From Minisyncoccia bacterium (GTDB taxonomy: Bacteria; Patescibacteriota; Minisyncoccia; SW-4-49-11): a stretch of 64,000 nt of DNA. How positions within the stretch are numbered: position 1 is the first letter of the stretch; each line of letters begins with the position of its first letter. The stretch covers positions 28,494 to 92,493 of the forward strand of contig JBIKVS010000004.1 of the NCBI GenBank assembly GCA_044356725.1, in the 5' to 3' direction. The position numbers and the translations under genes were made by a program. This document shows positions 1 through 64,000 of this stretch, piece by piece. The notes under the pieces were generated by a model, which saw only the letters and a list, made by a program, of their open reading frames with translations, was not told the DNA's origin and searched no databases.

Positions 1-219
1 GACAGGTAGGGTTAATTTAATTAATAAACTAAACTCTTTTGCCAATCTAAATCGCCTAATCATACTCGGGATAAGAGTAATGATGAATAGAATAAGAGAT
101 AAAGTTCCCATATTCTTACCATACTCTACTCGCTCACTAATTGTAAGAAAGAAAAAAGGTAAGAATAGAACAGGACTACTCCAAGTAAGCCAGATAATGA
201 TTTTGTGTAGAATTTTCAT
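1..219 (-). CDS. Partial CDS; only the N-terminal ~73 codons are in the window (start codon at 217-219) and the gene continues past coordinate 1. The predicted product is a hydrophobic membrane protein.
   Basis: Open frame on the minus strand from an ATG (plus-strand 'cat' at 217-219) running off the window edge. Translation MKILHKIIIWLTWSSPVLFLPFFFLTISERVEYGKNMGTLSLILFIITLIP... is hydrophobic. It is absent from the ORF track because no stop codon lies in the window. Confidence 0.3.
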   Translation of the reverse strand, partial: MKILHKIIIWLTWSSPVLFLPFFFLTISERVEYGKNMGTLSLILFIITLIPSMIRRFRLAKEFSLLIKLTLPV

Positions 220-407
220 AGATTTAAGTTTATAAGTTTAGCTTTATTATAGCATATAGGGTAATAATTATAAATTATGAACGGTGAGTTATGAATGCCG
301 TAGGGGCGACCTTTCAGTCGCCTGTTATTCTACCCCAAACAGTATGAGATATAACATTGACAAAAAGAGGGAAATGTGCTATGGTTCAGAAGGTTTTTTA
401 CTAAACG

Positions 408-926
408 ATGTCCCCCTCCACCTCCTTTCTCGCTGCCCTCGACGCCGCCCTCTGCGCCGACCCCGCCCTTCGCGCCACTCGTGCCCGCGCAGCCATCACC
501 ACTCTCGCCGCCCCCGGTCAGTCCGATACCAGGAACTATATCACCCACAGCTCTTTAGTCGACAACTGCGCCACCCTTGCTGCCAACATTGCTGCACACG
601 TCGCCACTACCGGCAGAGAGCCCAACCTCACCTCCTGTGACACCCTCGCTGTCGCCATCAACTCTTCTCTTCTTGCTCTCCTTATCGACGGCGCAGCCAT
701 CACCACTCTCGCCGCCCTCGGTCAGTCCGATATCAGGAACTATATCACCCACAGCTCTTTAGTCGACAACTGCGCCACCCTTGCTGCCAACATTGCTGCA
801 CACGTCGCCACTACCGGCAGAGAGCCCAACCTCACCTCCTGTGACACCCTCGCTGTCGCCATCAACTCTTCTCTTCTTGCTCTCCTTACCGACGGCGCAC
901 CCCTCAGCGAATCTCATGAGACGTGA
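408..926 (+). CDS. Hypothetical Ala/Leu/Thr-rich protein encoded across a GC-rich tandem duplication; coding status uncertain.
   Basis: 172-aa ORF whose second half repeats the first (…AITTLAA(P/L)GQSD(T/I)RNYITHSSLVDNCATLAANIAAHVATTGREPNLTSCDTLAVAINSSLLALL…). All six frames are open here because of the high GC, so the open frame is weak evidence by itself. The ORF is followed by a terminator-like hairpin plus T-run at 940-976. Confidence 0.25.
   Translation: MSPSTSFLAALDAALCADPALRATRARAAITTLAAPGQSDTRNYITHSSLVDNCATLAANIAAHVATTGREPNLTSCDTLAVAINSSLLALLIDGAAITTLAALGQSDIRNYITHSSLVDNCATLAANIAAHVATTGREPNLTSCDTLAVAINSSLLALLTDGAPLSESHET
493..900. repeat. Tandem direct repeat: two 204-bp units (493-696 and 697-900), near-identical with two C>T differences near each unit's start. 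A partial third unit lies upstream.
   Basis: Direct reading: 'ccatcaccactctcgccgcc(c/t)cggtcagtccgata(c/t)caggaactatatcacccacag…cttatcgacggcgcag' occurs twice head-to-tail. The local composition is visibly GC-rich compared with the flanking AT-rich DNA. Confidence 0.9.
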
Positions 927-939
927 ATTCACTGTTTCT

Positions 940-976
940 CAACCCCCAGCCCCCGATTGTTTCGGAGGGCTGTTTT
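940..976 (+). terminator. Rho-independent terminator-like hairpin followed by a T-run.
   Basis: 'cagcccccgattgtttcggagggctg' forms an imperfect stem and is followed by 'ttttta'. Confidence 0.45.
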
Positions 977-997
977 TATAAAGTAGATAATATAGTT

Positions 998-1019
998 AAA
1001 TGTTCCACGTGGAACATTT
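998..1019. repeat. 22-bp perfect palindrome aaaTGTTCCACGTGGAACAttt (copy 1 of 3).
   Basis: Exact self-complementary sequence. The same 16-bp core recurs at 6290 and 7026. Confidence 0.9.
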
Positions 1020-1387
1020 TAGGGGAAGACAAACAAAAAAAGAGCTGAGCGCCCTTTTTAGAATGATATTTATAATTGTCTTTGCTTGCTTAAGCAGAAT
1101 AATATACTATAATATTTATATAAATTTGTCAAGAGTTGACATTTGTAACCAATAATTTGTCAAAATGTATATTGCAAAGACTTATATTATTCTATTATAT
1201 TTAATCTTAATCTAATCTATTGTCCTCCTCCGTCACCTACGGTGCCACCTCCTCCAAAGGAGGACAGTTAATTATATAATATTCTGTGTCTACCATAACG
1301 AGTATCTTATTCAGCACCTATATTTGCTTTTTTTCCTAATTTAATATACAATAATCCCATTAATAAACTCATTTATCTCCTAATTAT

Positions 1388-3196
1388 ATGAATTCACATA
1401 TCCGTAACCTTGCTATTATTGCTCACGTTGACCATGGTAAAACCACTTTGATGGATGCTATTTTGCATCAAACTCAGATTTTTAGAGAGAATCAGGCTGT
1501 TCAGGAGAGAGTGATGGATTCTATGGATTTGGAGCGAGAAAAAGGTATTACTATTAGGGCTAAGAATGCTTCTGTTACTTATAAAGACTATACTATTAAT
1601 TTGATTGACACTCCCGGGCATGCTGATTTTGGAGGAGAAGTAGAGCGAGTTCTTAAAATGGCTGACGGAGCTCTTTTATTGGTGGATTCTAAAGAGGGGC
1701 CAATGCCTCAAACTAAATTTGTACTTAAAAAAGCTTTAGCTTTAGGGCTTCGTGTAGTAGTGGTTATTAACAAAATTGACCGACCTGATGCTAATCCCGA
1801 TGCAGTGGTGGATAAGACTTTTGACTTATTCGTTACTCTGAATGCTAATGATAAGCAATTAGATTTCCCAATTGTGTATGCTTCGGCTATTAATGGTTCG
1901 GCTTCTTTGGAAACTGACCAGACTGGTAAGGATTTGACTGAACTATTCGAGGTTATTGTGAATGAAATACCAGCTCCGACCTCTCCTATTGAAGAGTCTT
2001 TTCGTATGCTGACTTTGAATTTGCAATTTGATAAATTCAAAGGTACTATGGCTGTCGGTAGAATTGATGCTGGTAAGATAGTGAAGGGTATGTCTGTGGT
2101 TAGAATAGACAAAGCAGGTAATCAGACTAAGAATAGTATCACTAGTTTGCTGAAATACAATGGAATGGAATTAGTGGAGGCTACTGAAATTGTAGCTGGA
2201 GATATTGCGGTGATTGCTGGTATTGCCGATATTGAAATCGGAGATACTATTGCAGATGCTCAAAATCCAGTTCAAATTGCCCCTGTAGAGGTGGAAAGCC
2301 CTACTTTGCAGATGATGTTTGCTATCAACGACAGTCCTTTTTCTGGGAAGGAAGGTAAATATTCTACTTCTCGTATGATCCGAGATAGATTATATAAAGA
2401 GCAAGAGACTAATATTAGTTTGAGAATTGAAGATACAGATAGCCCTGACAAATTCTTGGTAGCTGGCCGTGGGGAGTTGCATTTGGCTGTTTTGATTGAG
2501 ACTATGCGACGAGAGGGATATGAGTTTTCTGTTGGAAGGCCTCAAGTAATTCTCCGAGAGAATAATGGAGCTACAGAAGAGCCTTATGAATTATTGAGTC
2601 TAGATGTGCCTGAAGAGTATAGTGGTAAGATTATTGAAGCTGTAAATAAAAGGCAGGGAGAATTAGTGAATATGGAAATTAATGAGCATAATGAGTCTCA
2701 TATTGAATATAAAATTACTACTCAGAATTTGATTGGGCTAAGGAGTGTATTATTGACTTTATCTAAGGGAACTGTGATTATGAATAGTTCTTTCCTGGAA
2801 TATGGTCCAAGAATGTCTAATGGTAAAGGAAGAGCTACCGGGTCTATTGTGTCTCTGGAACTAGGTAAAATAACCAAATATGCTCTGGATGGAGCTTCTG
2901 ATCGAGGTGTGTTTTTTGTGTCTGATGGAACTGAAGTTTATCCTGGTATGGTCTTAGGAGAATCCAATCGGGAACAAGATGTGGAAATAAACCCCATTAA
3001 AGCTAAAAAATTGACCAATATGAGGGCTTCCGGCTCAGATGACGGTGTATTTATTGCCCCTCCAAAAGATATGTCTCTAGAGGCTAGTATTGAGTATTTG
3101 GCTGATGATGAATTGTTGGAAGTGACTCCACTTAGTCTTCGAATTCGCAAAAGAGTATTAGATTCCAATGAGCGAAAGAGATCTAATAGAGGGTAA
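1388..3196 (+). CDS. typA: Translational GTPase TypA/BipA.
   Basis: N-terminus [22 protein letters not shown] with G-domain motifs DTPGHADF and NKID, length about 600 aa. 'HVDHGKTTL' matches BipA rather than LepA. Confidence 0.9.
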
Positions 3197-3942
3197 ATTA
3201 AAAAGCCCCACAGTGTGAGGCTAGGGATGTAAATTTTAATTGAAGTCTATAATTATGCCGATACTGAATATTTCCAAGAGAATAAGAATTTAAGTATAAT
3301 ATGTTTACAAGAGTGACTTGGTAATGTAAACTCTAAAGTATCAGAATATCTATATTGTTCAGAATTTATAGTACTTAAAATCTCCTTTCTCAATATATTT
3401 AAATTTCCATGATACTTACCTCTTATTTTTTGTAGTAATTTAGGGTAGTTCGTATCAGACATTATTTCTGCCCAGTGGCACTTCTGCATTTTCAATTCAG
3501 GTTCTAGAAAAGAAAGAAAATGTATTACATTAACTCTCATGACAGGTCTTGAGTGAGTTTTCTATATTTATATACCATAAATTGTAGTAAAATTGCAAGT
3601 TTTTTGTATTCTGCTATTTCAAAAATATCAAATAATCTTATTAACTATTTACAAAGTCAAATATATATGATATATATTAAATGCTAAGCTATCTTTTTTC
3701 ATCATGTACCCTCGAACAATTTGGTTTTTTTTGTCTAATTTGCTTAACTTTTTGAGTGTAAAGATTGAACATACGTGTTATTTGATTGAGAATTTAGTCA
3801 AATATTCCCTCAAATTACCTCTTTTTTTGGCGGCTATACTACAGAATGGTAGTGTATTTATTTATCACAGAAAAGTAAGAGAAACATACACGAGCACGAG
3901 AACTGAAGCTAATTAATCAATATTTTATTTAAATTTCAAACC

Positions 3943-3977
3943 TCACCTCCTTGGAGTCATACTCCGGAGGTTTTTTG
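3943..3977 (+). terminator. Strong rho-independent terminator (nested hairpin plus T6) inside a gene-poor ~1-kb stretch.
   Basis: 'acctcc ttggagtcatactcc ggaggt' is followed by 'tttttt'. No convincing upstream CDS is present (the 70-aa ORF at 3704-3916 looks spurious). Confidence 0.5.
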
Positions 3978-4243
3978 TTTATAAATTTTATAATATGGAA
4001 GGATAAACATTTACCCCCTCCTAATATCTCTTTACAAGAGCTAATAGGAGGGACTTAAAGCTCCCTCCAACTACTTACGGCAGTTAGAAAAGAGGACAAA
4101 AATACTCCACCCCGTCTCCTCGCTATGTAAACATAACAAGAATCCACCCCTCAAGAGGGGAATTTAAAAACAAGATCATATCAAGGATATGCGACAAAAA
4201 GTCGCCCTTGCAAAATTATCAACTCACTATTCACTACTCACAA

Positions 4244-5230
4244 TTAAATCAATCTATACAAAGCTTCAGCAAGTTTAAGTGGATCATGTCGGATTAAAGT
4301 CCTTCTAAGAGAATCTTTTTTATTTGGGTTGATAAATATACCATCTGCAATTAAATCAGCTCCTATAAGGGTAGTTTTACCAAGCTTATTAGCTTTACTT
4401 GATTTGACAACAGGTTCTCCCTCCTCTTGATACTTTGCTACCAATTTTGGATCAGGTTGAGTGGTATTATATAAAGCTATATCTATAACTTCAGTCCCCA
4501 TAAACTTATTCAGTTGTCTAATATGTTCCTCTACTGACCATTGTTTATGTCCAGCTACTTTAGACATCAGATTTACATTATAAATAATTTGAGCTTGGGT
4601 TTTTTCTAAGGCTTGACTCATTCCTGGAACTATCAAATTAGGTAGTAAACTCCCGTAAAAAAGACCAGGTCCGATGACAACACTATCTGCTTCCATAATA
4701 GCTTCTTTGGCTCTGGGATTGAGTGTGGTTTTGGGAATTAACTTTAATTCTTTGACAGGATGCTGTAAATATTCTGTAGAATCGTGGATTCTAGCTTCTC
4801 CCAATAGTTCAGTTCCGTTGTCAAGAGTAATAGATAGATTAATACTATCTGTGGTGACGGGTATAACCTCTCCTTTGATGGATAAAATATCACCAGCAGT
4901 TTTGACAGCTTCTTCAAAATTACCAGTAATTTTTTCTAGAGCTGATAAAAATAAATTTCCAAAATTATGTCCAGTCAATTCTCCACAGTCAAATCTATAG
5001 TTGAATAAATGTCTTAGAATTTCAGGTGATTCAGCAAGAGCCACTAGACATTGTCTAATATCTCCTGGTGGTAAAACTCCCAATTCATCTCTTAGCTTAC
5101 CAGTAGAACCACCATTATCCACCATATTAACTATAGCTTTAAGATTTAGATTGCTAAATAATTTTAATCCAGATAAAACAGTGAAAGAGCCAGTTCCTCC
5201 ACCAATCACCACTATATTTTTATTAGACAT
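4244..5230 (-). CDS. yvcK: YvcK/CofD-like (UPF0052) gluconeogenesis-factor family protein.
   Basis: N-terminal IVVIGGGTGSFTVLSGLK and NMVDNGGSTGKLRDELGVLPPGDIRQC, as in YvcK/2-phospho-L-lactate-transferase-like proteins. The ORF-track start at 5236 is TTG; the ATG at 5230 (MSNKN) is preferred. Confidence 0.8.
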   Translation of the reverse strand: MSNKNIVVIGGGTGSFTVLSGLKLFSNLNLKAIVNMVDNGGSTGKLRDELGVLPPGDIRQCLVALAESPEILRHLFNYRFDCGELTGHNFGNLFLSALEKITGNFEEAVKTAGDILSIKGEVIPVTTDSINLSITLDNGTELLGEARIHDSTEYLQHPVKELKLIPKTTLNPRAKEAIMEADSVVIGPGLFYGSLLPNLIVPGMSQALEKTQAQIIYNVNLMSKVAGHKQWSVEEHIRQLNKFMGTEVIDIALYNTTQPDPKLVAKYQEEGEPVVKSSKANKLGKTTLIGADLIADGIFINPNKKDSLRRTLIRHDPLKLAEALYRLI

Positions 5231-5397
5231 AAACAAAATTTAATAATAATTGTGGATAACTTGGGTATAAGTCGGGGTTTCTCACAAGTTATCCACAAAA
5301 TGGAATATGATATGATTATAATAAATACATATACATATATTAAATATATATTATTCTTTAGCTGATAGCAAGATTAGATTATTGAAAAGTAAATGAA

Positions 5398-6660
5398 ATG
5401 CAGAATAAAATTAAATTATTTATATATACTAGTATAGGCATAAGTTTGCCATTTTTGATAAGGACAACCTTATTTGAATATAATATTAGAAATATTAGTT
5501 CTCCGTATGCAACTATATATTTACATAGTCTAGATATAATCTTTCTTATAGCTATATTCTTTTTTTGGTGGAAAACTAAAAATCTACCATTTAGTGATAT
5601 AAAAAATGTGGATAAGTTATGGATAACTTTATTTTCTCTTATATTTTTACACTTGTTTTGGGTAAAATATCCTCTTTTGACTTGGGTTTCTGGAATGAGA
5701 TTTTATTTAGGACTAGCCTTGATTTGGTATATAAGTAGATTTCAATATTTAGCCAGAGACCTGAAATACACTATAAACGGACTCTTTATTGGGATGTTAG
5801 CTCAAGCTATTATAGTTATAGCTCAATTTGGATTACAAAAAAATCTTGGATTACCTCTTGTGATAGAACCGGTTTTATCTAATAGTATTGCAGGTGTGGC
5901 TAAAGTTGATATTTTTAACAATACCTTTATAAGGGGTTATGGAACTTTTCCACATCCTAATATATTGGGTTATGTTGGTATATTAGCTTTAATTTTGTTA
6001 TATGCTCAAAAACTAGGCAGAAAACTATCTATAATAATTTACTCGGCTACTATTATTATTGCAGGACTTATAGATCATTATATCTTAACCTCAATACAAG
6101 CTTTTGGGATATCTATTTTGACAGCAACATATCTTTTATACGCTAGATTAGATGGATTTGGTAAGGTTTTTCGTAAATTTATAATTCTTATTCTACACCT
6201 TTTAATCTTACTTAGTTTTTCTAAAACGGCTATAGCATTGCTTTTAGCGTTAGACTTAGTATATTTGACAACATCGACTCAAAAGTCAATGTTCCACGTG
6301 GAACAATTTCAAAGAATATTAAAATCCCTGCCAAGATTATTCGTCAACGCAATGTCCGTATCGGGAATCATATTCTTATGGATTATTCCATATGCACAAA
6401 TTATAGACACCATAACCAAAAGGTTTCTATATGTACAGGATGCTTTTCAAATGATAGGTTCTAATTTATTCTTTGGAGTTGGGTTGGGGCAGTATGTTAT
6501 AAATTTATCTGATAATCGTGAATTATGGCAATATGAGCCGGTGCATAATATACTTTTATTACTATGGAGCGAGCTTGGCTTTATTGGACTTAGTCTTATA
6601 ATAGTAATTTTTTGTGTGGAATGTTACACTTATGTATATGGATACAAAAAACAAAGGTGA
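5398..6660 (+). CDS. O-antigen ligase (Wzy_C)-like polytopic membrane protein.
   Basis: Many TM helices. C-terminal motif …YEPVHNILLLLWSELGFIGLSLIIV (H..N.yL..l.E.G..G) is typical of the O-antigen ligase/Wzy_C family. The CACGTG palindrome at 6290-6305 lies inside the CDS. Confidence 0.6.
   Translation: MQNKIKLFIYTSIGISLPFLIRTTLFEYNIRNISSPYATIYLHSLDIIFLIAIFFFWWKTKNLPFSDIKNVDKLWITLFSLIFLHLFWVKYPLLTWVSGMRFYLGLALIWYISRFQYLARDLKYTINGLFIGMLAQAIIVIAQFGLQKNLGLPLVIEPVLSNSIAGVAKVDIFNNTFIRGYGTFPHPNILGYVGILALILLYAQKLGRKLSIIIYSATIIIAGLIDHYILTSIQAFGISILTATYLLYARLDGFGKVFRKFIILILHLLILLSFSKTAIALLLALDLVYLTTSTQKSMFHVEQFQRILKSLPRLFVNAMSVSGIIFLWIIPYAQIIDTITKRFLYVQDAFQMIGSNLFFGVGLGQYVINLSDNRELWQYEPVHNILLLLWSELGFIGLSLIIVIFCVECYTYVYGYKKQR
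6290..6305. repeat. 16-bp perfect palindrome TGTTCCACGTGGAACA (copy 2 of 3), inside the ligase-like CDS.
   Basis: Exact match to the core at 1001-1016 and 7027-7044. Confidence 0.9.
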
Positions 6661-7024
6661 TTTGGGTGAAAGATTGGCGGTAAAATTATTACTATCCAAA
6701 GGGTTTGAAATTATAGACCAAAATGTAAGATTGGGTAAGTTCTCAGAACTAGACATTATTGCTATTAAGGATAAAGTTTTACACATCATAGAAGTCAAAA
6801 CTGTGTATAAATGTGGAAAACTTGGGGATAACTTAGATTTTCCTATATATAATATCACTCCAAGAAAGATCAAACATCTCAAACTAGGTGCTCAAATGTA
6901 TGTGCAGAAGCGGAAATTACAAGATATGGATATGACAATAGATGCTATTGCCTGTATTGTGGATAATTGTCATAAGAAAAGTTGGATTAAGCTTTATCCT
7001 AATATTCTAGAGGGGCTTGACTAA
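6638..7024 (+). CDS. yraN: YraN-family (UPF0102) predicted endonuclease.
   Basis: KGDLGERLAVKLLLSKGFEIIDQNVR…ELDIIAIKDKVLHIIEVKT matches the YraN signature. The start is taken at MDTKNKGD; it overlaps the end of the upstream gene. Confidence 0.65.
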   Translation: MDTKNKGDLGERLAVKLLLSKGFEIIDQNVRLGKFSELDIIAIKDKVLHIIEVKTVYKCGKLGDNLDFPIYNITPRKIKHLKLGAQMYVQKRKLQDMDMTIDAIACIVDNCHKKSWIKLYPNILEGLD

Positions 7025-7025
7025 A

Positions 7026-7045
7026 TTGTTCCACGTGGAACAATG
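7026..7045. repeat. 20-bp perfect palindrome atTGTTCCACGTGGAACAat (copy 3 of 3), immediately after the yraN stop codon.
   Basis: Exact palindrome. It sits 736 bp downstream of copy 2. Confidence 0.9.
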
Positions 7046-7143
7046 GCGAAATATTGAAAAATAAAAGTTTTTACAGTACAATTATATTTATCATTTAATT
7101 CAAAGATCAGAATTATTGAACAGTATAAATAATAGATTTTAAT

Positions 7144-8277
7144 ATGGACAAAATAGAAAAGATTTTTACAGAAGCTATGGCTCTTGGAGATATTAAGGTA
7201 AATGGAGATAGAGTTTGGGACTTTCAGGTTAAAAATCCAGCTATTTGGCAAAGAATGCTGAAAGATGGTTCAATGGGTGTCGGTGAGGGGTATGTAGAAG
7301 GTTGGTGGGATGTAGAGGCTTTGGATGAATTCTTATTTAGAATAAGAAAATATAAAGTTTTGGATGCTTTATCTGATGTTTTTGGGGGTTCTTGGCAAAA
7401 TCGACTATATGTTTTACAAAGTAAGGTTTTGAATTTACAAGATAAAGAAAAAAGTAAGAGAGTAGCTAAAGAGCATTATGATATAGGGAATGATTTGTAT
7501 ACTAGAATGCTTGATCCTTATATGCAATATACCTGTGCTTATTGGAAAAATGCTGATAATTTAAATCAAGCTCAAGAGAATAAATTAGATTTGATTTGCC
7601 GTAAATTAAAGTTAGAAAAAGGAATGAGAGTACTAGACATTGGTTGTGGTTGGGGCGGTTTATTGAAGTTTGCTTCAGAGAGATATGGTGTTATTGGAGT
7701 TGGGATTACTATTTCACAAGAGCAACAAAAATTAGCTCAAGATACTGTTAAGGAGCTTCCAATAGAAATTGTTTTAGCTGATTATAGAGAATATTCATCA
7801 GAGCCTTTTGATAGGGTGGTTTCAGTTGGGATGTTAGAGCATGTAGGGTATAAAAATTATAAAGAGTATATGGAGGCTGTGAATAAGAATCTAAAAGATG
7901 ATGGTTTAGCTCTTTTACATACTATTGGAGATAGTGTTTCTACTACCACTACTGAACCTTGGATAGACAAATATATATTCCCAGGAGGTCAAATACCATC
8001 TTTGCAACAATTATCTAAATCTTGGGAAAGCATATTAACTATACAAGATTTGCATAATATTGGACCAGATTATGACCTTACTCTGATGGCTTGGTATGAG
8101 AATTTCACACAATCTTGGCCAGAGTTAAAAGATAAATACGGAGAAGAGTTTTATAGACTATGGGAATATTATCTTTTGAGTTGCGCTGGTAGTTTTAGGT
8201 CTGGATATCTACAGTTGTGGCAAATGGTATTCACTAAGCAATATAATCGACTAGAAAGATACGAAGCTGAGAGATAG
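7144..8277 (+). CDS. cfa: Cyclopropane-fatty-acyl-phospholipid synthase.
   Basis: SAM-dependent methyltransferase motif VLDIGCGWGGLLKFASERYG, plus YTCAYW and VGMLEHVGYKNYKEY; length about 377 aa. Confidence 0.85.
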   Translation: MDKIEKIFTEAMALGDIKVNGDRVWDFQVKNPAIWQRMLKDGSMGVGEGYVEGWWDVEALDEFLFRIRKYKVLDALSDVFGGSWQNRLYVLQSKVLNLQDKEKSKRVAKEHYDIGNDLYTRMLDPYMQYTCAYWKNADNLNQAQENKLDLICRKLKLEKGMRVLDIGCGWGGLLKFASERYGVIGVGITISQEQQKLAQDTVKELPIEIVLADYREYSSEPFDRVVSVGMLEHVGYKNYKEYMEAVNKNLKDDGLALLHTIGDSVSTTTTEPWIDKYIFPGGQIPSLQQLSKSWESILTIQDLHNIGPDYDLTLMAWYENFTQSWPELKDKYGEEFYRLWEYYLLSCAGSFRSGYLQLWQMVFTKQYNRLERYEAER

Positions 8278-8304
8278 AAACTTTAATGGTGAATTACTCT
8301 CTTC

Positions 8305-8333
8305 TTGTCAAAATTCTAAAAATAAGATATAAT
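8305..8333 (+). promoter_or_regulatory. Sigma70-like promoter upstream of tRNA-Leu(TAA).
   Basis: TTGTCA, a 17-bp spacer, then TATAAT, ending 13 bp before the tRNA 5' end. Confidence 0.45.
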
Positions 8334-8346
8334 GATTTCACTATCA

Positions 8347-8431
8347 GCTAGGGTGGCGGAATGGTAGACGCAACGGACTTAAAATCCGTCGGTGATTAAA
8401 CACTGTGAGGGTTCAAGTCCCTCTCCTAGTA
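8347..8431 (+). tRNA. tRNA-Leu (anticodon TAA), class II with a long variable arm; CCA not encoded.
   Basis: Hand-folded: acceptor gctaggg/tcctagt (two G-U pairs), D-arm gcg-gaatggtaga-cgc, anticodon stem acgga/tccgt with loop cTTAAaa, long variable arm, T-arm gaggg-ttcaagt-ccctc, discriminator A. Confidence 0.8.
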
Positions 8432-8579
8432 CAAATTATAGAAACAAAAAAGCAATAGTCAGTTTTGACTATTGCTCAGGACTTGAAGGTCGGAGCGATG
8501 TGTGAGTTTGTGCGAAGCACAAGGCGAACACCGCGAGACGGGGTCGCGAGAATTTTCCGTCAGGAAAATTACTTGTGAC

Positions 8580-8602
8580 CAAGTCCCTCTCCTAGTACAA
8601 AT
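8580..8602 (+). repeat. 23-nt direct repeat of the tRNA-Leu(TAA) 3' end (caagtccctctcctagtacaaat), about 150 bp downstream of the tRNA; att-like.
   Basis: Exact duplicate of 8414-8436. The intervening 8437-8579 contains two perfect hairpins (gcaatagtc-agtttt-gactattgc and aattttcc-gtca-ggaaaatt) and a GC-rich segment. Confidence 0.85.
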
Positions 8603-8610
8603 AGAGAAGC

Positions 8611-8635
8611 AGTCCGTTTGGACTGTTTTTTAATT
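8611..8635 (+). terminator. Rho-independent terminator following the second copy of the tRNA 3' end.
   Basis: 'gcagtccgtttggactg' followed by 'tttttt'. Confidence 0.6.
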
Positions 8636-8639
8636 CCCC

Positions 8640-8966
8640 TCTTGAAGGGTGTCCCAAAGGGGCGGGGTGGATGGATTTATAAAACACAGGTGACATAAGG
8701 TCGCCCCTACGGGATGAGTGTAAAGCAAATGTCATTGCCTGCTTTAGGCAGAGATGTCTCCATTGAGCGACCGAAAATACTGTCCTCCCTTGGGGGAGGT
8801 GTCACGAAGTGACGGAGGAGGACAAAAAGCTCAAGTTTCAAAATACTTCCACCCCGTCCAGCGAAGCTGTCCACCCCCTCAATTTATCTCCATCCCTACG
8901 GGAGGTAAACCCGTAGGCAGAGAGGGGAATTTAAGGCAACTGAAAGATCGTTCTCTCCTAGTATAT
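8640..8966. repeat. Block of mosaic GC-rich intergenic repeat modules; these hairpin-forming modules are shared with at least eight other intergenic sites in the window.
   Basis: Contains modules that recur elsewhere in the window: 'aggtcgcccctacg' (family A); 'ctgtcctcccttgggggaggtgtcacgaagtgacggaggaggaca' (family C, compare 29519 and 32158); 'ccaccccgtc…gaggggaatttaa' (compare 4095-4165); and 'tctctcctagtata' (a tRNA-3'-end-like fragment). Confidence 0.7.
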
Positions 8967-8976
8967 CTTTAAAATA

Positions 8977-9066
8977 TAGACAAAAGTTTCAAAATATGGT
9001 ATGTTTCTGATTGTACGGACTCTAGAGCAATTTAGAGTCAAATTTTCTCTACCCTGAGGAGGGGTT
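8977..9066 (+). promoter_or_regulatory. Cassette promoter and 5' leader, copy 1: TAGACA, 17-bp spacer, TATGTT, then a ~55-nt leader with a conserved hairpin and a GAGGAGG ribosome-binding site.
   Basis: About 90% identical to 9657-9747. A related core (TAGACAAAAGT…AAATATG.TAT.GT) appears at 15642. Confidence 0.55.
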
Positions 9067-9516
9067 ATGTCTAACTCTCAATCGGATATAGATCCATTTG
9101 AAGAAGCACAATTTTTCATTCCCAACTCATCATACTTTAGTAGATTGTATTGTTTGGATTATATACTTACAAAACTTGATAGGGAACATAGAAGAATGGC
9201 TTTAAATATTTCTGATGACTCTAAACTTGCATTTGAAGGTGCTAATATACAACCTCCTGAGTATATTTATATTAAATTCATTGAAGAGTGGGAGTTAAGT
9301 GATAGTGATGTCCTGCACTTTGATTATCAGAGAAGAGGAGGAATTATCCCCAAATGGGGTCCTGGTGAAAAGTCGAAAGAATCACTTTTGCACATTGGGG
9401 CAATTATAAGGTTAAATCTTTTATATCAAATTAGAATGATAGGGCCAATAGATCCTAGCCCAAATGACTGTGAGTGGAGAAGAGTAGGAAAGATTGAAGT
9501 GGTAAAGCAAAGTTAA
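9067..9516 (+). CDS. Hypothetical protein, cassette ORF 1 (149 aa); no family recognised.
   Basis: ORF with a strong ribosome-binding site (gaggagg, 5 nt, ATG), enclosed by the shared promoter/leader and the shared terminator. Confidence 0.55.
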   Translation: MSNSQSDIDPFEEAQFFIPNSSYFSRLYCLDYILTKLDREHRRMALNISDDSKLAFEGANIQPPEYIYIKFIEEWELSDSDVLHFDYQRRGGIIPKWGPGEKSKESLLHIGAIIRLNLLYQIRMIGPIDPSPNDCEWRRVGKIEVVKQS

Positions 9517-9531
9517 TAAGTGTTTTCATTT

Positions 9532-9557
9532 CCCCCGCGTGCGATGCGGGGGTTTTT
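9532..9557 (+). terminator. Cassette terminator, copy 1 (cccccgcgtgcgatgcggggg + TTTTT).
   Basis: Perfect 9-bp GC stem with a T-run. It is identical to the element at 10122-10147, including the downstream 'attttcgactatttat'. Confidence 0.8.
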
Positions 9558-9656
9558 ATTTTCGACTATTTATTCACTCTCTCCACCACTTCCTAAACTT
9601 AAAGTATAGGAGGAACTTAAAGCCCTACGACAAGAATAGATTATCTCTTCGCAATA

Positions 9657-9747
9657 TTGACAAAAGTTTCAAAATATGATATGTTTCTGTTTGTCCAGGC
9701 TCTAAAGTAATTTAGAGTCAAATTTTCTCTACCCTGAGGAGGGTTTT
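9657..9747 (+). promoter_or_regulatory. Cassette promoter and 5' leader, copy 2 (TTGACA, 17-bp spacer, TATGTT, conserved leader, GAGGAGG ribosome-binding site).
   Basis: Near-identical to 8977-9066. Confidence 0.55.
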
Positions 9748-10110
9748 ATGTTGAATGTTCATTCGGCTGCATCAGCTGCAGAATTTTTTGTAGTAGATAG
9801 AATAACTGGGAAAGCTAGAATATATGACTTATCTTGTAAAGAGACTAAGGAAACAAGAATATTTTGGCTTCAAACTAGTCCTCTGAAAACAGAGTATATA
9901 GTTCTATTTTGCGATGTAACTTTAGACAATGGCAGAACAATTTCAGGTGGTGGTGAAATATCTATTATAAAAGAAGAGTTTGATAAACTCGAAATTAATG
10001 ATAATGTAGAAATAGGATTTGAGATACGTCAGAATTTCGGAGAACCTAGGAAATTATACCCACTTACATTAAAGTTTATAGATAGAGAAGGAGCTCTCGA
10101 TCTTTCTTGA
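9748..10110 (+). CDS. Hypothetical protein, cassette ORF 2 (120 aa); unrelated in sequence to ORF 1.
   Basis: Same arrangement as cassette 1 (promoter-leader, ORF, terminator), but with a different ORF. Confidence 0.55.
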   Translation: MLNVHSAASAAEFFVVDRITGKARIYDLSCKETKETRIFWLQTSPLKTEYIVLFCDVTLDNGRTISGGGEISIIKEEFDKLEINDNVEIGFEIRQNFGEPRKLYPLTLKFIDREGALDLS

Positions 10111-10121
10111 TTACCCCCCCC

Positions 10122-10147
10122 CCCCCGCGTGCGATGCGGGGGTTTTT
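10122..10147 (+). terminator. Cassette terminator, copy 2.
   Basis: Same hairpin and T-run as 9532-9557, preceded by a C-homopolymer. Confidence 0.8.
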
Positions 10148-10212
10148 ATTTTCGACTATTTATCTATAATTTGGTATAATAAATATACTTCAAATTAAGA
10201 AAATATACTGTT

Positions 10213-12768
10213 ATGCCCTCGCCGATGATGACTCAGTTTTATGAAATCAAAAAATCTTATCCGAATGATATTTTGTTTTTCCGCCTTGGGGACTTTTATG
10301 AAATGTTTGCAGAGGATGCGAAGTTAGCAGCTCCAATACTGGATTTAGTGCTAACAGCAAGAAAGAATACAGTAGATGGTAGTATTCCAATGTGTGGGGT
10401 ACCTTATCATTCATCTACTCAATATATTCAAAAACTAATCAAAGCTGGACATTCCGTAGCTTTATGCGAACAACAAGGATCAGCTCAAGATACTAAAGGT
10501 TTAGTCACTAGAAAGGTGGTAAAAGTCATTACTCCGGGGACAGCCTTATTTGAGACTGAGACAAGTGAATCAAGATATATAGCTAGTATTTATAAACAGA
10601 AAGATATTATATATATCGCTTTTGCTGACTTAGGGACTGGAATTTTTGAAGTGGGGGAATTTAGTTCTCAAGAATTAAAAGATATTTTAAGTTCAAGACA
10701 AGTCAAAGAAATTATATTGCCACAAAATAGTGATTTGAGTGAAGAATTAAAAGATTTGGGTATAAAATTAAGTATAGAGTCAAAGTGGAACTTTCAATTA
10801 GAGCGGTCTATTGAGACTTTGACTAAACATTTTGGAGTTACTAGTATGTCCGGATTCGGTTTTGAAATTGATGATTTACGGTTAGCCCCAGCAGGAGCTT
10901 TACTTAATTATCTTATTTATACTCAACAAGAGGATTTGAAGCATATTACAAAATTGCAAAGCATGAAGTTATCTCGATATATGCGATTAGATGCCCAAAC
11001 CATTCAAAATTTAGAGTTGTTTTATCTATCAAGAGCTAGTCAAAAGGGAAAAAGTTTTTATCAAGCTATTAATTATACTAGAAATCCTCTGGGATCTAGA
11101 ATGTTGAAAAACTGGATATTAGCTCCATTATTAGATATTAAGTCAATTCAAACTCGTCAGAATCATATACAAAATTATATTCAAAACCCTAGTAAAATTG
11201 ACCAAATTAGAGATTTATTAGCTCAAATTGCTGATATTGAGAGACTATTAGCTAGACTTTCTAGTAATGTCGGCGGACCTAGAGATATGTTATTATTATC
11301 CAAAAGTTTTGAATATATTATTAAAGTTTTAGAGATTGATAATGAGGATTATATAAAGTCTGCTATAAAGGCTTTGAGTCAATTAAACCCTCTACAACAA
11401 GAATTGCAAAAAGCTCTACAAGAAAATGTTCCAATATTAGCTCGGGATGGTGGATTCGTGGCCAAAGGTTATAGAGCAGAAATTGATGAGTTACTAGATT
11501 TAAGTCAAGGAGGTAAGGAGTGGCTACTAGAATTACAAACCAAAGAACAAGCGAGAACCGGGATTAATTCTCTTAAAGTTAAGTATAATAAGGTCTTTGG
11601 ATATTATATAGAAATTAGCAATGCTCATAAGAATCAGGTTTTACCAGACAATTATATCAAAAAGCAAACTTTAGCTAATGCAGAGCGATATATTACTCCT
11701 GAATTAAAAGAATTTGAGGAAAAGATATTAAGTTCAGAGTCTCAACTATTAAATTTAGAACAAATAGTTTTTGAAGAATTAAGACAAGCTATTATAGCCG
11801 AGGCGGAACAAATTTATACTATTGCTGAGACTTTAGCCTATATTGATTGTATACAAGCTGGGGCCAAATTAGCCCTAGATTGGAATTATATAAAGCCTAT
11901 AATTACTAAAAAATCTAAATTATATATAGAGGCCGGCCGACATCCAGTTTTGGAGCAGTTAATTACAGATTATATACCTAATAATTGTAAACTCACCGAA
12001 CCAAATCACTCTCTAATGTTAATTACAGGTCCTAATATGGGAGGTAAATCTACTTATATTAGGCAAGTAGCTTTGATTGTGCTTCTAGCTCAAATTGGAT
12101 ACTATGTCCCAGCTATTGAGGCTGAGATTGGAATAGTGGATAGAATTTTTACTCGAGTAGGAGCTTCGGATAATATGAGTGAGGGACAAAGTACTTTTAT
12201 GGTGGAAATGCTTGAAGTTGCAAATATTTTGCATAATGCTACCAAATCTAGTTTGGTTATTTTAGATGAAGTCGGTAGAGGCACTTCTACTTATGATGGG
12301 ATGAGTATAGCCAAGGCTTTGATTGAATATATTCATAATACAATTGGAGCTAGAACTCTATTTGCGACTCATTATCACGAATTATTAAATTTGGAAGCAG
12401 AATTAGAGGGAGTGGTGAATTATCAGGTTTTAATTCAAGACTCTGAGGATGATATTATTTTCCTACATCGTATTGAACAAGGTGGAGCTGATAAAAGCTA
12501 TGGAATTGCCATTGCTAAATTAGCAGGATTTCCAATAGATGTGCTAGAATTAGCTAAAGGAGCACTTATTCAATATGAACAAAAAAAGTCTCAATTATCT
12601 TTTTTACCAACAAATAATCTAAAATCGCCTCAAGATCCAGCAATAAACCCAAAAATTGAGAAATACAATAATTTATTACAAAATCTGCACTCTTATAATT
12701 TGAATAATTTAACTCCGATGCAGGCATTATCTATATTAGATGACTTACAAAAGAATAATCCACTATGA
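10213..12768 (+). CDS. mutS: DNA mismatch repair protein MutS.
   Basis: N-terminal mismatch-binding region MTQFYEIKKSYPNDILFFRLGDFYEMF, Walker A GPNMGGKST, and ATPase region STFMVEMLE…DEVGRGTSTYDG; 851 aa. Confidence 0.95.
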   Translation: MPSPMMTQFYEIKKSYPNDILFFRLGDFYEMFAEDAKLAAPILDLVLTARKNTVDGSIPMCGVPYHSSTQYIQKLIKAGHSVALCEQQGSAQDTKGLVTRKVVKVITPGTALFETETSESRYIASIYKQKDIIYIAFADLGTGIFEVGEFSSQELKDILSSRQVKEIILPQNSDLSEELKDLGIKLSIESKWNFQLERSIETLTKHFGVTSMSGFGFEIDDLRLAPAGALLNYLIYTQQEDLKHITKLQSMKLSRYMRLDAQTIQNLELFYLSRASQKGKSFYQAINYTRNPLGSRMLKNWILAPLLDIKSIQTRQNHIQNYIQNPSKIDQIRDLLAQIADIERLLARLSSNVGGPRDMLLLSKSFEYIIKVLEIDNEDYIKSAIKALSQLNPLQQELQKALQENVPILARDGGFVAKGYRAEIDELLDLSQGGKEWLLELQTKEQARTGINSLKVKYNKVFGYYIEISNAHKNQVLPDNYIKKQTLANAERYITPELKEFEEKILSSESQLLNLEQIVFEELRQAIIAEAEQIYTIAETLAYIDCIQAGAKLALDWNYIKPIITKKSKLYIEAGRHPVLEQLITDYIPNNCKLTEPNHSLMLITGPNMGGKSTYIRQVALIVLLAQIGYYVPAIEAEIGIVDRIFTRVGASDNMSEGQSTFMVEMLEVANILHNATKSSLVILDEVGRGTSTYDGMSIAKALIEYIHNTIGARTLFATHYHELLNLEAELEGVVNYQVLIQDSEDDIIFLHRIEQGGADKSYGIAIAKLAGFPIDVLELAKGALIQYEQKKSQLSFLPTNNLKSPQDPAINPKIEKYNNLLQNLHSYNLNNLTPMQALSILDDLQKNNPL

Positions 12769-14540
12769 TACAATTATTACCCAAGAATATTATCAATCAA
12801 ATTGCTGCCGGTGAAGTAGTCGAGAGACCAGCCTCTATTGTCAAAGAATTATTAGAAAATTCTATAGATGCCGGCGCTACTGAAATTAAAATTGAAATTC
12901 TAGATGCTGGATTAACCGAAATATCAATTCAAGACAATGGTTCTGGGATTGATAAGGCTGATTTTGAAAATTTATTCAAAAGGCATGCTACCAGTAAAAT
13001 CGAGAAAATTGAGGACTTACATAGCTTGTCTACTATGGGTTTTCGAGGAGAGGCTTTATCTAGTATTCAAGCCGTAGCTCAGGTAGAACTTATCACTAAG
13101 ACTGAATCAGATAAGACAGGTTATTATTATAATCCCCATACTACTGAAATTAAAGCAATAGCTAAGTCTAATACAGGGACAACTATCACTATTAGAAATC
13201 TATTCTATAATGTGCCTGCCCGTAAAAAATTCCTCAAAAGCAATACCACCGAACTCTCACATATTACCAAAATTATTGAAGAAATTGCTCTAGTAAATCC
13301 AGATATAGCTTTTATTTATAAATCTCAAAATAGAGAACTTATCAATGTTAAGACAAGTGATTTATTAACCAGAACAGTGAACATACTCAAAGTCCAAGAG
13401 CCAGATTATTTATTATTAGTCGATTCTCAAAAGCATAATATCAAGGCTATCGGGTATATTGGACATCCTAGAATTTCTAAAAAATCACCCCAATATCATA
13501 TTTTTATCAATAATCGCCCGGTTATACAGCCTCTCATCAATAAAGCTATTCAACAAGGTTTTGACACTATGCTAGAAGTCGGTCATTATCCTTTTGCTTT
13601 TGTGTCTATTTTTATCCCGCCACAAGAACTCGATGTTAATGTACATCCAAGAAAAACCGAAGTCAAATTCACTGACGATAGAGCTATATTTCAAAGTATC
13701 AAATATTTAATCAGAGACACCTTACAGCAGTCGGCTTTTGAAGTTATTTTAAAACCACAAAACAGTAAACAAGAGACATCTCAAATTAGTCCAAGTTTTA
13801 ATAGCAATAACCCTAAAAACTATAATTTTAAGCCATATAATCAGACTTATAATAGCAACACTAAATCTACAATAGCGGAACCCAATTTTGCTCAATATAC
13901 TCCTAAACAAATCCTAAAAGCTCAATATAACTTCCACAACATACAGCCAAATTTCAGGGAATTATTAGAAGCTGAGACTGAAAAACCTAATTTTCTACAT
14001 ATTTTTGACACCTATGTAGTATATCCTAATCAAAAAGGGATAATGATTTTAGACCAACATGCTGTACATGAGAAAGTGATTTTAGAGCAATTAATAAATC
14101 AAGCAGATACGGTTAAATCACAACCTTTATTATTTCCATTAGCTATCAGTGTACCACAATCACAAAAAGATTTTACAATAGAGGTATTAACTCAACTCCC
14201 AGGTTTCGAAGCAGATGATTTTGGAGCTAATGAGATTATAATAAGAGCCTTACCGACATTCTTAGCCAAAACTCAAAAGGCAGAAGAGCATATACATACC
14301 CTAATTGCTCAAATTCAAGACAGAGGTCATACTATAGAATTATCTGAATTAAGAATAGAATTATTGAAAACCATAGCTTGTAAATCGGCTATCAAAGCTG
14401 GTTATAGTATGACAAAATCAGAAATAGAGGCCTTAATAAAAGATGCAGCTAAGACTGACTTTGGATTTGCCTGCTGTCATGGGCGGCCAACTATGGTACA
14501 ATTAGATCAGGATTGGTTTGAAAAACAGTTCTCAAGATAA
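12765..14540 (+). CDS. mutL: DNA mismatch repair protein MutL.
   Basis: GHKL ATPase N-terminus IAAGEVVERPASIVKELLENSIDAGATEIKIEI. The 4-bp overlap with mutS indicates an operon. Confidence 0.9.
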   Translation: MIQLLPKNIINQIAAGEVVERPASIVKELLENSIDAGATEIKIEILDAGLTEISIQDNGSGIDKADFENLFKRHATSKIEKIEDLHSLSTMGFRGEALSSIQAVAQVELITKTESDKTGYYYNPHTTEIKAIAKSNTGTTITIRNLFYNVPARKKFLKSNTTELSHITKIIEEIALVNPDIAFIYKSQNRELINVKTSDLLTRTVNILKVQEPDYLLLVDSQKHNIKAIGYIGHPRISKKSPQYHIFINNRPVIQPLINKAIQQGFDTMLEVGHYPFAFVSIFIPPQELDVNVHPRKTEVKFTDDRAIFQSIKYLIRDTLQQSAFEVILKPQNSKQETSQISPSFNSNNPKNYNFKPYNQTYNSNTKSTIAEPNFAQYTPKQILKAQYNFHNIQPNFRELLEAETEKPNFLHIFDTYVVYPNQKGIMILDQHAVHEKVILEQLINQADTVKSQPLLFPLAISVPQSQKDFTIEVLTQLPGFEADDFGANEIIIRALPTFLAKTQKAEEHIHTLIAQIQDRGHTIELSELRIELLKTIACKSAIKAGYSMTKSEIEALIKDAAKTDFGFACCHGRPTMVQLDQDWFEKQFSR

Positions 14541-15486
14541 TATAAAATATATGCAGAATCAAAAAACAGTATTAATAGAAGTCGGTATAAGTGCTTTACT
14601 TTGGATCACTATTGTGATGATATTAAATTCAGTACTTGGCAGTATACCCACTCTATTAGGAGGTATATTGGCAGGACTTTTAGGGATAATATATATTTCA
14701 ACACTATCATTATATGTCTGTATTGAAGATACTCCGAAGCATATTGTACAATTTATACTTTTACAAATTTTACCATTAATTTTTATAGGTCTTTGGTTTG
14801 ACCTAATGACAGCCTTAATTATAGTATTTACATTAATCCTAGGGATACAAACATTATTCAAGACTATTAAAGATATGAATGAAAGTGCCAGTGACCATAT
14901 CAGATTTAGGGTAAAGACTATCGTGCTACCACATACCAAAAGGATGATTATATGGTTAATGCTCTTAACCTCAGTCTTTATCTACGGGAACACTATTAGA
15001 ACCAATCCTAATGGTATTTTGCTCGAAGAATCTTTTGTAGGCAATCAAATTCAAGCCTGGCTTCCTATTGTTCAAGAAATTGCTCCAGACTTTGACCCTA
15101 ATATCTCAGTTGGAAATTATGTCTCCGAGCAATTAGACTCCCAGATAGAATCTCAAAATCTAGATACAAGGCTAATTAATAGAGATACAGCTATTCAAAA
15201 TCAAATCAGCACTCTATCCAATAGATTCCAAATCCCTATTAATCGAGACACCCCAATCATTCAAGCTTTTATCACTTATATTAATAAATTTATTTCTCCT
15301 TGGATGAGTGGTCCACTTTGGGGAATTATAGTCTCCTTGATAGTATTTTTGACCTTTTTACCATTTGTGTGGGTATTCCAAATAGGAATTAGACTTATTA
15401 CAAATTTGATAAAATATTGGAGCATTAAAACTAATTTAGTTAAATTGAATGTTAAAAGCACTGAGAAAGAGAGATTGAGGTTGTAG
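14518..15486 (+). CDS. Hypothetical polytopic membrane protein; the start is uncertain (14518 or the internal Met at 14551).
   Basis: Long ORF with several hydrophobic helices; no recognisable family. Confidence 0.4.
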   Translation: MKNSSQDNIKYMQNQKTVLIEVGISALLWITIVMILNSVLGSIPTLLGGILAGLLGIIYISTLSLYVCIEDTPKHIVQFILLQILPLIFIGLWFDLMTALIIVFTLILGIQTLFKTIKDMNESASDHIRFRVKTIVLPHTKRMIIWLMLLTSVFIYGNTIRTNPNGILLEESFVGNQIQAWLPIVQEIAPDFDPNISVGNYVSEQLDSQIESQNLDTRLINRDTAIQNQISTLSNRFQIPINRDTPIIQAFITYINKFISPWMSGPLWGIIVSLIVFLTFLPFVWVFQIGIRLITNLIKYWSIKTNLVKLNVKSTEKERLRL

Positions 15487-15641
15487 TTAGTGAATTGAAT
15501 TAAAATTCCCCTCTCTTCCTACGGTTTACCTACCGCAGGCAGGGAGATAAATTGAGGGGTGCCCATAGGGCAAGGTGGAAAAACCAGGCGACTGAAAGGT
15601 CGCCCCTACGAGAACTATGAACTAAAATGAGGAATATATTA

Positions 15642-15697
15642 TAGACAAAAGTGGGGAAATATGCTATTGTCTAGGAGTTCCCTCAAACCATCAGGCT
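15642..15697 (+). promoter_or_regulatory. Third copy of the cassette-type promoter core (TAGACA, 17-bp spacer, TATTGT), driving a GC-rich small ORF.
   Basis: 'atagacaaaagtggggaaatatgctattgt' parallels 'atagacaaaagtttcaaaatatggtatgtt' at 8975. Confidence 0.4.
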
Positions 15698-15988
15698 ATG
15701 ACCATGTCACAAACTGATAAAGATAGAGCTTTGCAAGAGGCAAGAGGTGCCTACCAGGATTCTGACGGAGCTCTCGTGGCTCTTGCTGCTGCTGCCAAAG
15801 AGTATCAGGACATTTTTGCCCTTACCAGGCACCCCAACTTTAAGGATAGTGTCATGACAGGAGAGGTTTTCGCTGATCTGACCCAGGCTAGGCGAAAAAT
15901 GAAGGAGGCTTTTGATGAAGTCTCTCGCACAGAAACAGCTCTTTTTAAGCAAGTTGCTAGTCTTCTTGCACCGGCATCGGGTGATTGA
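15698..15988 (+). CDS. Hypothetical 96-aa Ala/Glu-rich protein; its GC-rich composition looks foreign to this genome.
   Basis: ORF with visibly higher GC than its surroundings, so antisense ORFs also stay open across it. It is followed by a C-rich hairpin plus T8 terminator at 16005-16048. Confidence 0.4.
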   Translation: MTMSQTDKDRALQEARGAYQDSDGALVALAAAAKEYQDIFALTRHPNFKDSVMTGEVFADLTQARRKMKEAFDEVSRTETALFKQVASLLAPASGD

Positions 15989-16004
15989 ATCAATCTTCAC
16001 CTCC

Positions 16005-16048
16005 ACGCCCTCCCCCCCGACCGTTTCGCGGCTCGGGTTTTTTTTACA
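16005..16048 (+). terminator. Rho-independent terminator (GC hairpin plus T8) after the GC-rich small ORF.
   Basis: 'cccgaccgtttcgcggctcggg' followed by 'tttttttt'. Confidence 0.55.
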
Positions 16049-16054
16049 TCAAAA

Positions 16055-16080
16055 TAGCACTCTGTACAGATTAGTGCTAA
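16055..16080 (+). promoter_or_regulatory. CIRCE-like HrcA operator (TAGCACTC-N9-TAGTGCTAA) upstream of dnaJ. A promoter -10 (TGTATAAT) lies at about 16083-16092.
   Basis: Near-perfect match to the CIRCE consensus TTAGCACTC-N9-GAGTGCTAA, with a 9-nt spacer. Confidence 0.6.
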
Positions 16081-16124
16081 TATTGTATAATATTTGGTAT
16101 AAAACAATTTTAGATATCAAGTCA

Positions 16125-17228
16125 ATGGCAAAAGATTATTATCAAATACTAGGAGTGTCCAAAGATGCTAATGAGGCGGAGATCAAAAAGGCCTATCGTA
16201 AATTAGCTCATCAATATCACCCAGATAAAAAAGGAGGAGATGAAGCTAAGTTCAAAGAAATTAATGAGGCTTATCAGACTCTGAGTGATCCTCAAAAACG
16301 ACAACAATATAATCAATTTGGGTCTAATTATCAGCAAGCAGGTGGAGGTGCTGGAGGTTTCTCTGGATTTAGTGGAGGACAGGGATTTTCTTTTGACGAT
16401 ATTTTTGGGCAGAGTGGATTTTCTTTTGGAGGAGGAGGTTTTGAGGATGTTTTCTCAGATGTTTTTGGTGGTGGAAGCTCAAGAGGTGGTTCTAGAAGGC
16501 AGTCAAGAGGTAGGGATATTGAGCTTGCCGTAGATATAACTTTAGAAGAAGCTTATGCGGGAATATCTAAAACTATAGATTTAGAACTTAATTCTACTTG
16601 TGATGTTTGTGATGGAACTGGTGCTCAGAATAAAACCACCAAACAATGTCCCACTTGTAATGGGAATGGTTATATAGATCAGCAAGTCAGAACTATGCTC
16701 GGGACATTTAATCAAAGAGCCACTTGTGGCACTTGTCAGGGACGTGGTGTAATTCCAGAATCTAATTGTAAAGCTTGTCAAGGAACAGGTGTCAAGCGAC
16801 AGAAGAAATCTATCAAAATTGAGATTCCAAAAGGAATTGCTAATGGCCAAACTTTAGAAATGCGAGGAGAAGGAGAAGCAGCCCCATTTGGTGGAGCTAA
16901 TGGAAATATATATATTCATATCAAAGTCAAGCCACATAAAAGATTTGAAAGACGAGGTGATGATATTCATTTAACTCAAGATATAGTCTATACCACAGCT
17001 GTATTAGGTGGAAATGTAGACATAGACACTTTAGCTGGAGAATTAAATTTAAAAATTCCAAAACATACCCAATCAGGAGAAATATTCAGACTTCGAGAAA
17101 AAGGTATGCCTCATTTACAAGGTAGAGGCTATGGAGATATGTATGTCACAGTCAGAATTACCACCCCAAAGCATATTTCTCGCCGAGCTCAGCAATTACT
17201 AAAAGATTTGCAATTTGAAGGAATGTGA
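16125..17228 (+). CDS. dnaJ: Molecular chaperone DnaJ.
   Basis: J-domain MAKDYYQILGVSKDANEAEIKKAYRKLAHQYHPDK, a Gly/Phe-rich linker, and four CxxCxGxG zinc-finger repeats. The start is taken at MAKDYY; the ORF-track start at 15912 is an upstream read-through. Confidence 0.95.
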   Translation: MAKDYYQILGVSKDANEAEIKKAYRKLAHQYHPDKKGGDEAKFKEINEAYQTLSDPQKRQQYNQFGSNYQQAGGGAGGFSGFSGGQGFSFDDIFGQSGFSFGGGGFEDVFSDVFGGGSSRGGSRRQSRGRDIELAVDITLEEAYAGISKTIDLELNSTCDVCDGTGAQNKTTKQCPTCNGNGYIDQQVRTMLGTFNQRATCGTCQGRGVIPESNCKACQGTGVKRQKKSIKIEIPKGIANGQTLEMRGEGEAAPFGGANGNIYIHIKVKPHKRFERRGDDIHLTQDIVYTTAVLGGNVDIDTLAGELNLKIPKHTQSGEIFRLREKGMPHLQGRGYGDMYVTVRITTPKHISRRAQQLLKDLQFEGM

Positions 17229-17262
17229 TATAATATAAAAATATAGTTTTAAATATAAAAAT

Positions 17263-17784
17263 ATGGATGCATTAGAACCTCTATTTGGCAAAGTAACTCC
17301 TAGCTCAATTTCGGGAGACTTATTTATTAGTATAGTTTTAATTTTAGGCTTATCTTTTTATATTTATAAAAAAGGAGTAAAAGATATCTTTATTCTAGCC
17401 ATTGCTTTGTATATTGCCCAAGTTTTATCCACCGTTTATCCCTGGGAGATTTCTAATATAGGAAGTTTTCCAGGAGACGGGGCATTGTTTTTAGTATTAA
17501 CTTTGATTATAAACTGGGCATTACAAAGCTCAGCCATAGCCTCCAACCTCAGCATTGCCAAAAAACCACTGTGGCGAAATTTATTGTTCGGAGTCTCAGT
17601 AGTTGGATTATTATTAGTCAATGTCTTAAGTGTGATCAAAACTCAAGATAAATCAGTTCTAAACATTATTGAACAATCTTTATTCAGTAAAGAATCATTT
17701 CAAATTTTTTGGACTATTTCTCCATTATTATTTTTCCCATTTCTTAAAGCTACAGCTAAAAAGTCTAGCTCCAAATCCAAATGA
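17263..17784 (+). CDS. Hypothetical membrane protein.
   Basis: Four or five hydrophobic segments; no clear family. Confidence 0.4.
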   Translation: MDALEPLFGKVTPSSISGDLFISIVLILGLSFYIYKKGVKDIFILAIALYIAQVLSTVYPWEISNIGSFPGDGALFLVLTLIINWALQSSAIASNLSIAKKPLWRNLLFGVSVVGLLLVNVLSVIKTQDKSVLNIIEQSLFSKESFQIFWTISPLLFFPFLKATAKKSSSKSK

Positions 17785-18233
17785 AATGCCCACAATGTTC
17801 CAATATAGATACTAGAATTACTGACTCCAGATTGTCTCGGGATGATATGATAGTCAGACGAAGACGAATTTGTGAAAAATGCCAGTATAGATTTACCACC
17901 GCTGAGACCAGAGAAGTCTTAGATGTGATGGTAGTAAAAAAATCTGGCATTAAAGAGAGATATAGCACAGATAAATTGCTAAAGGCCGTATCTATATCAT
18001 TACACAAAAGACCATTTACTCAAGATAAAATTAGAGATTTTATAATAAAACTAGAAGTAGATTTATTCAAAAAAGATCCAAAAGAAATCTCTACCAAGCA
18101 AATTGGAGACACAGTATTAAAGCATCTTAAAGTTTTTGACGAAGTAGCCTATATTAGATTTGCTTCTATTTATCGCGACTTTAGAACTATCAAAGGATTT
18201 AGACACGAAATAGACAAATTATCACAAGATTAA
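17781..18233 (+). CDS. nrdR: Transcriptional repressor NrdR.
   Basis: MKCPQCSNIDTRITDSRLSRDDMIVRRRRICEKCQYRFTTAE zinc ribbon followed by an ATP-cone (ERYSTDKLLKAVSISL); about 150 aa. Confidence 0.9.
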   Translation: MKCPQCSNIDTRITDSRLSRDDMIVRRRRICEKCQYRFTTAETREVLDVMVVKKSGIKERYSTDKLLKAVSISLHKRPFTQDKIRDFIIKLEVDLFKKDPKEISTKQIGDTVLKHLKVFDEVAYIRFASIYRDFRTIKGFRHEIDKLSQD

Positions 18234-18243
18234 ATTAATCAAT

Positions 18244-18972
18244 TTACATTTGATTATAAAGTCTCAGGATGGTATTAGTATCATCATAAGCGACTAATTC
18301 ACCTTTATGTAGCAAAATACATTTATTACAATGTTGTTGAATCTCATCCATATTATGGCTAACAATAATAGCGGTTTTACCCATTTGTTTTAATCTTTGG
18401 AGGCGATTATTAACTTTGGCTTGAAAATTAGCATCAGTAGTAGCTGGAATTTCATCAAACAGATAAATATCAGCATTAATATTGAGAATTAAACCTAAAA
18501 TTAACCTAGTTTTCATCCCAGTAGATAAAAATTTTATCTTTTGAGAGGTAAAGTCATGTAATTCTGAAAAATTAATAATATTCTGATAAATTTTATTAAT
18601 ATCCTCTCTTGGCAATCCAACCTGCAAAGCTTTCACTAGAACAGCATCCTCAGCTCTACCTTCAGGATGCAGCATTTCATCAGGCCCAAAGAAGGGTAAA
18701 ACCGAACCCTCCACTGTTACCTGTCCTTGGTCAGGAGTATGAATACCAGCTAATAACTTCAAAAAAGTGCTCTTCCCACTACCATTTTTACCAATAATAC
18801 CAATCCACTCACCCTGATTTATATCCAAAGTAATATCTTTTAATACAGGATTAGCTGTGGTTTTAAAAGATTGAAAACCGTCCATTTGACCTCCAGAACG
18901 ACTATTATTCTTACTCTGTAAGTTAAAATATTTAGAAACACTATCTATCTGAATTAATTTTTTTGTAGCCAT
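18244..18972 (-). CDS. ABC transporter ATP-binding protein. It resembles ABC-2 polysaccharide/teichoic-acid exporter ATPases and has no adjacent permease.
   Basis: Walker A GKNGSGKSTFLKLLAGI, signature LSTGMKTRL, Walker B IYLFDE. Confidence 0.8.
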   Translation of the reverse strand: MATKKLIQIDSVSKYFNLQSKNNSRSGGQMDGFQSFKTTANPVLKDITLDINQGEWIGIIGKNGSGKSTFLKLLAGIHTPDQGQVTVEGSVLPFFGPDEMLHPEGRAEDAVLVKALQVGLPREDINKIYQNIINFSELHDFTSQKIKFLSTGMKTRLILGLILNINADIYLFDEIPATTDANFQAKVNNRLQRLKQMGKTAIIVSHNMDEIQQHCNKCILLHKGELVAYDDTNTILRLYNQM

Positions 18973-19133
18973 ATTTAATAATTGTATACAATATTGTATT
19001 TATTATAAAGAATTTAGATAAAAAAAGCAAGGAAAAGAAAAAATACTTCAACATATTTGAAGATCTAATTAATATCTTTTTAATAATATGAGTGGAAAAA
19101 AGGGGAGGATTTATAGTAGACTTGAATTAGGTG

Positions 19134-20090
19134 TTATCTGAATATATCTCTAAAGAAATCTTTAAGAGGATTTGTAATTACTGTTTCACCAGGAGCTCCA
19201 ATTGCTCGGTTAATATCACTATGATTATACTTACTTCCATCTACTACCGAAACATCCACATTCACAGAACGTAGTTTATCTATGAAGGCCAATGTATTAG
19301 CTGTTTTAGTAGTGGTCCCACGTTTTGCTATAAAAAACTTTGGGTAAGAAGTCCCTGGAAACAGATTATTAATTGGTGATGCTTCAAATAATACTGCTGG
19401 ATCAGTTCCAAATGCATTTTTATATAAATCCAACTCAGCTTCTTCCACTCTTTGTGAAATGTCATATCCTTCTGTATCAATAGAAGCTACTCCCTTTATA
19501 GCGTCGAGTGGAATATCTCTTTGAGGTAAAAATTGCTTACTTGTACCGGACAAACTAACTAAGTGGCCTCCAGCACTATGTCCTAGTAAAGCAATTTTTT
19601 TATTATTTCCTCCATAAGTACTAATGTTTTCATACGTCCATTTAATAGCATCAGCTACATCATTATTATGGGTAGGGTACATTACTCGATTTGGATCAGT
19701 ATCCCCTGAATTAGTGCTAAGTCGATAATTAATACTTACAAGTATATACCCCTCTTCAGCAGTAAGATTTAGTTTATTATTTAATCCATTAGACTTGTCG
19801 CCAGCTCTCCAGCCACCTCCATGTACCCAAATAACTACAGGTGATTTTTTGGCTACATTATTAAAATGGTATATATCTAAACTTAATAAGTTTGGATCAA
19901 CATTTTCTATAGTTTTATATTCTCGTGTCACCTTTTTGTAAATATCAGGAACTGTAGTGATATAAGTTGGGATAACAATATTTTTTGAATTTACAAGAAA
20001 AAATATAAGAAGGACTATTATTATTGACAATGATATATAATATATATTTCTATTTTTTTTTGCATACTTTGCATACATAATTACATACAT
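19134..20090 (-). CDS. Alpha/beta-hydrolase-fold esterase/lipase with an N-terminal membrane anchor.
   Basis: Oxyanion-hole motif VIWVHGGGW and nucleophile elbow GHSAGGH; N-terminal hydrophobic helix. Confidence 0.75.
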   Translation of the reverse strand: MYVIMYAKYAKKNRNIYYISLSIIIVLLIFFLVNSKNIVIPTYITTVPDIYKKVTREYKTIENVDPNLLSLDIYHFNNVAKKSPVVIWVHGGGWRAGDKSNGLNNKLNLTAEEGYILVSINYRLSTNSGDTDPNRVMYPTHNNDVADAIKWTYENISTYGGNNKKIALLGHSAGGHLVSLSGTSKQFLPQRDIPLDAIKGVASIDTEGYDISQRVEEAELDLYKNAFGTDPAVLFEASPINNLFPGTSYPKFFIAKRGTTTKTANTLAFIDKLRSVNVDVSVVDGSKYNHSDINRAIGAPGETVITNPLKDFFRDIFR

Positions 20091-20107
20091 TATTCATATA
20101 ACAGTTG

Positions 20108-20189
20108 TGCCGAGGAGAGGACTCGAACCTCCACATCATAAGATACATGCTCCTAAGGCATGCGTGTCTACCAATTCCACCACCTCGGC
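20108..20189 (-). tRNA. tRNA-Leu (anticodon TAG), class II with a long variable arm.
   Basis: The reverse complement folds as acceptor gccgagg/cctcggc, anticodon stem catgc/gcatg with loop cTTAGga, T-loop ttcgagt, and discriminator A. Confidence 0.8.
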
Positions 20190-20333
20190 TTATGTTATAC
20201 ATTGTACTATATATTGACATTTTGTCAATTATGTGCTATAATTTTTCCCATCTCTCAAATATAAGACCTATTTTATATTTGTCTACACTGTTTTTGGCTG
20301 AATTTTGGGAGAGGTTATCAGTTGTCCTAGTTA

Positions 20334-20894
20334 ATGGATATATTATATATAATTTTGGCTGCAGTTATTGGAATTACGGGAGTTCTTCCAAGCAATACTC
20401 AGCCCGCGGTTGCAAGTTCATTTGATTTAGAAGTGACCAACTCAGTTATCAATGGAGTTAATCCCGTTGAAACTATCATAACCCCTAAACCTGAGCCTGA
20501 AAAACCTAAACAAGCTCAAGTTAAACAAGCTACAGTACAAACCAAAACTTCTTTCTATGCTTCAGTAGAAGCCGAATTAAGCAATATTCCAGCACAAGGT
20601 TCTTGTTTTGATTACGTGCCTGAGATGGCCGCTAAATATGGAGTAGATGCTGACTTGATGACTAGAATTATCAAGGCTGAATCTGGAGGAAATCCTCTTG
20701 CTAAGAATAAAAACTCTACCGCCTCTGGTTGTGGACAGTTTATTCGAGGTACTTGGGCAGGAACATTGAGACAAATGGGTAGAGAATGGGTAACTCCGTT
20801 CGATGCCAAAACCAATGTCGAGGCTATGGCTTTCAAAATCTCTCGTGGAGGTATTGGAGCTTGGAATGCCAGTAAATCTAAGTGGTCTAAATAA
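20334..20894 (+). CDS. Secreted or membrane-anchored protein with a transglycosylase-like (Rpf/SLT-like) domain.
   Basis: N-terminal hydrophobic segment. C-terminal motif AESGGNPLAKN…SGCGQFIRGTWAG resembles transglycosylase-like domains. Confidence 0.5.
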   Translation: MDILYIILAAVIGITGVLPSNTQPAVASSFDLEVTNSVINGVNPVETIITPKPEPEKPKQAQVKQATVQTKTSFYASVEAELSNIPAQGSCFDYVPEMAAKYGVDADLMTRIIKAESGGNPLAKNKNSTASGCGQFIRGTWAGTLRQMGREWVTPFDAKTNVEAMAFKISRGGIGAWNASKSKWSK

Positions 20895-20959
20895 TACTGT
20901 TTATTAGCCACTACCAAAAGCCCTCTTTAATCGGAGAGCTTTTTGGTTTATAGGGAGAT

Positions 20960-21135
20960 TTTCTTTGTAGGGGCGAACTTATTAGTCGCCTGTATTTTAT
21001 CTAAATTCTAGCAAGCGACTGAGAGGTCACCCCCTCCTAATATCTCTTTTCAAGAGCTAATAGGAGGGACAAAAACCCTACGAATTAAAAATTCACAATT
21101 CATAATTCACCATTCACAATTTATAATTTTACTTA
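20960..21135. repeat. Intergenic cluster of family A ('gtaggggcga…gtcgcctg'), family E ('ccctcctaatatctcttttcaagagctaataggaggga') and family B ('ttgtgaatggtgaattatgaat', reverse complement) repeat modules.
   Basis: Matches copies at 298-326, 4014-4053, 51034-51095 and elsewhere. Confidence 0.75.
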
Positions 21136-21204
21136 CCTCCTCTTGCAATATAATTCAAATTATGTTATATTTATATCAACTACTAAGATAATATATTTTA
21201 AGTT

Positions 21205-21471
21205 ATGTTAAACTCAGACTCAAAAGGGCAGATTATTAGCAAATTCCAAACACATGAAACTGATAATGGATCAGCTCCAGTTCAGATTGCTTTGATTACA
21301 GAAAGAATCCTTTATTTAACAGAACATTTGAAGACAAATCGTAAAGATTTTCATTCTAGAAAAGGTTTGATCCAACTAGTTTCTCAAAGAAAAAAACTTT
21401 TAGCTTATCTTAAAAAAACAGACTTAAGTTTATTTGAAAAAACCGTCAAAGAGCTTGGGCTTAGAGCATAG
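21205..21471 (+). CDS. rpsO: 30S ribosomal protein S15.
   Basis: 88 aa; HETDNGSAPVQIALITERILYLTEHLKTNRKDFHSRKGL is S15-like. It is followed by pnp, the conserved arrangement. Confidence 0.9.
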   Translation: MLNSDSKGQIISKFQTHETDNGSAPVQIALITERILYLTEHLKTNRKDFHSRKGLIQLVSQRKKLLAYLKKTDLSLFEKTVKELGLRA

Positions 21472-21486
21472 ACTCACCCTAATTAT

Positions 21487-23547
21487 ATGAACTTCAAAAC
21501 ATATCAAACACAAATAGCAGGACAAAACCTAATAGTAGAAATTGGTAAATTAGCAAAACAGGCTAATGGCTCAGTTATGGTTTCTTTGGGTGAGACCACA
21601 GTTTTGGTCACCGCTGTAATGTCCAGCAAGCCAGTGAGTTCTAATTATTTACCACTATTTGTAGATTATCAAGAGAAGTTTTATGCTAATGGTAAAATCA
21701 AGGGCAGCCGTTTTGTAAAAAGAGAGGGTAAACCTAGCGATGACTCTATCTTGACTGGTAGATTGGTAGATAGAGCAATACGTCCATTTTTTGACCAATC
21801 TCTTCGCAATGAAATACAGGTAGTGGTGACAACTCTTTCTATGGATGATAGTAATGATCCTGATGCAGTAGCTTTGTTTGGAGCTTCGTTGGCACTGTCT
21901 ATCTCAGATATTCCTTGGAATGGTCCGGTAGCTGCTTTAAGAGTAGCAATGGCAGGTGGTCAAATTATCGTCAATCCTTCCTTTGAACAAAGAGAGGCTG
22001 GAGATTTTGATACGATTATAACCTTAAATTCAGATAACAGATTGGTAATGATGGAGTTTGGGGGGCGTCAGATTCCAGAAAGTACTATTTTAGATGCGTT
22101 TACTCAAGTTGCTCCTGAAATCAATAAGATGATTCAATTTCAAAATAGTATTGTCTTAGAGATAGGAATGGAAAAACAAGATTTAATAAAATCTGAGTCT
22201 AATATAGAAATCGTTGAAGGGATTAAAAATATTATCCAGGGTAGATTGGATTCTGCAATATACGGCGATTCTATTTCGACCAAACAAGCACATCATCAAT
22301 TATTGACCGAATTAAATCAATCATATCCAGAGTATAGAGATTTAGTAGAACATACTCTAGACAAAGAATTAAACAGAGTTTTTAAAGAAAAACTATTAGA
22401 GCAAGAGTTAAGACCAGATGGTAGGGCATTAAATCAAATTCGTGAATTAAGTTCAGAAATAGATATTTTACCTAGGGTTCATGGTACAGGGTTATTTAAT
22501 AGAGGTGCTACTCAGACTTTATCGGTGTTGACTTTAGGTTCTCCCGGAGAAGCTCAAATTATAGATGAGATGAAAGATGAAATCAAAAAAAGATTTATGC
22601 ATCATTATAATTTTCCTCCTTTCTCAGTGGGTGAAGTTGGGCAATTAAGGGGTCCAGGAAGAAGAGAAATAGGGCATGGAGCTTTGGCTGAGAAAGCTTT
22701 AGAAGGAGTCTTGCCACCTGTGGAAGATTTTCCATATACAATTAGAATTGTCACAGAAGTCTTAGGGTCTAATGGGTCATCTTCTATGGCCAGTGTTTGT
22801 TCATCAACCTTAGCATTGTTAGCAGCAGGAGTTCCTATAATGGCACCAGTAGCTGGAATCGCTATGGGGATAGTAGAACAAGATGGTAAATATAAAATCT
22901 TAACAGATATTCAGGGATTAGAAGATCACTTTGGTGAGATGGACTTCAAGGTGGCTGGTACACATAATGGTGTCAACGCAATCCAGATGGATATCAAAGG
23001 ACAAGGAATGTCAAAAGAAATGTTTGTTGAAGCTCTAGAAGCTGCTAAAAAAGCTAGATTTACTATTCTTGACAATCTATCTCAAACTATATCAGAAGTT
23101 AGAACAGAAGTTTCTCAATATGCTCCTAAGATTGATACATTTACAATTAACCCTACTAAAATTAGAGATGTAATTGGAGCGGGGGGTAAGACAATTAATG
23201 CTATAATAGAAGCAACAGGAGTAAAAATAGATATAGAAGATGATGGAAAAGTCTTTATAACAGGAGAAGATTTATCTAAAGTAATTCAAGCTAAGGATAA
23301 GATTTTAGATTTAGTATATGTGCCTAAAGAAGGAGATGTATTCGATGGTAAAGTAGTTAAAATAATGCCTTTTGGAGCTTTTGTAAATATCAAAAATGGA
23401 ATAGATGGACTTATTCACATTTCTGAACTTTCAGATAAGCATATCAAAATGGTAGAAGATGTGATACAATTAAATCAAAGCATTAGGGTGAAAATCAAAA
23501 AAGTAGATTCAGACGGTAGAATAAGTCTGACACCCTACCTTGAATAA
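21487..23547 (+). CDS. pnp: Polynucleotide phosphorylase (PNPase).
   Basis: Two RNase PH domains, then a KH domain (GKTINAI) and an S1 domain; 686 aa. Confidence 0.95.
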   Translation: MNFKTYQTQIAGQNLIVEIGKLAKQANGSVMVSLGETTVLVTAVMSSKPVSSNYLPLFVDYQEKFYANGKIKGSRFVKREGKPSDDSILTGRLVDRAIRPFFDQSLRNEIQVVVTTLSMDDSNDPDAVALFGASLALSISDIPWNGPVAALRVAMAGGQIIVNPSFEQREAGDFDTIITLNSDNRLVMMEFGGRQIPESTILDAFTQVAPEINKMIQFQNSIVLEIGMEKQDLIKSESNIEIVEGIKNIIQGRLDSAIYGDSISTKQAHHQLLTELNQSYPEYRDLVEHTLDKELNRVFKEKLLEQELRPDGRALNQIRELSSEIDILPRVHGTGLFNRGATQTLSVLTLGSPGEAQIIDEMKDEIKKRFMHHYNFPPFSVGEVGQLRGPGRREIGHGALAEKALEGVLPPVEDFPYTIRIVTEVLGSNGSSSMASVCSSTLALLAAGVPIMAPVAGIAMGIVEQDGKYKILTDIQGLEDHFGEMDFKVAGTHNGVNAIQMDIKGQGMSKEMFVEALEAAKKARFTILDNLSQTISEVRTEVSQYAPKIDTFTINPTKIRDVIGAGGKTINAIIEATGVKIDIEDDGKVFITGEDLSKVIQAKDKILDLVYVPKEGDVFDGKVVKIMPFGAFVNIKNGIDGLIHISELSDKHIKMVEDVIQLNQSIRVKIKKVDSDGRISLTPYLE

Positions 23548-23574
23548 TTATTAAATATATAAATTATAAAAACT

Positions 23575-24930
23575 ATGGCAGATCAAAATCAAAATCCACA
23601 AACTCAAATTCCAGGAACTCTAAGAACACTCAAAACCGACTTGGAATTAAATAAGTTGAATCCTCAAGACAGATTACAGCAAGCTGGTAATTTTGTGCAA
23701 GCAAGACCAGAAATTAGTAATAATTTAGGTGCTTTAAATACATCAGATGCTCCTCTTAGTGATATAAATACACCCCCAAACACTCCTGCACAAGAACCTA
23801 AAGCAGAAAATCAAAAGAAGGACATTCCAGCAGTTAAGCCTGAAACGAATCCACAGCCTAATTATACATGGAGCAATATGAGTGCTCCTTCAAGTCCATC
23901 ACCAGCTTTTAATTCTAATAATGTCAGCACTAAACCTAATACTCAAAATCAGCAAGCTCAACCTATGGCAGAATCTAAATCTGGATTCTCAGTTTTAGAT
24001 GATAGTATAGATTTACCTTTAGATAGTAATTCATCAACAAAGTCTCAAGCTCCAAATCCAATTAATTTTGATACAACACCTAAAACACCTGCAACAACGC
24101 CAAATATAGATGCTAATAATCAAAACAATCAATTTGATATCAACAGTCTTAATTTACAAGATGACGTAAAAGATGTTAATTCTAAAAAATCATCAGCTAA
24201 GGGATTATCCCCACTCTTAATAGTAATTTTATTATTAGGATTAATCGGAGGAGGAGTATATTTTTATTTTAATATTTATTCTAATGATGTTGTTACAGAT
24301 GTAGCTACCGATATGGATACGAATACTGATAACACTAATCCAACAAATGAGCCAACAGAAACAGATAATACAACACCAATTGCAACCTTTAACTCACCTT
24401 TAATTCCAAATTCCACCTTAGACATAGCTTTTGTTGACTCAGAGCCGATTCGTAGAACTATTACAACAGCAATAGCAGATAAATCGGATACTTTAATAGA
24501 ATTAAACCTAATAAAAGATAATAGTCCTGTAAGTCTAATAGATATTGCTGATATAATGGGGATAACTATTCCATCAATTGGAACAATAGAAAACTATAAA
24601 TTTTATGCCTATAATCAACAAGGAGTTTATAAATTAGTAGCAGTACTGGGATTAGTTGAAGATCAAGAGGCTAAGACCTTTGTAGAAAATTGGTCTAGTG
24701 CCATTCCTCGTGATTTAGCAGGATTTTCAATTAACCTTCCTTCTAGAATAGTAAACTCTCCTGAAATTAAAAAATCTACTATTACTAATAATTCTGGCAA
24801 AGTCTTTGATAATTATTATTACAATTATACTTCATCTACAGACTCAATAGATGTGTCAAGTTATGAAAACTTTGTTTTAATAGCCTCTTCTCAAGATTCA
24901 ATGAAATATGTCTTAGAACAAATTCGATAA
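23575..24930 (+). CDS. Hypothetical low-complexity (N/T/Q/P-rich) protein with a single TM helix.
   Basis: ORF starting 28 bp after pnp. Central hydrophobic segment LSPLLIVILLLGLIGGGVYFYF. No family recognised. Confidence 0.45.
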   Translation: MADQNQNPQTQIPGTLRTLKTDLELNKLNPQDRLQQAGNFVQARPEISNNLGALNTSDAPLSDINTPPNTPAQEPKAENQKKDIPAVKPETNPQPNYTWSNMSAPSSPSPAFNSNNVSTKPNTQNQQAQPMAESKSGFSVLDDSIDLPLDSNSSTKSQAPNPINFDTTPKTPATTPNIDANNQNNQFDINSLNLQDDVKDVNSKKSSAKGLSPLLIVILLLGLIGGGVYFYFNIYSNDVVTDVATDMDTNTDNTNPTNEPTETDNTTPIATFNSPLIPNSTLDIAFVDSEPIRRTITTAIADKSDTLIELNLIKDNSPVSLIDIADIMGITIPSIGTIENYKFYAYNQQGVYKLVAVLGLVEDQEAKTFVENWSSAIPRDLAGFSINLPSRIVNSPEIKKSTITNNSGKVFDNYYYNYTSSTDSIDVSSYENFVLIASSQDSMKYVLEQIR

Positions 24931-25438
24931 ATTGTGGATAACTTCTCTAGTATACATGTCCTTACTTTGATAAAATATAAGAGTAAGGACATCAGAGTAA
25001 TCATACAATCACAAGTATAAAATTTTAATAAAGATATAAAAATACTTGTGGTTGAATTCTTGCTCTAATCTTTACAATCATAAACATAAACTCAAACTAA
25101 TAATCGTTTAAGTAAAATATAAACAAAGTAATATTCATCAAAATTGCACCTTTGGTAAAAATAAAAAGGCGTCAGCCAAAGATTAGATGAGGATATCTAC
25201 TTTCTGGCAATCTCGAAATATATAAAGAGTTTGTCAGAAATAGAGCAAAATAAAGTACTCTTACCCCCCTTTACACTAACAGAGTCAAGAAGGAGAAGGA
25301 AGGGTATTTTATTTTTATATTCACCAATATATAGGTATACAGTTTGCAGTAAAATGATTTGAGATAAATAGGTATTGACAAAATTAGTAGTATATAATAT
25401 AATTAGGTTTATATTATGTATATAGAGTTGTATAATTT

Positions 25439-25672
25439 ATGCCCGAAAGTCAAGATTTGAACTCAAAGAACCTCCTCATTCAAGAAGGTGTAGTCAGTGA
25501 AGTCTTGCCAAACACAACCTTCCGTGTTATATTAGAGAATAATTCAGAGGTTTTAGCTCATCTCTCTGGTAAAATGCGTATGCATTATATCAAAGTTTTG
25601 CCGGGAGATAAAGTTACGGTTGAGTTAAGTGCTTATAATTTGACACAGGGTAGAATTACTAGGAGAAATTAA
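25439..25672 (+). CDS. infA: Translation initiation factor IF-1.
   Basis: [61 protein letters not shown]. Confidence 0.9.
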
Positions 25673-25680
25673 GATACTAT

Positions 25681-25797
25681 ATGAAAGTTCAAGCTTCAGT
25701 TAAGAAAAGATGTATTAAGTGTAAGGTTATTAAGCGAAAGCGAGTAATTCGTGTTATTTGTGAAGCTAATCCGCGTCACAAGCAAAGACAAGGATAA
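25681..25797 (+). CDS. rpmJ: 50S ribosomal protein L36.
   Basis: 38-aa [41 protein letters not shown], found by hand because it is below the ORF-track length cutoff. It lies between infA and rpsM, as is conserved. Confidence 0.9.
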
Positions 25798-25815
25798 TAT
25801 AAGATATATTAAATT

Positions 25816-26199
25816 ATGGTAAGAATTGCAGGAGTTGTCATCCCAGATTATAAAAATGTTGAAATAGCTTTAACTTATATTTATGGTGTTGGTCTTACTC
25901 GTTCTAAAAAAGTATTAGCTATTACAGGAATTGATCCTTATAAAAAGGCAAAAGAGCTAGATGAAAAAGAAATAGCTTTACTAAAAGAATGTATTGAGAA
26001 AAATTATAAAATTGAAGGAGATCTTAGAAGAGAGGTTGCTAATAATATCAAGAGATTAAAAGATATTAATTCATATCGTGGAAGTCGTCACTCCAAAAAA
26101 CTACCTATAAAGGGTAGAACTAAAACTAACTCTAGAACTATTAGAGGTAATGTGGTCCGAACTATGGGAAGTGGACGACGAAAAGTTGAGAAGACATAA
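25816..26199 (+). CDS. rpsM: 30S ribosomal protein S13.
   Basis: MVRIAGVVIPDYKNVEIALTYIYGVGLTRSKKVL. Confidence 0.95.
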   Translation: MVRIAGVVIPDYKNVEIALTYIYGVGLTRSKKVLAITGIDPYKKAKELDEKEIALLKECIEKNYKIEGDLRREVANNIKRLKDINSYRGSRHSKKLPIKGRTKTNSRTIRGNVVRTMGSGRRKVEKT

Positions 26200-26226
26200 T
26201 CATTAAGTAATTAAGGAAACTTTTAT

Positions 26227-26655
26227 ATGGGAAAGAAGCGTGTAGCACAAAAAGGAGATTCAGTATCTTCATTGAAAATGGGAGTAAAAGAGACTTCTTC
26301 AAAAAAGAAGGTAGTAAGAGGTACTGCTTTTATTGTTTCTACCTACAATAATACTATGGTCTCTTTAGCTGACTTATCTGGAAATATACTAGCTTGGTCA
26401 TCCTCAGGATCTCTTGGGTTTAAAGGAGCTAAAAAAGCTACTCCTTATGCGGCAACTATGGTAGCTAAAACTGTTGTAGAAAAAGTCAAAAAAACTGGTC
26501 TACAAGAGATTAAAGTTATTATTAAGGGTGTTGGTCCAGGTAGAGAAGCTTCAATTAGAGGTTTGGCAGGAGCAGGGCTTAATATTATGTCTATTAAAGA
26601 TTTAACTCCTGTTCCACATAATGGAGTTCGTCCTCGCAAACCAAGAAGAGTATAA
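26227..26655 (+). CDS. rpsK: 30S ribosomal protein S11.
   Basis: AFIVSTYNNTMVSLADLSGNILAWSSSGSLGFKGAKKATPYAA. Confidence 0.95.
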   Translation: MGKKRVAQKGDSVSSLKMGVKETSSKKKVVRGTAFIVSTYNNTMVSLADLSGNILAWSSSGSLGFKGAKKATPYAATMVAKTVVEKVKKTGLQEIKVIIKGVGPGREASIRGLAGAGLNIMSIKDLTPVPHNGVRPRKPRRV

Positions 26656-26672
26656 TAGATTTATAAGAGTAT

Positions 26673-27272
26673 ATGTATAGTCGTAAGAAAGTTAAAATTT
26701 GTAGAAAATTTGGAGAGAGAATCTTTTCAGAGGTTAAAATTACTGATGAAAAGTTAGCGAAGGCTCCTGGAGTTCATGGAGCAAAGAGACGTCGTTCAGC
26801 TTCTGAATTTGGTAAGCAACTTCAAGAAAAGCAAAAAGTTAAGTATGTATATGGTCTTCGTGAGAAACAATTCCGACGATTTTATGAAAAAGCTTTGGCT
26901 GATGCTGAGCCAACCCCAACAGCTTTATTGAGAATTCTAGAAACAAGACTAGATAATGTTGTCTATAGAGCTACTATGGCATATACTAGAGAACAAGCTA
27001 GACAAATGATTTCTCATGGACATATTTTAGTTAATGGTAAAAAAGTTACTATTCCTAGCTTTATGGTTAAGCCAGGGGATGTAATTACATATTCAGCTAC
27101 TAAATCTAAATTGGTTGCTGAATACAAAGATAAGTTAAAAGATTCAGACCTTCCTTCTTGGCTAACTTTAGACAAGAAAAATCAAACTGTCGAAGTAGCT
27201 CACACTCCTGGAGTGGAGGAATTGAGTCAAAACTTCAACATTGCTCTAGTGATTCAGTATTATTCCCGATAA
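26673..27272 (+). CDS. rpsD: 30S ribosomal protein S4.
   Basis: N-terminal S4 region; S4 RNA-binding domain RLDNVVYRATMAYTREQARQMISHGHILVNGKKV. Confidence 0.95.
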   Translation: MYSRKKVKICRKFGERIFSEVKITDEKLAKAPGVHGAKRRRSASEFGKQLQEKQKVKYVYGLREKQFRRFYEKALADAEPTPTALLRILETRLDNVVYRATMAYTREQARQMISHGHILVNGKKVTIPSFMVKPGDVITYSATKSKLVAEYKDKLKDSDLPSWLTLDKKNQTVEVAHTPGVEELSQNFNIALVIQYYSR

Positions 27273-27290
27273 TAATAATCAAATACTCTT

Positions 27291-28220
27291 ATGTCTAATT
27301 ATATCATTCTTCCAAAAGCACCTGTACTAGTACAAGAAATTAGTTCTTCTCAAGCTATATATGCTATTGAGCCACTTAACCCAGGATACGGAGTTACTAT
27401 TGCTAATTCTCTAAGAAGAGTTATGTTGTCTTCATTAGAAGGAGTTGCAGTTACTAGATATAGTATTAAGGGAGTAAGTCATGAATTTACTACTATCCCT
27501 AATGTTCTGGAAGATATTCTAGATATTACCCTTAATATTAAGGCTTTAAGATTTGATGCTGTTATAGATTCTCCAACTCTATTAACTCTAAAAGCACAAG
27601 GTTCTAAAGTTGTTACAGGAGCAGACTTAAAATTACCTGGAGGAGTAACTGTAGTGAATCCTGAGACACCTATTCTAACTTTGACTAGCAAAGATGCTAA
27701 AATTGAAATGGAATTAATTATTGAGAAAGGATTTGGATTTAGAAAGGATATAGAGCAAAATTTACAAGGAGAAGTTGGAATTATTGCTGTAGATTCAATT
27801 TTTACTCCAGTGACTAAAGTTTCTTATGATGTAGAAGATACTCGAGTAGGAGATAAGACTAATTATAATAGGGTAGTTTTCAATATTAAAACTGATGGTA
27901 CAATTACTCCATTAGAAGTAATTCAGAAATCTGCTACTATTTTGGTCGAACAATTTAATGCCTTGACTGTGGAAGGAGCTAAAATCGAGGAGGTTAAAGA
28001 AGAAAAACCAGCTCTAGATATTGAAACTTCAAGTATTAAGATTGCAACTCTAGACTTATCTCAGAGAACTATTAAAGCTCTTGAGACTTCTGGAATCAAG
28101 AACATTGCTCAATTAGCACAATTTACACAAGAAGATTTATTAGCTATCAAAGGAGTCTCAACCAGTGCTGTCAAAAAATTGGCAGACCAAATAGCTCAAT
28201 ATGGTATCACTCTTGCATAA
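27291..28220 (+). CDS. rpoA: DNA-directed RNA polymerase subunit alpha.
   Basis: N-terminal dimerisation domain (IEPLNPGYGVTIANSLRRVMLSSLEGVAVT) and the C-terminal helix-hairpin-helix domain (the alpha subunit's DNA/activator-binding CTD); 309 aa. It follows rpsD, as conserved. Confidence 0.95.
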   Translation: MSNYIILPKAPVLVQEISSSQAIYAIEPLNPGYGVTIANSLRRVMLSSLEGVAVTRYSIKGVSHEFTTIPNVLEDILDITLNIKALRFDAVIDSPTLLTLKAQGSKVVTGADLKLPGGVTVVNPETPILTLTSKDAKIEMELIIEKGFGFRKDIEQNLQGEVGIIAVDSIFTPVTKVSYDVEDTRVGDKTNYNRVVFNIKTDGTITPLEVIQKSATILVEQFNALTVEGAKIEEVKEEKPALDIETSSIKIATLDLSQRTIKALETSGIKNIAQLAQFTQEDLLAIKGVSTSAVKKLADQIAQYGITLA

Positions 28221-28268
28221 ATAGCAAAAATAAGGTATAATGCAAAACATTAACAGGATCACACGATT

Positions 28269-28619
28269 ATGAATAAGGGAAATAAGTTACATAAGATTGG
28301 AAGAAATAGAGAGCAAAGAAAAGCGCTTTTGCGAAGTCTTTCTAATGATTTAATTACTCGTGGTTCTATTACCACTACAGAAGCTAAAGCTAAAGCTTTA
28401 AAACCTTTTGTAGAAAGAATGGTGACTCATGCGAAGACAGGTTCTCTATCTTCTAGAAGATATGTGCTTAGATTTTTGACTCAAGGAGCTACTCATAAGT
28501 TGTTTGATGAAATTGCACCTAATTATGCAGATAGAGTAGGTGGATATACTAGAATTATTAAAGCTCCTATTAGACAAAGTGATGTTAGTAAAATGGCTAT
28601 CATTGAATTAGTTAAGTAA
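28269..28619 (+). CDS. rplQ: 50S ribosomal protein L17.
   Basis: RKALLRSLSNDLITRGSITTTEAKAKALKPFVERMVT. Confidence 0.9.
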   Translation: MNKGNKLHKIGRNREQRKALLRSLSNDLITRGSITTTEAKAKALKPFVERMVTHAKTGSLSSRRYVLRFLTQGATHKLFDEIAPNYADRVGGYTRIIKAPIRQSDVSKMAIIELVK

Positions 28620-28625
28620 TATAAT

Positions 28626-28991
28626 ATGCAGAGAGAAATTATTACCATTGATGCAGATAATAAAAGATTAGGGACTCTTGCTACGGAGGTAGCTACTCTT
28701 TTGATGGGAAAAAACACAGCCAACTTTGAATATCATGTAGATGGGGGAGCTAAAGTTATTGTCTATAACACTAACAAATTATCCATTCATCCTAATAAAC
28801 TAGGATCTAAAACATATTATAGACATACAGGTTATCCAGGAGGAATTAAGTCAATAACTGCAGATAAGCAGATGGCTAAAGATTCAACTGAGGTTTTGAG
28901 AAAAGCTGTATATGGTATGCTTCCAAAAAATCGATTAAGAGCTAAAATGTTAGCTAGATTGGTATTACATAAGAATGATATAACTAAATAA
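28626..28991 (+). CDS. rplM: 50S ribosomal protein L13.
   Basis: MQREIITIDADNKRLGTLATEVATLLMGKN. Confidence 0.9.
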   Translation: MQREIITIDADNKRLGTLATEVATLLMGKNTANFEYHVDGGAKVIVYNTNKLSIHPNKLGSKTYYRHTGYPGGIKSITADKQMAKDSTEVLRKAVYGMLPKNRLRAKMLARLVLHKNDITK

Positions 28992-28994
28992 TTT

Positions 28995-29414
28995 ATGGCC
29001 ACAACTACTACAACCAAAGCAAGTCATTATTATGAAGGAGTAGGACGAAGAAAAGCTGCTACTGCTAGAGTAAGAGTAACCTTATCTCGTAAAAAAGAAC
29101 ATAGTATTATAGTTAATGATAAATCTCTTCAAGAATATTTTGATTTAAGTGATCATCAAAATAATGTAATTAAGCCTTTATCTGTTTTAGGAGTAGAAAA
29201 CTTTGATATTACAGTAAAAGTTACCGGAGGTGGTGTTACTGGACAAGCTGATGCTATACAATTAGGATTAGCTAGAGCTTTAGTTAAGTATGATGAGAAT
29301 TTGAAAAAGCAACTTAAAGACAATAACTATCTAACTCGTGATCCAAGAGGTAAGGAAAGAAAGAAACCAGGACTCAAAAAAGCAAGAAAGTCTCCACAGT
29401 GGGCAAAAAGATAA
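28995..29414 (+). CDS. rpsI: 30S ribosomal protein S9.
   Basis: YYEGVGRRKAATARV … C-terminal KKARKSPQWAKR. Confidence 0.9.
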   Translation: MATTTTTKASHYYEGVGRRKAATARVRVTLSRKKEHSIIVNDKSLQEYFDLSDHQNNVIKPLSVLGVENFDITVKVTGGGVTGQADAIQLGLARALVKYDENLKKQLKDNNYLTRDPRGKERKKPGLKKARKSPQWAKR

Positions 29415-29423
29415 ATTATACTG

Positions 29424-29454
29424 CAAAAAAGAGGGAATATTACCCTCTTTTTTG
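29424..29454 (+). terminator. Rho-independent terminator of the rplM-rpsI operon.
   Basis: 'gagggaatattaccctc' followed by 'tttttt'. Confidence 0.75.
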
Positions 29455-29518
29455 TTTATCCAATAATTAAAAATGTGTATAGGGCGATGGATCTTAGATA
29501 AAGCAATAAATAATTAAT

Positions 29519-29585
29519 TGTCCTCCTTTCTACCTACGGCAGATAAATGGAGGAGGTGGCACGAAGTGCCGGTGGTGGATAGATT
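29519..29585. repeat. Family C intergenic repeat module (cctcctttc…aggaggtggcacgaagtgccggtggtggat).
   Basis: Near-identical copy at 32158-32205; related copies at 1221-1268 and 8780-8825. Contains the tight hairpin ggcac-gaa-gtgcc. Confidence 0.8.
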
Positions 29586-29620
29586 TTAATACTGTAAGTA
29601 ATTAAATAAATTATTGAGGT

Positions 29621-31066
29621 CTAATTATTAAAGTTAATTAAAGGAGTTCTTATAGGAAATTGGAAGTATTGAACCTTATTCTCAATATCACTAATTAGAG
29701 TTCTAGCATCATTGTTAATTCTAATTGAAATAAAGTTTTGAGTATTGTCTAATAAGGTATAACTATTAATATTACCACGAGTATCTGATTCTACTACTTT
29801 CAGAGTATTATTTTCTACAAACATTATATATTCAGAGTTAGGCTCCCAGAATTCAGATTTAGTGATAGCTTCTTTAGAAGTATATAAAGTATCAAAATCT
29901 CCCTCAATTCTCGACTTATACCCTTCAATCGTATCAAGATATAGTTTAGAAATGGCATTTTCACCCTTTAGAAGGGCTTTTTTTGAATCTAGGCTAAATT
30001 GTATATCTTTTATCTCAAGTTCTGAAATTTTGTTAAATTCTGGGGTTTTAGCTCCTAGAGATTTAAGCCAAGCTTGTTGTTTGTCATCGATTAGTATAAT
30101 ATGCCCTTGACTTGGGCTTACAAAAATTTTACTAATTTGGATTTCAGGCATATCTATGGAGGTATTTTGTTTGGTATCAATATTATATATGCGAACTAAG
30201 TTTTTAGAGATATCTTTTGTAGAGGTATAATAAATATTATTATTTACAAATTTATATTGTTCCATATCTCCCACTAATGGCTCTGATATAGTACTAAACT
30301 GTTGTTTGACTTCATATAATGAACCTGCTTGTGTGAAGAATAGTCTATCTGTATCTAGACTTACAATTTTGACGGGGTTTGCAATTGTATCGGCTACAGG
30401 AATAAGATTAGTAATATTGAATATTATAGGGTTGGTATCTACATTAATAATAACAAAATATTGAAAAATATTATTAATAGAGGTTTTAAAGCTAAGAGTG
30501 GTACCAGTAGCATCCCAAATAAAATCAGAGTAATCTTGATTATCTAGACCACCTAAAGCCACGCTATCGGTAATTCTTTTACGAAGTTTGGTGTCTAAAT
30601 CTAATATCCAAAGACCAGACTCTTGAGGGATATAAGAGGTATAAAGTAGAGAAGAGGGGTTAGGGAGTCTACTAATATTACGAGCTACTGATAAATCTGT
30701 AAATTTATCTAAATTAGGTTTTTCTGGAAATAGAGTTACTTCACTTATCAATTGAACTAAAGAAGGTTTGATAGATATTTTTTTAGCCCATGGTTGATAT
30801 CCCTTTGAAGATAATACTACATCTAAATCTTGTGGAGCTAAACCTACCTTTAGAAGAGGGCTTTTTGACTCAAACTTGTCATTAATTGCAATCTCATAAG
30901 CTATTCTAGTATTAATTCTAATCCCTCCAGTACTAGTCAAAATTGCACCATCACCGCTATCTTTGCTTAGACGATACCCCATACTATATAGGACAATAGC
31001 AGGAGCTATGATAAAGAATAAGAAGATAAGTGTCCAAGCGAAGATTTTTTGTATAGTTCTATTCAT
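29621..31066 (-). CDS. Hypothetical protein with an N-terminal signal anchor; probably exported or membrane-anchored.
   Basis: 481-aa ORF. N-terminal TM IFAWTLIFLFFIIAPAIVLYSMGY. No recognisable catalytic motifs. Confidence 0.45.
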   Translation of the reverse strand: MNRTIQKIFAWTLIFLFFIIAPAIVLYSMGYRLSKDSGDGAILTSTGGIRINTRIAYEIAINDKFESKSPLLKVGLAPQDLDVVLSSKGYQPWAKKISIKPSLVQLISEVTLFPEKPNLDKFTDLSVARNISRLPNPSSLLYTSYIPQESGLWILDLDTKLRKRITDSVALGGLDNQDYSDFIWDATGTTLSFKTSINNIFQYFVIINVDTNPIIFNITNLIPVADTIANPVKIVSLDTDRLFFTQAGSLYEVKQQFSTISEPLVGDMEQYKFVNNNIYYTSTKDISKNLVRIYNIDTKQNTSIDMPEIQISKIFVSPSQGHIILIDDKQQAWLKSLGAKTPEFNKISELEIKDIQFSLDSKKALLKGENAISKLYLDTIEGYKSRIEGDFDTLYTSKEAITKSEFWEPNSEYIMFVENNTLKVVESDTRGNINSYTLLDNTQNFISIRINNDARTLISDIENKVQYFQFPIRTPLINFNN

Positions 31067-31075
31067 ATATTTATG

Positions 31076-31489
31076 TTAATTTTCATCTAGAGCCTTATTA
31101 GCAAGGGCATCAGCTTGTTTATTTAATTCTCTTCGAATATGGATAAACTCCACTGAGGAAAATTTAATTCTCAAATTCCAAATTTTAATAAAAGCTTTTT
31201 GAATAGCTTCGTCTTTTAGCTCATATATACCTGTTAGTTGTTTTTGAGCTAATTCAGAGTCAAGATAAAGTTCTACTGAATAATTTTTAGTATTAGTTTT
31301 GCCTACAAGAGCCTTAGCCTTTTCTAAAGCAACAATAATAGCTTGATACTCAGCATAATTATTAGTAGCGATACCAAGGGTTTGATGATAAGTTTTCACT
31401 GTACCATCTGGTAATTCTATTACTACTCCTATTGATGCTGGACCTGGATTACCTCTGGAGGCTCCGTCTGTATGTATTTTGATTGTCAT
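31076..31489 (-). CDS. rnhA: Ribonuclease HI.
   Basis: MTIKIHTDGASRGNPGPASIGVVIE and the DEDD catalytic arrangement; 137 aa. Confidence 0.85.
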   Translation of the reverse strand: MTIKIHTDGASRGNPGPASIGVVIELPDGTVKTYHQTLGIATNNYAEYQAIIVALEKAKALVGKTNTKNYSVELYLDSELAQKQLTGIYELKDEAIQKAFIKIWNLRIKFSSVEFIHIRRELNKQADALANKALDEN

Positions 31490-31669
31490 ATAAAATATAG
31501 ATTAAAATTATTATATCATATATTTTATATTTGTGTATAGTAGTGGGGGGATTAATTATAAATTGTGAATGGTGAATTATGCTTCGACAAGCTCAGCAAA
31601 CTCAATTTACTCTCGCTTGAGAGGGTCACTATAAAATATAATTATAAATTTAAATATTTTTTATAAATG

Positions 31670-31742
31670 TGGGTGCAGGTGGGCTCGAACCACCGACCAA
31701 AGGCTTAAAAGGCCTCTGCTCTACCAACTGAGCTATGCACCC
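31670..31742 (-). tRNA. tRNA-Lys (anticodon TTT).
   Basis: The reverse complement is gggtgcatagctcagttggtagagcagaggccttttaagcctttggtcggtggttcgagcccacctgcaccca, with anticodon loop cTTTTaa. Confidence 0.85.
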
Positions 31743-31811
31743 TTAAAAACTTAATACCAACATAGTATACACAAAATAAAATATTTTGCAACTATTATTG
31801 ATACTTTTATG

Positions 31812-31896
31812 TGGGCAGAGTAGGACTCGCACCTACGTAGCCTGAAAAGGCGTCGGTTTTACAGACCGATGCGTTTGACTGCTCCGCCATCTGCCC
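31812..31896 (-). tRNA. tRNA-Tyr (anticodon GTA), class II with a long variable arm.
   Basis: Reverse-complement fold: acceptor gggcaga/tctgccc, anticodon stem tcggt/accga with loop ctGTAaa, T-arm gtagg-tgcgagt-cctac. Confidence 0.75.
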
Positions 31897-31929
31897 AAAT
31901 GTACATACATTATACCATAGAAATATCTA

Positions 31930-32005
31930 TGGAGCCGAAAAGAGGACTTGAACCCCCGACCTACCGCTTACAAGGCGGTTGCTCTACCAGCTGAGCTATT
32001 TCGGC
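31930..32005 (-). tRNA. tRNA-Thr (anticodon TGT), with CCA encoded.
   Basis: The reverse complement is gccgaaatagctcagctggtagagcaaccgccttgtaagcggtaggtcgggggttcaagtcctcttttcggctcca, with anticodon loop cTTGTaa. Confidence 0.85.
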
Positions 32006-32157
32006 TATGGGTAATATAACTTTATAATGCACTCTATCAAATATATCACAATTTTAAATTTTTGTCTATTGTTTGTACTAGATGAGATGATCGTAGACAA
32101 ATTGCAAAATAAAAAGTTAAAGAATGGAAGGAACATATAAAGTATTATATAATTCAC

Positions 32158-32205
32158 TGTCCTCCTTTGGAGGAGGTGGCACGAAGTGCCGGTGGTGGAT
32201 TGAGT
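32158..32205. repeat. Family C repeat module. Family D ('gggtactccctccaaagggagaca', 32385-32404) follows in the same intergenic region.
   Basis: Matches 29519-29585 (C) and 57075-57116 / 59156-59197 (D). Confidence 0.8.
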
Positions 32206-32451
32206 TTAATATTATTATAAACAAGTGTTTATTTTAGTATTCCAAAGTATATCCACTCTCCCCCGTCGCAAATGGCATTTGCTCCTGGGAAACCTCACAG
32301 GTTTGACCAACCTTCCTCCACGGGAAAACTACCGTTTTCCCGACCCCTTTCCCAAAGGCCAAAGCCTTTTTTACGGGTACTCCCTCCAAAGGGAGACACA
32401 ATAAATTTCAACCTTAAAGTAATGTCTGTGATATTTCTCATCTTTTTCATA

Positions 32452-34362
32452 TTAGGTAGAAGTAGATGATGGAGTGGTCTCAGGAGTGGGAGTGTCGAGT
32501 TTATAATCATCTTTCATCTCCTCCCATAATGCCTTGACAAAAGATAAGTCTGGTTGCCTTAGAGTACTTAAATCTAATAGTCCAAAATGTAAATGTTCTT
32601 TTGCTGTTTCTAGGTTAATCCCAGATACTAATATAAGATTTTGAAGTTCAGGGTGTCTTAAGATCTCTTCTACTACTGCTTTTTGTTCAAGATAGGCAGT
32701 ATCTTTGGTAGAAGGAATAGACCGGTCTGTATTATTAAAGTTTATTGAGTTACGGAATAATCTTCTAGCACTACTAAGAGCTGTTTTAAGAGCTAATGAT
32801 TTTGACTTTTTTGGATTAACAGATATAGTACTTTCATAATAAGCCTTTACACAATCTAAATAATCTCCACCAGCTTGTTTTGCTGCCATAGCTCTAATAT
32901 AGTGTGGTACCGGAGGACTAGCGAATCCAAATAATTCTTGAGATGCTTTATCTTGATAATACATTGCTCCGCCTTCTTGAAATAAAACAGATCTATCACC
33001 TCCAATTTGGTCGGGATGAGTATAGAGAGGTAGTCCTATTTCCGCTGTATTTTCATCTTGTAAAACATGGACTATTTCATGTACTGTACCCTTAGTTAGG
33101 ACATCTATAATAGACCTATTTTTAATTGGTATAAATATAGTTTTACTTTTAGGGTGGGTTTCAAACACAGATTGGTTGGGCTTTATATAACATCTCCATT
33201 TATTGTCAGGAGGTTTAATATTATTATCTATTTGCTCTTGATCAGAAGGATGTTCACTTAATAATCCATACTCTGATAAAATTCTATCTAAATATATTTT
33301 TATTTGCTCGGGCTCAACACTTTCGAACTCCATTTTATTTATATCTAATCCTTGTTCTGCTAAAATTGAGGCTTTTTCTTGGTTTAATTTAATATGTTCT
33401 TCAGCTATTTCATCAGCTTGTTGGAATAGTCTATCATCGACTTGGTCATAATTTCCATCTGCATTCATTTTGCCAACTCCATATCTAAATTTATCTAATT
33501 TATACTTTGATTTGTGAGATTTTAAATCTGATTCAGCATCTAAAATAGCTTTATCTTCTAACGTTACAGCTAATAATACATTCACTTTTTTAATTATATG
33601 TTTGAGGCTATATAATTTTGAATGGATTAGAGCTAGACTTTCTGTTGAAGACTCCTGCTCCCCATTTGTAACAGCCGCTTCTTCTTGGAATAGGGTTGAC
33701 CTTGATTGTTCGAGTCTTGACCTTAGTTCTCTTAAGAATTCAATTTTTTTAATTAACTCGTCAGGTTTTTTGATAAACATTAATTTCTCGGGATTATCCA
33801 AACCTTCCACATCTAAACTACCACTCTCAGTGATGTGAGGTGATAATTGCTCTAACATTGTTTTGGTAAAATAATTAAGACTTTTTTTACCTAACAAACT
33901 TAAGGATTTAGAATCTAGTTTTCTTAAAACATCAATATTTTCTCTAATATCTATTGCAAAATTACTATTCTTAGAATCTTCGTCTGAAGATAATCTATCT
34001 AAAATAACTTTAGTTTTATCGGTAGAATTATCTAATAAATAAGCTGATAATATGGATTCTTGTAATACATTTTGTCCCTCAACGGTATCGAAATATTCAG
34101 GATACAATGTTTTTACATTATACTCTATTGAATATGCTTGAGCTAATTCATTTACAAAGGGGTTTGTAAATTCTATTAAACTATTTTTTTCATCTTCTGT
34201 TAATACTTCTTTTTCCCTTTCTCCAGACAAATACTTTAGAATTTCGTTTAAAAGTTTCTCTGCAGAGTAGGAAGGCCTTTCTGGATATAAGGATCTTCTT
34301 TCAGCAGTATTTTCTAAAGGTTTTGGTGTAGTTTCAAAAGACATATTAGTTTTTAGATTCAA
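32452..34362 (-). CDS. DUF1704/QEGLA-motif (bacterial MATCAP-like) HExxH zincin protein with a long N-terminal extension.
   Basis: 636 aa. HEIVH zinc-binding motif followed by FQEGGAMYYQDK (a QEGLA-like motif) in the C-terminal half. The family is known to co-occur with RimK-like ATP-grasp ligases. Confidence 0.55.
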   Translation of the reverse strand: MNLKTNMSFETTPKPLENTAERRSLYPERPSYSAEKLLNEILKYLSGEREKEVLTEDEKNSLIEFTNPFVNELAQAYSIEYNVKTLYPEYFDTVEGQNVLQESILSAYLLDNSTDKTKVILDRLSSDEDSKNSNFAIDIRENIDVLRKLDSKSLSLLGKKSLNYFTKTMLEQLSPHITESGSLDVEGLDNPEKLMFIKKPDELIKKIEFLRELRSRLEQSRSTLFQEEAAVTNGEQESSTESLALIHSKLYSLKHIIKKVNVLLAVTLEDKAILDAESDLKSHKSKYKLDKFRYGVGKMNADGNYDQVDDRLFQQADEIAEEHIKLNQEKASILAEQGLDINKMEFESVEPEQIKIYLDRILSEYGLLSEHPSDQEQIDNNIKPPDNKWRCYIKPNQSVFETHPKSKTIFIPIKNRSIIDVLTKGTVHEIVHVLQDENTAEIGLPLYTHPDQIGGDRSVLFQEGGAMYYQDKASQELFGFASPPVPHYIRAMAAKQAGGDYLDCVKAYYESTISVNPKKSKSLALKTALSSARRLFRNSINFNNTDRSIPSTKDTAYLEQKAVVEEILRHPELQNLILVSGINLETAKEHLHFGLLDLSTLRQPDLSFVKALWEEMKDDYKLDTPTPETTPSSTST

Positions 34363-35206
34363 TTTCTTGTATTATATATTTAGTGATAACTTCAAATAAA
34401 TTAATACCAGTAGTTGCCATAAATCCTTTAAATTGAGGAGCAGCATTTACCTCCATAATATAGTATTTTTTAGTTTCTATATCCTGAATTATATCCACTC
34501 CTGCCATATCTAAATCTAGAATTGCCACTGATTTTATAGCCATATTTAACGCTTCATCAGGGAGAGTGGCTATTTCTGAAGTCCCACCAAGGGATATATT
34601 AGATCTAAACTCACCTTCTTCAGTAGGGCTTCTCTTGATTACCCCAATTACTTTGTTTTTTAATATCCAAACTCTATAGTCACCATCATTTGGAATCATA
34701 GGTTGAGTTATTAGAGGAATTTCAGATTTTTGTACGGTATCCAAGATTGATTCTATAGATGAATGTTTCAGTATCTCCCTCCCTTTTTTCCCATTGATAG
34801 GCTTTGTTATAAACGATTGCTTATATTGAGATGTGAAATACCTTATTTTATCTACACTTTTTGATATGAGTGATGGTATTATAGATATGTTATTATTGCT
34901 TAAATTATATATTTCAAAGGTTTTAGAATCAATATAATTTGGCTTATGTCCATAAAATATAAATGGAATATTATTATTAATAAGATATTGCTTTAAGATA
35001 GGGCTGATATGCTTGTGTTTTTCTGTTAATCCTACAAGTACAAATTTAAAATCTTCAAGTAGTTTATCATCTATAAGTATCTTATTATTCAATAAAGCTA
35101 CTTCAGTAAACTTAATATGGTGAAACGTATATCCATTATACTCAACAAGCTTTTTAAATTCTATCTGAAATGACTCTGGAAAGTTAATAAATAAAATATT
35201 TCTCAT
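34346..35206 (-). CDS. RimK-like ATP-grasp peptide ligase, paralog A.
   Basis: ATP-grasp motifs ITKPINGKKGREI, DYRVWILKNKVIGVIKR, FRSNISLGGTSE and GVDIIQDIETKKYYIMEVNAAPQFKGF. Confidence 0.75.
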   Translation of the reverse strand: MRNILFINFPESFQIEFKKLVEYNGYTFHHIKFTEVALLNNKILIDDKLLEDFKFVLVGLTEKHKHISPILKQYLINNNIPFIFYGHKPNYIDSKTFEIYNLSNNNISIIPSLISKSVDKIRYFTSQYKQSFITKPINGKKGREILKHSSIESILDTVQKSEIPLITQPMIPNDGDYRVWILKNKVIGVIKRSPTEEGEFRSNISLGGTSEIATLPDEALNMAIKSVAILDLDMAGVDIIQDIETKKYYIMEVNAAPQFKGFMATTGINLFEVITKYIIQEIESKN

Positions 35207-35210
35207 ACAC

Positions 35211-36068
35211 CTACTCTTTAGTTGATATTAAATACTCCAGTAATAAATCTTCAACTTTAATATTAAATGTTTTATTAAAACCATAGAACTGAGGGTTTGC
35301 ATTTATTTCAATAACATAAGGTTTATTATCAGAATCAAATAAGATATCTATTCCTGCATATTCTAAAGATAATGTATTAGCTACATCTAGAGCTAGGATT
35401 TCTATTTCAGGGGATAGTGTAAATTTTTCACCAATACCTCCTTGAGATATGTTGGTGACAATAGAATCTTTATGAGGTTTATTTCTTTTCATAGCTCCAA
35501 TAACTTTTTTCCCAATTATTAAAACTCTAATATCCCATTCAATTGGAATATACTTTTGAAATAATATATTGTATGGTTTGTAAGTTTTATAATATTCATC
35601 TAATTTTGATTGAGAATCTATAATTTGAATCCCATTACCAAAGGAACCAGAGCTAGGCTTGACTAAAAATCTATTATCTTGAAAGTAGTTACAAATATCT
35701 TTATAGTTTAAAATATCAAATGACCATATAGTAGGGATTAAAGGTATGCTCGGATTGTTTTGAGATAAATATGAGTACTGTATAGTTTTATCATACTTAT
35801 GAAATTTTAATAAAAATTCTTTATTTAATTGTTTGGTTGAAGATGGTAGTTGATTAACATAAAAACTTTGTACTGGAGAACAATCAAAGTCTCTATGAAT
35901 TGCAAAATCTATATTATTTAGGCTTTTTTTAATATTATGAAGTTCATGTACAATTTCCTTAGTATGAATTACTTCTATATTAATATAACATTTTTGAGCA
36001 GCTTCTATGAGTTTGCTAATTGTGTTTTTATCAGAGTTATGACGGGTAGTAAATAATATTGTTTTCAT
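35211..36068 (-). CDS. RimK-like ATP-grasp peptide ligase, paralog B.
   Basis: FLVKPSSGSFGNGIQII, WDIRVLIIGKKVIGAMKR, NISQGGIGEKF and GIDILFDSDNKPYVIEINANPQFYGF. The start is set at the internal MKTILF (this parallels paralog A's MRNILF); the ORF-track start is 36107. Confidence 0.7.
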   Translation of the reverse strand: MKTILFTTRHNSDKNTISKLIEAAQKCYINIEVIHTKEIVHELHNIKKSLNNIDFAIHRDFDCSPVQSFYVNQLPSSTKQLNKEFLLKFHKYDKTIQYSYLSQNNPSIPLIPTIWSFDILNYKDICNYFQDNRFLVKPSSGSFGNGIQIIDSQSKLDEYYKTYKPYNILFQKYIPIEWDIRVLIIGKKVIGAMKRNKPHKDSIVTNISQGGIGEKFTLSPEIEILALDVANTLSLEYAGIDILFDSDNKPYVIEINANPQFYGFNKTFNIKVEDLLLEYLISTKE

Positions 36069-36141
36069 ATTAAGATAAAAGTATATAGACAGGGTTATTA
36101 CTATCAAGTATAATAATTATTATAACATATAATGTATTTTT

Positions 36142-37110
36142 ATGAAATTAGGTATTTTTTTGACCCCAATTGTTGAAGAGGCAGAGAATAGAGGTATAAG
36201 TATAAAACTATTCCCAGAGATAAGTAAAACTTTTGCTATTTTACAATATGGTAAGCATGAGGAATATATTCATAATACTTTAACAAATCATATAGGAGCT
36301 TCTACAACCAGGATATTAAAAAACAAGTATTTTCAATCAGTACTATTATCTGAAAAAGGATATATTACTCCCAAGACTCAAATAGTATATTTAGAGAAGT
36401 CCAAGAGAGATGAATTTATCCAAAACTTTAATCAATTTCCCTGCGTGGTTAAGCCATTAGATAACTATGGGGGTAGAGGAATTACGGTAAATATTACAAA
36501 TCATACTGATTTAGAAAAAGCAATTGAACTTGCTTGTGATAATAGTAAAAAGTATAAAGATAAATGTATAGTACAAGAAATGGTGAGTGGTAAAGAGGAG
36601 TATAGATTATTAGTGATTGGGAATAAAGAGGTGTTTTTTGTAAAAAGAACTCCATTTAGAGTTATTGGAGATGGTCAACATTCAATTCAGGAATTGATTC
36701 AAATATATAATGATGATGTTGTAAAGATTGATAAGACGAGATATGTCCGTATAGGAGACAGTATAATAAACATATTAAAAGAACAATCTTTAACATTAGA
36801 TTATATACCTAAAGAGCAGGAAATAATACAATTAAGTTATAAAGCTAACTCACATGATGGTGGTTCATCTGAAGAAATGACTGACTTTTTGCCAGATGTA
36901 TTAAAGCAGTTTGCTATTCAATTGTCTTTAGATTTTAATTTACCAATTGTAGGCATTGATATTATAACTAATGATATTAATAATCCTAATCAATGTATTT
37001 TAGAGTTAAATCTTACTCCAGGCTTAAATATACATGTAGCTCCAACCTTTGGAAAGCCAACTAAGCCTCAAAAAGCTATTATTGATCTATTGTTCCCAGA
37101 AACCATTTAA
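36142..37110 (+). CDS. ATP-grasp peptide ligase, paralog C (cyanophycin-synthetase N-terminal-like / RimK-like).
   Basis: CVVKPLDNYGGRGITVNI, EYRLLVIGNKEVFFVKRTPFRVIGDGQHSIQELI and IVGIDIITNDINNPNQCILELNLTPGL. Confidence 0.7.
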   Translation: MKLGIFLTPIVEEAENRGISIKLFPEISKTFAILQYGKHEEYIHNTLTNHIGASTTRILKNKYFQSVLLSEKGYITPKTQIVYLEKSKRDEFIQNFNQFPCVVKPLDNYGGRGITVNITNHTDLEKAIELACDNSKKYKDKCIVQEMVSGKEEYRLLVIGNKEVFFVKRTPFRVIGDGQHSIQELIQIYNDDVVKIDKTRYVRIGDSIINILKEQSLTLDYIPKEQEIIQLSYKANSHDGGSSEEMTDFLPDVLKQFAIQLSLDFNLPIVGIDIITNDINNPNQCILELNLTPGLNIHVAPTFGKPTKPQKAIIDLLFPETI

Positions 37111-37126
37111 GTTATTACCAATAAAT

Positions 37127-38560
37127 TTAACTTTCTTTTCTTGGGTCTATAATAAATTTTTTAAGGTCATTTTTCCCTAATAAAAATTGATATTTAAGAT
37201 GTGATCTTCTAACTATAGAGCAAGTAATATTAGTTACTTCATCGCCAACTTTGACTGGTATTTTAACAAATGGCCTGACTGTATAACCATTTCCTGCTTT
37301 AATTATAGCTACTTTTCTCAGTAAATGAAATTCAGGTTTTTCTTTTAATTCTAAGTTTATTTTATCGGTTAACTTATTTAGTGCATTATATTTTATCTCC
37401 TCTGGTATATCTAAAGCCCTAAATTCTTTTAACACATCTCCATAACCAAGTTTAATCAAAAGATCCTCATCGATACTGGAGGAGTCTGCCCCTGTATCTA
37501 CCTTAGCCAGTATTGTCTCTTTTTGATTATCTTTGCCAAAGAGGGTAATCTCTTCAATTAAGCCTATCACTTGTCGTCCGGTGATTTCCTCAATTTCTTC
37601 TTCAATTTCTCCTCCGAATAGGTCTTTTGCTAGTCTGATGGCTCTCTTGATTGTCTTAACTTTAAGCCCTTTGACCTTTTGTAATCTTTCTTTGAGTGGG
37701 GCTAAATTGGCAATTTGAATAGCAAGTCCTGGTCGGGCATTGGCTTCCAAGACTACTGGTCCAGCATCGCGGTCTATGGCAATATCTACTCCTGTAAATC
37801 CTAAATTAGTCACATCAGCAGTACGAATAGCTATTTCTAAAATTGTATTCCAATAGGGTATTCTAATTCCAGCTAAATTGGTTTTGGTACCTGGTATGGT
37901 GTCTATGAACTTCTCTCGCATAATAGCATTGGTAGTAACTCCAGTGGCCATATCTATCCCAACACCAATTCCTCCTTGATGTAGATTAGCTTTGCCATCG
38001 GATTCTTTGGTCGGAATTCTAATCATTGCCATTACGGGAATACGATTGAATACAATTACCCGAATATCAGGTATCCCTTTATAGGCTAAATGTTTGAAGG
38101 ATTTATTTAGTTTAATTCGCTCTTCAAAAAAGGCTATATCAGGGCTATTGGTACGGGAATATGTCCCGTCAAGAATATTGCTAATATGATTATGTATCAT
38201 TGTCTCACTAAGTTTAACTCCTTTGGTTTTGACCCATTGTCTTTCTCCATCGGCAGTTTTCTTTTTATGTTCTCCAAAAATCACGACAATTCCTTCCCCT
38301 CCAAATCCAGAAGTAGGCTTCAACACAAAGCTTTTTGGTAATTTAGTATAGTCAAAGTTATTTAGCTTTTCATAAGACCTTACGGAGGCTATGAGTTTAG
38401 GAGTAGGTATATTATTTTGTTGTAAAACTTTTTTGAATTTGATTTTATTGTCTACTAATTTGACCCATTTACGGTAGTTATAGGGCTTGATATAAGAAAG
38501 GTTGCGGGCATTCATCCCGAGTATTTTTTGACTAAATACGAATGCTTCCAGCCAATTCAT
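37127..38560 (-). CDS. Alpha-L-glutamate-ligase-like ATP-grasp enzyme fused to a C-terminal retropepsin-like (DTGA) aspartic peptidase domain.
   Basis: N-terminal ILGMNARNLSYIKPYN… then VLKPTSGFGGEGIVVIFG, IRVIVFNRIPVMAMIRIP, NLHQGGIGVGID and GVDIAIDRDAGPVVLEANARPGL. C-terminal KVDTGADSSSID. Confidence 0.7.
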   Translation of the reverse strand: MNWLEAFVFSQKILGMNARNLSYIKPYNYRKWVKLVDNKIKFKKVLQQNNIPTPKLIASVRSYEKLNNFDYTKLPKSFVLKPTSGFGGEGIVVIFGEHKKKTADGERQWVKTKGVKLSETMIHNHISNILDGTYSRTNSPDIAFFEERIKLNKSFKHLAYKGIPDIRVIVFNRIPVMAMIRIPTKESDGKANLHQGGIGVGIDMATGVTTNAIMREKFIDTIPGTKTNLAGIRIPYWNTILEIAIRTADVTNLGFTGVDIAIDRDAGPVVLEANARPGLAIQIANLAPLKERLQKVKGLKVKTIKRAIRLAKDLFGGEIEEEIEEITGRQVIGLIEEITLFGKDNQKETILAKVDTGADSSSIDEDLLIKLGYGDVLKEFRALDIPEEIKYNALNKLTDKINLELKEKPEFHLLRKVAIIKAGNGYTVRPFVKIPVKVGDEVTNITCSIVRRSHLKYQFLLGKNDLKKFIIDPRKES

Positions 38561-38563
38561 AGC

Positions 38564-39205
38564 TTATTGATTGCTAATAATCTTACGGAAACGAATGTAT
38601 TCAGAAATTCTAAGTCCTTCATATCTACCAAGGAATATAATTCCGGCAAATACCACTAAAATTATCCATGGATTATAGAATACTAAATCTCGAAGTTGGG
38701 TGGTGGTCATTATGAGATTTCCAATTGAGGATAATACTAAAGTTTCTACGGATAAAATTACAGCTGTACGATAACCTTTTTCCATCTGAGCATTGATAAA
38801 CTTCTCTACTAAGGTGATAATTATCAAAATTTGGTAAATCGAGGCTTGGACGAATATGGTGCTATCTGAGAATATACCCCAAATAAGACTAAAGAACATA
38901 GATAATGCTGTAATAGATAAGATTAAGGCCATCTTAGGTAAATATAATATTCTAATTTTCCTCAATAAAAATCTCACTACAGAAGCTACTACAAGGGAGA
39001 CAACAAAAATACTAACTCCATACTTAAAACCAATTTCAGTCAAAGCAAAAGTTATAATTAGTGGAGTATAAATACCAAAAGCTTTAATTCCAACCACTTG
39101 TCTAGCAGCCACAATAAAACCAGCCATAATTGGAAACATTAACAAAATGTCTATGGTTTCCCGTGGCACATCATTTCTTAGTAGGTAATCAAAGAATATA
39201 TCCAT
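38564..39205 (-). CDS. Multi-pass membrane protein, possibly the 7TM module that accompanies RimK-like/QEGLA systems. It has no transglutaminase domain.
   Basis: 213 aa with about six or seven hydrophobic helices. It lies immediately downstream of, and is co-oriented with, the ATP-grasp-peptidase fusion (4-bp gap). Confidence 0.45.
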   Translation of the reverse strand: MDIFFDYLLRNDVPRETIDILLMFPIMAGFIVAARQVVGIKAFGIYTPLIITFALTEIGFKYGVSIFVVSLVVASVVRFLLRKIRILYLPKMALILSITALSMFFSLIWGIFSDSTIFVQASIYQILIIITLVEKFINAQMEKGYRTAVILSVETLVLSSIGNLIMTTTQLRDLVFYNPWIILVVFAGIIFLGRYEGLRISEYIRFRKIISNQ

Positions 39206-39270
39206 ATAAGTATTAAAAACTAATTGAGATTATTGTATTATTTTGCTATAGTATAACATAATAATATATT

Positions 39271-40668
39271 TTGACTAGTAGCAAATTTATGGACAGATCA
39301 GTATACGATAATTATAGCTTACATAAGGGAAAATTTCAAACTAAACCTGGATTAACTCGAGAAGTAATTGTAGAAATATCTAAACAAAAAAACGAGCCTA
39401 CTTGGATGTTGGAGAAGAGACTAAAAGCTTTTGAATTATATCAAAAAACTCTTTTACCAAATTGGGGACCTAGTTTAGATGGTCTGGATTTGGATAAAAT
39501 TATTTATTTTAGCCGTCCAGATGCGGTGGAGTCTAAGACTTGGGAGGATGTGCCACAGGATATTCGGGATACTTTTGACAAATTAGGTATTCCAGAGGCT
39601 GAAAAACAGGCTCTAGGAGGTGTTGGAGCTCAATATGACTCAGATATGGTGTATCATAATTTAAAGCAGGACCTCAAGGACAAAGGAGTGATTTTTGAGA
39701 ATATGGATACGGCTTTGCAGGAATATCCAGATTTAGTGAAGAAATATTTTATGACTCAATGTATTCCTATCAATGACCATAAATTTATTATGCTGCATGC
39801 CTCGGTTTGGAGTGGAGGGACTTTTATTTATGTGCCAAAAGGAGTGAAAGTAGAGCTGCCGCTACAGGCTTACTTTAGAATGAATATGGAGGCGGGAGGA
39901 CAGTTTGAGCATACTTTAATAATTGCGGATGAGGGTTCAGAGCTGACATATATTGAAGGTTGTTCCGCCCCTAGATGGAATGCTTCAGCCTTGCATGCAG
40001 GTGGAGTTGAGATTTTTGTCCATCGAGGGGCTCAAGTTAAGTATATTAGTATAGAGAATTGGAGTAAAAATACCTATAATCTAAATACCAAAAGAGCTCT
40101 AGTAGATGCTTATGGTACAATTGAATGGTTAAATGGTAATATGGGTAGTGGTGTTACTATGTTATATCCTTGTAGTATATTAAGGGGAGAATATGCTCGC
40201 TCAGATAGCCTCGGGATAGCCTTTGCTGGCGAGGGTCAAGAGCAAGATACTGGCTCTAAGGTTATTCATGTAGCTCCAAACACAAAATCTACCATTAGCG
40301 CGAAGAGTATTTCTCAAGATAATGGAATATCTTCATATAGGGGGCTTGTTAAAATTTTACCCAAAGCAGTGGGGAGTGAATCTCATATTGTCTGCGATGC
40401 TCTTCTTATGAATGATGGAGCCAAGTCCGATACCTATCCTGTGATGCAGGTGGAAACTAGCGATGCTCAAATTGGACATGAGGCTAGAGTGGGAAAAGTC
40501 GGGGAGGAAGAAGTTTTTTATTTAATGAGTAGGGGGATGACCGAGTCAGAGGCTCGTAAAATGATAGTTAATGGTTTTATAGAACCAGTTGTAAAGGCTT
40601 TGCCTCTGGAATATGCAATTGAACTTAATCGTTTAATCGAAATTGAAATTACTGATTCAGCTACTTAA
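39271..40668 (+). CDS. sufB: Fe-S cluster assembly protein SufB.
   Basis: GGTFIYVPKGVKVELPLQAYFRMN…; 465 aa. Confidence 0.9.
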   Translation: MTSSKFMDRSVYDNYSLHKGKFQTKPGLTREVIVEISKQKNEPTWMLEKRLKAFELYQKTLLPNWGPSLDGLDLDKIIYFSRPDAVESKTWEDVPQDIRDTFDKLGIPEAEKQALGGVGAQYDSDMVYHNLKQDLKDKGVIFENMDTALQEYPDLVKKYFMTQCIPINDHKFIMLHASVWSGGTFIYVPKGVKVELPLQAYFRMNMEAGGQFEHTLIIADEGSELTYIEGCSAPRWNASALHAGGVEIFVHRGAQVKYISIENWSKNTYNLNTKRALVDAYGTIEWLNGNMGSGVTMLYPCSILRGEYARSDSLGIAFAGEGQEQDTGSKVIHVAPNTKSTISAKSISQDNGISSYRGLVKILPKAVGSESHIVCDALLMNDGAKSDTYPVMQVETSDAQIGHEARVGKVGEEEVFYLMSRGMTESEARKMIVNGFIEPVVKALPLEYAIELNRLIEIEITDSAT

Positions 40669-40671
40669 AAT

Positions 40672-41328
40672 ATGTCAATTTATACTACTACCACCCCCGC
40701 AGATGAAAAATATCTGGTTATAAAATCTAGAAACAAAGCAGTTTTAGATATTCTCGATTTATCACCCAATACAATTATCCATATTGCCGAACAGGCTCAA
40801 TTAGAATTAAGTATAGTAGCCGGAGAGTATAATCATAATCTTAATATTATTTTGACCAAAGGAGCTAAACTGAATATTATGGAGAAAGAAAACTGGAGTG
40901 GGAATTTACATTGGACTATAGATTTAATAGAACCATACTCAGAGGTCAAATATATAACCCGTCTGGAGGTAGAAAAAAATTCTAATAATTTTATTAAAAT
41001 CAATCATCAAGCTGCTTATACTCAATCTAAAGTCGATTCGAGATATTGTGTTATTAGTCAAAACAAAATTCAACAACATACTATTATAGATATACCCAAA
41101 AATATTAAATATTGCCAAGCTAGTCAATCGGCGGAAATTTTGTTATTAACTGACCGACCGCAAATCAAAATTATACCCGAGCTCAGAGTAGCCACTGATA
41201 ATAGTAATGCCAGTCACGGAGTGTCTATACATTCAATTCGAGAGACAGATATATTTTATCTAATGGCTCGAGGCATCAGCCAGGCAAAAGCAATCAAAAT
41301 TCTCAAAAAAGGCTTTTTGGAAGGGTAG
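40672..41328 (+). CDS. sufD: Short SufD-like Fe-S assembly protein.
   Basis: C-terminal HGVSIHSIRETDIFYLMARGISQAKAIKIL matches the SufBD fold. It lies directly downstream of sufB. Confidence 0.7.
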   Translation: MSIYTTTTPADEKYLVIKSRNKAVLDILDLSPNTIIHIAEQAQLELSIVAGEYNHNLNIILTKGAKLNIMEKENWSGNLHWTIDLIEPYSEVKYITRLEVEKNSNNFIKINHQAAYTQSKVDSRYCVISQNKIQQHTIIDIPKNIKYCQASQSAEILLLTDRPQIKIIPELRVATDNSNASHGVSIHSIRETDIFYLMARGISQAKAIKILKKGFLEG

Positions 41329-41353
41329 AGAGTTTGTGGTATGATTAGAGTAT

Positions 41354-41914
41354 ATGAGTAATATAATTATAATTCATGGTACTGGTGGGAGCCCTAATCT
41401 TAATTGGTTTCCATGGCTTAAGTCTGAACTTGAAAGTTCAGACTATAAGGTTTTTATCCCCACTTTTCCTACTCCAGAAAATCAAAATATAAATAATTGG
41501 CTTAAGGTATTTGAAGAGTATAGGAAGTATTTAGATAATGAATCTATAGTGATTGGACACAGCTTAGGAGTAGCTTTTCTAATGAATATTATTGAAAGTA
41601 TAGACTTTGAAATTAAATCAGCTTTTTTTGTAGCTGGGTTTTCTAGTCTTTTAGATAATTCTGAATTTGATATACTGAATCACACATTTGTAAATAAGAG
41701 TTTTAATTGGTCTAAAATAAAGAAAAACTGTAAAAATTTTTATGTTATTAATTCAGACAATGATCCATATGTAGATCTTGAAAAAGGATATTTTATTGCA
41801 AAAAAGTTAGATACTAAAATAATTATATTAGAGAAAGCCGGACATATTAATCAAGACTCAGGATATAAAGAGTTCCCGTTTTTGCTGAATTTAATAAAAA
41901 ATGATTTGTTATAG
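41354..41914 (+). CDS. Small alpha/beta serine hydrolase (YdeN/RBBP9-like).
   Basis: IIIIHGTGGSPNLNWF … IGHSLGVAFLM nucleophile elbow. Confidence 0.6.
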   Translation: MSNIIIIHGTGGSPNLNWFPWLKSELESSDYKVFIPTFPTPENQNINNWLKVFEEYRKYLDNESIVIGHSLGVAFLMNIIESIDFEIKSAFFVAGFSSLLDNSEFDILNHTFVNKSFNWSKIKKNCKNFYVINSDNDPYVDLEKGYFIAKKLDTKIIILEKAGHINQDSGYKEFPFLLNLIKNDLL

Positions 41915-41916
41915 TT

Positions 41917-42315
41917 ATGAATAAAAGAGTTTCAGCAATAATTATTAAAAATAATCAAATTTTACTAATACATAGAATTAAAAATGATATAGAGTATTTT
42001 GTTTTGCCAGGTGGAACAGTTGAAGTGGGGGAGGGTAATGAAATAGCTTTGATAAGAGAGATAAAAGAAGAGACAAACTTAGATATTGTAAATTATAAAT
42101 TATTATCTCAGGTCAGGGAAGAGTCGAAATTATGGTATATTTATAGAATTGATGAGTATTTTGGTAAAATTAGGCTTGGGTATCCAGAAATAGGAAGACA
42201 AAATAAACAAAATCAATATATTTTGGAATGGTATAATATCGAAGATTTAGTAAATATAAACATTATACCCAATAAGATAAAATTAGAAATTATAGATAAA
42301 TTAACTTTAAAATAA
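41917..42315 (+). CDS. NUDIX hydrolase.
   Basis: Nudix box GGTVEVGEGNEIALIREIKEETNL. Confidence 0.8.
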   Translation: MNKRVSAIIIKNNQILLIHRIKNDIEYFVLPGGTVEVGEGNEIALIREIKEETNLDIVNYKLLSQVREESKLWYIYRIDEYFGKIRLGYPEIGRQNKQNQYILEWYNIEDLVNINIIPNKIKLEIIDKLTLK

Positions 42316-42403
42316 GCTTTTGCCCCTCCTCAAAGCTGGCTTTTTGGAGGGGTAGGGGGAGTGTGGTATACTCAATAAGTAATCAATTTAAATAAATTAT
42401 ACT

Positions 42404-42730
42404 ATGGATACTTTAGATAAAATGCAACAAGAAGTGGTGGAAATATTTAGAAAATATGATGCTCAAGGTACAAAAACATGGACTTATGAGGTGGCTTCTC
42501 ATGATTTACAATATCAGGTGGGGAATTTGTCTAAATGTATCTTACAATTGCAAAACTATAGATATAGAGAAGGCTTAGATGAATCTCAGATTAAAGATAA
42601 ATTATCTGATGAATTAGCAGATATTATGGCAGAAGTCTTATTTATAGCTCATGAATTAGATATTAATTTACATTCTGCTTGGGCAAATATGTTAGCTAGT
42701 GATCAGAAAAAAATTAGTGATAGGTCTTAG
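42404..42730 (+). CDS. MazG-like nucleotide pyrophosphohydrolase (small single-domain form).
   Basis: LSDELADIMAEVLFIAHELDINL resembles the MazG/HisE-like EEXX(E/D) helical motif. Confidence 0.45.
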   Translation: MDTLDKMQQEVVEIFRKYDAQGTKTWTYEVASHDLQYQVGNLSKCILQLQNYRYREGLDESQIKDKLSDELADIMAEVLFIAHELDINLHSAWANMLASDQKKISDRS

Positions 42731-42762
42731 ATAAAAAATCACCCCGCTCAGTGCGAGGTGGG

Positions 42763-43035
42763 TTAAAGATATTGTCTGATTTCTCGCCATTCTTTCAGTA
42801 GAATAGTCGGTGGGTTTAGAGGTTCTCCATATTCATCACAGGGTAGTATAAAATAACAAGTTTCACTACCAATTAATTCTCCCTGTGGCCCATATATTTT
42901 AGTTTCAGTAAAGTTTTGGTAGAACTTCCAATGAGAATCGATATTTATAGTCTGATAAGGAAGATTGACTATATTTATTGTTTCAAAAATAGCGAATAGT
43001 TGCGGCCAAATTTCAAGAAATTGTTGATAGTTCAA
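42763..43035 (-). CDS. Hypothetical protein.
   Basis: 90-aa ORF only. Confidence 0.3.
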   Translation of the reverse strand: MNYQQFLEIWPQLFAIFETINIVNLPYQTINIDSHWKFYQNFTETKIYGPQGELIGSETCYFILPCDEYGEPLNPPTILLKEWREIRQYL

Positions 43036-43091
43036 AAATTATCCTCAAATGGATATAGATCATAACATAAAAATACTTTATTAGCAAGGTT

Positions 43092-44342
43092 TTATTGAGT
43101 TTTTAATCCTAATACTCTTTGTGCTGCAATTTGAAAGTGACTTCTATTAAATTCTTCAGCTTGAGGATCTCCTGGATGATGATATTCTCTTGCCAAAAAA
43201 CCAACTTTATCTGGATCAACAGCATTTTTACTGGTTGAATAACTTTCTGAAGCTCGAGACATTTCACTAGCTTGAGTTTTTATTTGTATTTTATGCATTT
43301 GTAGAACATTTGATAAATTGATACCTTGAGTCTTTAATTCTGGATCAATATCATTCAAATTGACATCTTTATTTACTCTGATTATATCTCCTAAAATTTT
43401 ACTTCTAGGATTTACTAAAGAATTCTCACCATAATTTACTATATGCTCTAATAAAACTGTTTGATAATCTGCTATCAGCTTAGATAAAGCTAATTGTATT
43501 TCTTGATAACTTATAGAATCTCTTAGTTCTGGTCTTATGGTGATTGCAATTGTATCAGCTTTATGTCTAGTATCTCCAATCGAAAATTTAGGAATATCTA
43601 TAGTAGCTATTACTCCTGGAACTTCTACTAATTCCTCAGTAACTATTCTTTCTGATTCTGAACCTTTTGAATCATCTTGGAAAGTTGTCTTTTGTCCATC
43701 TGTTAAAAATCTTTGATTTCCTGTACTTGTTAATTTTGATATTTCTATAAAACCTTCAAATTCAGGATTTTTAGTATCTGGAATTGTTAAGTGTTCTAGA
43801 AAATCTATTTCTAATGGCTTTCCTTCAGCATTTCCAAATCCATACTTTTGATCTATTTTAGTTTCAGCTATGATTTCTAGTAGTTTGCTATAATATGCAG
43901 ACATAATACTCTCAATATCAGACTTAGCAAGATGTATTTCAGTCATTTCTACAGATTTTAAAAGTTCTTTATAAATTCGGTATCTTTCTAATAAAAATTC
44001 AACAGAATCACTTTCTATTTCTAAACTACCCTCTGTATTATATGAATTTAATTCTTTGTAAACCTCATAATTTTTAATAGATGTTTGAATATTCTCCAAT
44101 GTCCTTCTGTAATCATTTAATTGTCTTTGAACTCTCGGATTAGTTGTTTTTGTATTTTCAGAAATAAGGACTTCTAATGCAGTAGATTCATGTTGCTTTT
44201 TAGTAATTAAAGTTGTAAGTTCGGTATCTAAATCTAAATTTTCTTCATTAGGATCGGTAGAGTATATTAAACTTAAAAACTCTTCACTACTATACTCTGA
44301 TAAATCTTTTGGTTTCTCTCGTGTTTCAACTAAAGTTTCCAT
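43092..44342 (-). CDS. Hypothetical protein (416 aa, acidic, predicted helical).
   Basis: Long ORF with a clean start. No motifs recognised. Confidence 0.45.
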   Translation of the reverse strand: METLVETREKPKDLSEYSSEEFLSLIYSTDPNEENLDLDTELTTLITKKQHESTALEVLISENTKTTNPRVQRQLNDYRRTLENIQTSIKNYEVYKELNSYNTEGSLEIESDSVEFLLERYRIYKELLKSVEMTEIHLAKSDIESIMSAYYSKLLEIIAETKIDQKYGFGNAEGKPLEIDFLEHLTIPDTKNPEFEGFIEISKLTSTGNQRFLTDGQKTTFQDDSKGSESERIVTEELVEVPGVIATIDIPKFSIGDTRHKADTIAITIRPELRDSISYQEIQLALSKLIADYQTVLLEHIVNYGENSLVNPRSKILGDIIRVNKDVNLNDIDPELKTQGINLSNVLQMHKIQIKTQASEMSRASESYSTSKNAVDPDKVGFLAREYHHPGDPQAEEFNRSHFQIAAQRVLGLKTQ

Positions 44343-44397
44343 TTAATTTTATATTTACTATACACTTATTATAGCATATTTAGTATAATAAGTCTAT

Positions 44398-45603
44398 ATG
44401 GATAATATTTTACAAACAATTAGGTCAGATTTTGAAATTTTGAACTCTAAGATCACATATCTTGATTCTGGGGCTTCTAGTCTTACTCCAAAGCCAGTAT
44501 TGGAGGCTATGAATGAGTATTATAATGAGTATAGGGCTAATATTCATCGTGGTAGTTATCGTCTCTCAGAAAGGGCTACTACTGAATATGAGAATGCAAG
44601 ACAAAAAATCTCAGACTTTCTTGGGGCCAATAGACCAGAGGAAATTATCTTTACTCGAGGAGCTACAGATGGGCTTAATATGTTGGCTGAGATGTTGGCT
44701 TCTCGCCTTAAAGAGGGGCAAAATATGATAATCCCGGTCACAGAACATCATAGTAATATGCTACCTTGGAGGGAATTAGCTCATAAATGTAATCTGGAAA
44801 TCAAATATATTTATCTTAAAGACGGGGTATTAGATGAAGAAGCTTTAATCAATACTATAGATGATAATACGGCTATTGTGGTAATTGGACATATTTCTAA
44901 TGTTCTTGGAACTATTCACAATGTCAAAGCTATTGCAGATAAAGCTCATACAAAAGGGGCTCTGTGCATAGTAGATGGAGCTCAGGCAGTGGCTCATATT
45001 CCTGTATCTGTAAAGGATTTAGGGGTGGATGCTTATGCTTTTTCTGGACATAAATTATATGGACCAACTGGAGTCGGAGTTTTATGGGTGAATTATGAAC
45101 TTTTAGAGAGCTTGACACCTACTCGCACTGGTGGGGATATGGTAGATTATGTAAATTTAGAAACCATAGAGTATGCTCCTATCCCACAACGATTTGAAGC
45201 GGGTACTCCACCGATTGCGGAGGCTATTGGTCTTGCCCGAGCAATTGATTGGGTTCAAAATGTAGGCTGGGATTATATTCAGCAACATGAACAAGATTTG
45301 GTAAAGTATATCTGGGAGCAAGTTTTTCTGCGGCCTTGGCTAAAAGTGTTAGGTGGAGGACCAGAGCAGACGAGAATTGCTTGTTTTTCTTTTATAATAG
45401 ATAATATTCATACTCATGATATAGCTTATTTATTGGCTAAAGAAAATATTTGCGTGCGTTCAGGACAACATTGTGCTAGTGGAATTGCTCAAGTTTTAGG
45501 TATTGCTGGTAGTACTAGAGCAACTTTTGGGGTTTATAATAGTAAGGAGGAAGTAGATATTCTAATGCAGGCTTTAGACCAAATTTATACTAAATTTCAA
45601 TAG
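44398..45603 (+). CDS. sufS: Cysteine desulfurase SufS (class V aminotransferase).
   Basis: PLP-lysine region FSGHKLYGPTGVGVLWV and active-site RSGQHCA. Confidence 0.9.
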   Translation: MDNILQTIRSDFEILNSKITYLDSGASSLTPKPVLEAMNEYYNEYRANIHRGSYRLSERATTEYENARQKISDFLGANRPEEIIFTRGATDGLNMLAEMLASRLKEGQNMIIPVTEHHSNMLPWRELAHKCNLEIKYIYLKDGVLDEEALINTIDDNTAIVVIGHISNVLGTIHNVKAIADKAHTKGALCIVDGAQAVAHIPVSVKDLGVDAYAFSGHKLYGPTGVGVLWVNYELLESLTPTRTGGDMVDYVNLETIEYAPIPQRFEAGTPPIAEAIGLARAIDWVQNVGWDYIQQHEQDLVKYIWEQVFLRPWLKVLGGGPEQTRIACFSFIIDNIHTHDIAYLLAKENICVRSGQHCASGIAQVLGIAGSTRATFGVYNSKEEVDILMQALDQIYTKFQ

Positions 45604-45605
45604 TT

Positions 45606-45965
45606 ATGGATGATATTTACCGAGAATATATTTTAGATTTATACCGCAATCCTCTTAATAAAGGGGTTTTAGATACTCCAACTCATAAATTACATGGTCA
45701 CAATGCGAATTGTGGAGATGATATCTGGATTTATATTATTCTTAAAAATGGAATAATCCAAGATATTGCTTTTGATGGAGTTGGATGTGCTTTATGCATT
45801 GCTGGGGCTTCAGTGACAACTGAAAAACTTAAAGGACTAACTTTAAAAGAATTGCAGCAAATTTCAATTGAGCAGTTATATGAATGGTTAGGTCTAGAGA
45901 TAGAGTTAACTCGAGTTAAGTGTGTGTCCTTAGCTTTACGAACAGTTCAAGAAGTGGTAGAATAA
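45606..45965 (+). CDS. sufU: SufU/IscU-like sulfur-acceptor scaffold.
   Basis: YRNPLNKGVL…CGDDIW…GVGCALCIAGASVT (conserved Cys ligands). Confidence 0.8.
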   Translation: MDDIYREYILDLYRNPLNKGVLDTPTHKLHGHNANCGDDIWIYIILKNGIIQDIAFDGVGCALCIAGASVTTEKLKGLTLKELQQISIEQLYEWLGLEIELTRVKCVSLALRTVQEVVE

Positions 45966-45987
45966 TACAAATTTGGAGTTAATATTT

Positions 45988-46695
45988 ATGCTAAAATTAC
46001 AAAACATCAGTATTAAAAAAGATGAAAAGATTATCATCAAAGATTTATCTTTTGAGGTCAAAAAAGATGAGATCCATTACCTGATGGGGCCTAATGGGAG
46101 CGGGAAAAGCACTTTGGCTTTAGCTATAATGGGTTATCCCGAATATGAAATTAGTGGCAATATTATCTGGGAAGGACAAGATATTGCTAACATCTCACCA
46201 GATAAAAGAGCAAAATTAGGTCTATTTTTGTCTATGCAATATCCACCAGCTATTAAGGGAGTTACTATTTTGAGCTTACTGAAAAATGCTTATCAGGCTA
46301 TATATGGACAAGTGAATGTGTTAGAGTTTAGAAAAAAAGTATTAGACGAGGCTCAGAAATTAGGTTTAGGGGCTGAGATTTTATCTAGATATGTGAATGA
46401 CGGATTCTCAGGCGGGGAGAGAAAGAGATTGGAATTATTACAGCTTATAATCTTAAAGCCTAAGCTGGCAATTTTGGATGAACCTGATTCAGGGTTAGAT
46501 ATTGATGCTATTAAGATAATGTCATCTGAATTAGAAAAATTATCCAAGGAGGGTATGACTTTTTTGATTATTACTCATTTAGGTAATCTGTCAGCTAGTC
46601 CAGATAAGGTTACAGTTATCAAAAATGGAGTAATAGTAGCAGAAGGAGATAAAAACATACTATCTAGATTACAAAAGAAAGGATTTAATGATTAA
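45988..46695 (+). CDS. sufC: Fe-S assembly ATPase SufC.
   Basis: MLKLQNISIKKDEKIIIKDLSFEVKKDEIHYLMGPNGSGKSTLA, LSGGERKR and ILDEPDSGLD. The start is taken at MLKL, with a GGAG ribosome-binding site 8 nt upstream. Confidence 0.9.
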   Translation: MLKLQNISIKKDEKIIIKDLSFEVKKDEIHYLMGPNGSGKSTLALAIMGYPEYEISGNIIWEGQDIANISPDKRAKLGLFLSMQYPPAIKGVTILSLLKNAYQAIYGQVNVLEFRKKVLDEAQKLGLGAEILSRYVNDGFSGGERKRLELLQLIILKPKLAILDEPDSGLDIDAIKIMSSELEKLSKEGMTFLIITHLGNLSASPDKVTVIKNGVIVAEGDKNILSRLQKKGFND

Positions 46696-46704
46696 AATAA
46701 AGCA

Positions 46705-46992
46705 ATGATTACAAAAAATGAAGTAATAGCAGTTTGCCAAACTATTCAAGACCCAGAAGTTCATCTAGACATTTATACTTTAGGCTTAATTTATAATATT
46801 GAAGTTACAGCTGAGAATGAAATTAATATATTGATGACCTATACTACACCGCTATGTCCTTTTGGAGGTAAAATGCAAGAAGAGTTGCGGACAGCTTTAT
46901 CTGTATTGAATCCAAAATCTATTAATATAGAATTAACCTTTAATCCTACTTGGAAAGTTAGTGATGAATTAAGAGAGGCTTTAGGGATATAA
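46705..46992 (+). CDS. sufT: SufT-like DUF59 (MIP18-family) Fe-S assembly protein.
   Basis: VIAVCQTIQDPEVHLDIYTLGLIYNIEV…TTPLCPFGG. Confidence 0.7.
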   Translation: MITKNEVIAVCQTIQDPEVHLDIYTLGLIYNIEVTAENEINILMTYTTPLCPFGGKMQEELRTALSVLNPKSINIELTFNPTWKVSDELREALGI

Positions 46993-47054
46993 TTTGATTT
47001 GACAAAATTATTAGTAGTGATATAATTTTTATATAATTATAAATTAACATCAAT

Positions 47055-47831
47055 ATGAATAAATTATCTAAAATTGTATTAGTCTCTAGTCTCTCAGTTT
47101 TATTATCGGTCGTAGTTATTAGTGGAGTTGTCATAGCTCAAGAACCAAATACTGAACCTATGAAAGATGATATGTCTCCAATGACTACAGAAGCTCCACA
47201 AACAAAGGAAAGACCCATTAGAGTCAACTCTAATGTACAAAATAGAAATGTTGAAAGACAAACTAAACAGTCTGAAAGTTCAAATGTATCTACTCAAAAC
47301 ATTGAAAAAAGACAATCAAATATAATTACGAATCAAGAACAAAGAGCTACAAGAATTCAAGAGCGATGTGAAAGTTTTGGAATCAGAATTGTTAATCATC
47401 AGAATATATTTAGAGTCAAATCTCAAGGTAGAATTACTAAATATAATCAAATTACAAACAGATTAGAAACAGTTTCAACTAAATTAGCTGAAAAAGGAGT
47501 TGATATTGCAACTTATGACTCGTATTTAGTGGAGTTAAACTCTAAAATCAATTCTCTTAATATATTAAACCAAGACTATATACAATTATTTGGATCTAAA
47601 GCTAATACAGGTGAATTTTGTAATAATAAAGAGCAATTATCAACCGAAGTAGATACCAGAAAAGCAAAATTACAATTAGTAATAGATAAAGATAAGGAAA
47701 TCAGAATGTATATTAAAGATATAATCATCCCATACCTAAGAAGTATCAAACCTCAAACACAGACAACAGTTCCAAGTACTGTGGAGGCTCCAGTTACTTC
47801 ACCTACAAACTCTAATCAAGTCTTAGAATAA
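47055..47831 (+). CDS. Hypothetical secreted protein with a signal peptide; coiled-coil-like.
   Basis: N-terminal MNKLSKIVLVSSLSVLLSVVVISGVVIAQE. Confidence 0.45.
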   Translation: MNKLSKIVLVSSLSVLLSVVVISGVVIAQEPNTEPMKDDMSPMTTEAPQTKERPIRVNSNVQNRNVERQTKQSESSNVSTQNIEKRQSNIITNQEQRATRIQERCESFGIRIVNHQNIFRVKSQGRITKYNQITNRLETVSTKLAEKGVDIATYDSYLVELNSKINSLNILNQDYIQLFGSKANTGEFCNNKEQLSTEVDTRKAKLQLVIDKDKEIRMYIKDIIIPYLRSIKPQTQTTVPSTVEAPVTSPTNSNQVLE

Positions 47832-47850
47832 TAATCAATAAAATACTAAT

Positions 47851-48276
47851 ATGGATAATCAAGAATTAAATAGCAATGCCAAATTAACTTCTTTCACTCC
47901 TGAGGAAGCTACACCGATTAATAACAGTAACTCTAATATTGAAACTAAAGTCAATAATGACTCCGATAATATCTTAAAAAAAGAAGTAGTGACTAGACCG
48001 GTATTATGGGGATTAGTTGTGTTCTTAGTATTTTTCTCCCTAGTAATTGGAGCTGTCAGTATATATAGAATGTATCAGCCAGAGGATCTAGTTGAGGAAG
48101 TAAATGTTGAGCCTACTAATACAATTACCCCATCTATCACCCCCGATAATACTTTAGAGACAACTCCAGTAACTGAAGATACTAGTTTAGAAGCAGACTT
48201 AATAGAATCAGAAATACAGTCTATAGACCAAGATTTAGAAGAGGATATTTATTCTGATGAAGCTTTAGGATTATAG
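47851..48276 (+). CDS. Hypothetical single-pass membrane protein.
   Basis: TM segment VLWGLVVFLVFFSLVIGAVSIY; acidic C-terminal tail. Confidence 0.4.
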   Translation: MDNQELNSNAKLTSFTPEEATPINNSNSNIETKVNNDSDNILKKEVVTRPVLWGLVVFLVFFSLVIGAVSIYRMYQPEDLVEEVNVEPTNTITPSITPDNTLETTPVTEDTSLEADLIESEIQSIDQDLEEDIYSDEALGL

Positions 48277-48341
48277 TATATATTTGACAGTAATTTGTAT
48301 CTAGAGTAGTTTATTAATGTATAGTTTAGAATAAAATCAGG

Positions 48342-49715
48342 ATGAAATACTTTATTATTACAGGAGCTACCGGAGATTTAGCTACAACTAAGTTATACCC
48401 AGCTTTGGCTGAGACTTTTGCTTATAATAAATATTTACCAGATACTCAGTTTTTGGGAGCGGGTAGAAAAGATTTATCACAAGAAGAATATCAGCAATTA
48501 GTTCACAGTAGCCTGTCTCAATTTGAAGGCAAAAAAGATTTTATTCAAGATTTACAATATGTTCAAATAGACTTTGATAATATTGAGACTATAAAAAATT
48601 TTTTTGTAAAATATAATATTAAAGCAGGAGATGAGGTTATCTTATATATGGCTATACCCCCACAGGCCTTTGACTCTGTTATAGATACTTTAGCAGAAGT
48701 AAAAAACTCTCATTCAAATATAAAATATAAATTAGTTTTTGAAAAACCATTTGGTTCAGACTTGCAATCAGCTCAACATTTGAATCAAAAAGTATCTCAA
48801 TATTTTAGAGAAGAAGAAATTTATAGAGTAGATCATTATTTAGGTAAAGAGACAATTCAAAATATCTTAGCCCTTAGATTTGGCAATAGTATGTTTGAAC
48901 CACTGTTGAATAATCACTATGTAGAATCGATTAAGATAGATGTTTGGGAAGAGCGAGGTATAGATAAAAGAGCTGATTACTTCGATAAAACAGGTATTAT
49001 AAAAGATATTTTGCAAAATCATATATTGCAAACTCTAGCACTTATTACAATGGAAGCCCCAGTTGCTATGGAGGCTGAGTATATTCGTGATGAAAAGCAT
49101 AAATTGATTAAATCACTAAGACCAATTCAAAACCAAGATGTTATTTTAGGACAATATATATCATCAGATGGAAAGTTAGGATATTTACAAGAAGATGGAG
49201 TAGAGGCTCATTCTAAAACTGAAACTTATGTTCAACTCACATCCTATATAGATAATCTTAGATGGGAGGGTGTTCCAATTTATATTTCCACAGGTAAAAG
49301 ACTGTCTGAGACTAAAGCCGAGATAAGAATTTCTTTTAAACCAAGATTTCAATATTTTAGCCATACTGATGAAGGATGTAACCCACAAAAGAATGAATTA
49401 GTAGTTAGTATACAGCCTCATGAAGAGGTATATTATACTGTTAATGCTAAGTTTCCAGGCAAGGGAATGTGTATTCAGCCAGTCAAATTACACTTCACTT
49501 ATGAAGAGTCTTTTGGGCAAAGAAGTCAAGGAGCATATACTAGACTCATACAAGATATTCTAGATTCAGACCAATCTTTGTTTATTCGTTCAGATGAGAT
49601 AGAGGCGGCTTGGAGTTATGTAGATATATTAATTCAAGATAATAATATTCAAAATAGAAAACTTATTCCATATCCAGTAGGAATAGAAGCTACTAAAATT
49701 GTGGAAAAACTGTAG
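48342..49715 (+). CDS. zwf: Glucose-6-phosphate 1-dehydrogenase.
   Basis: RVDHYLGKETIQNILALRFGN and ILQNHILQTLALITMEAP. Confidence 0.9.
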   Translation: MKYFIITGATGDLATTKLYPALAETFAYNKYLPDTQFLGAGRKDLSQEEYQQLVHSSLSQFEGKKDFIQDLQYVQIDFDNIETIKNFFVKYNIKAGDEVILYMAIPPQAFDSVIDTLAEVKNSHSNIKYKLVFEKPFGSDLQSAQHLNQKVSQYFREEEIYRVDHYLGKETIQNILALRFGNSMFEPLLNNHYVESIKIDVWEERGIDKRADYFDKTGIIKDILQNHILQTLALITMEAPVAMEAEYIRDEKHKLIKSLRPIQNQDVILGQYISSDGKLGYLQEDGVEAHSKTETYVQLTSYIDNLRWEGVPIYISTGKRLSETKAEIRISFKPRFQYFSHTDEGCNPQKNELVVSIQPHEEVYYTVNAKFPGKGMCIQPVKLHFTYEESFGQRSQGAYTRLIQDILDSDQSLFIRSDEIEAAWSYVDILIQDNNIQNRKLIPYPVGIEATKIVEKL

Positions 49716-49917
49716 TGAAAAAGTTTGATTAATTGTGATATAATAAATAAGGAATATTAATTAATAATATATATGGCAACAAAAAAGAAGCAAAAGCAAA
49801 ATACAGACAGGTACTATAGATTTTTATTAAATCTTATAGCTATTATATTTATATCTACATTTGCATACACTACATCTATGATTGTGGTCAACTATCAAAT
49901 GGGATACTAATATTATT

Positions 49918-50424
49918 TTAAGTTTTAAGTAAATATCCAAGACTAGATTGACAACATAAGGCAACAGCAAGACCATCAGCTGCGTCGTCTGGTTTTGGAA
50001 TAGATTTGAGCCCAAGAATGGTGGCGACCATTTGTTGTATTTGGGACTTCGGTGCTTTACCATAGCCTGTTATGGCTTGTTTGATTTGTAGCGGTGTAAA
50101 TTCAAAAAGTTGTAAATTATGAAGCTCGGCATTCAGTAATACTACTCCACGAGCTTGAGCTACAGTAATAATCGTTGTGGTATTACGAAAGAAAAATAAT
50201 TTCTCAACGGCTAAAATATTGGGCTTATGAGTTTTGATAAGTTGTTTGAGACTCTCATCTATAATAGATAGCCTCTTAGAGTCAGTCAGGGTTGCATCAG
50301 TAGTTATAACCCCATAATCTACTACATTAGAGACTTTAGAAATAGTAGTATCAATAATACCAAAACCTGTGGTCGCTGTCCCAGGATCAATTCCTAATAT
50401 GCGATATGGTGCAGATTTAGACAT
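49918..50424 (-). CDS. ruvC: Holliday junction resolvase RuvC.
   Basis: YRILGIDPGTATTGFGI; 168 aa. Confidence 0.9.
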   Translation of the reverse strand: MSKSAPYRILGIDPGTATTGFGIIDTTISKVSNVVDYGVITTDATLTDSKRLSIIDESLKQLIKTHKPNILAVEKLFFFRNTTTIITVAQARGVVLLNAELHNLQLFEFTPLQIKQAITGYGKAPKSQIQQMVATILGLKSIPKPDDAADGLAVALCCQSSLGYLLKT

Positions 50425-50427
50425 ACT

Positions 50428-50961
50428 CTAAACTGAAGCAGTAGTCCAAATTTCCTCTACATCATCTAATTCTTCTAGAATTTCAATCAAATTTTCTAGT
50501 TTTTCTTTAGTTTCATCAGATATTTCAGTTGGAATATTCACTTTATACTCTTGCTCTCTGGTAATTTCTTCAAACATCCAAATCACAGAACCATTAGCTC
50601 CAAGAGTACCACCATTTTTAGATAAAAGATGCCGTAAATCAGCTACGGTACGATTCGGGTTGTCGGTATAAGTCTTGATTAATAAACCAACTCCCTCTGG
50701 ACCAAACCCCTCATACATAATCACTTGGCCACTAGTATTGGAAGCTTTCTCTAAAATTCGATTAATATTATCTTTAGGCATATTAACTTCTTTAGCCTTT
50801 TCGAGAGCTAATCTTAACTCTGGATTCATAGCAGGGTCAGTAGAACCTTTTCGAGCTGCAATTTGAATCATTTTGACTACTTTGGAAAAATTTTGAGCCT
50901 TAAGTTTATCTGTAGCTGCTTTTTTATGCTTAATTTTAGAGAATTTATTATGCCCAGCCAT
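50428..50961 (-). CDS. yebC: YebC/PmpR-family regulator; unusually short at 177 aa.
   Basis: MAGHNKFSKIKHKKAATDKLKAQNFSKVVKMIQIAARKGSTDPAMNPELRLALEKAKEVNMPKDNI. It sits directly upstream of ruvC, as is conserved. Confidence 0.8.
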   Translation of the reverse strand: MAGHNKFSKIKHKKAATDKLKAQNFSKVVKMIQIAARKGSTDPAMNPELRLALEKAKEVNMPKDNINRILEKASNTSGQVIMYEGFGPEGVGLLIKTYTDNPNRTVADLRHLLSKNGGTLGANGSVIWMFEEITREQEYKVNIPTEISDETKEKLENLIEILEELDDVEEIWTTASV

Positions 50962-51033
50962 AGAGTTATTTATTATCTTATTGTTTATAATTATAGCATA
51001 AAATTAGCTAAATTTCAAGAATAGGGGTTGATG

Positions 51034-51095
51034 TAATTATGAATGGTAAGTTGTAAATTATGAATTTAGTAGGGGCGACCTTTCAGTCGCCTGTA
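51034..51095. repeat. Composite intergenic repeat: family B ('attatgaatggtaagttgtaaattatgaat') followed by family A ('gtaggggcgacctttcagtcgcctg', a GGCGAC/GTCGCC hairpin).
   Basis: The same B+A pairing occurs at 270-326. A copies also occur at 15586-15610 (reverse complement), 20967-20993 and 52023-52047 (reverse complement). B copies also occur at 21085-21130 (reverse complement), 31553-31582 and 55858-55895. Confidence 0.8.
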
Positions 51096-51171
51096 TTCTA
51101 TATACCTCATAAAACTAGACAAAAATGTAAAAATATGGTATAAGATTAAAGTAAATTATGGAGCGATCTCC

Positions 51172-51558
51172 ATGTCCCGTTTCAATCGCTTTGTTCTGTT
51201 TTTTCTTTCCACAACACTCCTCCTAGGAGTGTCAGGGTGTAATGGAATGCCAAAAAGTGAAAGAAAAATTTTTAATGAAATGAGATATACAGTACATTTA
51301 TACTCCGTTGATAATACAGATGCTAAAGAGATGGTCATGCATAAAGATGTAAAGCAAGAGGATTTAAGGGATATGTGTAAATCCACATCAAAATTTACCA
51401 GGTTATGTCATATTGTATCTATGCTTCCAGCTGGGCAGCCAAATTTTAATGGTAACTATATAAGAGTTATTCCTGAGGATATTGTAGTGCCAGGATATTC
51501 ATCCCTCCTCATAGATGGGAGTGATACTGTCTTATTGCTTCAAAAACCTACCCAGTAG
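51172..51558 (+). CDS. Hypothetical lipoprotein.
   Basis: Signal peptide with lipobox LLLGVSGC. The terminator hairpin cccggcattgaccggg plus T7 follows at 51579-51603. Confidence 0.5.
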   Translation: MSRFNRFVLFFLSTTLLLGVSGCNGMPKSERKIFNEMRYTVHLYSVDNTDAKEMVMHKDVKQEDLRDMCKSTSKFTRLCHIVSMLPAGQPNFNGNYIRVIPEDIVVPGYSSLLIDGSDTVLLLQKPTQ

Positions 51559-51578
51559 GTCACATTCTATACTCTAAA

Positions 51579-51603
51579 GCCCGGCATTGACCGGGTTTTT
51601 TAT
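51579..51603 (+). terminator. Rho-independent terminator.
   Basis: 'cccggcattgaccggg' followed by 'ttttttt'. Confidence 0.7.
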
Positions 51604-52155
51604 TTTGACCCCGTAGTGATGACTTTATATTTACTTGTGCTTTATAAACCTCTAAAGAATAGAATAAAATTAGAAAAAGTTGAATAAATTGAAAGGAGTC
51701 ACTCTTGAGAGACTCCAATGTAATGTTATTGCTCATTTTAATCTTCTAATTTAGCTATAATACAATAACACAATACTACTGCTATTAAATATATAATTAT
51801 ATAAAGCAAATTAGCAAAAAATTTTTCCCAATACCCAACAATCAGATGAACAAATATAGAAAAATAATTCCAGAAAAGACACAATACAAATATATAAGAA
51901 ACAACAGTGAGAATATATTTGCACAATTCTAGTAACTCAAATTTAAGATTAGGCACGGAAAGTCTCCGTATAGTACAATAGACTTATATCATATTTTAAT
52001 ACTTTTGTCTATATTTAAATTCCAGGCGACTGAGAGGTCGCCCCTACGAAAGTCTAAGTGTAAGGTTTGAAGTTCCTTATAATGGCTTGTATAAAAGCGA
52101 TATATAAGATGAATATCTCGATTTACTGGGTATTGAGTTTATATAGTTATTAACA

Positions 52156-52569
52156 TTGAAAAACTTTGGGGAATATGATATTTTTTATATACATCTCTGG
52201 AGAGTTCCGATGGACAAGGCTGTCCCTGTAGGACTGGGTACATTTTTACAAATAATAAAATGGCTACTTATTTGGTTTGTGCTTATAACAGTTTTAACAG
52301 TAGCTAGTATTGCGATAGAAGATAATTCAGAGTATGAGATCAGGAGAGTTGAAATATATGAACTTGTCATAAATGATAATATAATAGAACATCAAATACC
52401 TTTTCGAAGTAATTTAGACGCTCAAAATACTTGTCCCAATAAATATTATTTAGTCAATTCGAATTCGCTATACATTGATCAAATAGTAGAGGAGCAAATG
52501 AGGATACCTTCATATTGTTTTATTTATTATCCTCACTATGATGGGGTATTGCTTATACCAAGACAATAA
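52156..52569 (+). CDS. Hypothetical membrane protein.
   Basis: 137-aa ORF with one TM helix. The terminator agagcttcgcttagaagctct plus T6 follows at 52575-52601. Confidence 0.4.
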   Translation: MKNFGEYDIFYIHLWRVPMDKAVPVGLGTFLQIIKWLLIWFVLITVLTVASIAIEDNSEYEIRRVEIYELVINDNIIEHQIPFRSNLDAQNTCPNKYYLVNSNSLYIDQIVEEQMRIPSYCFIYYPHYDGVLLIPRQ

Positions 52570-52649
52570 ATACAAGAGCTTCGCTTAGAAGCTCTTTTTT
52601 CTTTATAGAAATTTCCTACATTAATCTAACCTATGCTATAATAAACTAT

Positions 52650-55232
52650 ATGAGTAAAAAAATTGTTATTCTAGATAGTAATGCGGTGATTCATAGGGCT
52701 TATCATGCCTTACCTCCTTTTAGTACTGCTGATGGGGTGATGGTGAATGCGGTGTATGGATATGCAAAACTGCTATTAAAAGTCATTAAAGACATTAAGC
52801 CAGACATTGTCTTGGCGGCCTTTGATGTTGCTGGAGATACCTTCCGGCATAATCAATTTGAGGACTATAAGGCTAATAGAGTGGCTGCAGATCAGGATTT
52901 ATATGACCAAATCCCATTAGTAAAAGAATTATTGCAGGCTATAGATATCCCAGTTTTAGAGCTGTCTGGCTATGAAGCTGATGATATTATAGGTACTGTT
53001 GCTGAGCAAACTCATAAAACTAGCAATGAATTAGTGATTGTGACTGGAGATATGGATACTATGCAATTAGTAAGACCAAGAATTTCGGTTTATACTTTGA
53101 GAAAAAGTATCAATGATACGGTGATTTTTGATACAGAGGCGGTTATTGCTAAATATCAGATTCATCCAAATCAAGTACGAGATTTTAAGGGTCTGAAAGG
53201 AGACCCTTCGGATAATATACCTGGAGTGCCTGGAATTGGAGATATGCGGGCAGTGAATTTATTAAAAAGATTTGAGACTTTAGAGAATGTTTATGCTTTT
53301 GTCGATAAGTATGAGAAATTTGAGGATATAGATAAAGACAATAGAGAGGCATTTACTAAATCTATATTTGAGAACTTGAAGAATAATAAAGAACAGGCTT
53401 TTTTTAGTCGGGAATTGGCTACTATCATCATAGATGCTCCAATTGGGGAAGTAGTGAATGATTCTATTGAATATTCTTTTCCAGTAGAGAAGGCTAAGGA
53501 AATTTTCAAACATTTTGAATTTTATTCTCTAGTAAAAGAGCTAAATACTCAATTAGAAAAGTTAAATAATCATAAAGCCCAGGCTAACTTTTTTTCTAGC
53601 TCCAATCAATCTAATTTGGAAGCTATGTCTCAAGGACAGCCTAGTAAATATCTGGATCTGAATAAATTGACTAATTTACCTTTGGCAATTTTTACAACTC
53701 AAAATGAGTATTTGGTGATAGATTCCAAATCTCAAAAAGCTAAGATTACAAAATCTGAGTTAAAAGATTTACTGCAAACAGAGCAAATTTTAATCTGTGC
53801 AGATATTAAATCTATAATTCGTCAACTTTACCCTTTTGAAATTAAAGCTAAACTACAAGATGTAGTACTTATGGCTTATTTGATTAATCCTGGAGAAAGA
53901 CAGTTGTCCTTGGAGTCTGTTTGTAATGCTTATGGGGTACAATATAACTCTACTCAACCAGAATTATGTCTACATCAGATATATCAGGTGATTGTAGATA
54001 AGATGAAAACACTACATATTGAGGAGGTTTACAATACGATTGAGAGACCATTGTTGCCTGTATTAGCTAAAATGGAGGCTAAGGGGGTATTGTTCAATAC
54101 TTCTAAGCTACAATCCACCAAAAACTTTGTAGAGGATAAAATTGCTAACTTGACTAGAGATATTTATGCACTGTCTGGAGAGGAATTTAATCTAAATTCA
54201 CCTAAACAACTAGCTGATATCTTATTCAATAAATTGCAACTATCAGTAAAAGGGGTTAAAAAAACCAATGGAGGAAAGGTTTCTACCTCAGCTCAAGCAC
54301 TAGAAGCTATGCGAGGTAAATTTGAAATTGTGGATCTTATTTTACAATATCGAGAAGTGGCTAAATTAAAGTCAACCTACATAGATAGCTTACCAACACT
54401 TATGGATGATAGGGGTAGAATACACACTACTTATCAGCAAAATATTGCAGCTACAGGACGACTGTCCTCAGTTGATCCTAACTTACAAAATATCCCAGCT
54501 AGAAGTGAGCTTGGACGGCAAATTAAAAATTGTTTTGTAGCTCCTGAGGATTGGACATTATTGATCTGTGATTATTCTCAAATTGAGTTGAGATTAGCCG
54601 CTCATCTGTCTCAAGATCAGGCAATGTTGGATATTTTTAGACAAGGTGTAGATTTTCATTCTGCCACTGCTCAGCGAGTATATGGAGTAAAACCAGAAGA
54701 AGTCACGAAGGAAATGAGAAGTTTTGCTAAGACTATTAATTTTGGAATTTTATATGGTATGGGAGCTACTAGTCTAGCTCAAAATTTGAAAATAAAAAGA
54801 ACCGAAGCTCAAGAATTTTTGGATAAATATCGCCAAGCCTATCCAGAGTTGCATCAATATATGGAATCGCTAAAACAATTCTCACGCAAACACGGCTATG
54901 CTCAAACCGAATACGGACGAATTAGAGACTTATCTAATATAGATATAAGAAACCCTAGAAACCAGGCTCTTTTGGATAGAATTGCTGTCAATATGCCAAT
55001 ACAAGGCTTACAGGCAGATATAATAAAATTGGCAATGATTCAGATTGATGAATATTTAGCTGACAGAGACGATATTCATATGATTTTACAAGTCCATGAT
55101 GAATTGGTTTTTGAAGTCAAAACTGACAAAGCAGAAATTTACAAAGATAAAATTCTCAAGATTATGGAATCAGTATACAAAGCTACTATCCCAATCAAAG
55201 TAGAGGCAGTAATTAAAGATTTTTGGGGTTAA
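52650..55232 (+). CDS. polA: DNA polymerase I.
   Basis: 5'-3' exonuclease N-terminal domain, then polymerase motifs DYSQIELR, the O-helix RRxAKxxNFGxxYG (here RSFAKTINFGILYG) and QVHDEL; 860 aa. Confidence 0.95.
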   Translation: MSKKIVILDSNAVIHRAYHALPPFSTADGVMVNAVYGYAKLLLKVIKDIKPDIVLAAFDVAGDTFRHNQFEDYKANRVAADQDLYDQIPLVKELLQAIDIPVLELSGYEADDIIGTVAEQTHKTSNELVIVTGDMDTMQLVRPRISVYTLRKSINDTVIFDTEAVIAKYQIHPNQVRDFKGLKGDPSDNIPGVPGIGDMRAVNLLKRFETLENVYAFVDKYEKFEDIDKDNREAFTKSIFENLKNNKEQAFFSRELATIIIDAPIGEVVNDSIEYSFPVEKAKEIFKHFEFYSLVKELNTQLEKLNNHKAQANFFSSSNQSNLEAMSQGQPSKYLDLNKLTNLPLAIFTTQNEYLVIDSKSQKAKITKSELKDLLQTEQILICADIKSIIRQLYPFEIKAKLQDVVLMAYLINPGERQLSLESVCNAYGVQYNSTQPELCLHQIYQVIVDKMKTLHIEEVYNTIERPLLPVLAKMEAKGVLFNTSKLQSTKNFVEDKIANLTRDIYALSGEEFNLNSPKQLADILFNKLQLSVKGVKKTNGGKVSTSAQALEAMRGKFEIVDLILQYREVAKLKSTYIDSLPTLMDDRGRIHTTYQQNIAATGRLSSVDPNLQNIPARSELGRQIKNCFVAPEDWTLLICDYSQIELRLAAHLSQDQAMLDIFRQGVDFHSATAQRVYGVKPEEVTKEMRSFAKTINFGILYGMGATSLAQNLKIKRTEAQEFLDKYRQAYPELHQYMESLKQFSRKHGYAQTEYGRIRDLSNIDIRNPRNQALLDRIAVNMPIQGLQADIIKLAMIQIDEYLADRDDIHMILQVHDELVFEVKTDKAEIYKDKILKIMESVYKATIPIKVEAVIKDFWG

Positions 55233-55795
55233 TTAGTAACTTTTTCCTCATAAATACCAGTCTCGGTATTGATACGGATTTTATCTCCTTGATTGATAAA
55301 CATAGGAACTTTGACCTCAACTCCAGTTTCAACTTTGACCATTTTCATAGCAGCATCCACGGTATTACCTTTAATAGCAGGAACTGCTTCAGTCACTTCA
55401 AGTACTACTTTAGGAGGTAGATTAATAGTAATCGGGTCTCCATTATAGGTCACAATTTTGACCTTAGCTCCTTCTTGTAAATATCCAACTGTATTCTCAC
55501 CTAAAGTGTCTAAATCAAAATCATATTGCTCGAAAGTCTTCTCATCCATAAAATGATATTGCTCACCATCAGTATACAAATATTCAGCATAGGTCTCAGC
55601 AATATCCGCCTCAGGGAATATATCTGATTGCTTGAAATTCCGCTCTTGAGTATTATTAGTAATAAGATTTCGCATTTTAACAGTTAAGACTGACCCCGCC
55701 CGTCCTTTTTTGGATAATTGACTGAATAAAACTAAATAGGGATTATCATCCACTACAATAATTTTACCTTTTTTAATATCAGAAATTGAAAGCAT
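55229..55795 (-). CDS. efp: Elongation factor P.
   Basis: MLSISDIKKGKIIVVDDNPYLVL…; 188 aa. Confidence 0.9.
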   Translation of the reverse strand: MLSISDIKKGKIIVVDDNPYLVLFSQLSKKGRAGSVLTVKMRNLITNNTQERNFKQSDIFPEADIAETYAEYLYTDGEQYHFMDEKTFEQYDFDLDTLGENTVGYLQEGAKVKIVTYNGDPITINLPPKVVLEVTEAVPAIKGNTVDAAMKMVKVETGVEVKVPMFINQGDKIRINTETGIYEEKVTN

Positions 55796-55948
55796 AATAT
55801 GATTATTTAAATAACCTTAATATTATATTGGATTTTAGCCTAAAATGCAATTAAAGGGAGTTATAAGTTATGAATGGAGAGTTATGGATTATATTAAAAT
55901 AAGTAATCATACTTGAAAGTAAATTTCTTTTCAGATATAATTTTGTAT

Positions 55949-56551
55949 ATGAAAAGAATATGTATATTTGGAGCAAGTATAACTTGGGGAGCTTTTGATA
56001 AAAAAGGTGGTGGTTGGATACACAGATTAAACAGTAATTTTATAAATAAAAAAACTGATATTCAAATTTATAATCTTGGAGTACCAGGCAATAATACAAA
56101 TGATTTATTAAAAAGATTTGATAATGAGTGTTCTGCTAGAAAACCAGATTTAATAATTTTTGGTTTGGGAGGAAATGATGCTAGTTACATAGATACTGAA
56201 AATAATATGGTGGTAAGCATAGATCAATTTAAAAATAATATTTTAAAATTAATACAACAAGGCAAATATTTTACAGATAAAATATTGTTTTTGGGATTAA
56301 CAAAGGTAAATGAATCAAAAACTATGCCTTCATTTCGTAATAAGCGAAAATTTATTTCTAATAAAAATATAGCTAAATATGACTCAATTATAAATACAAC
56401 TTGCAATGAAATGGGAATTTTATTCCTGCCCATGATAGATTTATTAGATATTGATGATTTGAGTAATGATGGAAGGCATCCTAATGATAATGGTTATCAA
56501 AAAATTTCTAATTGTGTCAGAGATTACTTATACAAAAATAATCTAATATAA
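55949..56551 (+). CDS. SGNH/GDSL-family hydrolase.
   Basis: Block I ICIFGASITWG, block III GGND, block V DGRHPNDNGY. The start is taken at MKRICIF (ATG at 55949); the ORF-track start at 55913 is TTG. Confidence 0.8.
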   Translation: MKRICIFGASITWGAFDKKGGGWIHRLNSNFINKKTDIQIYNLGVPGNNTNDLLKRFDNECSARKPDLIIFGLGGNDASYIDTENNMVVSIDQFKNNILKLIQQGKYFTDKILFLGLTKVNESKTMPSFRNKRKFISNKNIAKYDSIINTTCNEMGILFLPMIDLLDIDDLSNDGRHPNDNGYQKISNCVRDYLYKNNLI

Positions 56552-56552
56552 C

Positions 56553-56987
56553 TTATTTTTTCCACTTCTTCATTACAAATTTATAGTATTTGTATATCCA
56601 TATCCCATATAATATTGTAAGAACAATATAAAATAATCTTAAATATATCCAATATTGAGGGTCAAAATTTTCGCGGAACACCAATCCAAAAGGATACCAG
56701 TATTCTCGGTCTAGATAGGTTCTAGCAAGATAGTTTTGAATAGAAGTGATTAGACATCCTCCAAATACACTTTGAGAAATAGATATACTAAAGGTAAAAA
56801 ACAAAATAAATAGTTTACTATATATAATAGCTTTACCATACTTAAATTTAGGAATAATATCTCTTTTAGGGAATAGATTATTCTCGAGCAGTATATACAA
56901 AGCAATAAACCAAAATATAATCCAATAATTAGGATTATGAATTATATCTATCCATTGATTAATAAGTAGAGCTGTTTGGCTACTCAT
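56553..56987 (-). CDS. Hypothetical membrane protein.
   Basis: 144-aa ORF with three or four hydrophobic helices. Confidence 0.4.
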   Translation of the reverse strand: MSSQTALLINQWIDIIHNPNYWIIFWFIALYILLENNLFPKRDIIPKFKYGKAIIYSKLFILFFTFSISISQSVFGGCLITSIQNYLARTYLDREYWYPFGLVFRENFDPQYWIYLRLFYIVLTILYGIWIYKYYKFVMKKWKK

Positions 56988-57074
56988 AACATATTATAAA
57001 CCTACTATAAATACTAGTATTATAGCACTTTTGGCGGATTTTTGTAGGGGAATAATTGTGGGATATTGCCCTTC

Positions 57075-57116
57075 GTCCACCCTCCCCCTTTGGGGACTCC
57101 CTCCAAAGGGAGACAT
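57075..57116. repeat. Family D repeat module (gtccaccctccccctttggggactccctccaaagggagaca).
   Basis: Matches 59156-59197 and, in part, 32385-32404. Confidence 0.8.
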
Positions 57117-57273
57117 TTTAGGACAATGAATTTTTGTCCCCCTTCGGAGGGGGAAGCCCGCGGGGCGGGGGTGGATAACTTAATAACAAAGGTAGGACAG
57201 AAAACAAGAGTAATAGTAGTAATATTCTCAGTATAAAGAGAAAAGACCAGCCTCAAGGTGAGGCGGTCTGTGG

Positions 57274-57510
57274 TTAGTCGAGGAAGCTTTTTCTTGCAGA
57301 TCTAGCATTATTTGCAATTGCTTTTGCCGCAATCACTATGATGCTCTCTGTCGAGCTTCCTCCAACTACTTTAGGCTCTTGATTGTTAGAATTAAATTGT
57401 CCGAGTTTCTCCTCTCTCAGAATTTGATTCCATTTTTCAGGTTTGGTTATTTGACGCCATATTTCTAGATCAACTAGGTCTATTCCTAGTCCTGGCATTT
57501 TCTTCTCCAA
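57274..57510 (-). CDS. Small protein whose N-terminus resembles holo-ACP synthase (AcpS); possibly a truncated gene or gene fragment.
   Basis: MPGLGIDLVDLEIW… resembles the AcpS N-terminus (GIGxDIVEI). Only 78 aa, against about 120 for AcpS. A terminator hairpin with a T-rich tail lies downstream on the minus strand at 57232-57270. Confidence 0.3.
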   Translation of the reverse strand: MEKKMPGLGIDLVDLEIWRQITKPEKWNQILREEKLGQFNSNNQEPKVVGGSSTESIIVIAAKAIANNARSARKSFLD

Positions 57511-57595
57511 AAAACAACTTTAAAATATTATCATAATTCTAAATCTCAATCAATATGTTATAATAAAAACATCTTAGAAATTAATTAATAGAAGG

Positions 57596-58780
57596 ATGAA
57601 ACATTATAATTATATTATTATTGGAGCGGGAATTGCAGGGACTAATGGGGCGATGGCTATTCGTAAGGAGTCTCCAGAATCTAGTATTGTCTTGATTGGG
57701 GAGGAGAATTATCCTGTTTATTCTCGGGTTAATATTAGCAAGATTGTCTCTAATGCCAAGCAACCACAAGAGTTATTATTAAAAACTGAAGAACAATTTC
57801 AACAACAGAGTATTGATAGAATTATTGCAAGAGTGACTAGTCTTAATAAAGATGAAAAAAGTATAACTTTAGATAATGGTGAAGTCTTGGGATATGATAA
57901 GGTTCTGATTGCAACTGGTGGAAGGGCTAGAACTTTGACACAGGCTGGAGCGGGTTCACAGGGAGTTTTTTCCTTTCAAACTTTAGATGATGCAATTGAG
58001 GTGAGAGACTATATCCAAGACAAGGAGAAGATTACTATTGTAGGAGGAGGATTTATTGGGATTGAATTTGTAGAGTTATTATCTAATCTCGGTAAACAAG
58101 TTACTCTAATTCTTCGGGATGACTGGTATTGGCAAGGTATGATTGACCAAATTGGAGGTAATATCTTGAATGAATATTTGTCCAAAAGAGCCAAAATTTA
58201 CTATGAAAGTGAAATTAAGGAAATCCGTGGGAATCAGATGGGGCAGATTGCTGAGATTGAGCTGACTTCTGGTGAGATTATTCCAACTGAGGCTATGTGT
58301 GTAGGTATTGGTTTGGAATTAAATAAAGACTTTTTGCCCACGGAGCTTTGTAATCGTGGACTGAAGGTTAATCAGTATTTACAAAGTGAGGATGAGAATA
58401 TCTTTGGAGCGGGAGATATGGTGGAGTACTATGATATTATCCAAGAGCAATATTCTGGTTCTGGTACTTGGGCTCAGGCTTCTCTACAAGGTATGATAGC
58501 GGGGTATAATATGGTGCATTCTGAGGTGATGAAGGAGTTTAGTCTGATTCCAGCTTACTGCCCCAAGACTAGTTTAGCGATTGCTTTTGTAGGACAATGT
58601 AGAGTTAATCCTGAGACTATGCAGTCAGTAGTCATAGAACAAGGGGAGCGATATGTGCAAGTCAATACTAATTCTAAGGGAGAGATTGTAGGGGGTGTGG
58701 TAATAGGCGAGTCAGCTTATATGGCTACTATTAGGAAATGGATAGTGGATAAGTTAAAGCTAGAAGATATTATTAAATAG
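57596..58780 (+). CDS. FAD-dependent pyridine nucleotide-disulfide oxidoreductase.
   Basis: Rossmann motifs IIIGAGIAGTNGA and ITIVGGGFIGIEF; about 394 aa. Confidence 0.8.
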   Translation: MKHYNYIIIGAGIAGTNGAMAIRKESPESSIVLIGEENYPVYSRVNISKIVSNAKQPQELLLKTEEQFQQQSIDRIIARVTSLNKDEKSITLDNGEVLGYDKVLIATGGRARTLTQAGAGSQGVFSFQTLDDAIEVRDYIQDKEKITIVGGGFIGIEFVELLSNLGKQVTLILRDDWYWQGMIDQIGGNILNEYLSKRAKIYYESEIKEIRGNQMGQIAEIELTSGEIIPTEAMCVGIGLELNKDFLPTELCNRGLKVNQYLQSEDENIFGAGDMVEYYDIIQEQYSGSGTWAQASLQGMIAGYNMVHSEVMKEFSLIPAYCPKTSLAIAFVGQCRVNPETMQSVVIEQGERYVQVNTNSKGEIVGGVVIGESAYMATIRKWIVDKLKLEDIIK

Positions 58781-59155
58781 ACATAACTTTTGTCATAAAT
58801 TAACAAAAGTTAACAAGACTTGACAAAATTATTAAAAAGGTATAGATTAAATTTGCCTCCATTTTTCTGTGGAATGCCTTCAAATCGTCGTCACAAGATT
58901 AATCGCAAGGTCAGAAAAGCAATAACATATTGGGGTCTTAGTCAAAGATCCTGTGAAAATCGTATTTTTCAAAGAGCCAGAAGCTGGCCTCAACCAAGAA
59001 CAGGAAAATTAATTATTGATATGCCTGAGTCCACATAGCTCAATACAACAACTGAATACCCTCCCCTTCCACTCAGCCTCCGACAATCGGAGGCTTTGTA
59101 AATTTTATAGGTATTAATTTTCCCTCTGAGTTGGTGGGAGTGGATAAGAAGTCAT

Positions 59156-59197
59156 GTCCACCCTCCCCCTACGGGTACTCCCTCCGAAGGGAGACAG
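59156..59197. repeat. Family D repeat module (gtccaccctccccctacgggtactccctccgaagggagaca).
   Basis: Paired with 57075-57116. Confidence 0.8.
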
Positions 59198-59306
59198 AAT
59201 ATAAGATCCACCTCCTCCAACTACCTATGGAAGTTAAAAAGGAGGGCGGTTAGGTCAATGATATGTTATAATAAATAAATATATACATATTTAATAATAA
59301 AACTTT

Positions 59307-60887
59307 GTGACGGGCAAGCAATTAGATACTTATTTTGAGGATATTATTAGGGAGCGTGGGGAGCGGGCTTTATATAGTATTCAGGTTTTCTTGGCTCATA
59401 CTAAACCATCATATAGACAGGCTGCTCTGCGGGCTTTGATTAATTTCGAATGGTCTCGAGTGGGGGATTTAATTTTACCCTTATTGCAAGATTCGTCCTT
59501 ATTGGTAAAAAAAGAAGCGATTAGAACTTTATCTCATTTTCCAGAGGGTAGGGATTATTTGGTGCAAAATAAAAATGGTATTCCTGAATCTTTGGTTCAA
59601 TATGCTGATATTAAAATTAAAACTCCAAGTCTTGCCTCTGAGGTCTTGAGTGTTTCAGCTTTTATTCAACAAATCAACTCTATTATTGGAGAGCAAACTG
59701 TACAAATTGAGGGAGAGGTATCAGCTTTTCAAATGTCTAGTTTTGCCAATAATCAATGGGTGTTTTTTGACCTTAAAGATGAACAAAAAGAAGCTAAAAT
59801 TAGATGTTTTACGACTGTAGCTAATTTAAGAAAGTCTAGAATTTCACCTGTAGATGGTATGAGAATTATTGTCACTGGTAAGTCTCGTCTCTCTCCTAAA
59901 TCTGGTATTTTTAGTGTAATGGTAGATACTTTGGCTGTCTCAGGGGAGGGTGAATTAGCTAAGGCTTTTGAGCTATTGAAACAAAAGTTAGAGTTAGAAG
60001 GATTATTTAATGAAACTAGAAAGCGAGCGATTCCTGATATGCCACAAAAAATTGGGGTTATCACCTCTCAAGATGCGGCGGCTTATAAAGATTTTATGAA
60101 AGTTTTAGGTGCTAGGATGGGGGACTTAGAGTTATATTTTCATCATGCTCAGGTACAAGGTGAGCGAGCGGTGGATAGTATAATTAATGCTATTGATAAT
60201 CTTAACTCTTACCCAGAAATTGAGGTAATTGTATTAACTAGAGGTGGTGGAGCTATGGATGACTTGCATGCATTCAATGATGAAACTGTGGCTAGAGCTA
60301 TCTATAACTCGGCTAAACCTATTATTTCTGCGATTGGACATGAGCGAGATTTCACAATTGTAGATTTTGTGGCTGATATGAGAGCTTCTACTCCGTCTAA
60401 TGCGGCAGAACTATTAACTCCACATCGAGATGAATTACTGGCTAGTGTTACTCAAAAGGAAAGAATTATACAAAGCAGTATTCAATATCAGCTGCAGACA
60501 TTAATCTCTCAAATAGATCAAAATTTACATACATTAGAAAGATATATTCGTCGTACTTCAGACCAAGTGAAAATGGGTATTCAAAAATTAGAATACTTGA
60601 CTTTTCAGAAATTGAGTGAAATTCAACAATATCAACATCAAGTTGGGAATAATGTAAATCAGTTAGAAACTTTAATCTCGAACAATTTATCTCAATTTAA
60701 AAATAAATTAGCTTTATTACAATCTAAATTGGCGGCCTTTGACCCACAGTCTATTTTACAAAAAGGCTATAGTATTACTAAAATTTATGATAAAATTATA
60801 ACAGACAGTAAGCAGCTCAAGGAAGGAGATATACTTACAACTCAATTTCATAATGGTCAAATCAATAGCATAGTCACTAAAAAATAA
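59307..60887 (+). CDS. xseA: Exodeoxyribonuclease VII large subunit with an N-terminal extension of about 110 aa that looks like HEAT repeats; GTG start.
   Basis: OB fold from about residue 112 (IQQINSIIGEQTVQIEGEVSAFQ) and catalytic domain (VITSQDAAAYKDF…LTRGGGAMDDLHAFNDE…GHERDFTIVDFVADMRASTPSNAAE). N-terminal region …AALRALINFEWSRVGDLILPLLQDSSLLVKKEAIRTLSHF. Confidence 0.8.
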   Translation: MTGKQLDTYFEDIIRERGERALYSIQVFLAHTKPSYRQAALRALINFEWSRVGDLILPLLQDSSLLVKKEAIRTLSHFPEGRDYLVQNKNGIPESLVQYADIKIKTPSLASEVLSVSAFIQQINSIIGEQTVQIEGEVSAFQMSSFANNQWVFFDLKDEQKEAKIRCFTTVANLRKSRISPVDGMRIIVTGKSRLSPKSGIFSVMVDTLAVSGEGELAKAFELLKQKLELEGLFNETRKRAIPDMPQKIGVITSQDAAAYKDFMKVLGARMGDLELYFHHAQVQGERAVDSIINAIDNLNSYPEIEVIVLTRGGGAMDDLHAFNDETVARAIYNSAKPIISAIGHERDFTIVDFVADMRASTPSNAAELLTPHRDELLASVTQKERIIQSSIQYQLQTLISQIDQNLHTLERYIRRTSDQVKMGIQKLEYLTFQKLSEIQQYQHQVGNNVNQLETLISNNLSQFKNKLALLQSKLAAFDPQSILQKGYSITKIYDKIITDSKQLKEGDILTTQFHNGQINSIVTKK

Positions 60888-60888
60888 T

Positions 60889-61182
60889 ATGCGAATAAAT
60901 ACAGTCTTACAAAAAAAATATCCGGTTAGTTCGGATATGTATAATAAAGTTGAAAGCACTAAGGTTTGTATGTTGTATAATGAATTGGTGCAGACTTCTT
61001 TGGTAGATTTAAAAGCCTCAGAAGCAGTATCTATTCAAAATGGCTCTCTGGCAATAGTGGTTAATTCTAACTATGAAGCCCAAAAAATAAAACTATATGA
61101 ATTTGATATTATTCAAAGTTTAAATCAAGCGATTGATACTTTACAATTTCAAGTACAAAGATTACAAATTAGAATCAGATGA
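60889..61182 (+). CDS. Hypothetical protein (97 aa); it does not resemble XseB.
   Basis: ORF directly after xseA; no XseB-like helical motif. Confidence 0.35.
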   Translation: MRINTVLQKKYPVSSDMYNKVESTKVCMLYNELVQTSLVDLKASEAVSIQNGSLAIVVNSNYEAQKIKLYEFDIIQSLNQAIDTLQFQVQRLQIRIR

Positions 61183-61562
61183 AACAATTAATTAAATTGA
61201 AAAAAAATTTTATTCTACCAAGTGCTTATCTAGGTTTAATTATTACTTTCTGTATAGGAATGTTATTACTCATATTCAGAATACAGACACAGTACGCGGA
61301 TACTTTGATTAATTTAAGAGCAACTTTTTATGATGGAGTGACTGTCATAGGATCTCCTAATAATGTTTGGCAATATTTGATTTATGCTATTGTTTTTAGT
61401 GTGTTGAATGGATTTGCAATCTGGTATATTAAAAAAAGGTTTACTAAATCAGAAATTCAAGATATAATAGTTTACTGGATATTTGGTTCTAGTGCGTTAA
61501 CTTTAAGTTTATTAGTCTATTATTTATTTTTAGTTTTGGATATAAATAATATTGGTAGTTAA
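61179..61562 (+). CDS. Hypothetical membrane protein.
   Basis: 127 aa with four hydrophobic segments. It overlaps its neighbours by 4 bp, which implies an operon with the downstream glycosyltransferase. Confidence 0.4.
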   Translation: MKQLIKLKKNFILPSAYLGLIITFCIGMLLLIFRIQTQYADTLINLRATFYDGVTVIGSPNNVWQYLIYAIVFSVLNGFAIWYIKKRFTKSEIQDIIVYWIFGSSALTLSLLVYYLFLVLDINNIGS

Positions 61563-61564
61563 TT

Positions 61565-63094
61565 ATGTATATTTATCCTGACCCAAAAACTAATAATCCA
61601 ACGCAAAGATTTTGGCAAAGATTTTTTGAAATGTTACCAGCTATTCTAGCTTGGGGAACATTTATAGCTTTGATTGGACTATCTTTTGTGCTACCTTTTC
61701 AAGTAGCTCTATTTGTGTTGATTTTTGATTTATATTGGCTGTTTAAAGCTGTATATTTAAGTGTACATTTAATTGTAGCCTATAGACAAATGAAAAGAGA
61801 TATTCAGCTTGATTGGTTAGATAAGGCAAAGTCTCTCAAGGACTTTGATGAGATTAATCATATCGTGATGTTCTTGACTTATGATGAGTCTCCAGAGGTC
61901 CTAGCTCAAAGTGTTGAATCATTAGCTAAAATGGAATATCCTCTAGACAAGGTGCTTGTGGTGGTAGCTACAGAAGAGAGAGAAGGCAAAGCTAGAGAGA
62001 AAAAAGAAAAATATTTAATTAAAAAGTTTAAAGGAACATTCAGAGATTTTATTGTAACTACTCATCCAGATGGCATTGAAGGTGAGATGAAAGCTAAAGG
62101 AGCTAATGCAACTTATGCTGCTAAACAGATGAAGGAGTATTTGGGTCAGAAAAATATAGACCTAGACCGTACAGTTATCTCTGTTTTTGATAGTGATACT
62201 GTTGCTCATCCAAAATATTTTGCGGCTTTGACTTATCAATTCTTGACTGCAAAAAATCCTCATAAGCATAGTTATCAGCCATTACCAATGTATCATAATA
62301 ATATCTGGGATGCCCCTGCCTTTACTAGAGTGGTGGCAATTAGTTCTAGTTTTTGGCATATGATGGAATCAGTGAGATTTGATAGAATGGTAACATTTTC
62401 TAGTCACTCTATGAGCTTCAAAACTTTAGTAAAAGTGAACTATTGGCCAGTTAATATGGTCTCAGATGACTCAGTGATTTATTGGAAATGTGTTAATTAT
62501 TATAATGGAGACTATAGTGTAATCCCAATTCATATTCCTGTCTCTCTAGATGCAGTGCAGGCTCATAATCCAATACAGGCTTTCAAAAATCAATATTTTC
62601 AAATGCGTAGATGGGCTTATGGTATTGAAAATTTAGCTACGACTATGAGGTCTTATGCTATTAATTCCAAAGCACCTCTGGGCGACAGAATTCGTAGAAT
62701 TGGGAATATGATAGAGGGACATTATACTTGGGCAACCTCCGCCTTTATTCTGGCTATATTTATTTGGTTCCCAATTTGGTTTGGGGGAGATGCTTTTAAA
62801 GCCACAGTCTTTTCTAATAATTTACCTCAATACGCTAGTATAATTATGAATATAACTTTATTAGGATTAATAATTACGGCTTATATTAATATTTTATTAC
62901 TTCCGCCAAAGCCAAAGAGATATTCTGCTTGGCGAACTATTATGATGTATCTACAGTGGATATTTATTCCAGTAGTAGCTTTAGCTTTGGGAGCATTGCC
63001 AGCCTTAGAGGCTCAAACAAGGTTGTTCTTCGGTAAATATTTAGGATTCTGGGTCACTCCAAAGGTGCGTACTGATATTAAGTCTAAAAAATAG
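61565..63094 (+). CDS. GT2-family processive glycosyltransferase (cellulose-synthase-like).
   Basis: N-terminal TM helices, D/DxD region (VFDSDTV), QxxRW motif (FQMRRWAYG), C-terminal TM helices. Confidence 0.75.
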
Positions 63095-63097
63095 TTT

Positions 63098-64000
63098 ATG
63101 AATGAAATTAGGATAAAAGGAGCTAGAGTACATAATCTAAAGAATATAGACATTACTATTCCAAGAGATAAGCTTGTAGTTATCACAGGTCTATCTGGTT
63201 CTGGTAAATCCTCGCTTGCCTTTGATACTATTTATGCAGAGGGTCAGAGACGATATGTAGAAAGTTTATCAGCCTATGCTAGGCAGTTTTTAGGTATGAT
63301 GGACAAGCCTGACGTTGATGTGATAGAAGGTTTGTCTCCCGCTATTTCTATTGACCAGAAAAGTGTTTCTCGCAACCCACGATCTACTGTAGGTACGGTG
63401 ACCGAGATTTATGATTATTTAAGACTATTATATGCTCGAGTTGGTATACCATTTAATCCAGACACAGGAGAATTAATCCGAATGCAAGATGCCAAGCAAA
63501 TGGCAGATACTATTGCTAAATATAAAGATAAGCAAATTATAATTTTAGCTCCAGTAATTCGGGATAAAAAAGGAGAACATAAAGGTATTTTACAAAAAGC
63601 TTTTCAAGATGGATTTATGCGAGTTAGAGTAGATGGAATAATTTATCTAACAGAAGAAGCTTTAGAATTAAATCTAGATAAACAAAAAAAACACTCTATT
63701 GAATTAGTGATAGATAGACTTTTGGAACCATCTGGATTTGAAGGAGCTAGAGTTTTAGACTCAGTAGAAATAGCCCTTAGATTAGGGGAGGGAATGCTTA
63801 TAGTATCCGAAATTCTGGATAGGAATAAAAATCTATATCACGATGAGTTGATGAGTGAGAAATATATTATGGACTCAGGCGAGAGTTTTGGTGAATTAGA
63901 GACTAGAAATTTTTCTTTTAATAGTCCGCATGGAGCTTGTAATACTTGTGATGGTCTAGGATATACTCCAGAAATTTCACCAGACTTAGTGATCCCAAAT
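63098..64000 (+). CDS. uvrA: Excinuclease ABC subunit A; N-terminal 301 codons, continuing past the window end.
   Basis: [66 protein letters not shown]. Confidence 0.9.

Follow-up and report, generated by a model that had tools for sequence, protein, structure and literature searches.

The gap between tRNA-Leu and mutS in the stretch of DNA analyzed here (64 kb, referred to below as the window) contains two small genes in tandem, each set between the same kind of upstream and downstream sequence. This arrangement raises the question of why unrelated genes should carry shared regulatory ends, and how they came to lie side by side. A preliminary description of the locus had proposed phage morons or accessory cassettes shuffled by recombination. 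Here, the two units are compared with each other and with the corresponding locus of related lineages.

Organization of the tRNA-Leu–mutS gap

The array is located on the chromosome of a Candidate Phyla Radiation (CPR) bacterium (Paceibacterota/Parcubacteria, Patescibacteria), not in a phage, and its neighbours encode BipA, CofD, a Wzy-like protein, UPF0102, a CMAS methyltransferase, tRNA-Leu, MutS, MutL, and DnaJ. The source organism is tiny, uncultured, and from freshwater. The tandem was independently assembled in at least five samples (L001-L005), and L006/L007, from two further samples, overlap with it consistently; given these independent assemblies, the tandem is no assembly artefact. 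A seemingly different first cargo in L006 was rejected, as it is ORF1 truncated at the contig end. The features of the gap are as follows.

8347..8432 (+): tRNA-Leu(UAA), called by ARAGORN and Rfam; conserved left landmark of the variable gap
8433..8602 (+): 166-170-nt insert between 23-nt direct repeats of the tRNA 3' end (8414-8436 / 8580-8602)
8603..8961 (+): GC-rich (~47%) non-coding spacer with small palindromic repeat modules
8977..9005 (+): predicted cassette 1 promoter, TAGACA-17-TATGTT, extended -10 TG
9012..9066 (+): predicted cassette 1 5'-UTR, with hairpin 9018-9039 (9 bp, GNRA-like loop) and GAGGAGG at 9056-9062
9067..9516 (+): ORF1, 149 aa, soluble acidic orphan, cargo family 1
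9532..9573 (+): predicted cassette 1 intrinsic terminator, stem-loop 9532-9552 plus T run and 16-nt tail; left copy of the 42-nt repeat
9574..9641 (+): inter-cassette spacer, resembling the sequence upstream of the leader in L011, L016, and L035
9657..9685 (+): predicted cassette 2 promoter, TTGACA-17-TATGTT, extended -10 TG
9692..9747 (+): predicted cassette 2 5'-UTR, with hairpin 9698-9719, GAGGAGG at 9736-9742, and a small Shine-Dalgarno-containing hairpin
9748..10110 (+): ORF2, 120 aa, soluble acidic all-beta protein, cargo family 2
10114..10163 (+): 13-C tract, predicted cassette 2 terminator (10122-10142 plus T run) and tail; right copy of the 42-nt repeat
10152..10180 (+): predicted mutS promoter, TCGACT-17-TATAAT, extended -10; its -35 part lies inside the repeated block
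10213..12768 (+): mutS, conserved right landmark of the gap

In all checkable relatives (L009, L011, L013, L015-L020, L034, and L035), tRNA-Leu lies 5' of mutS. The array had been described as sitting right next to an att-like footprint at this tRNA; the tRNA does lie upstream, but at a distance of ~530 nt rather than directly adjacent. Within the 166-170-nt insert lies a bidirectional hairpin terminator, and the insert resembles the footprint of an old integration or duplication. L011, L016, L018, L019, and L020 lack both its second half and the duplicated tRNA 3' end, keeping at most ~40% of the insert. An Rfam search of the GC-rich spacer returned the tRNA only and no other family, and a leader HMM run over 8433-8975 detected no decayed cassette leaders. 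Fragments of the spacer recur at 1220-1268, 4145-4172, 15503-15559, and 32156-32188, as well as before leaders in L009, L010, L013/L014, and L034 (both leaders), with a related spacer repeat upstream of two L030 promoters. The spacer end (8910-8961; the last ~40-50 nt) precedes the cassette promoter in relatives too.

Regulatory ends and cargo proteins

As initially reported, the two cassettes share their upstream part, with 88% identity over 105 nt between 8962-9066 and 9642-9746 and 91% over 91 nt. Promoters, terminators, and translation of the cassettes are all predictions from sequence, as are the transcription start and stop sites. The cassette promoter was kept in 17 leaders of relatives. 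The predicted 5'-UTR of cassette 1 folded at -17.6 kcal/mol, and that of cassette 2 gave a z of -2.4. All differences between the two copies of the leader hairpin preserve pairing (A-U to G-U, G-U to A-U), and 99.1% of hairpin cells were paired across 12 leaders, with one pair alternating between GC, GU, and AU. Pairing in the leader hairpin and the terminator survives through G-U and compensatory changes. In both cassettes, the GAGGAGG ribosome-binding site lies 4-5 nt upstream of the ATG. Rfam searches of the leader at gathering and permissive thresholds gave no match to a known cis-regulatory RNA, and we infer that the hairpin acts as an mRNA stabiliser or translation element.

The preliminary description allowed that these shared ends might turn out to be a generic consensus of this organism. 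This applies to the promoter core alone: the segment from -35 through -10 was also present at three further loci (~330-390, 15640-15671, and 52012-51980), making it a recurring promoter type, whereas no other copy of the 5'-UTR or terminator was present in the window. The leader and terminator motifs were each detected exactly twice in 64 kb, compared to 0 expected from shuffles. Further cassette copies may exist outside the ~64 kb scanned; a DNA-pattern scan of a metagenome collection with the leader yielded 3 loci only.

The shared downstream part held up in full, with 42 of 42 positions identical between 9532-9573 and 10122-10163. This repeat is composed of a 9-bp GC-rich stem, a T run, and then TTTTCGACTATTTAT. 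Its reading as a terminator required revision in one respect: the 3' half (TCGACT...) is the -35 region of the predicted mutS promoter, which the 16-nt tail of the cassette 1 terminator copies. In the empty-site genome L020, the mutS promoter directly follows the tRNA terminator. Across lineages, the terminator hairpin and its loop hardly vary. A terminator core match in the viral scan (L036) was rejected as a chance match within a GC-rich coding region.

The cargos of the two cassettes are unrelated, in agreement with the first reading: BLASTP gave E=0.068 over 32 residues, and hhalign of both family profiles gave a probability of 0.2%. Relatives of ORF1 formed ~7 clusters at 75-80% identity among 5.8 billion proteins, and all those with context checked lie at the tRNA-Leu–mutS locus. 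A profile search found no additional ORF1 relatives, and the profile had no match among PDB sequences. The AF2 model of ORF1 had a pLDDT of 38.7, too low for a fold search. An exhaustive HMMER search identified 5 real clusters of ORF2 relatives; P0014 was rejected as a spurious repetitive protein. The ORF2 model was confident and all-beta, and structure comparison, done for ORF2 only among the cargos, predicted a generic OB-like small barrel. Searches of ORF1, ORF2, and 5-7 other cargo proteins against Pfam, PHROG, PADLOC, and NCBIfam returned nothing significant. No signal peptide or transmembrane segment was found in the cargo proteins, and 7-9 of them showed no homology to known immunity proteins in Pfam, NCBIfam, or PADLOC.

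Cargo variation and exchange among related lineages

Across ~15 related lineages, the gap holds 0-3 units, and the cargo belongs to at least 4 or 5 unrelated families. L009-L019, L030-L035, and L037-L039 all have leaders and terminators at this locus. Contents other than ORF1 and ORF2 were as follows.

L015: 104-aa protein
L016: acidic 145-147-aa protein
L018, L019, L034: ~100-aa protein
L030: 107-110-aa protein
L035: 96-aa protein
L020: empty gap, no cargo

The preliminary description had allowed for the two ORFs being conserved syntenic core genes in relatives; they are not. ORF1 is the sole cargo in L008-L012 and L039, L013/L014 carry ORF2 but no ORF1, and contig bF2VLPBy pairs ORF1 with a 103-aa gene. 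The ORF1 type is patchy on the MutS tree, and leader variants follow genome lineage in part, rather than cargo type. Using phmmer and hhalign, we could join the 96-aa type to the ORF2 family, and the L030 and L015 types weakly so; ORF1, the acidic type, and the ~100-aa type were unrelated to that family. The L030 array comprises two full units and a truncated promoter. The arrays in L030 and in L034, L035, and contig bF2VLPBy arose independently.

Comparisons with individual genomes located the ends of the variable segments. Window positions 8340-9074 and L035 positions 3274-4008 are 96.6% identical until ~8 nt beyond the start codon, and homology resumes at the terminator and spacer, with ORF1 in between in the window and P0013 in L035. 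Slot 2 is occupied by ORF2 in the window and by the 96-aa protein in L035. Despite the differing cargo, the MutS N-terminal regions of the two are 98-99% identical. L009 is collinear with the window except for the 590-nt cassette 2 insertion, which is bounded by the 42-nt repeat, and the single L009 terminator copy aligns to both window copies. L033 and L038 show a second insertion position, where the unit ends in TTTT(C/T)GACTATT joined to the corresponding TTTTGACTATT from the tRNA terminator region. In L013 and L015, an insert lies between duplicated ~95-nt mutS 5' segments.

ORF2 of the window and of L013 are 99.5% identical, compared to 84-86% for Wzy, CMAS, mutS, and mutL. The promoters of the two are ~85% identical and the terminators have 4 differences, with the breakpoints of the ORF2 tract falling within the leader and at the poly-C/terminator. 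At the level of sequence, this pattern shows that ORF2 was recently exchanged horizontally. Between the window and L011, dS was 0.66 for ORF1 and 3.4 for mutS, a further sign of horizontal cargo exchange. Identity in this comparison reached 97% for the terminator and 82-85% for the leader, against 70-75% for mutS and 64% for Wzy. Judged by identity, the flanks are better conserved than coding genes in distant lineages.

Cargo dN/dS was 0.23-0.98 compared to 0.05-0.18 for mutS, values that are rough for short, divergent genes when calculated by NG86. For ORF1, dN/dS was 0.23-0.87, and within the ORF2 family dN was similar to dS. Pseudogenised cargo was also observed, with in-frame stops in L031 and L019 and a frameshift caused by a 32-nt duplication in L018. 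Collectively, these comparisons show that the locus is modular: cargo is replaced slot by slot, units are gained and lost, and the cargo evolves fast and is occasionally pseudogenised. The near-identical strains, the range of 0-3 units, and the ORF2 tract all agree with the earlier proposal of modular cassettes that have conserved regulatory ends and unrelated cargo and are shuffled by recombination.

Explanations for the array and comparison with known systems

Our preferred explanation, which we hold to be probable, is that autonomous expression cassettes at the tRNA-Leu–mutS gap are homologously recombined at their conserved regulatory flanks. The gap in this Paceibacterota clade would be a strain-variable array of self-contained expression cassettes, each with an extended -10 sigma-70-type promoter, a ~55-nt 5'-UTR containing a 5'-proximal 9-bp hairpin, a strong GAGGAGG ribosome-binding site, one small soluble orphan ORF, and a GC-rich intrinsic terminator that would insulate the next unit and mutS. 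The conserved ends would have two roles, serving as expression signals and as portable homology (~100 nt at the left end, ~42 nt at the right). Acting on DNA imported from relatives, or by unequal crossing-over, homologous recombination at unit ends would swap cargo and add or delete units. The tandem in the window would represent one state, with ORF1 in slot 1 and a 590-nt unit (spacer, leader, ORF2, and terminator) in slot 2. RecA-type recombination is the mechanism we deduce from these end products. Part of the cargo diversity (ORF2, the 96-aa type, and possibly the L030 and L015 types) could have come from paralogue divergence rather than import. We guess that the cargo proteins can be dispensed with, evolve fast, and take part in genetic conflict, for instance in defence, anti-defence, immunity, or host interaction. 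More speculatively, the locus might be an undescribed, integrase-independent 'plug-and-play' exchange device in CPR bacteria, a broader idea that we put forward only tentatively. In such a device, tRNA-Leu–mutS would be a fixed dock, the promoter-leader and terminator would double as expression signals and recombination handles, and the population would share, stack, and discard a common pool of fast-evolving small proteins, perhaps with anti-phage, immunity, or host-interaction roles, without dedicated mobile-element machinery.

Exchange between genomes would be unnecessary if the units had arisen by in-situ tandem duplication and then diverged very fast, with the regulatory ends held by selection. 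The distant relationship of the L035 96-aa cargo to the ORF2 family (hhalign 88.6%; phmmer 2e-6, in a small set), the borderline scores of the L030 and L015 cargos, the near equality of dN and dS within the ORF2 family, and the leader variants that in part track genome lineage instead of cargo type all fit this history. We nevertheless consider it unlikely, as ORF1, the acidic L016 protein, and the ~100-aa family have no similarity to ORF2 or to one another, ORF2 is nearly unchanged across genomes that are ~85% identical elsewhere, ORF1 dS is far under mutS dS, and the ORF1 type is patchily distributed across the MutS tree. Integron-like, site-specific capture by a recombinase encoded elsewhere, with the GC-rich hairpin or the TTTTCGACTATT tail as an attC/attI-like core, is distinctly improbable in our view. 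No integrase or recombinase was found within ~9 kb at any locus or in the ten window ORFs of 240-420 aa that were scanned, breakpoints fall at varying places inside long homologies, and every unit has its own promoter, unlike integron cassettes. The tail differs (TTTTTAYGCAAAT) in internal units of L030 and L034, and therefore there is no universal core site. Capture of this kind would be in keeping with the near-invariant terminator hairpin and loop, the short direct repeats that bound units, the second insertion position at TTTTGACTATT in L033/L038, and the duplicated ~95-nt mutS 5' segment flanking the L013/L015 insert.

The moron-like promoter-ORF-terminator layout and the 23-nt direct repeat of the tRNA 3' end could also point to a prophage or integrative-element remnant at a tRNA-Leu att site, in which the ORFs would be true morons left after decay. 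However, this repeat bounds 166 nt only, upstream of the cassettes, and the cassettes are present in lineages that do not have it. In GC content, the cassettes do not differ from the genome. Phage and integrase genes are absent within ~9 kb on this bacterial chromosome, no PHROG matches were obtained, and neither the leader nor the two protein families matched anything in IMG/VR. A Foldseek search of ORF2 against viral structures (BFVD) gave only generic OB-fold matches (E >= 1e-3, TM < 0.5). Phage morons in the strict sense are not supported by these results, and we regard a prophage origin as highly implausible. The least credible alternative is that ORF1 and ORF2 work together as a two-gene pair, such as toxin and antitoxin or toxin and immunity protein; they are small and adjacent in a variable region, but each occurs without the other (L008-L012, L039; L013/L014; bF2VLPBy), which argues strongly against an obligate pair, each has its own predicted promoter and terminator, and there were no matches to TA or PADLOC families.

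Homologous recombination of autonomous cassettes, our favoured account, can be set against several known systems. CPR bacteria (Patescibacteria) have tiny genomes with few recognisable mobile elements, and their strain-level variation is mostly unexplained; at the tRNA-Leu–mutS locus, variation in gene content is resolved to ~0.6 kb. Phage morons, as conceived by Hendrix and Juhala, are promoter-ORF-terminator units inserted between phage genes. The cassettes resemble them as predicted autonomous units with one small accessory ORF that lie between conserved genes and are present or absent among close relatives, but they reside on a CPR chromosome without phage context or viral homologues. To our knowledge, morons have no single common promoter, leader, or terminator, whereas in the present cassettes it is the regulatory ends that are conserved and reusable. 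In Mycoplasma, the vlp and vsp surface-protein families have highly conserved 5' non-coding regions, a conserved signal peptide, lipoprotein products, and phase-variable promoters. The window array shares with them a minimal-genome host, tandem genes, and near-identical promoters and 5' leaders ahead of divergent coding regions; it differs in that conservation ends at the ATG, with no signal peptide or transmembrane segment and no evident switch element.

Integron arrays likewise contain tandem single-gene units with a repeated 3' hairpin element, unrelated cargo mostly of unknown function, and strain-specific content (PMC3856429). In contrast to integrons, no intI, attI, or Pc was found here and each unit has its own promoter; the 3' element, a 9-bp GC stem plus T run, resembles an intrinsic terminator rather than attC, and the junctions point to homologous, not site-specific, recombination. 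The rAID-1 arrays of Bacteroidales carry up to 31 orphan immunity genes (Ross et al., 10.1101/471110; also PMC12247911) and are defined by a 5' XerD-like recombinase (>44% identity to Bacteroides fragilis BF9343_RS08045) followed by at least 2 co-directional low-GC genes (10.1101/471110). Co-directional, small, fast-evolving, and mostly orphan genes, repetitive intergenic sequences, and strain-variable content are common to both. Unlike rAID-1, the arrays described here have 1-3 genes, with no XerD-like recombinase within ~9 kb or in the window ORFs scanned, no homology to known immunity families, and no GC skew relative to the genome.

The cassettes also offer a natural, evolutionarily proven expression scaffold (predicted promoter, 5'-UTR, ribosome-binding site, and terminator) that could aid genetic tools for an uncultivated phylum. 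They further point to a few orphan proteins that evolve fast, one of them confidently modelled as all-beta, as candidate players in conflict or host interaction in episymbiotic bacteria. In their position, the cassettes recall the replacement and additive flexible genomic islands beside tRNA genes in the Alteromonas pangenome (PMC4898812) and the P2/P4 defence hotspots with conserved flanks (PMC9122126), where cargo is likewise swapped by recombination in the conserved flanks, at a fixed site whose bordering landmarks include a tRNA. The units here are smaller, at ~0.6 kb each, and carry single orphan ORFs instead of multi-gene systems. Exchange appears to rely on homology within the unit itself, in its promoter-leader and terminator, and not on the flanking core genes, such that the regulatory DNA of a unit would also serve as its exchange homology, a simple integrase-free route to horizontal gene exchange in reduced genomes.

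Shared ends of the two cassettes

In this CPR bacterium, the interval between tRNA-Leu (8347-8432) and mutS (10213-12768), hereafter the gap, serves as a dock for standardised expression cassettes whose set varies between strains. Each cassette, or unit, comprises a predicted promoter, a leader, one small ORF (the cargo) and a predicted terminator. The window holds two:

8962-9066 (+), promoter and leader, cassette 1
9067-9516 (+), ORF1, 149 aa
9532-9573 (+), terminator, cassette 1
9642-9746 (+), promoter and leader, cassette 2
9748-10110 (+), ORF2, 120 aa
10122-10163 (+), terminator, cassette 2

Identity between the two upstream parts was 88% across 105 nt and 91% in the 91-nt core. Their promoter-like sites, TAGACA-17-TATGTT (8977-9005) and TTGACA-17-TATGTT (9657-9685), both have a TG-extended -10. 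A 9-bp leader hairpin (9018-9039 and 9698-9719) followed, in which all differences between the copies preserved pairing, and GAGGAGG lay 4-5 nt upstream of both ATGs. The terminators, in which a GC-rich 9-bp stem-loop, a T run and a TTTTCGACTATTTAT tail follow one another, were 100% identical over 42 nt. Within the 64 kb of the window, every shared motif had exactly two occurrences, where shuffled sequence predicted 0. ORF1 and ORF2 showed no detectable similarity (BLASTP E=0.068 over 32 residues; profile-profile probability 0.2%). The preliminary description of matching ends around dissimilar ORFs was confirmed. At least five independent samples, processed by different assembly pipelines, yielded the identical tandem, and two more overlapped it in part, which rules out an assembly artefact. 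A C homopolymer just 5' of the terminator stem (window 10114-10126; also L011, L013, L030, L034 and L035, loci of relatives) varied from 5 to 13 C across cassettes and strains, and slippage there is possible.

Across 12 distinct leaders, hairpin pairing held in 99.1% of cells; one pair shifted among GC, GU and AU, and sliding the partner by one column collapsed the pairing. Since G-U pairs were frequent, an RNA structure is favoured over a DNA operator. With transcription predicted to start ~6 nt upstream, we infer that the hairpin stabilises the 5' end or tunes translation; an Rfam search returned no family matching the leader. The terminator stem carried a compensatory C-G to U-A change in L013, with pairing retained and the loop invariant. 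Between the window and L011, terminator (97%) and leader (82-85%) exceeded mutS (70-75%) and Wzy (64%); in distant lineages, the cassette flanks are thus better conserved than coding genes.

The possibility that these ends are a generic consensus of the genome held for the promoter core, but not for the 5'-UTR and terminator, which are cassette-specific within the available sequence. The core, TAGACAAAAG...AAATATGnTAT, recurred at three non-cassette loci (about 330-390, 15640-15671 and 52012-51980), often with a GC-rich hairpin module 5' of it, which makes this type of promoter a genome-wide class. Each extra site precedes another small unannotated ORF. The surrounding modules, which resemble the cassette promoters and may represent a clade-specific strong-promoter or regulon class, combine a GC-rich hairpin (GGCGAC-TGAAAG/CTTTCA-GTCGCC, CCCTACG) with T(A/T)GACAAAAG...AAAT(A/G)TGnTAT:

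300-390 (+), promoter module; downstream ORF 408-926
15588-15671 (+), promoter module; downstream ORF 15698-15988
52065-51980 (-), promoter module; downstream ORF 51956-51738, a 72-aa membrane protein

None of the three ORFs had a Pfam match. The unannotated ORF directly behind the first module (172 aa) has 61% GC in a 33% GC genome, is Ala/Thr/Pro-rich and contains a ~240-nt tandem repeat.

The tRNA-Leu-mutS gap across relatives

MutS relatives, 77-89% identical across the first 400 residues, assign the window to Patescibacteria; their MAG labels were Paceibacterota, Parcubacteria or Minisyncoccia, and the closest was labelled Saccharibacteria. The gene order (BipA, CofD, Wzy-like, UPF0102, CMAS-type methyltransferase, tRNA-Leu(UAA), array, MutS, MutL, DnaJ) is that of core chromosome. 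tRNA-Leu lay upstream of mutS in every relative whose upstream region could be checked, and between none and three units built to this one plan occupied the gap. The locus is richer than the single-sequence view of the preliminary description could reveal.

Table. Gap contents in relatives
L020: empty; mutS promoter directly after the tRNA terminator
L008-L012, L031, L039: single ORF1-type unit
L013/L014: single ORF2 unit and a reverse-oriented 119-122-aa gene
L015/L032: 104-aa cargo and the reverse gene as in L013/L014
L016: acidic cargo, 145-147 aa
L018/L019: ~100-aa cargo, broken in both
L030: two full units (107-110-aa cargo; ORF2 relative at 41% identity), one promoter cut short, and a membrane ORF on the opposite strand
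L034: 103-aa member of the ~100-aa family, then P0013 (ORF2 family)
L035: P0013, then 96-aa cargo

The sample that yielded the window also contained a short contig with an ORF1-type gene, a 103-aa gene and mutS in that order. By phmmer and hhalign, the 96-aa cargo belongs with the ORF2 family, and the L030 and L015 cargos are weakly linked to it; no link to other cargos emerged for ORF1, the acidic L016 protein or the ~100-aa family. At least four or five unrelated families therefore share one scaffold.

Several further features mark the region. In L030, a 127-aa ORF with hydrophobic segments (12074-12457, +, opposite strand to the array) comes after a cassette promoter cut off past its -10 region (12562-12520), and looks like a cassette broken by another insertion. 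The same locus has a promoter with a structured ~150-nt non-coding unit and terminator, present in duplicate with one copy ahead of each full cassette (about 13470-13290; about 12000-11780). The left side of tRNA-Leu is also variable, because the CMAS-type gene (window 7144-8277, between UPF0102 and tRNA-Leu) is missing from L008/sFyaGk8N, L011, L015, L016 and L018. The stretch between CMAS and tRNA-Leu, 70 nt long in the window, is expanded in L013 by about 550 nt of GC-rich sequence (4708-5323); the 124-aa ORF called there had no matches, and the expansion is probably non-coding repeat material. Short intergenic palindromic modules of 45-60% GC, REP- or MITE-like and with no Rfam family matches, form a mosaic in the spacer from tRNA-Leu to the cassettes (8433-8961) and recur at 1220-1268, 4145-4172, 15503-15559 and 32156-32188. 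The 3' end of tRNA-Leu recurs as a perfect 23-nt direct repeat (8414-8436, 8580-8602) on either side of a 166-nt insert, a footprint possibly left by an earlier integration or a Campbell-type duplication. L011, L016 and L018-L020 lack the duplicated tRNA end and second insert half, retaining at most about 40% of the insert; the repeat is not required for cassette presence.

Probable exchange of cargo through the conserved ends

Pairwise comparisons gave good support to the earlier suggestion of recombination-shuffled cassettes. The window and L035, 99% identical in their MutS N-terminal regions, could be aligned (96.6%) from the tRNA, across the leader and on to about 8 nt beyond the start codon; similarity then vanished (ORF1 versus P0013) and reappeared with the terminator and spacer. 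In slot 2, likewise, the window has ORF2 where L035 has the 96-aa cargo, and both slots point to cargo replacement within a fixed scaffold. L009 was collinear with the window except that it lacked 590 nt comprising spacer, leader, ORF2 and terminator. This block is bounded by the 42-nt direct repeat, whose lone L009 copy aligned with both window copies, marking a unit gained or lost at the repeat.

Over about 360 nt, the window and L013 copies of ORF2 were separated by a single substitution and a 3-nt indel, whereas the promoter half of the leader was about 85% identical, the terminator had 4 differences and surrounding genes were 84-86% identical. These contrasts put one tract boundary within the leader and the other at the poly-C/terminator, and argue for recent horizontal exchange of ORF2. 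Synonymous divergence of ORF1 versus mutS was 0.66 versus 3.4 against L011 and 0.24 versus 0.47 against L009, and ORF1 proteins were 75-80% identical whether MutS identity was 70% or 96%; cargo divergence is thus uncoupled from genome divergence. The leaders are mosaics, with variants that sorted partly with genome lineage and partly with cargo.

Two rearrangements point the same way. In L013 and L015, a ~95-nt direct duplication (the mutS promoter and first 13-16 mutS codons) flanks the reverse gene; in L033 and L038, a cassette is joined to the tRNA-terminator region at a common TTTTGACTATT. The reverse gene, an orphan of 119-122 aa with its own promoter and hairpin terminator, lies in a ~520-nt insert (L013 6395-7025; L015 5380-6003; also L014 and L032).

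All cargos were predicted to be soluble, with no predicted signal peptide or transmembrane segment. Among 5.8 billion proteins there were only about seven ORF1 clusters, each of them at the tRNA-Leu-mutS locus where context was checkable, and the AF2 model of ORF1 was unusable (pLDDT 38.7); the ORF2 family had five real clusters in 1.84 billion representatives. dN/dS was 0.23-0.87 for ORF1, 0.74-0.98 within the ORF2 family and 0.05-0.18 for mutS. Three cargo genes were disrupted:

L018, 5608-5671, frameshift from a 32-nt tandem duplication
L019, about 5588-5605, in-frame stop at codon 6
L031, about 319, ORF1-type gene with TAA at codon 22

Cargo genes thus appear dispensable and fast-evolving, a pattern that fits, rather than proves, participation in genetic conflict.

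Relation to known systems

The units look like phage morons, as the preliminary description proposed, but they lie outside any phage: recombinase and phage genes were absent within about 9 kb of the array and among ten further window ORFs of 240-420 aa, and no viral counterparts of the units were found. The moron reading was therefore not upheld. The searchable literature yielded no account of arrays like these in Patescibacteria. Integron cassettes and rAID-1 immunity arrays share the array form; unlike either, the units here each have their own promoter, and they lack a recombinase and attC in comparison with the former and the defining recombinase of the latter. Flexible islands of the replacement or additive kind, located at tRNA-linked hotspots (PMC4898812, PMC9122126), are the closest general concept; this locus differs from them in its miniature scale and in that homology appears to be provided by the unit's own promoter-leader and terminator.

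Follow-up and report, generated by a model that had tools for sequence, protein, structure and literature searches.

The window analyzed here, a 64,000-nt stretch of DNA from a Minisyncoccia bacterium (GCA_044356725.1, contig JBIKVS010000004.1, positions 28,494-92,493 of the forward strand), contains a cluster of six genes with intergenic gaps of 3-34 bp. These encode a 213-aa 7TM membrane protein (38564-39205, minus strand), a 477-aa ligase-retropepsin fusion (37127-38560, minus strand), a 322-aa ATP-grasp ligase similar to the cyanophycin synthetase G domain (36142-37110, the only gene of the six on the plus strand), two RimK-like ATP-grasp ligases of 298 aa (paralog 1, 35211-36107, minus strand) and 286 aa (paralog 2, 34346-35206, minus strand), and a 636-aa MATCAP/DUF1704-like metallopeptidase (32452-34362, minus strand). 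A tRNA-Lys, tRNA-Tyr and tRNA-Thr trio (31669-32005, minus strand) flanks the cluster on one side, and the SufB and SufD genes (39271-41328, plus strand) flank it on the other. A previous sequence-only reading of this DNA had placed the six ORFs and both flanks where we found them, and the motifs that it quoted (HEIVH, FQEGGA, DTGA, 'RVIGDGQHSIQELI' and 'ILGMNARN') were all present, the last two being confirmed in the ORF translations. However, the 'repeat modules' that it described near the tRNAs are GC-rich palindromes dispersed through the genome and lie outside the cluster proper. Internal ATG starts, at 34344 in the 636-aa ORF and at 36068 in the 298-aa ORF (which would then encode 285 aa), are probable because relatives begin with 'MSIET' and, in the case of paralog 1, measure 281-285 aa. 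None of the soluble proteins of the cluster has a signal peptide.

The fusion protein combines an N-terminal ATP-grasp domain (aa 11-300, nt 37661-38530, minus strand) with a C-terminal retropepsin domain (aa ~328-473, nt 37142-37579, minus strand). Its similarities point to an RloC-type ligase: it matched PF14397 (E = 1.3e-71, 241.5 bits, cut-off 31.4) and TIGR02291 (E = 8.2e-87, 291.1 bits, slightly below the curated cut-off of 314.2), compared with only 53 bits for the RimK-type model TIGR00768. The peptidase is by the same kind of evidence a RimB/RloA-type retropepsin, matching PF05618 (E = 2e-8, 34.7 bits, cut-off 27) and, far under the cut-off of 210, the RloA3 model NF052264 (E = 2.9e-7, 30.4 bits). 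The E-x-N Mg/ATP motif, which was found in all four ligases of the cluster, lies at aa 272-274 of the fusion (pattern match from aa 271). The catalytic DTGA motif (nt 37487-37498, minus strand, aa 355), within a longer KVDTGA (nt 37487-37504), defines a predicted retropepsin active site of K353-V-D355-T-G-A plus R429 and R452, the spacing of which was verified on a Legionella homolog. In the alignment with RloA, K353, R429 and R452 fall on K46, R114 and R137, which bind polyGlu. No signal peptide or transmembrane segment was detected in the fusion.

The 213-aa protein, which has six to seven hydrophobic segments, matched PF14402 (E = 6.8e-24) with residues 18-209 on profile positions 56-247 of 248. 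Its match to the RloB model NF052267 (E = 4.5e-20, 71.8 bits, cut-off 900) covered only positions 311-506 of 508, so that the stand-alone 7TM protein lacking a transglutaminase domain, as originally proposed, was borne out. By this alignment the protein corresponds to an RloB-type 7TM module minus the inactive transglutaminase domain. A single-sequence structure model (pLDDT 59) was too poor for analysis.

The 322-aa ligase matched positions 158-473 of the 862-position cyanophycin synthetase model TIGR02068 (E = 1.8e-57, 195 bits, cut-off 850), as well as the ATP-grasp domains at the C-termini of GshAB (2e-45) and of N-acetylglutaminylglutamine synthetase (4e-42). Its E-x-N motif reads E-L-N and spans aa 288-290, the pattern match starting at aa 287. 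Paralogs 1 and 2 share 36% identity over 197 aa and matched PF08443 with E = 1.3e-26 and 1.9e-26, respectively. Both fell below the TIGR00768 cut-off of 143.4 bits, paralog 1 (139 bits), which carries an E-I-N motif, by less than paralog 2 (112.6 bits). By HMM, the four ligases belong to related amidoligase families and not to Ddl or biotin carboxylase, and the domain assignments first made for all six proteins stand.

The 636-aa protein gave no Pfam, NCBIfam or PDB sequence match, even at E <= 10 for the family HMMs. Among 44 members of its family, two matched PF08014 (best E = 0.003, 17 bits, cut-off 27) and one matched TIGR02421 (E = 7.3e-5). However, hhalign comparison of the family profile (A2) with 34 Patescibacteria PF08014 proteins gave a probability of 99.5% (E = 5.1e-23) over 356 columns spanning residues 187-599 of the window protein. 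An AF2 model (pLDDT 81.6, pTM 0.79) recovered a MATCAP-like fold, MATCAP being the only credible Foldseek match. HEIVH (33067-33081, minus strand) and FQEGGA (32965-32982, minus strand) belong to an HExxH and a downstream E-G-x-A that are conserved in the family; H428, E429, H432 and E463 were invariant among the 44 diverse members, and these gluzincin residues align with HEIGTH and EEGVA of DUF1704. The sequence-only assignment to DUF1704/MATCAP therefore holds as remote homology, although the profile-HMM check proposed with it failed for both PF08014 and TIGR02421. On profile and model evidence, we conclude that the protein is a true remote homolog of DUF1704/MATCAP of the gluzincin type, with predicted carboxypeptidase activity. 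MATCAP-family enzymes are gluzincin carboxypeptidases that take off C-terminal Tyr and Glu (PMC10499314).

The genes are also grouped in relatives, not scattered. In 21 related loci, the 7TM gene immediately precedes the fusion gene. Of 28 informative loci, 21 have a long MATCAP-like gene next to this pair, and the arrangement occurs in two distinct chromosomal settings. In the other seven the MATCAP-like gene is unlinked, and two short DUF1704 genes also occur elsewhere. Many loci with the 7TM and fusion genes have no MATCAP-like peptidase, and a GT4 gene is also present in related loci without the long peptidase. In one locus (L039), the MATCAP-like slot is filled by a genuine member of PF08014 (E = 2.6e-14). 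The 7TM-fusion pair and the peptidase are separated by zero to three ligase genes, which differ in subfamily, and in some loci also by a GNAT gene, GT4 and GNAT genes occupying a variable slot. The CphA-like ligase, whose gene is co-directional with the rest of the cluster in distant relatives, and GNAT are optional (L004 and L035 have the ligase followed by GNAT), and the RimK-like genes are missing from many loci that retain the core. In 13 non-redundant Moranbacteria-type loci, the next gene downstream encodes a class A PBP, even when the upstream context is not the same. The PBP gene and the GT4 and GNAT genes of the variable slot count in favor of a link to the envelope. However, the PBP1A neighbor is seen in a single clade, which is not that of the window, and may be inherited synteny.

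Taken together, these data suggest that the cluster is most likely a Patescibacteria variant of the Rlo/Rim ligase-peptidase systems. We lean, by a little, towards a cytoplasmic, membrane-docked machine that makes short acidic non-ribosomal peptides, most likely α-linked and Glu-rich, and then edits their length. In this model, the RloC-like domain of the fusion would repeatedly add L-Glu, or a similar residue, to a carboxylate primer with ATP, and the fused retropepsin, as a dimer, would cut long Glu runs. By analogy with the action of RimB on RimK, this cutting might release or limit the chain and keep the ligase turning over. The 7TM protein would anchor the enzyme at the membrane and present or pass the product toward the cell envelope, the additional ligases (two RimK-like and one CphA-G-domain-like) may lengthen the chain with more residues or prime it, and the MATCAP-like zinc peptidase would take C-terminal residues off singly, resetting or recycling the chain. 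As the number and type of ligases differ between lineages, the product probably differs as well. We infer the amino acids used, the primer, the role of the 7TM protein and the cellular purpose, which may be envelope or osmotic homeostasis; the window itself yielded no candidate for a primer or substrate. The tailing-and-trimming or polyamino-acid idea put forward from the sequence is retained, tentatively, as the best reading.

A cycle of protein tailing, like that of RimK and RpsF or the tubulin code, would have the ligases attach Glu or other residues to the C-terminal end of one particular protein, for instance an envelope enzyme, the 7TM protein or ribosomal protein S6. The tail would serve as a reversible regulatory mark until the retropepsin and the MATCAP-like carboxypeptidase remove it. 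Two ligases do belong to the RimK family, RpsF is acted on by both RimK and RimB, MATCAP trims protein C-termini, the ligases show weak TTL-family matches, and the cluster pairs an endo- with an exopeptidase. However, the RimK-like proteins scored 57-68 bits against 331 for the RpsF-ligase equivalog PRK10446, and their absence from many core-bearing loci also argues against such a cycle. rpsF does not lie within the 64-kb window, and none of the window's genes encodes an acidic C-terminal tail. A polymer or envelope product would better explain the membrane association and the variable slot with its ligase, GT4 and GNAT genes, and we consider protein tailing rather unlikely. A di- or tripeptide osmolyte made by the ligases, such as N-acetylglutaminylglutamine amide, N-acetyl-aspartyl-glutamate or a β-citrylglutamate-like compound, degraded by the peptidases at low osmolarity, would agree with the match of the 322-aa ligase to the ATP-grasp half of N-acetylglutaminylglutamine synthetase, with the GNAT gene that follows the CphA-like ligase in L004 and L035 as in the fused Ngg enzyme, and with the osmotic phenotypes of Rlo mutants. 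It appears very unlikely, as both the CphA-like ligase and GNAT are optional in the cluster, amidotransferase (AsnO) is absent, and a retropepsin that has polyGlu-binding residues and homologs needing at least eight Glu is ill-suited to a dipeptide.

A cyanophycin-like storage polymer, graspetide maturation, and a mobile accessory or defense island we regard as exceedingly improbable. The similarity to cyanophycin synthetase that brings the first to mind is limited to the G domain, and neither a Mur-like M domain nor a cyanophycinase accompanies it. Matches to MvdC/MvdD-type graspetide maturases were weak (E = 4e-6 to 5e-3) and far under the cut-off, and the gaps of 3-34 bp exclude a small precursor ORF from the cluster. 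The setting between the tRNAs with their repeat modules and the suf operon had led to the suggestion of an accessory island, but relatives share the same suf...rnhA...rpsI context down to ~53% identity, with the same flanks at 53-80% identity. The GC content of the cluster (0.26-0.36) shows no shift from the window mean of 0.33, no integrase or mobility gene was found at the cluster, and PADLOC returned no match to it. The tRNA trio, kept in place in four relatives and missing from four others that retain the cluster, is ordinary local gene order in close relatives. A genomic island was therefore ruled out by conserved synteny, ordinary base composition and the lack of an integrase.

Beyond the membrane-docked, length-editing machine that we prefer, we also envisage a more speculative 'peptide-code' machine, which we think distinctly doubtful, in which lineage-varying ligases would write a hetero-oligopeptide of set composition, beyond simple polyGlu, on a membrane-associated acceptor linked to cell-wall synthesis, and the endopeptidase and the MATCAP-type exopeptidase would erase it. 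If true, such a machine would parallel, in prokaryotes, the TTL/TTLL-MATCAP writer/eraser pair of eukaryotes, which may even have evolved from it, and would serve envelope tuning in tiny host-dependent Patescibacteria.

Rlo-type systems influence osmotic tolerance, cell shape, biofilm formation and β-lactam sensitivity in pathogens. To our knowledge, no product of an RloC-type ligase has been demonstrated, and the cluster bears both on what these systems produce and on what bacterial MATCAP relatives do. One compact operon here encodes a ligase and an endopeptidase together with a MATCAP-like exopeptidase and, optionally, further ligases. Because all of the soluble parts are cytoplasmic, the chemistry should be easier to reconstitute than in Pseudomonas. 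The lineage-varying ligase set suggests a variable product, and the retention of four ATP-consuming ligases despite the minimal biosynthesis of Patescibacteria suggests that this product is important for the envelope or for life with a host. In addition, an unannotated family of ~465 sequence clusters is now defined as MATCAP homologs, its 636-aa member being a distant bacterial relative, in small-genome Patescibacteria, of the human tubulin-trimming enzyme.

The minimal three-gene version of such clusters had been described in the sequence-only reading as uncharacterized and as containing a QEGLA protein. In proteobacterial rloABC copies from Legionella (L037) and Aeromonas (L038), however, the third gene encodes a retropepsin, and the core was studied in 2025 by genetics and partial biochemistry, both as the rloABC operon of Pseudomonas aeruginosa (Lormand et al., PMC12239564) and as RimB/RimK (Little et al., PMC11957791). 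RloA cleaves runs of at least eight Glu, rloA1-3 deletion is suppressed by deleting rloB or rloC, and knock-out of a Shewanella RloB-type gene (inactive transglutaminase + 7TM) altered vesiculation. The cluster shares with rloABC the same three domain families (a PF14397 ligase similar to TIGR02291, a PF14402 7TM module and a PF05618 retropepsin), the adjacency of ligase and membrane genes, and the catalytic D-T-G-A and polyGlu-binding K, R and R residues, although all NCBIfam Rlo scores here lie under their cut-offs. In rloABC the retropepsin is separate and secreted, whereas here it is the C-terminal part of a cytoplasmic ligase, and the topology of the pathway therefore differs. RloB (~508 aa) has an inactive transglutaminase domain, whereas the 213-aa protein lacks that external domain; the present system additionally has a MATCAP-like metallopeptidase and as many as three more ligases; and the host is a monoderm-like Patescibacterium instead of a proteobacterium.

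RimK, RimB and RimBK likewise pair an ATP-grasp α-L-glutamate ligase with a retropepsin, at times fused. RimB cleaves polyGlu and stimulates polyGlu synthesis by RimK (PMC11957791), being required for efficient poly-α-Glu synthesis. Every part of that system is cytoplasmic, as is every soluble part here, and a further resemblance is the presence of two more RimK-family genes in our cluster. RimK/RimB has neither a membrane partner nor a metallopeptidase. The order of RimBK is retropepsin-ligase with a RimK-type ligase, while that of the 477-aa protein is ligase-retropepsin with an RloC-type ligase; the two fusions arose independently, which argues for tight functional coupling of the activities. 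The 322-aa ligase lines up with one part of cyanophycin synthetase CphA1, the ATP-grasp G domain, which extends the peptide backbone at its C-terminus. The ligase lacks the N domain and the MurE-like M domain, and thus cannot make cyanophycin alone.

With MATCAP/TMCP (KIAA0895L) and bacterial DUF1704/QEGLA proteins (PF08014, TIGR02421), the 636-aa protein has in common the fold, a gluzincin site of HExx(x)H plus Glu in an E-G motif ~30 residues downstream, and the RLFR/RTFRG and KDxxYxE motifs. Its site is HExxH and that of MATCAP is HExxxH, both of which occur in the family (81 vs 59). Window-type peptidases, at ~610-640 aa, exceed the ~455-aa Patescibacteria DUF1704 proteins by ~150-200 residues, mainly in an N-terminal extension. 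The gene is co-operonic with ATP-grasp ligases, just as MATCAP is functionally paired with TTL/TTLL ligases; unlike the setting of MATCAP, however, the host has no tubulin.

All six open reading frames proposed in the sequence-only reading were confirmed at window 32452-39205, where the first five encode, in order, a 7TM protein (213 aa), a ligase-retropepsin fusion (477 aa), a CphA-like protein on the opposite strand (322 aa) and two RimK-like proteins, RimK1 (298 aa) and RimK2 (286 aa), alongside the 636-aa MATCAP-like protein. The motifs quoted in that reading were recovered by translation, and the flanking genes for tRNA-Lys, tRNA-Tyr and tRNA-Thr and for SufB and SufD are those it named. 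Because relatives start at equivalent positions, we revised two gene starts: the 636-aa gene probably begins at the ATG at 34344 and RimK1 at the ATG at 36068, the mechanically called TTG starts lying too far upstream (34344-34362 and 36068-36107, respectively). Relatives of the 636-aa protein start with MSIET, and with the ATG at 34344, just beyond the RimK2 stop, the apparent overlap of these two genes disappears. A promoter and terminator scan of the window gave no more sites than expected by chance; its best sites fall upstream of the three transcription units. The nearest relatives are Paceibacteria/Parcubacteria metagenome genomes, and the host therefore belongs to Patescibacteria. Near the cluster, a 481-aa ORF (29621-31066, minus strand), which Pfam does not match and whose N-terminus includes a hydrophobic segment, adjoins RNase H, as it also does in the related loci L001 (485 aa) and L007 (482 aa).

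HMM searches of the cluster proteins bore out the ATP-grasp, retropepsin and 7TM domain identities. RimK1 and RimK2, which share 36% identity, are RimK-superfamily ligases (PF08443, E ~1e-26) that score slightly under the TIGR00768 cut-off and far under that of every characterised equivalog. The CphA-like gene, on the plus strand, aligns with cyanophycin synthetase over its ATP-grasp G domain (positions 158-473, E = 1.8e-57) and has further matches to related ligase domains in GshAB and N-acetylglutaminylglutamine synthetase. The fusion combines a TIGR02291 ligase (E = 8e-87; PF14397, E = 1e-71) with a C-terminal PF05618 retropepsin (E = 2e-8), which retains the D-T-G-A motif and the equivalents of the polyGlu-binding residues K46, R114 and R137 of RloA, and the E-x-N metal/ATP motif is retained in all four ligases. 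The 213-aa protein corresponds to the 7TM module of RloB-type proteins, and since its match covers no more than the final 200 positions of the RloB model, the transglutaminase domain is absent; its single-sequence AF2 model (pLDDT 59, pTM 0.31) was too poor for a fold search. No signal peptide or TM segment was found in any soluble cluster protein.

The 636-aa protein had been assigned to DUF1704, the family of MATCAP, an assignment that HMM searches did not reproduce, as there was no Pfam (E <= 10) or NCBIfam match. No PDB sequence was matched by phmmer with this protein or by two profile searches with its family, and the family consensus sequences gave only weak, generic zincin matches in Pfam. 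The protein belongs to a genuine family that lacks annotation, for which exhaustive searching with HMMER yielded 465 clusters at 50% identity, 221 of them scoring below 1e-30, and most of the family matches listed are 590-650 aa long. H428, E429, H432 and E463 are invariant in 44 diverse members; the metal motif is HExxH in 81 members and HExxxH in 59, followed 30-odd residues downstream by E-x-G-A. MATCAP/TMCP enzymes, which use HExxxH together with the Glu of an 'EEG' motif, are carboxypeptidases of the gluzincin type and cleave Tyr and Glu from C-termini (PMC10499314). The AF2 model of the 636-aa protein was good (pLDDT 81.6, pTM 0.79), and with this predicted structure Foldseek returned MATCAP as the sole credible match. 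Sequence bridges were also present, since two of the 44 family members match PF08014 weakly and one of the 44 matches TIGR02421 'QEGLA' at 7e-5, and in the related locus L039 the same operon slot is occupied by a 451-aa true PF08014 member (E = 2.6e-14). A profile of 34 Patescibacteria DUF1704 proteins aligned with that of the window family over 356 columns (99.5% probability, E = 5e-23), pairing HEI(x)H with HEIGTH, EGGA with EEGVA, RLFR with RTFRG and KDTxYLEQ with KDIIYREG. From the fold, the bridges and the profile-profile alignment it follows that the MATCAP assignment is right at superfamily level; the 636-aa protein is a member of a longer, divergent sister family of MATCAP/DUF1704 that current HMMs miss.

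A separate Patescibacteria DUF1704/PF08014 family of ~455 aa (loci L039, L042 and L043) is named 'tyrosine/phenylalanine carboxypeptidase domain-containing protein' by NCBI, and its gene lies inside the 7TM-fusion cluster in L039 and elsewhere in L042 and L043. In L015, the closest relative at 80% identity, two overlapping ORFs (336 and 313 aa) at 10001-11933 stand in place of a single MATCAP-like gene, reflecting a frameshift/pseudogene or else an assembly error; the CphA-like ligase is missing from this locus.

Related loci were retrieved with A1, the narrower of two alignments of the 636-aa protein's family, and the genes proved to be clustered there too: the 7TM and fusion genes adjoin the MATCAP-like gene in 21 of 28 informative non-redundant loci and are unlinked in the remaining 7. 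Close relatives (53-80% identity) carry the cluster between sufBD and rnhA/ribosomal-protein genes; in distant relatives (26-33% identity), where ruvC and a class A PBP form the flanks, the MATCAP-like gene lies on the same strand as the 7TM, fusion and ligase gene(s). The slot between fusion and peptidase varies: it is empty in L014 and elsewhere holds the CphA-like ligase alone or with a GNAT, one or two RimK-like or GSH-S/YheCD-like ligases, or a 451-aa ATP-grasp_3 protein, the window with its three extra ligases standing at the rich end of this range. In two sampled loci of fusion homologues the slot contains a ligase and a GT4 glycosyltransferase; L039 carries a short DUF1704 gene, and L040 has a GNAT and no peptidase. 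The fusion is very common (~7,500 matches at E <= 1e-10, those listed with a source name being mostly Patescibacteria), some fusion loci are without any MATCAP-like gene, and short DUF1704 genes are also found alone. The firm core is 7TM plus fusion, the peptidase and extra ligases being frequent but optional.

In Moranbacteria-type genomes (L004/L028, L006, L024, L027, L029, L031, L033-L036 and L039-L041) the 7TM-fusion cluster interrupts the usual ruv group: it has ruvC on one side and, on the other, a class A penicillin-binding protein followed by ruvA. Where the gene upstream is a different one (L041), PBP1A is still immediately downstream. Several loci (L020, L022-L024, L027, L030 and L034) belong to genomes that carry the label Micavibrio or 'uncultured Bdellovibrionales', but the gene order of L023 is that of the Moraniibacteriota loci L017 and L021, and GC is 37-49%. 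The genomes may be mislabelled, and a real occurrence of the cluster in predatory bacteria is putative.

The cluster had also been described as an accessory island, which we rejected: its GC (0.26-0.36) is similar to that of its surroundings, no integrase was found at the cluster, and relatives have the same flanks. Four relatives have the tRNA trio, and four others keep the cluster without it. Families of short GC-rich palindromic repeats (e.g. TGGAGGAGGTGGCACGAAGTGCCGGTGGTGGAT and CTCCCTCCAAAGGGAGACA), which resemble REP or MITE elements and have no match in Rfam, occur at scattered intergenic sites across the 33%-GC window (29548-29591, 32130-32211, 32358-32398, 8791-8834, 1242-1294, 57075-57115, 59156-59196, 299-329, 15579-15611 and 52017-52049). 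They account for the 'repeat modules' seen beside the cluster, which do exist but are dispersed window-wide, and for the spacer of about 447 nt beside the tRNAs (32006-32451; 83 nt in L001), where an Rfam search matched the tRNAs only. Elsewhere, a 204-nt direct tandem duplication (487-894, 99% identical) lies inside an ORF region, and at 8962-10163 the modules upstream of two small adjacent genes (9067-9516 and 9748-10110) are duplicated, while the 42-nt hairpin/T-run sequences at their ends (9532-9573 and 10122-10163) are identical.

We propose that the fusion would make and cut an acidic alpha-peptide at the membrane protein, that the extra ligases would prime or extend it with other residues, and that the MATCAP-like enzyme would trim it from the C-terminus. 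The main alternative, a cycle in which protein tails are added and removed, appears unlikely: the RimK-like genes are optional, and no ORF in the window has the acidic C-terminus of a candidate substrate. A dipeptide osmolyte pathway would fit the CphA-like/GNAT pair but not a retropepsin that keeps its polyGlu-binding residues, and we regard it as quite improbable. Cyanophycin synthesis was rejected because the CphA-like protein has neither the N nor the M domain, RiPP maturation because the intergenic gaps of the cluster are 3-34 bp, and a defence system because PADLOC gave no match in the window. The purpose of the proposed peptide system would probably be envelope-related, given the PBP1A adjacency in one clade, the occurrence of GT4 and GNAT among the variable-slot genes, and the phenotypes of homologues.

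None of the domain families in the cluster is new, and descriptions of the Rlo and Rim systems date from 2025. The literature searched contained no work on bacterial homologues of MATCAP or on the present system in Patescibacteria, nor any description of the Patescibacteria architecture (ligase-retropepsin fusion, 7TM protein without the transglutaminase domain), of the regularity with which it is paired with the long, unannotated MATCAP-like family, or of a variable ligase cassette. Among systems studied so far, the nearest are rloABC, RimK/RimB and an RloB-type gene of Shewanella. In rloABC, RloA is a secreted retropepsin that cuts runs of at least 8 Glu, and losing all three RloA proteases is harmful only with RloB and RloC present (PMC12239564). 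Knock-out of the Shewanella RloB-type gene alters vesicle production. The third gene was a retropepsin, not QEGLA, in the two canonical rloABC-type loci inspected. RimK both synthesises poly-alpha-L-glutamate and glutamylates RpsF, the retropepsin RimB cuts Glu runs and is required for efficient free polyGlu synthesis, and a RimB-RimK hybrid is known (PMC11957791). This RimBK hybrid has the opposite domain order to the window fusion and a different ligase subfamily. At least two separate events must therefore have joined ligase and retropepsin, and this strongly indicates that the two act on the same chain.
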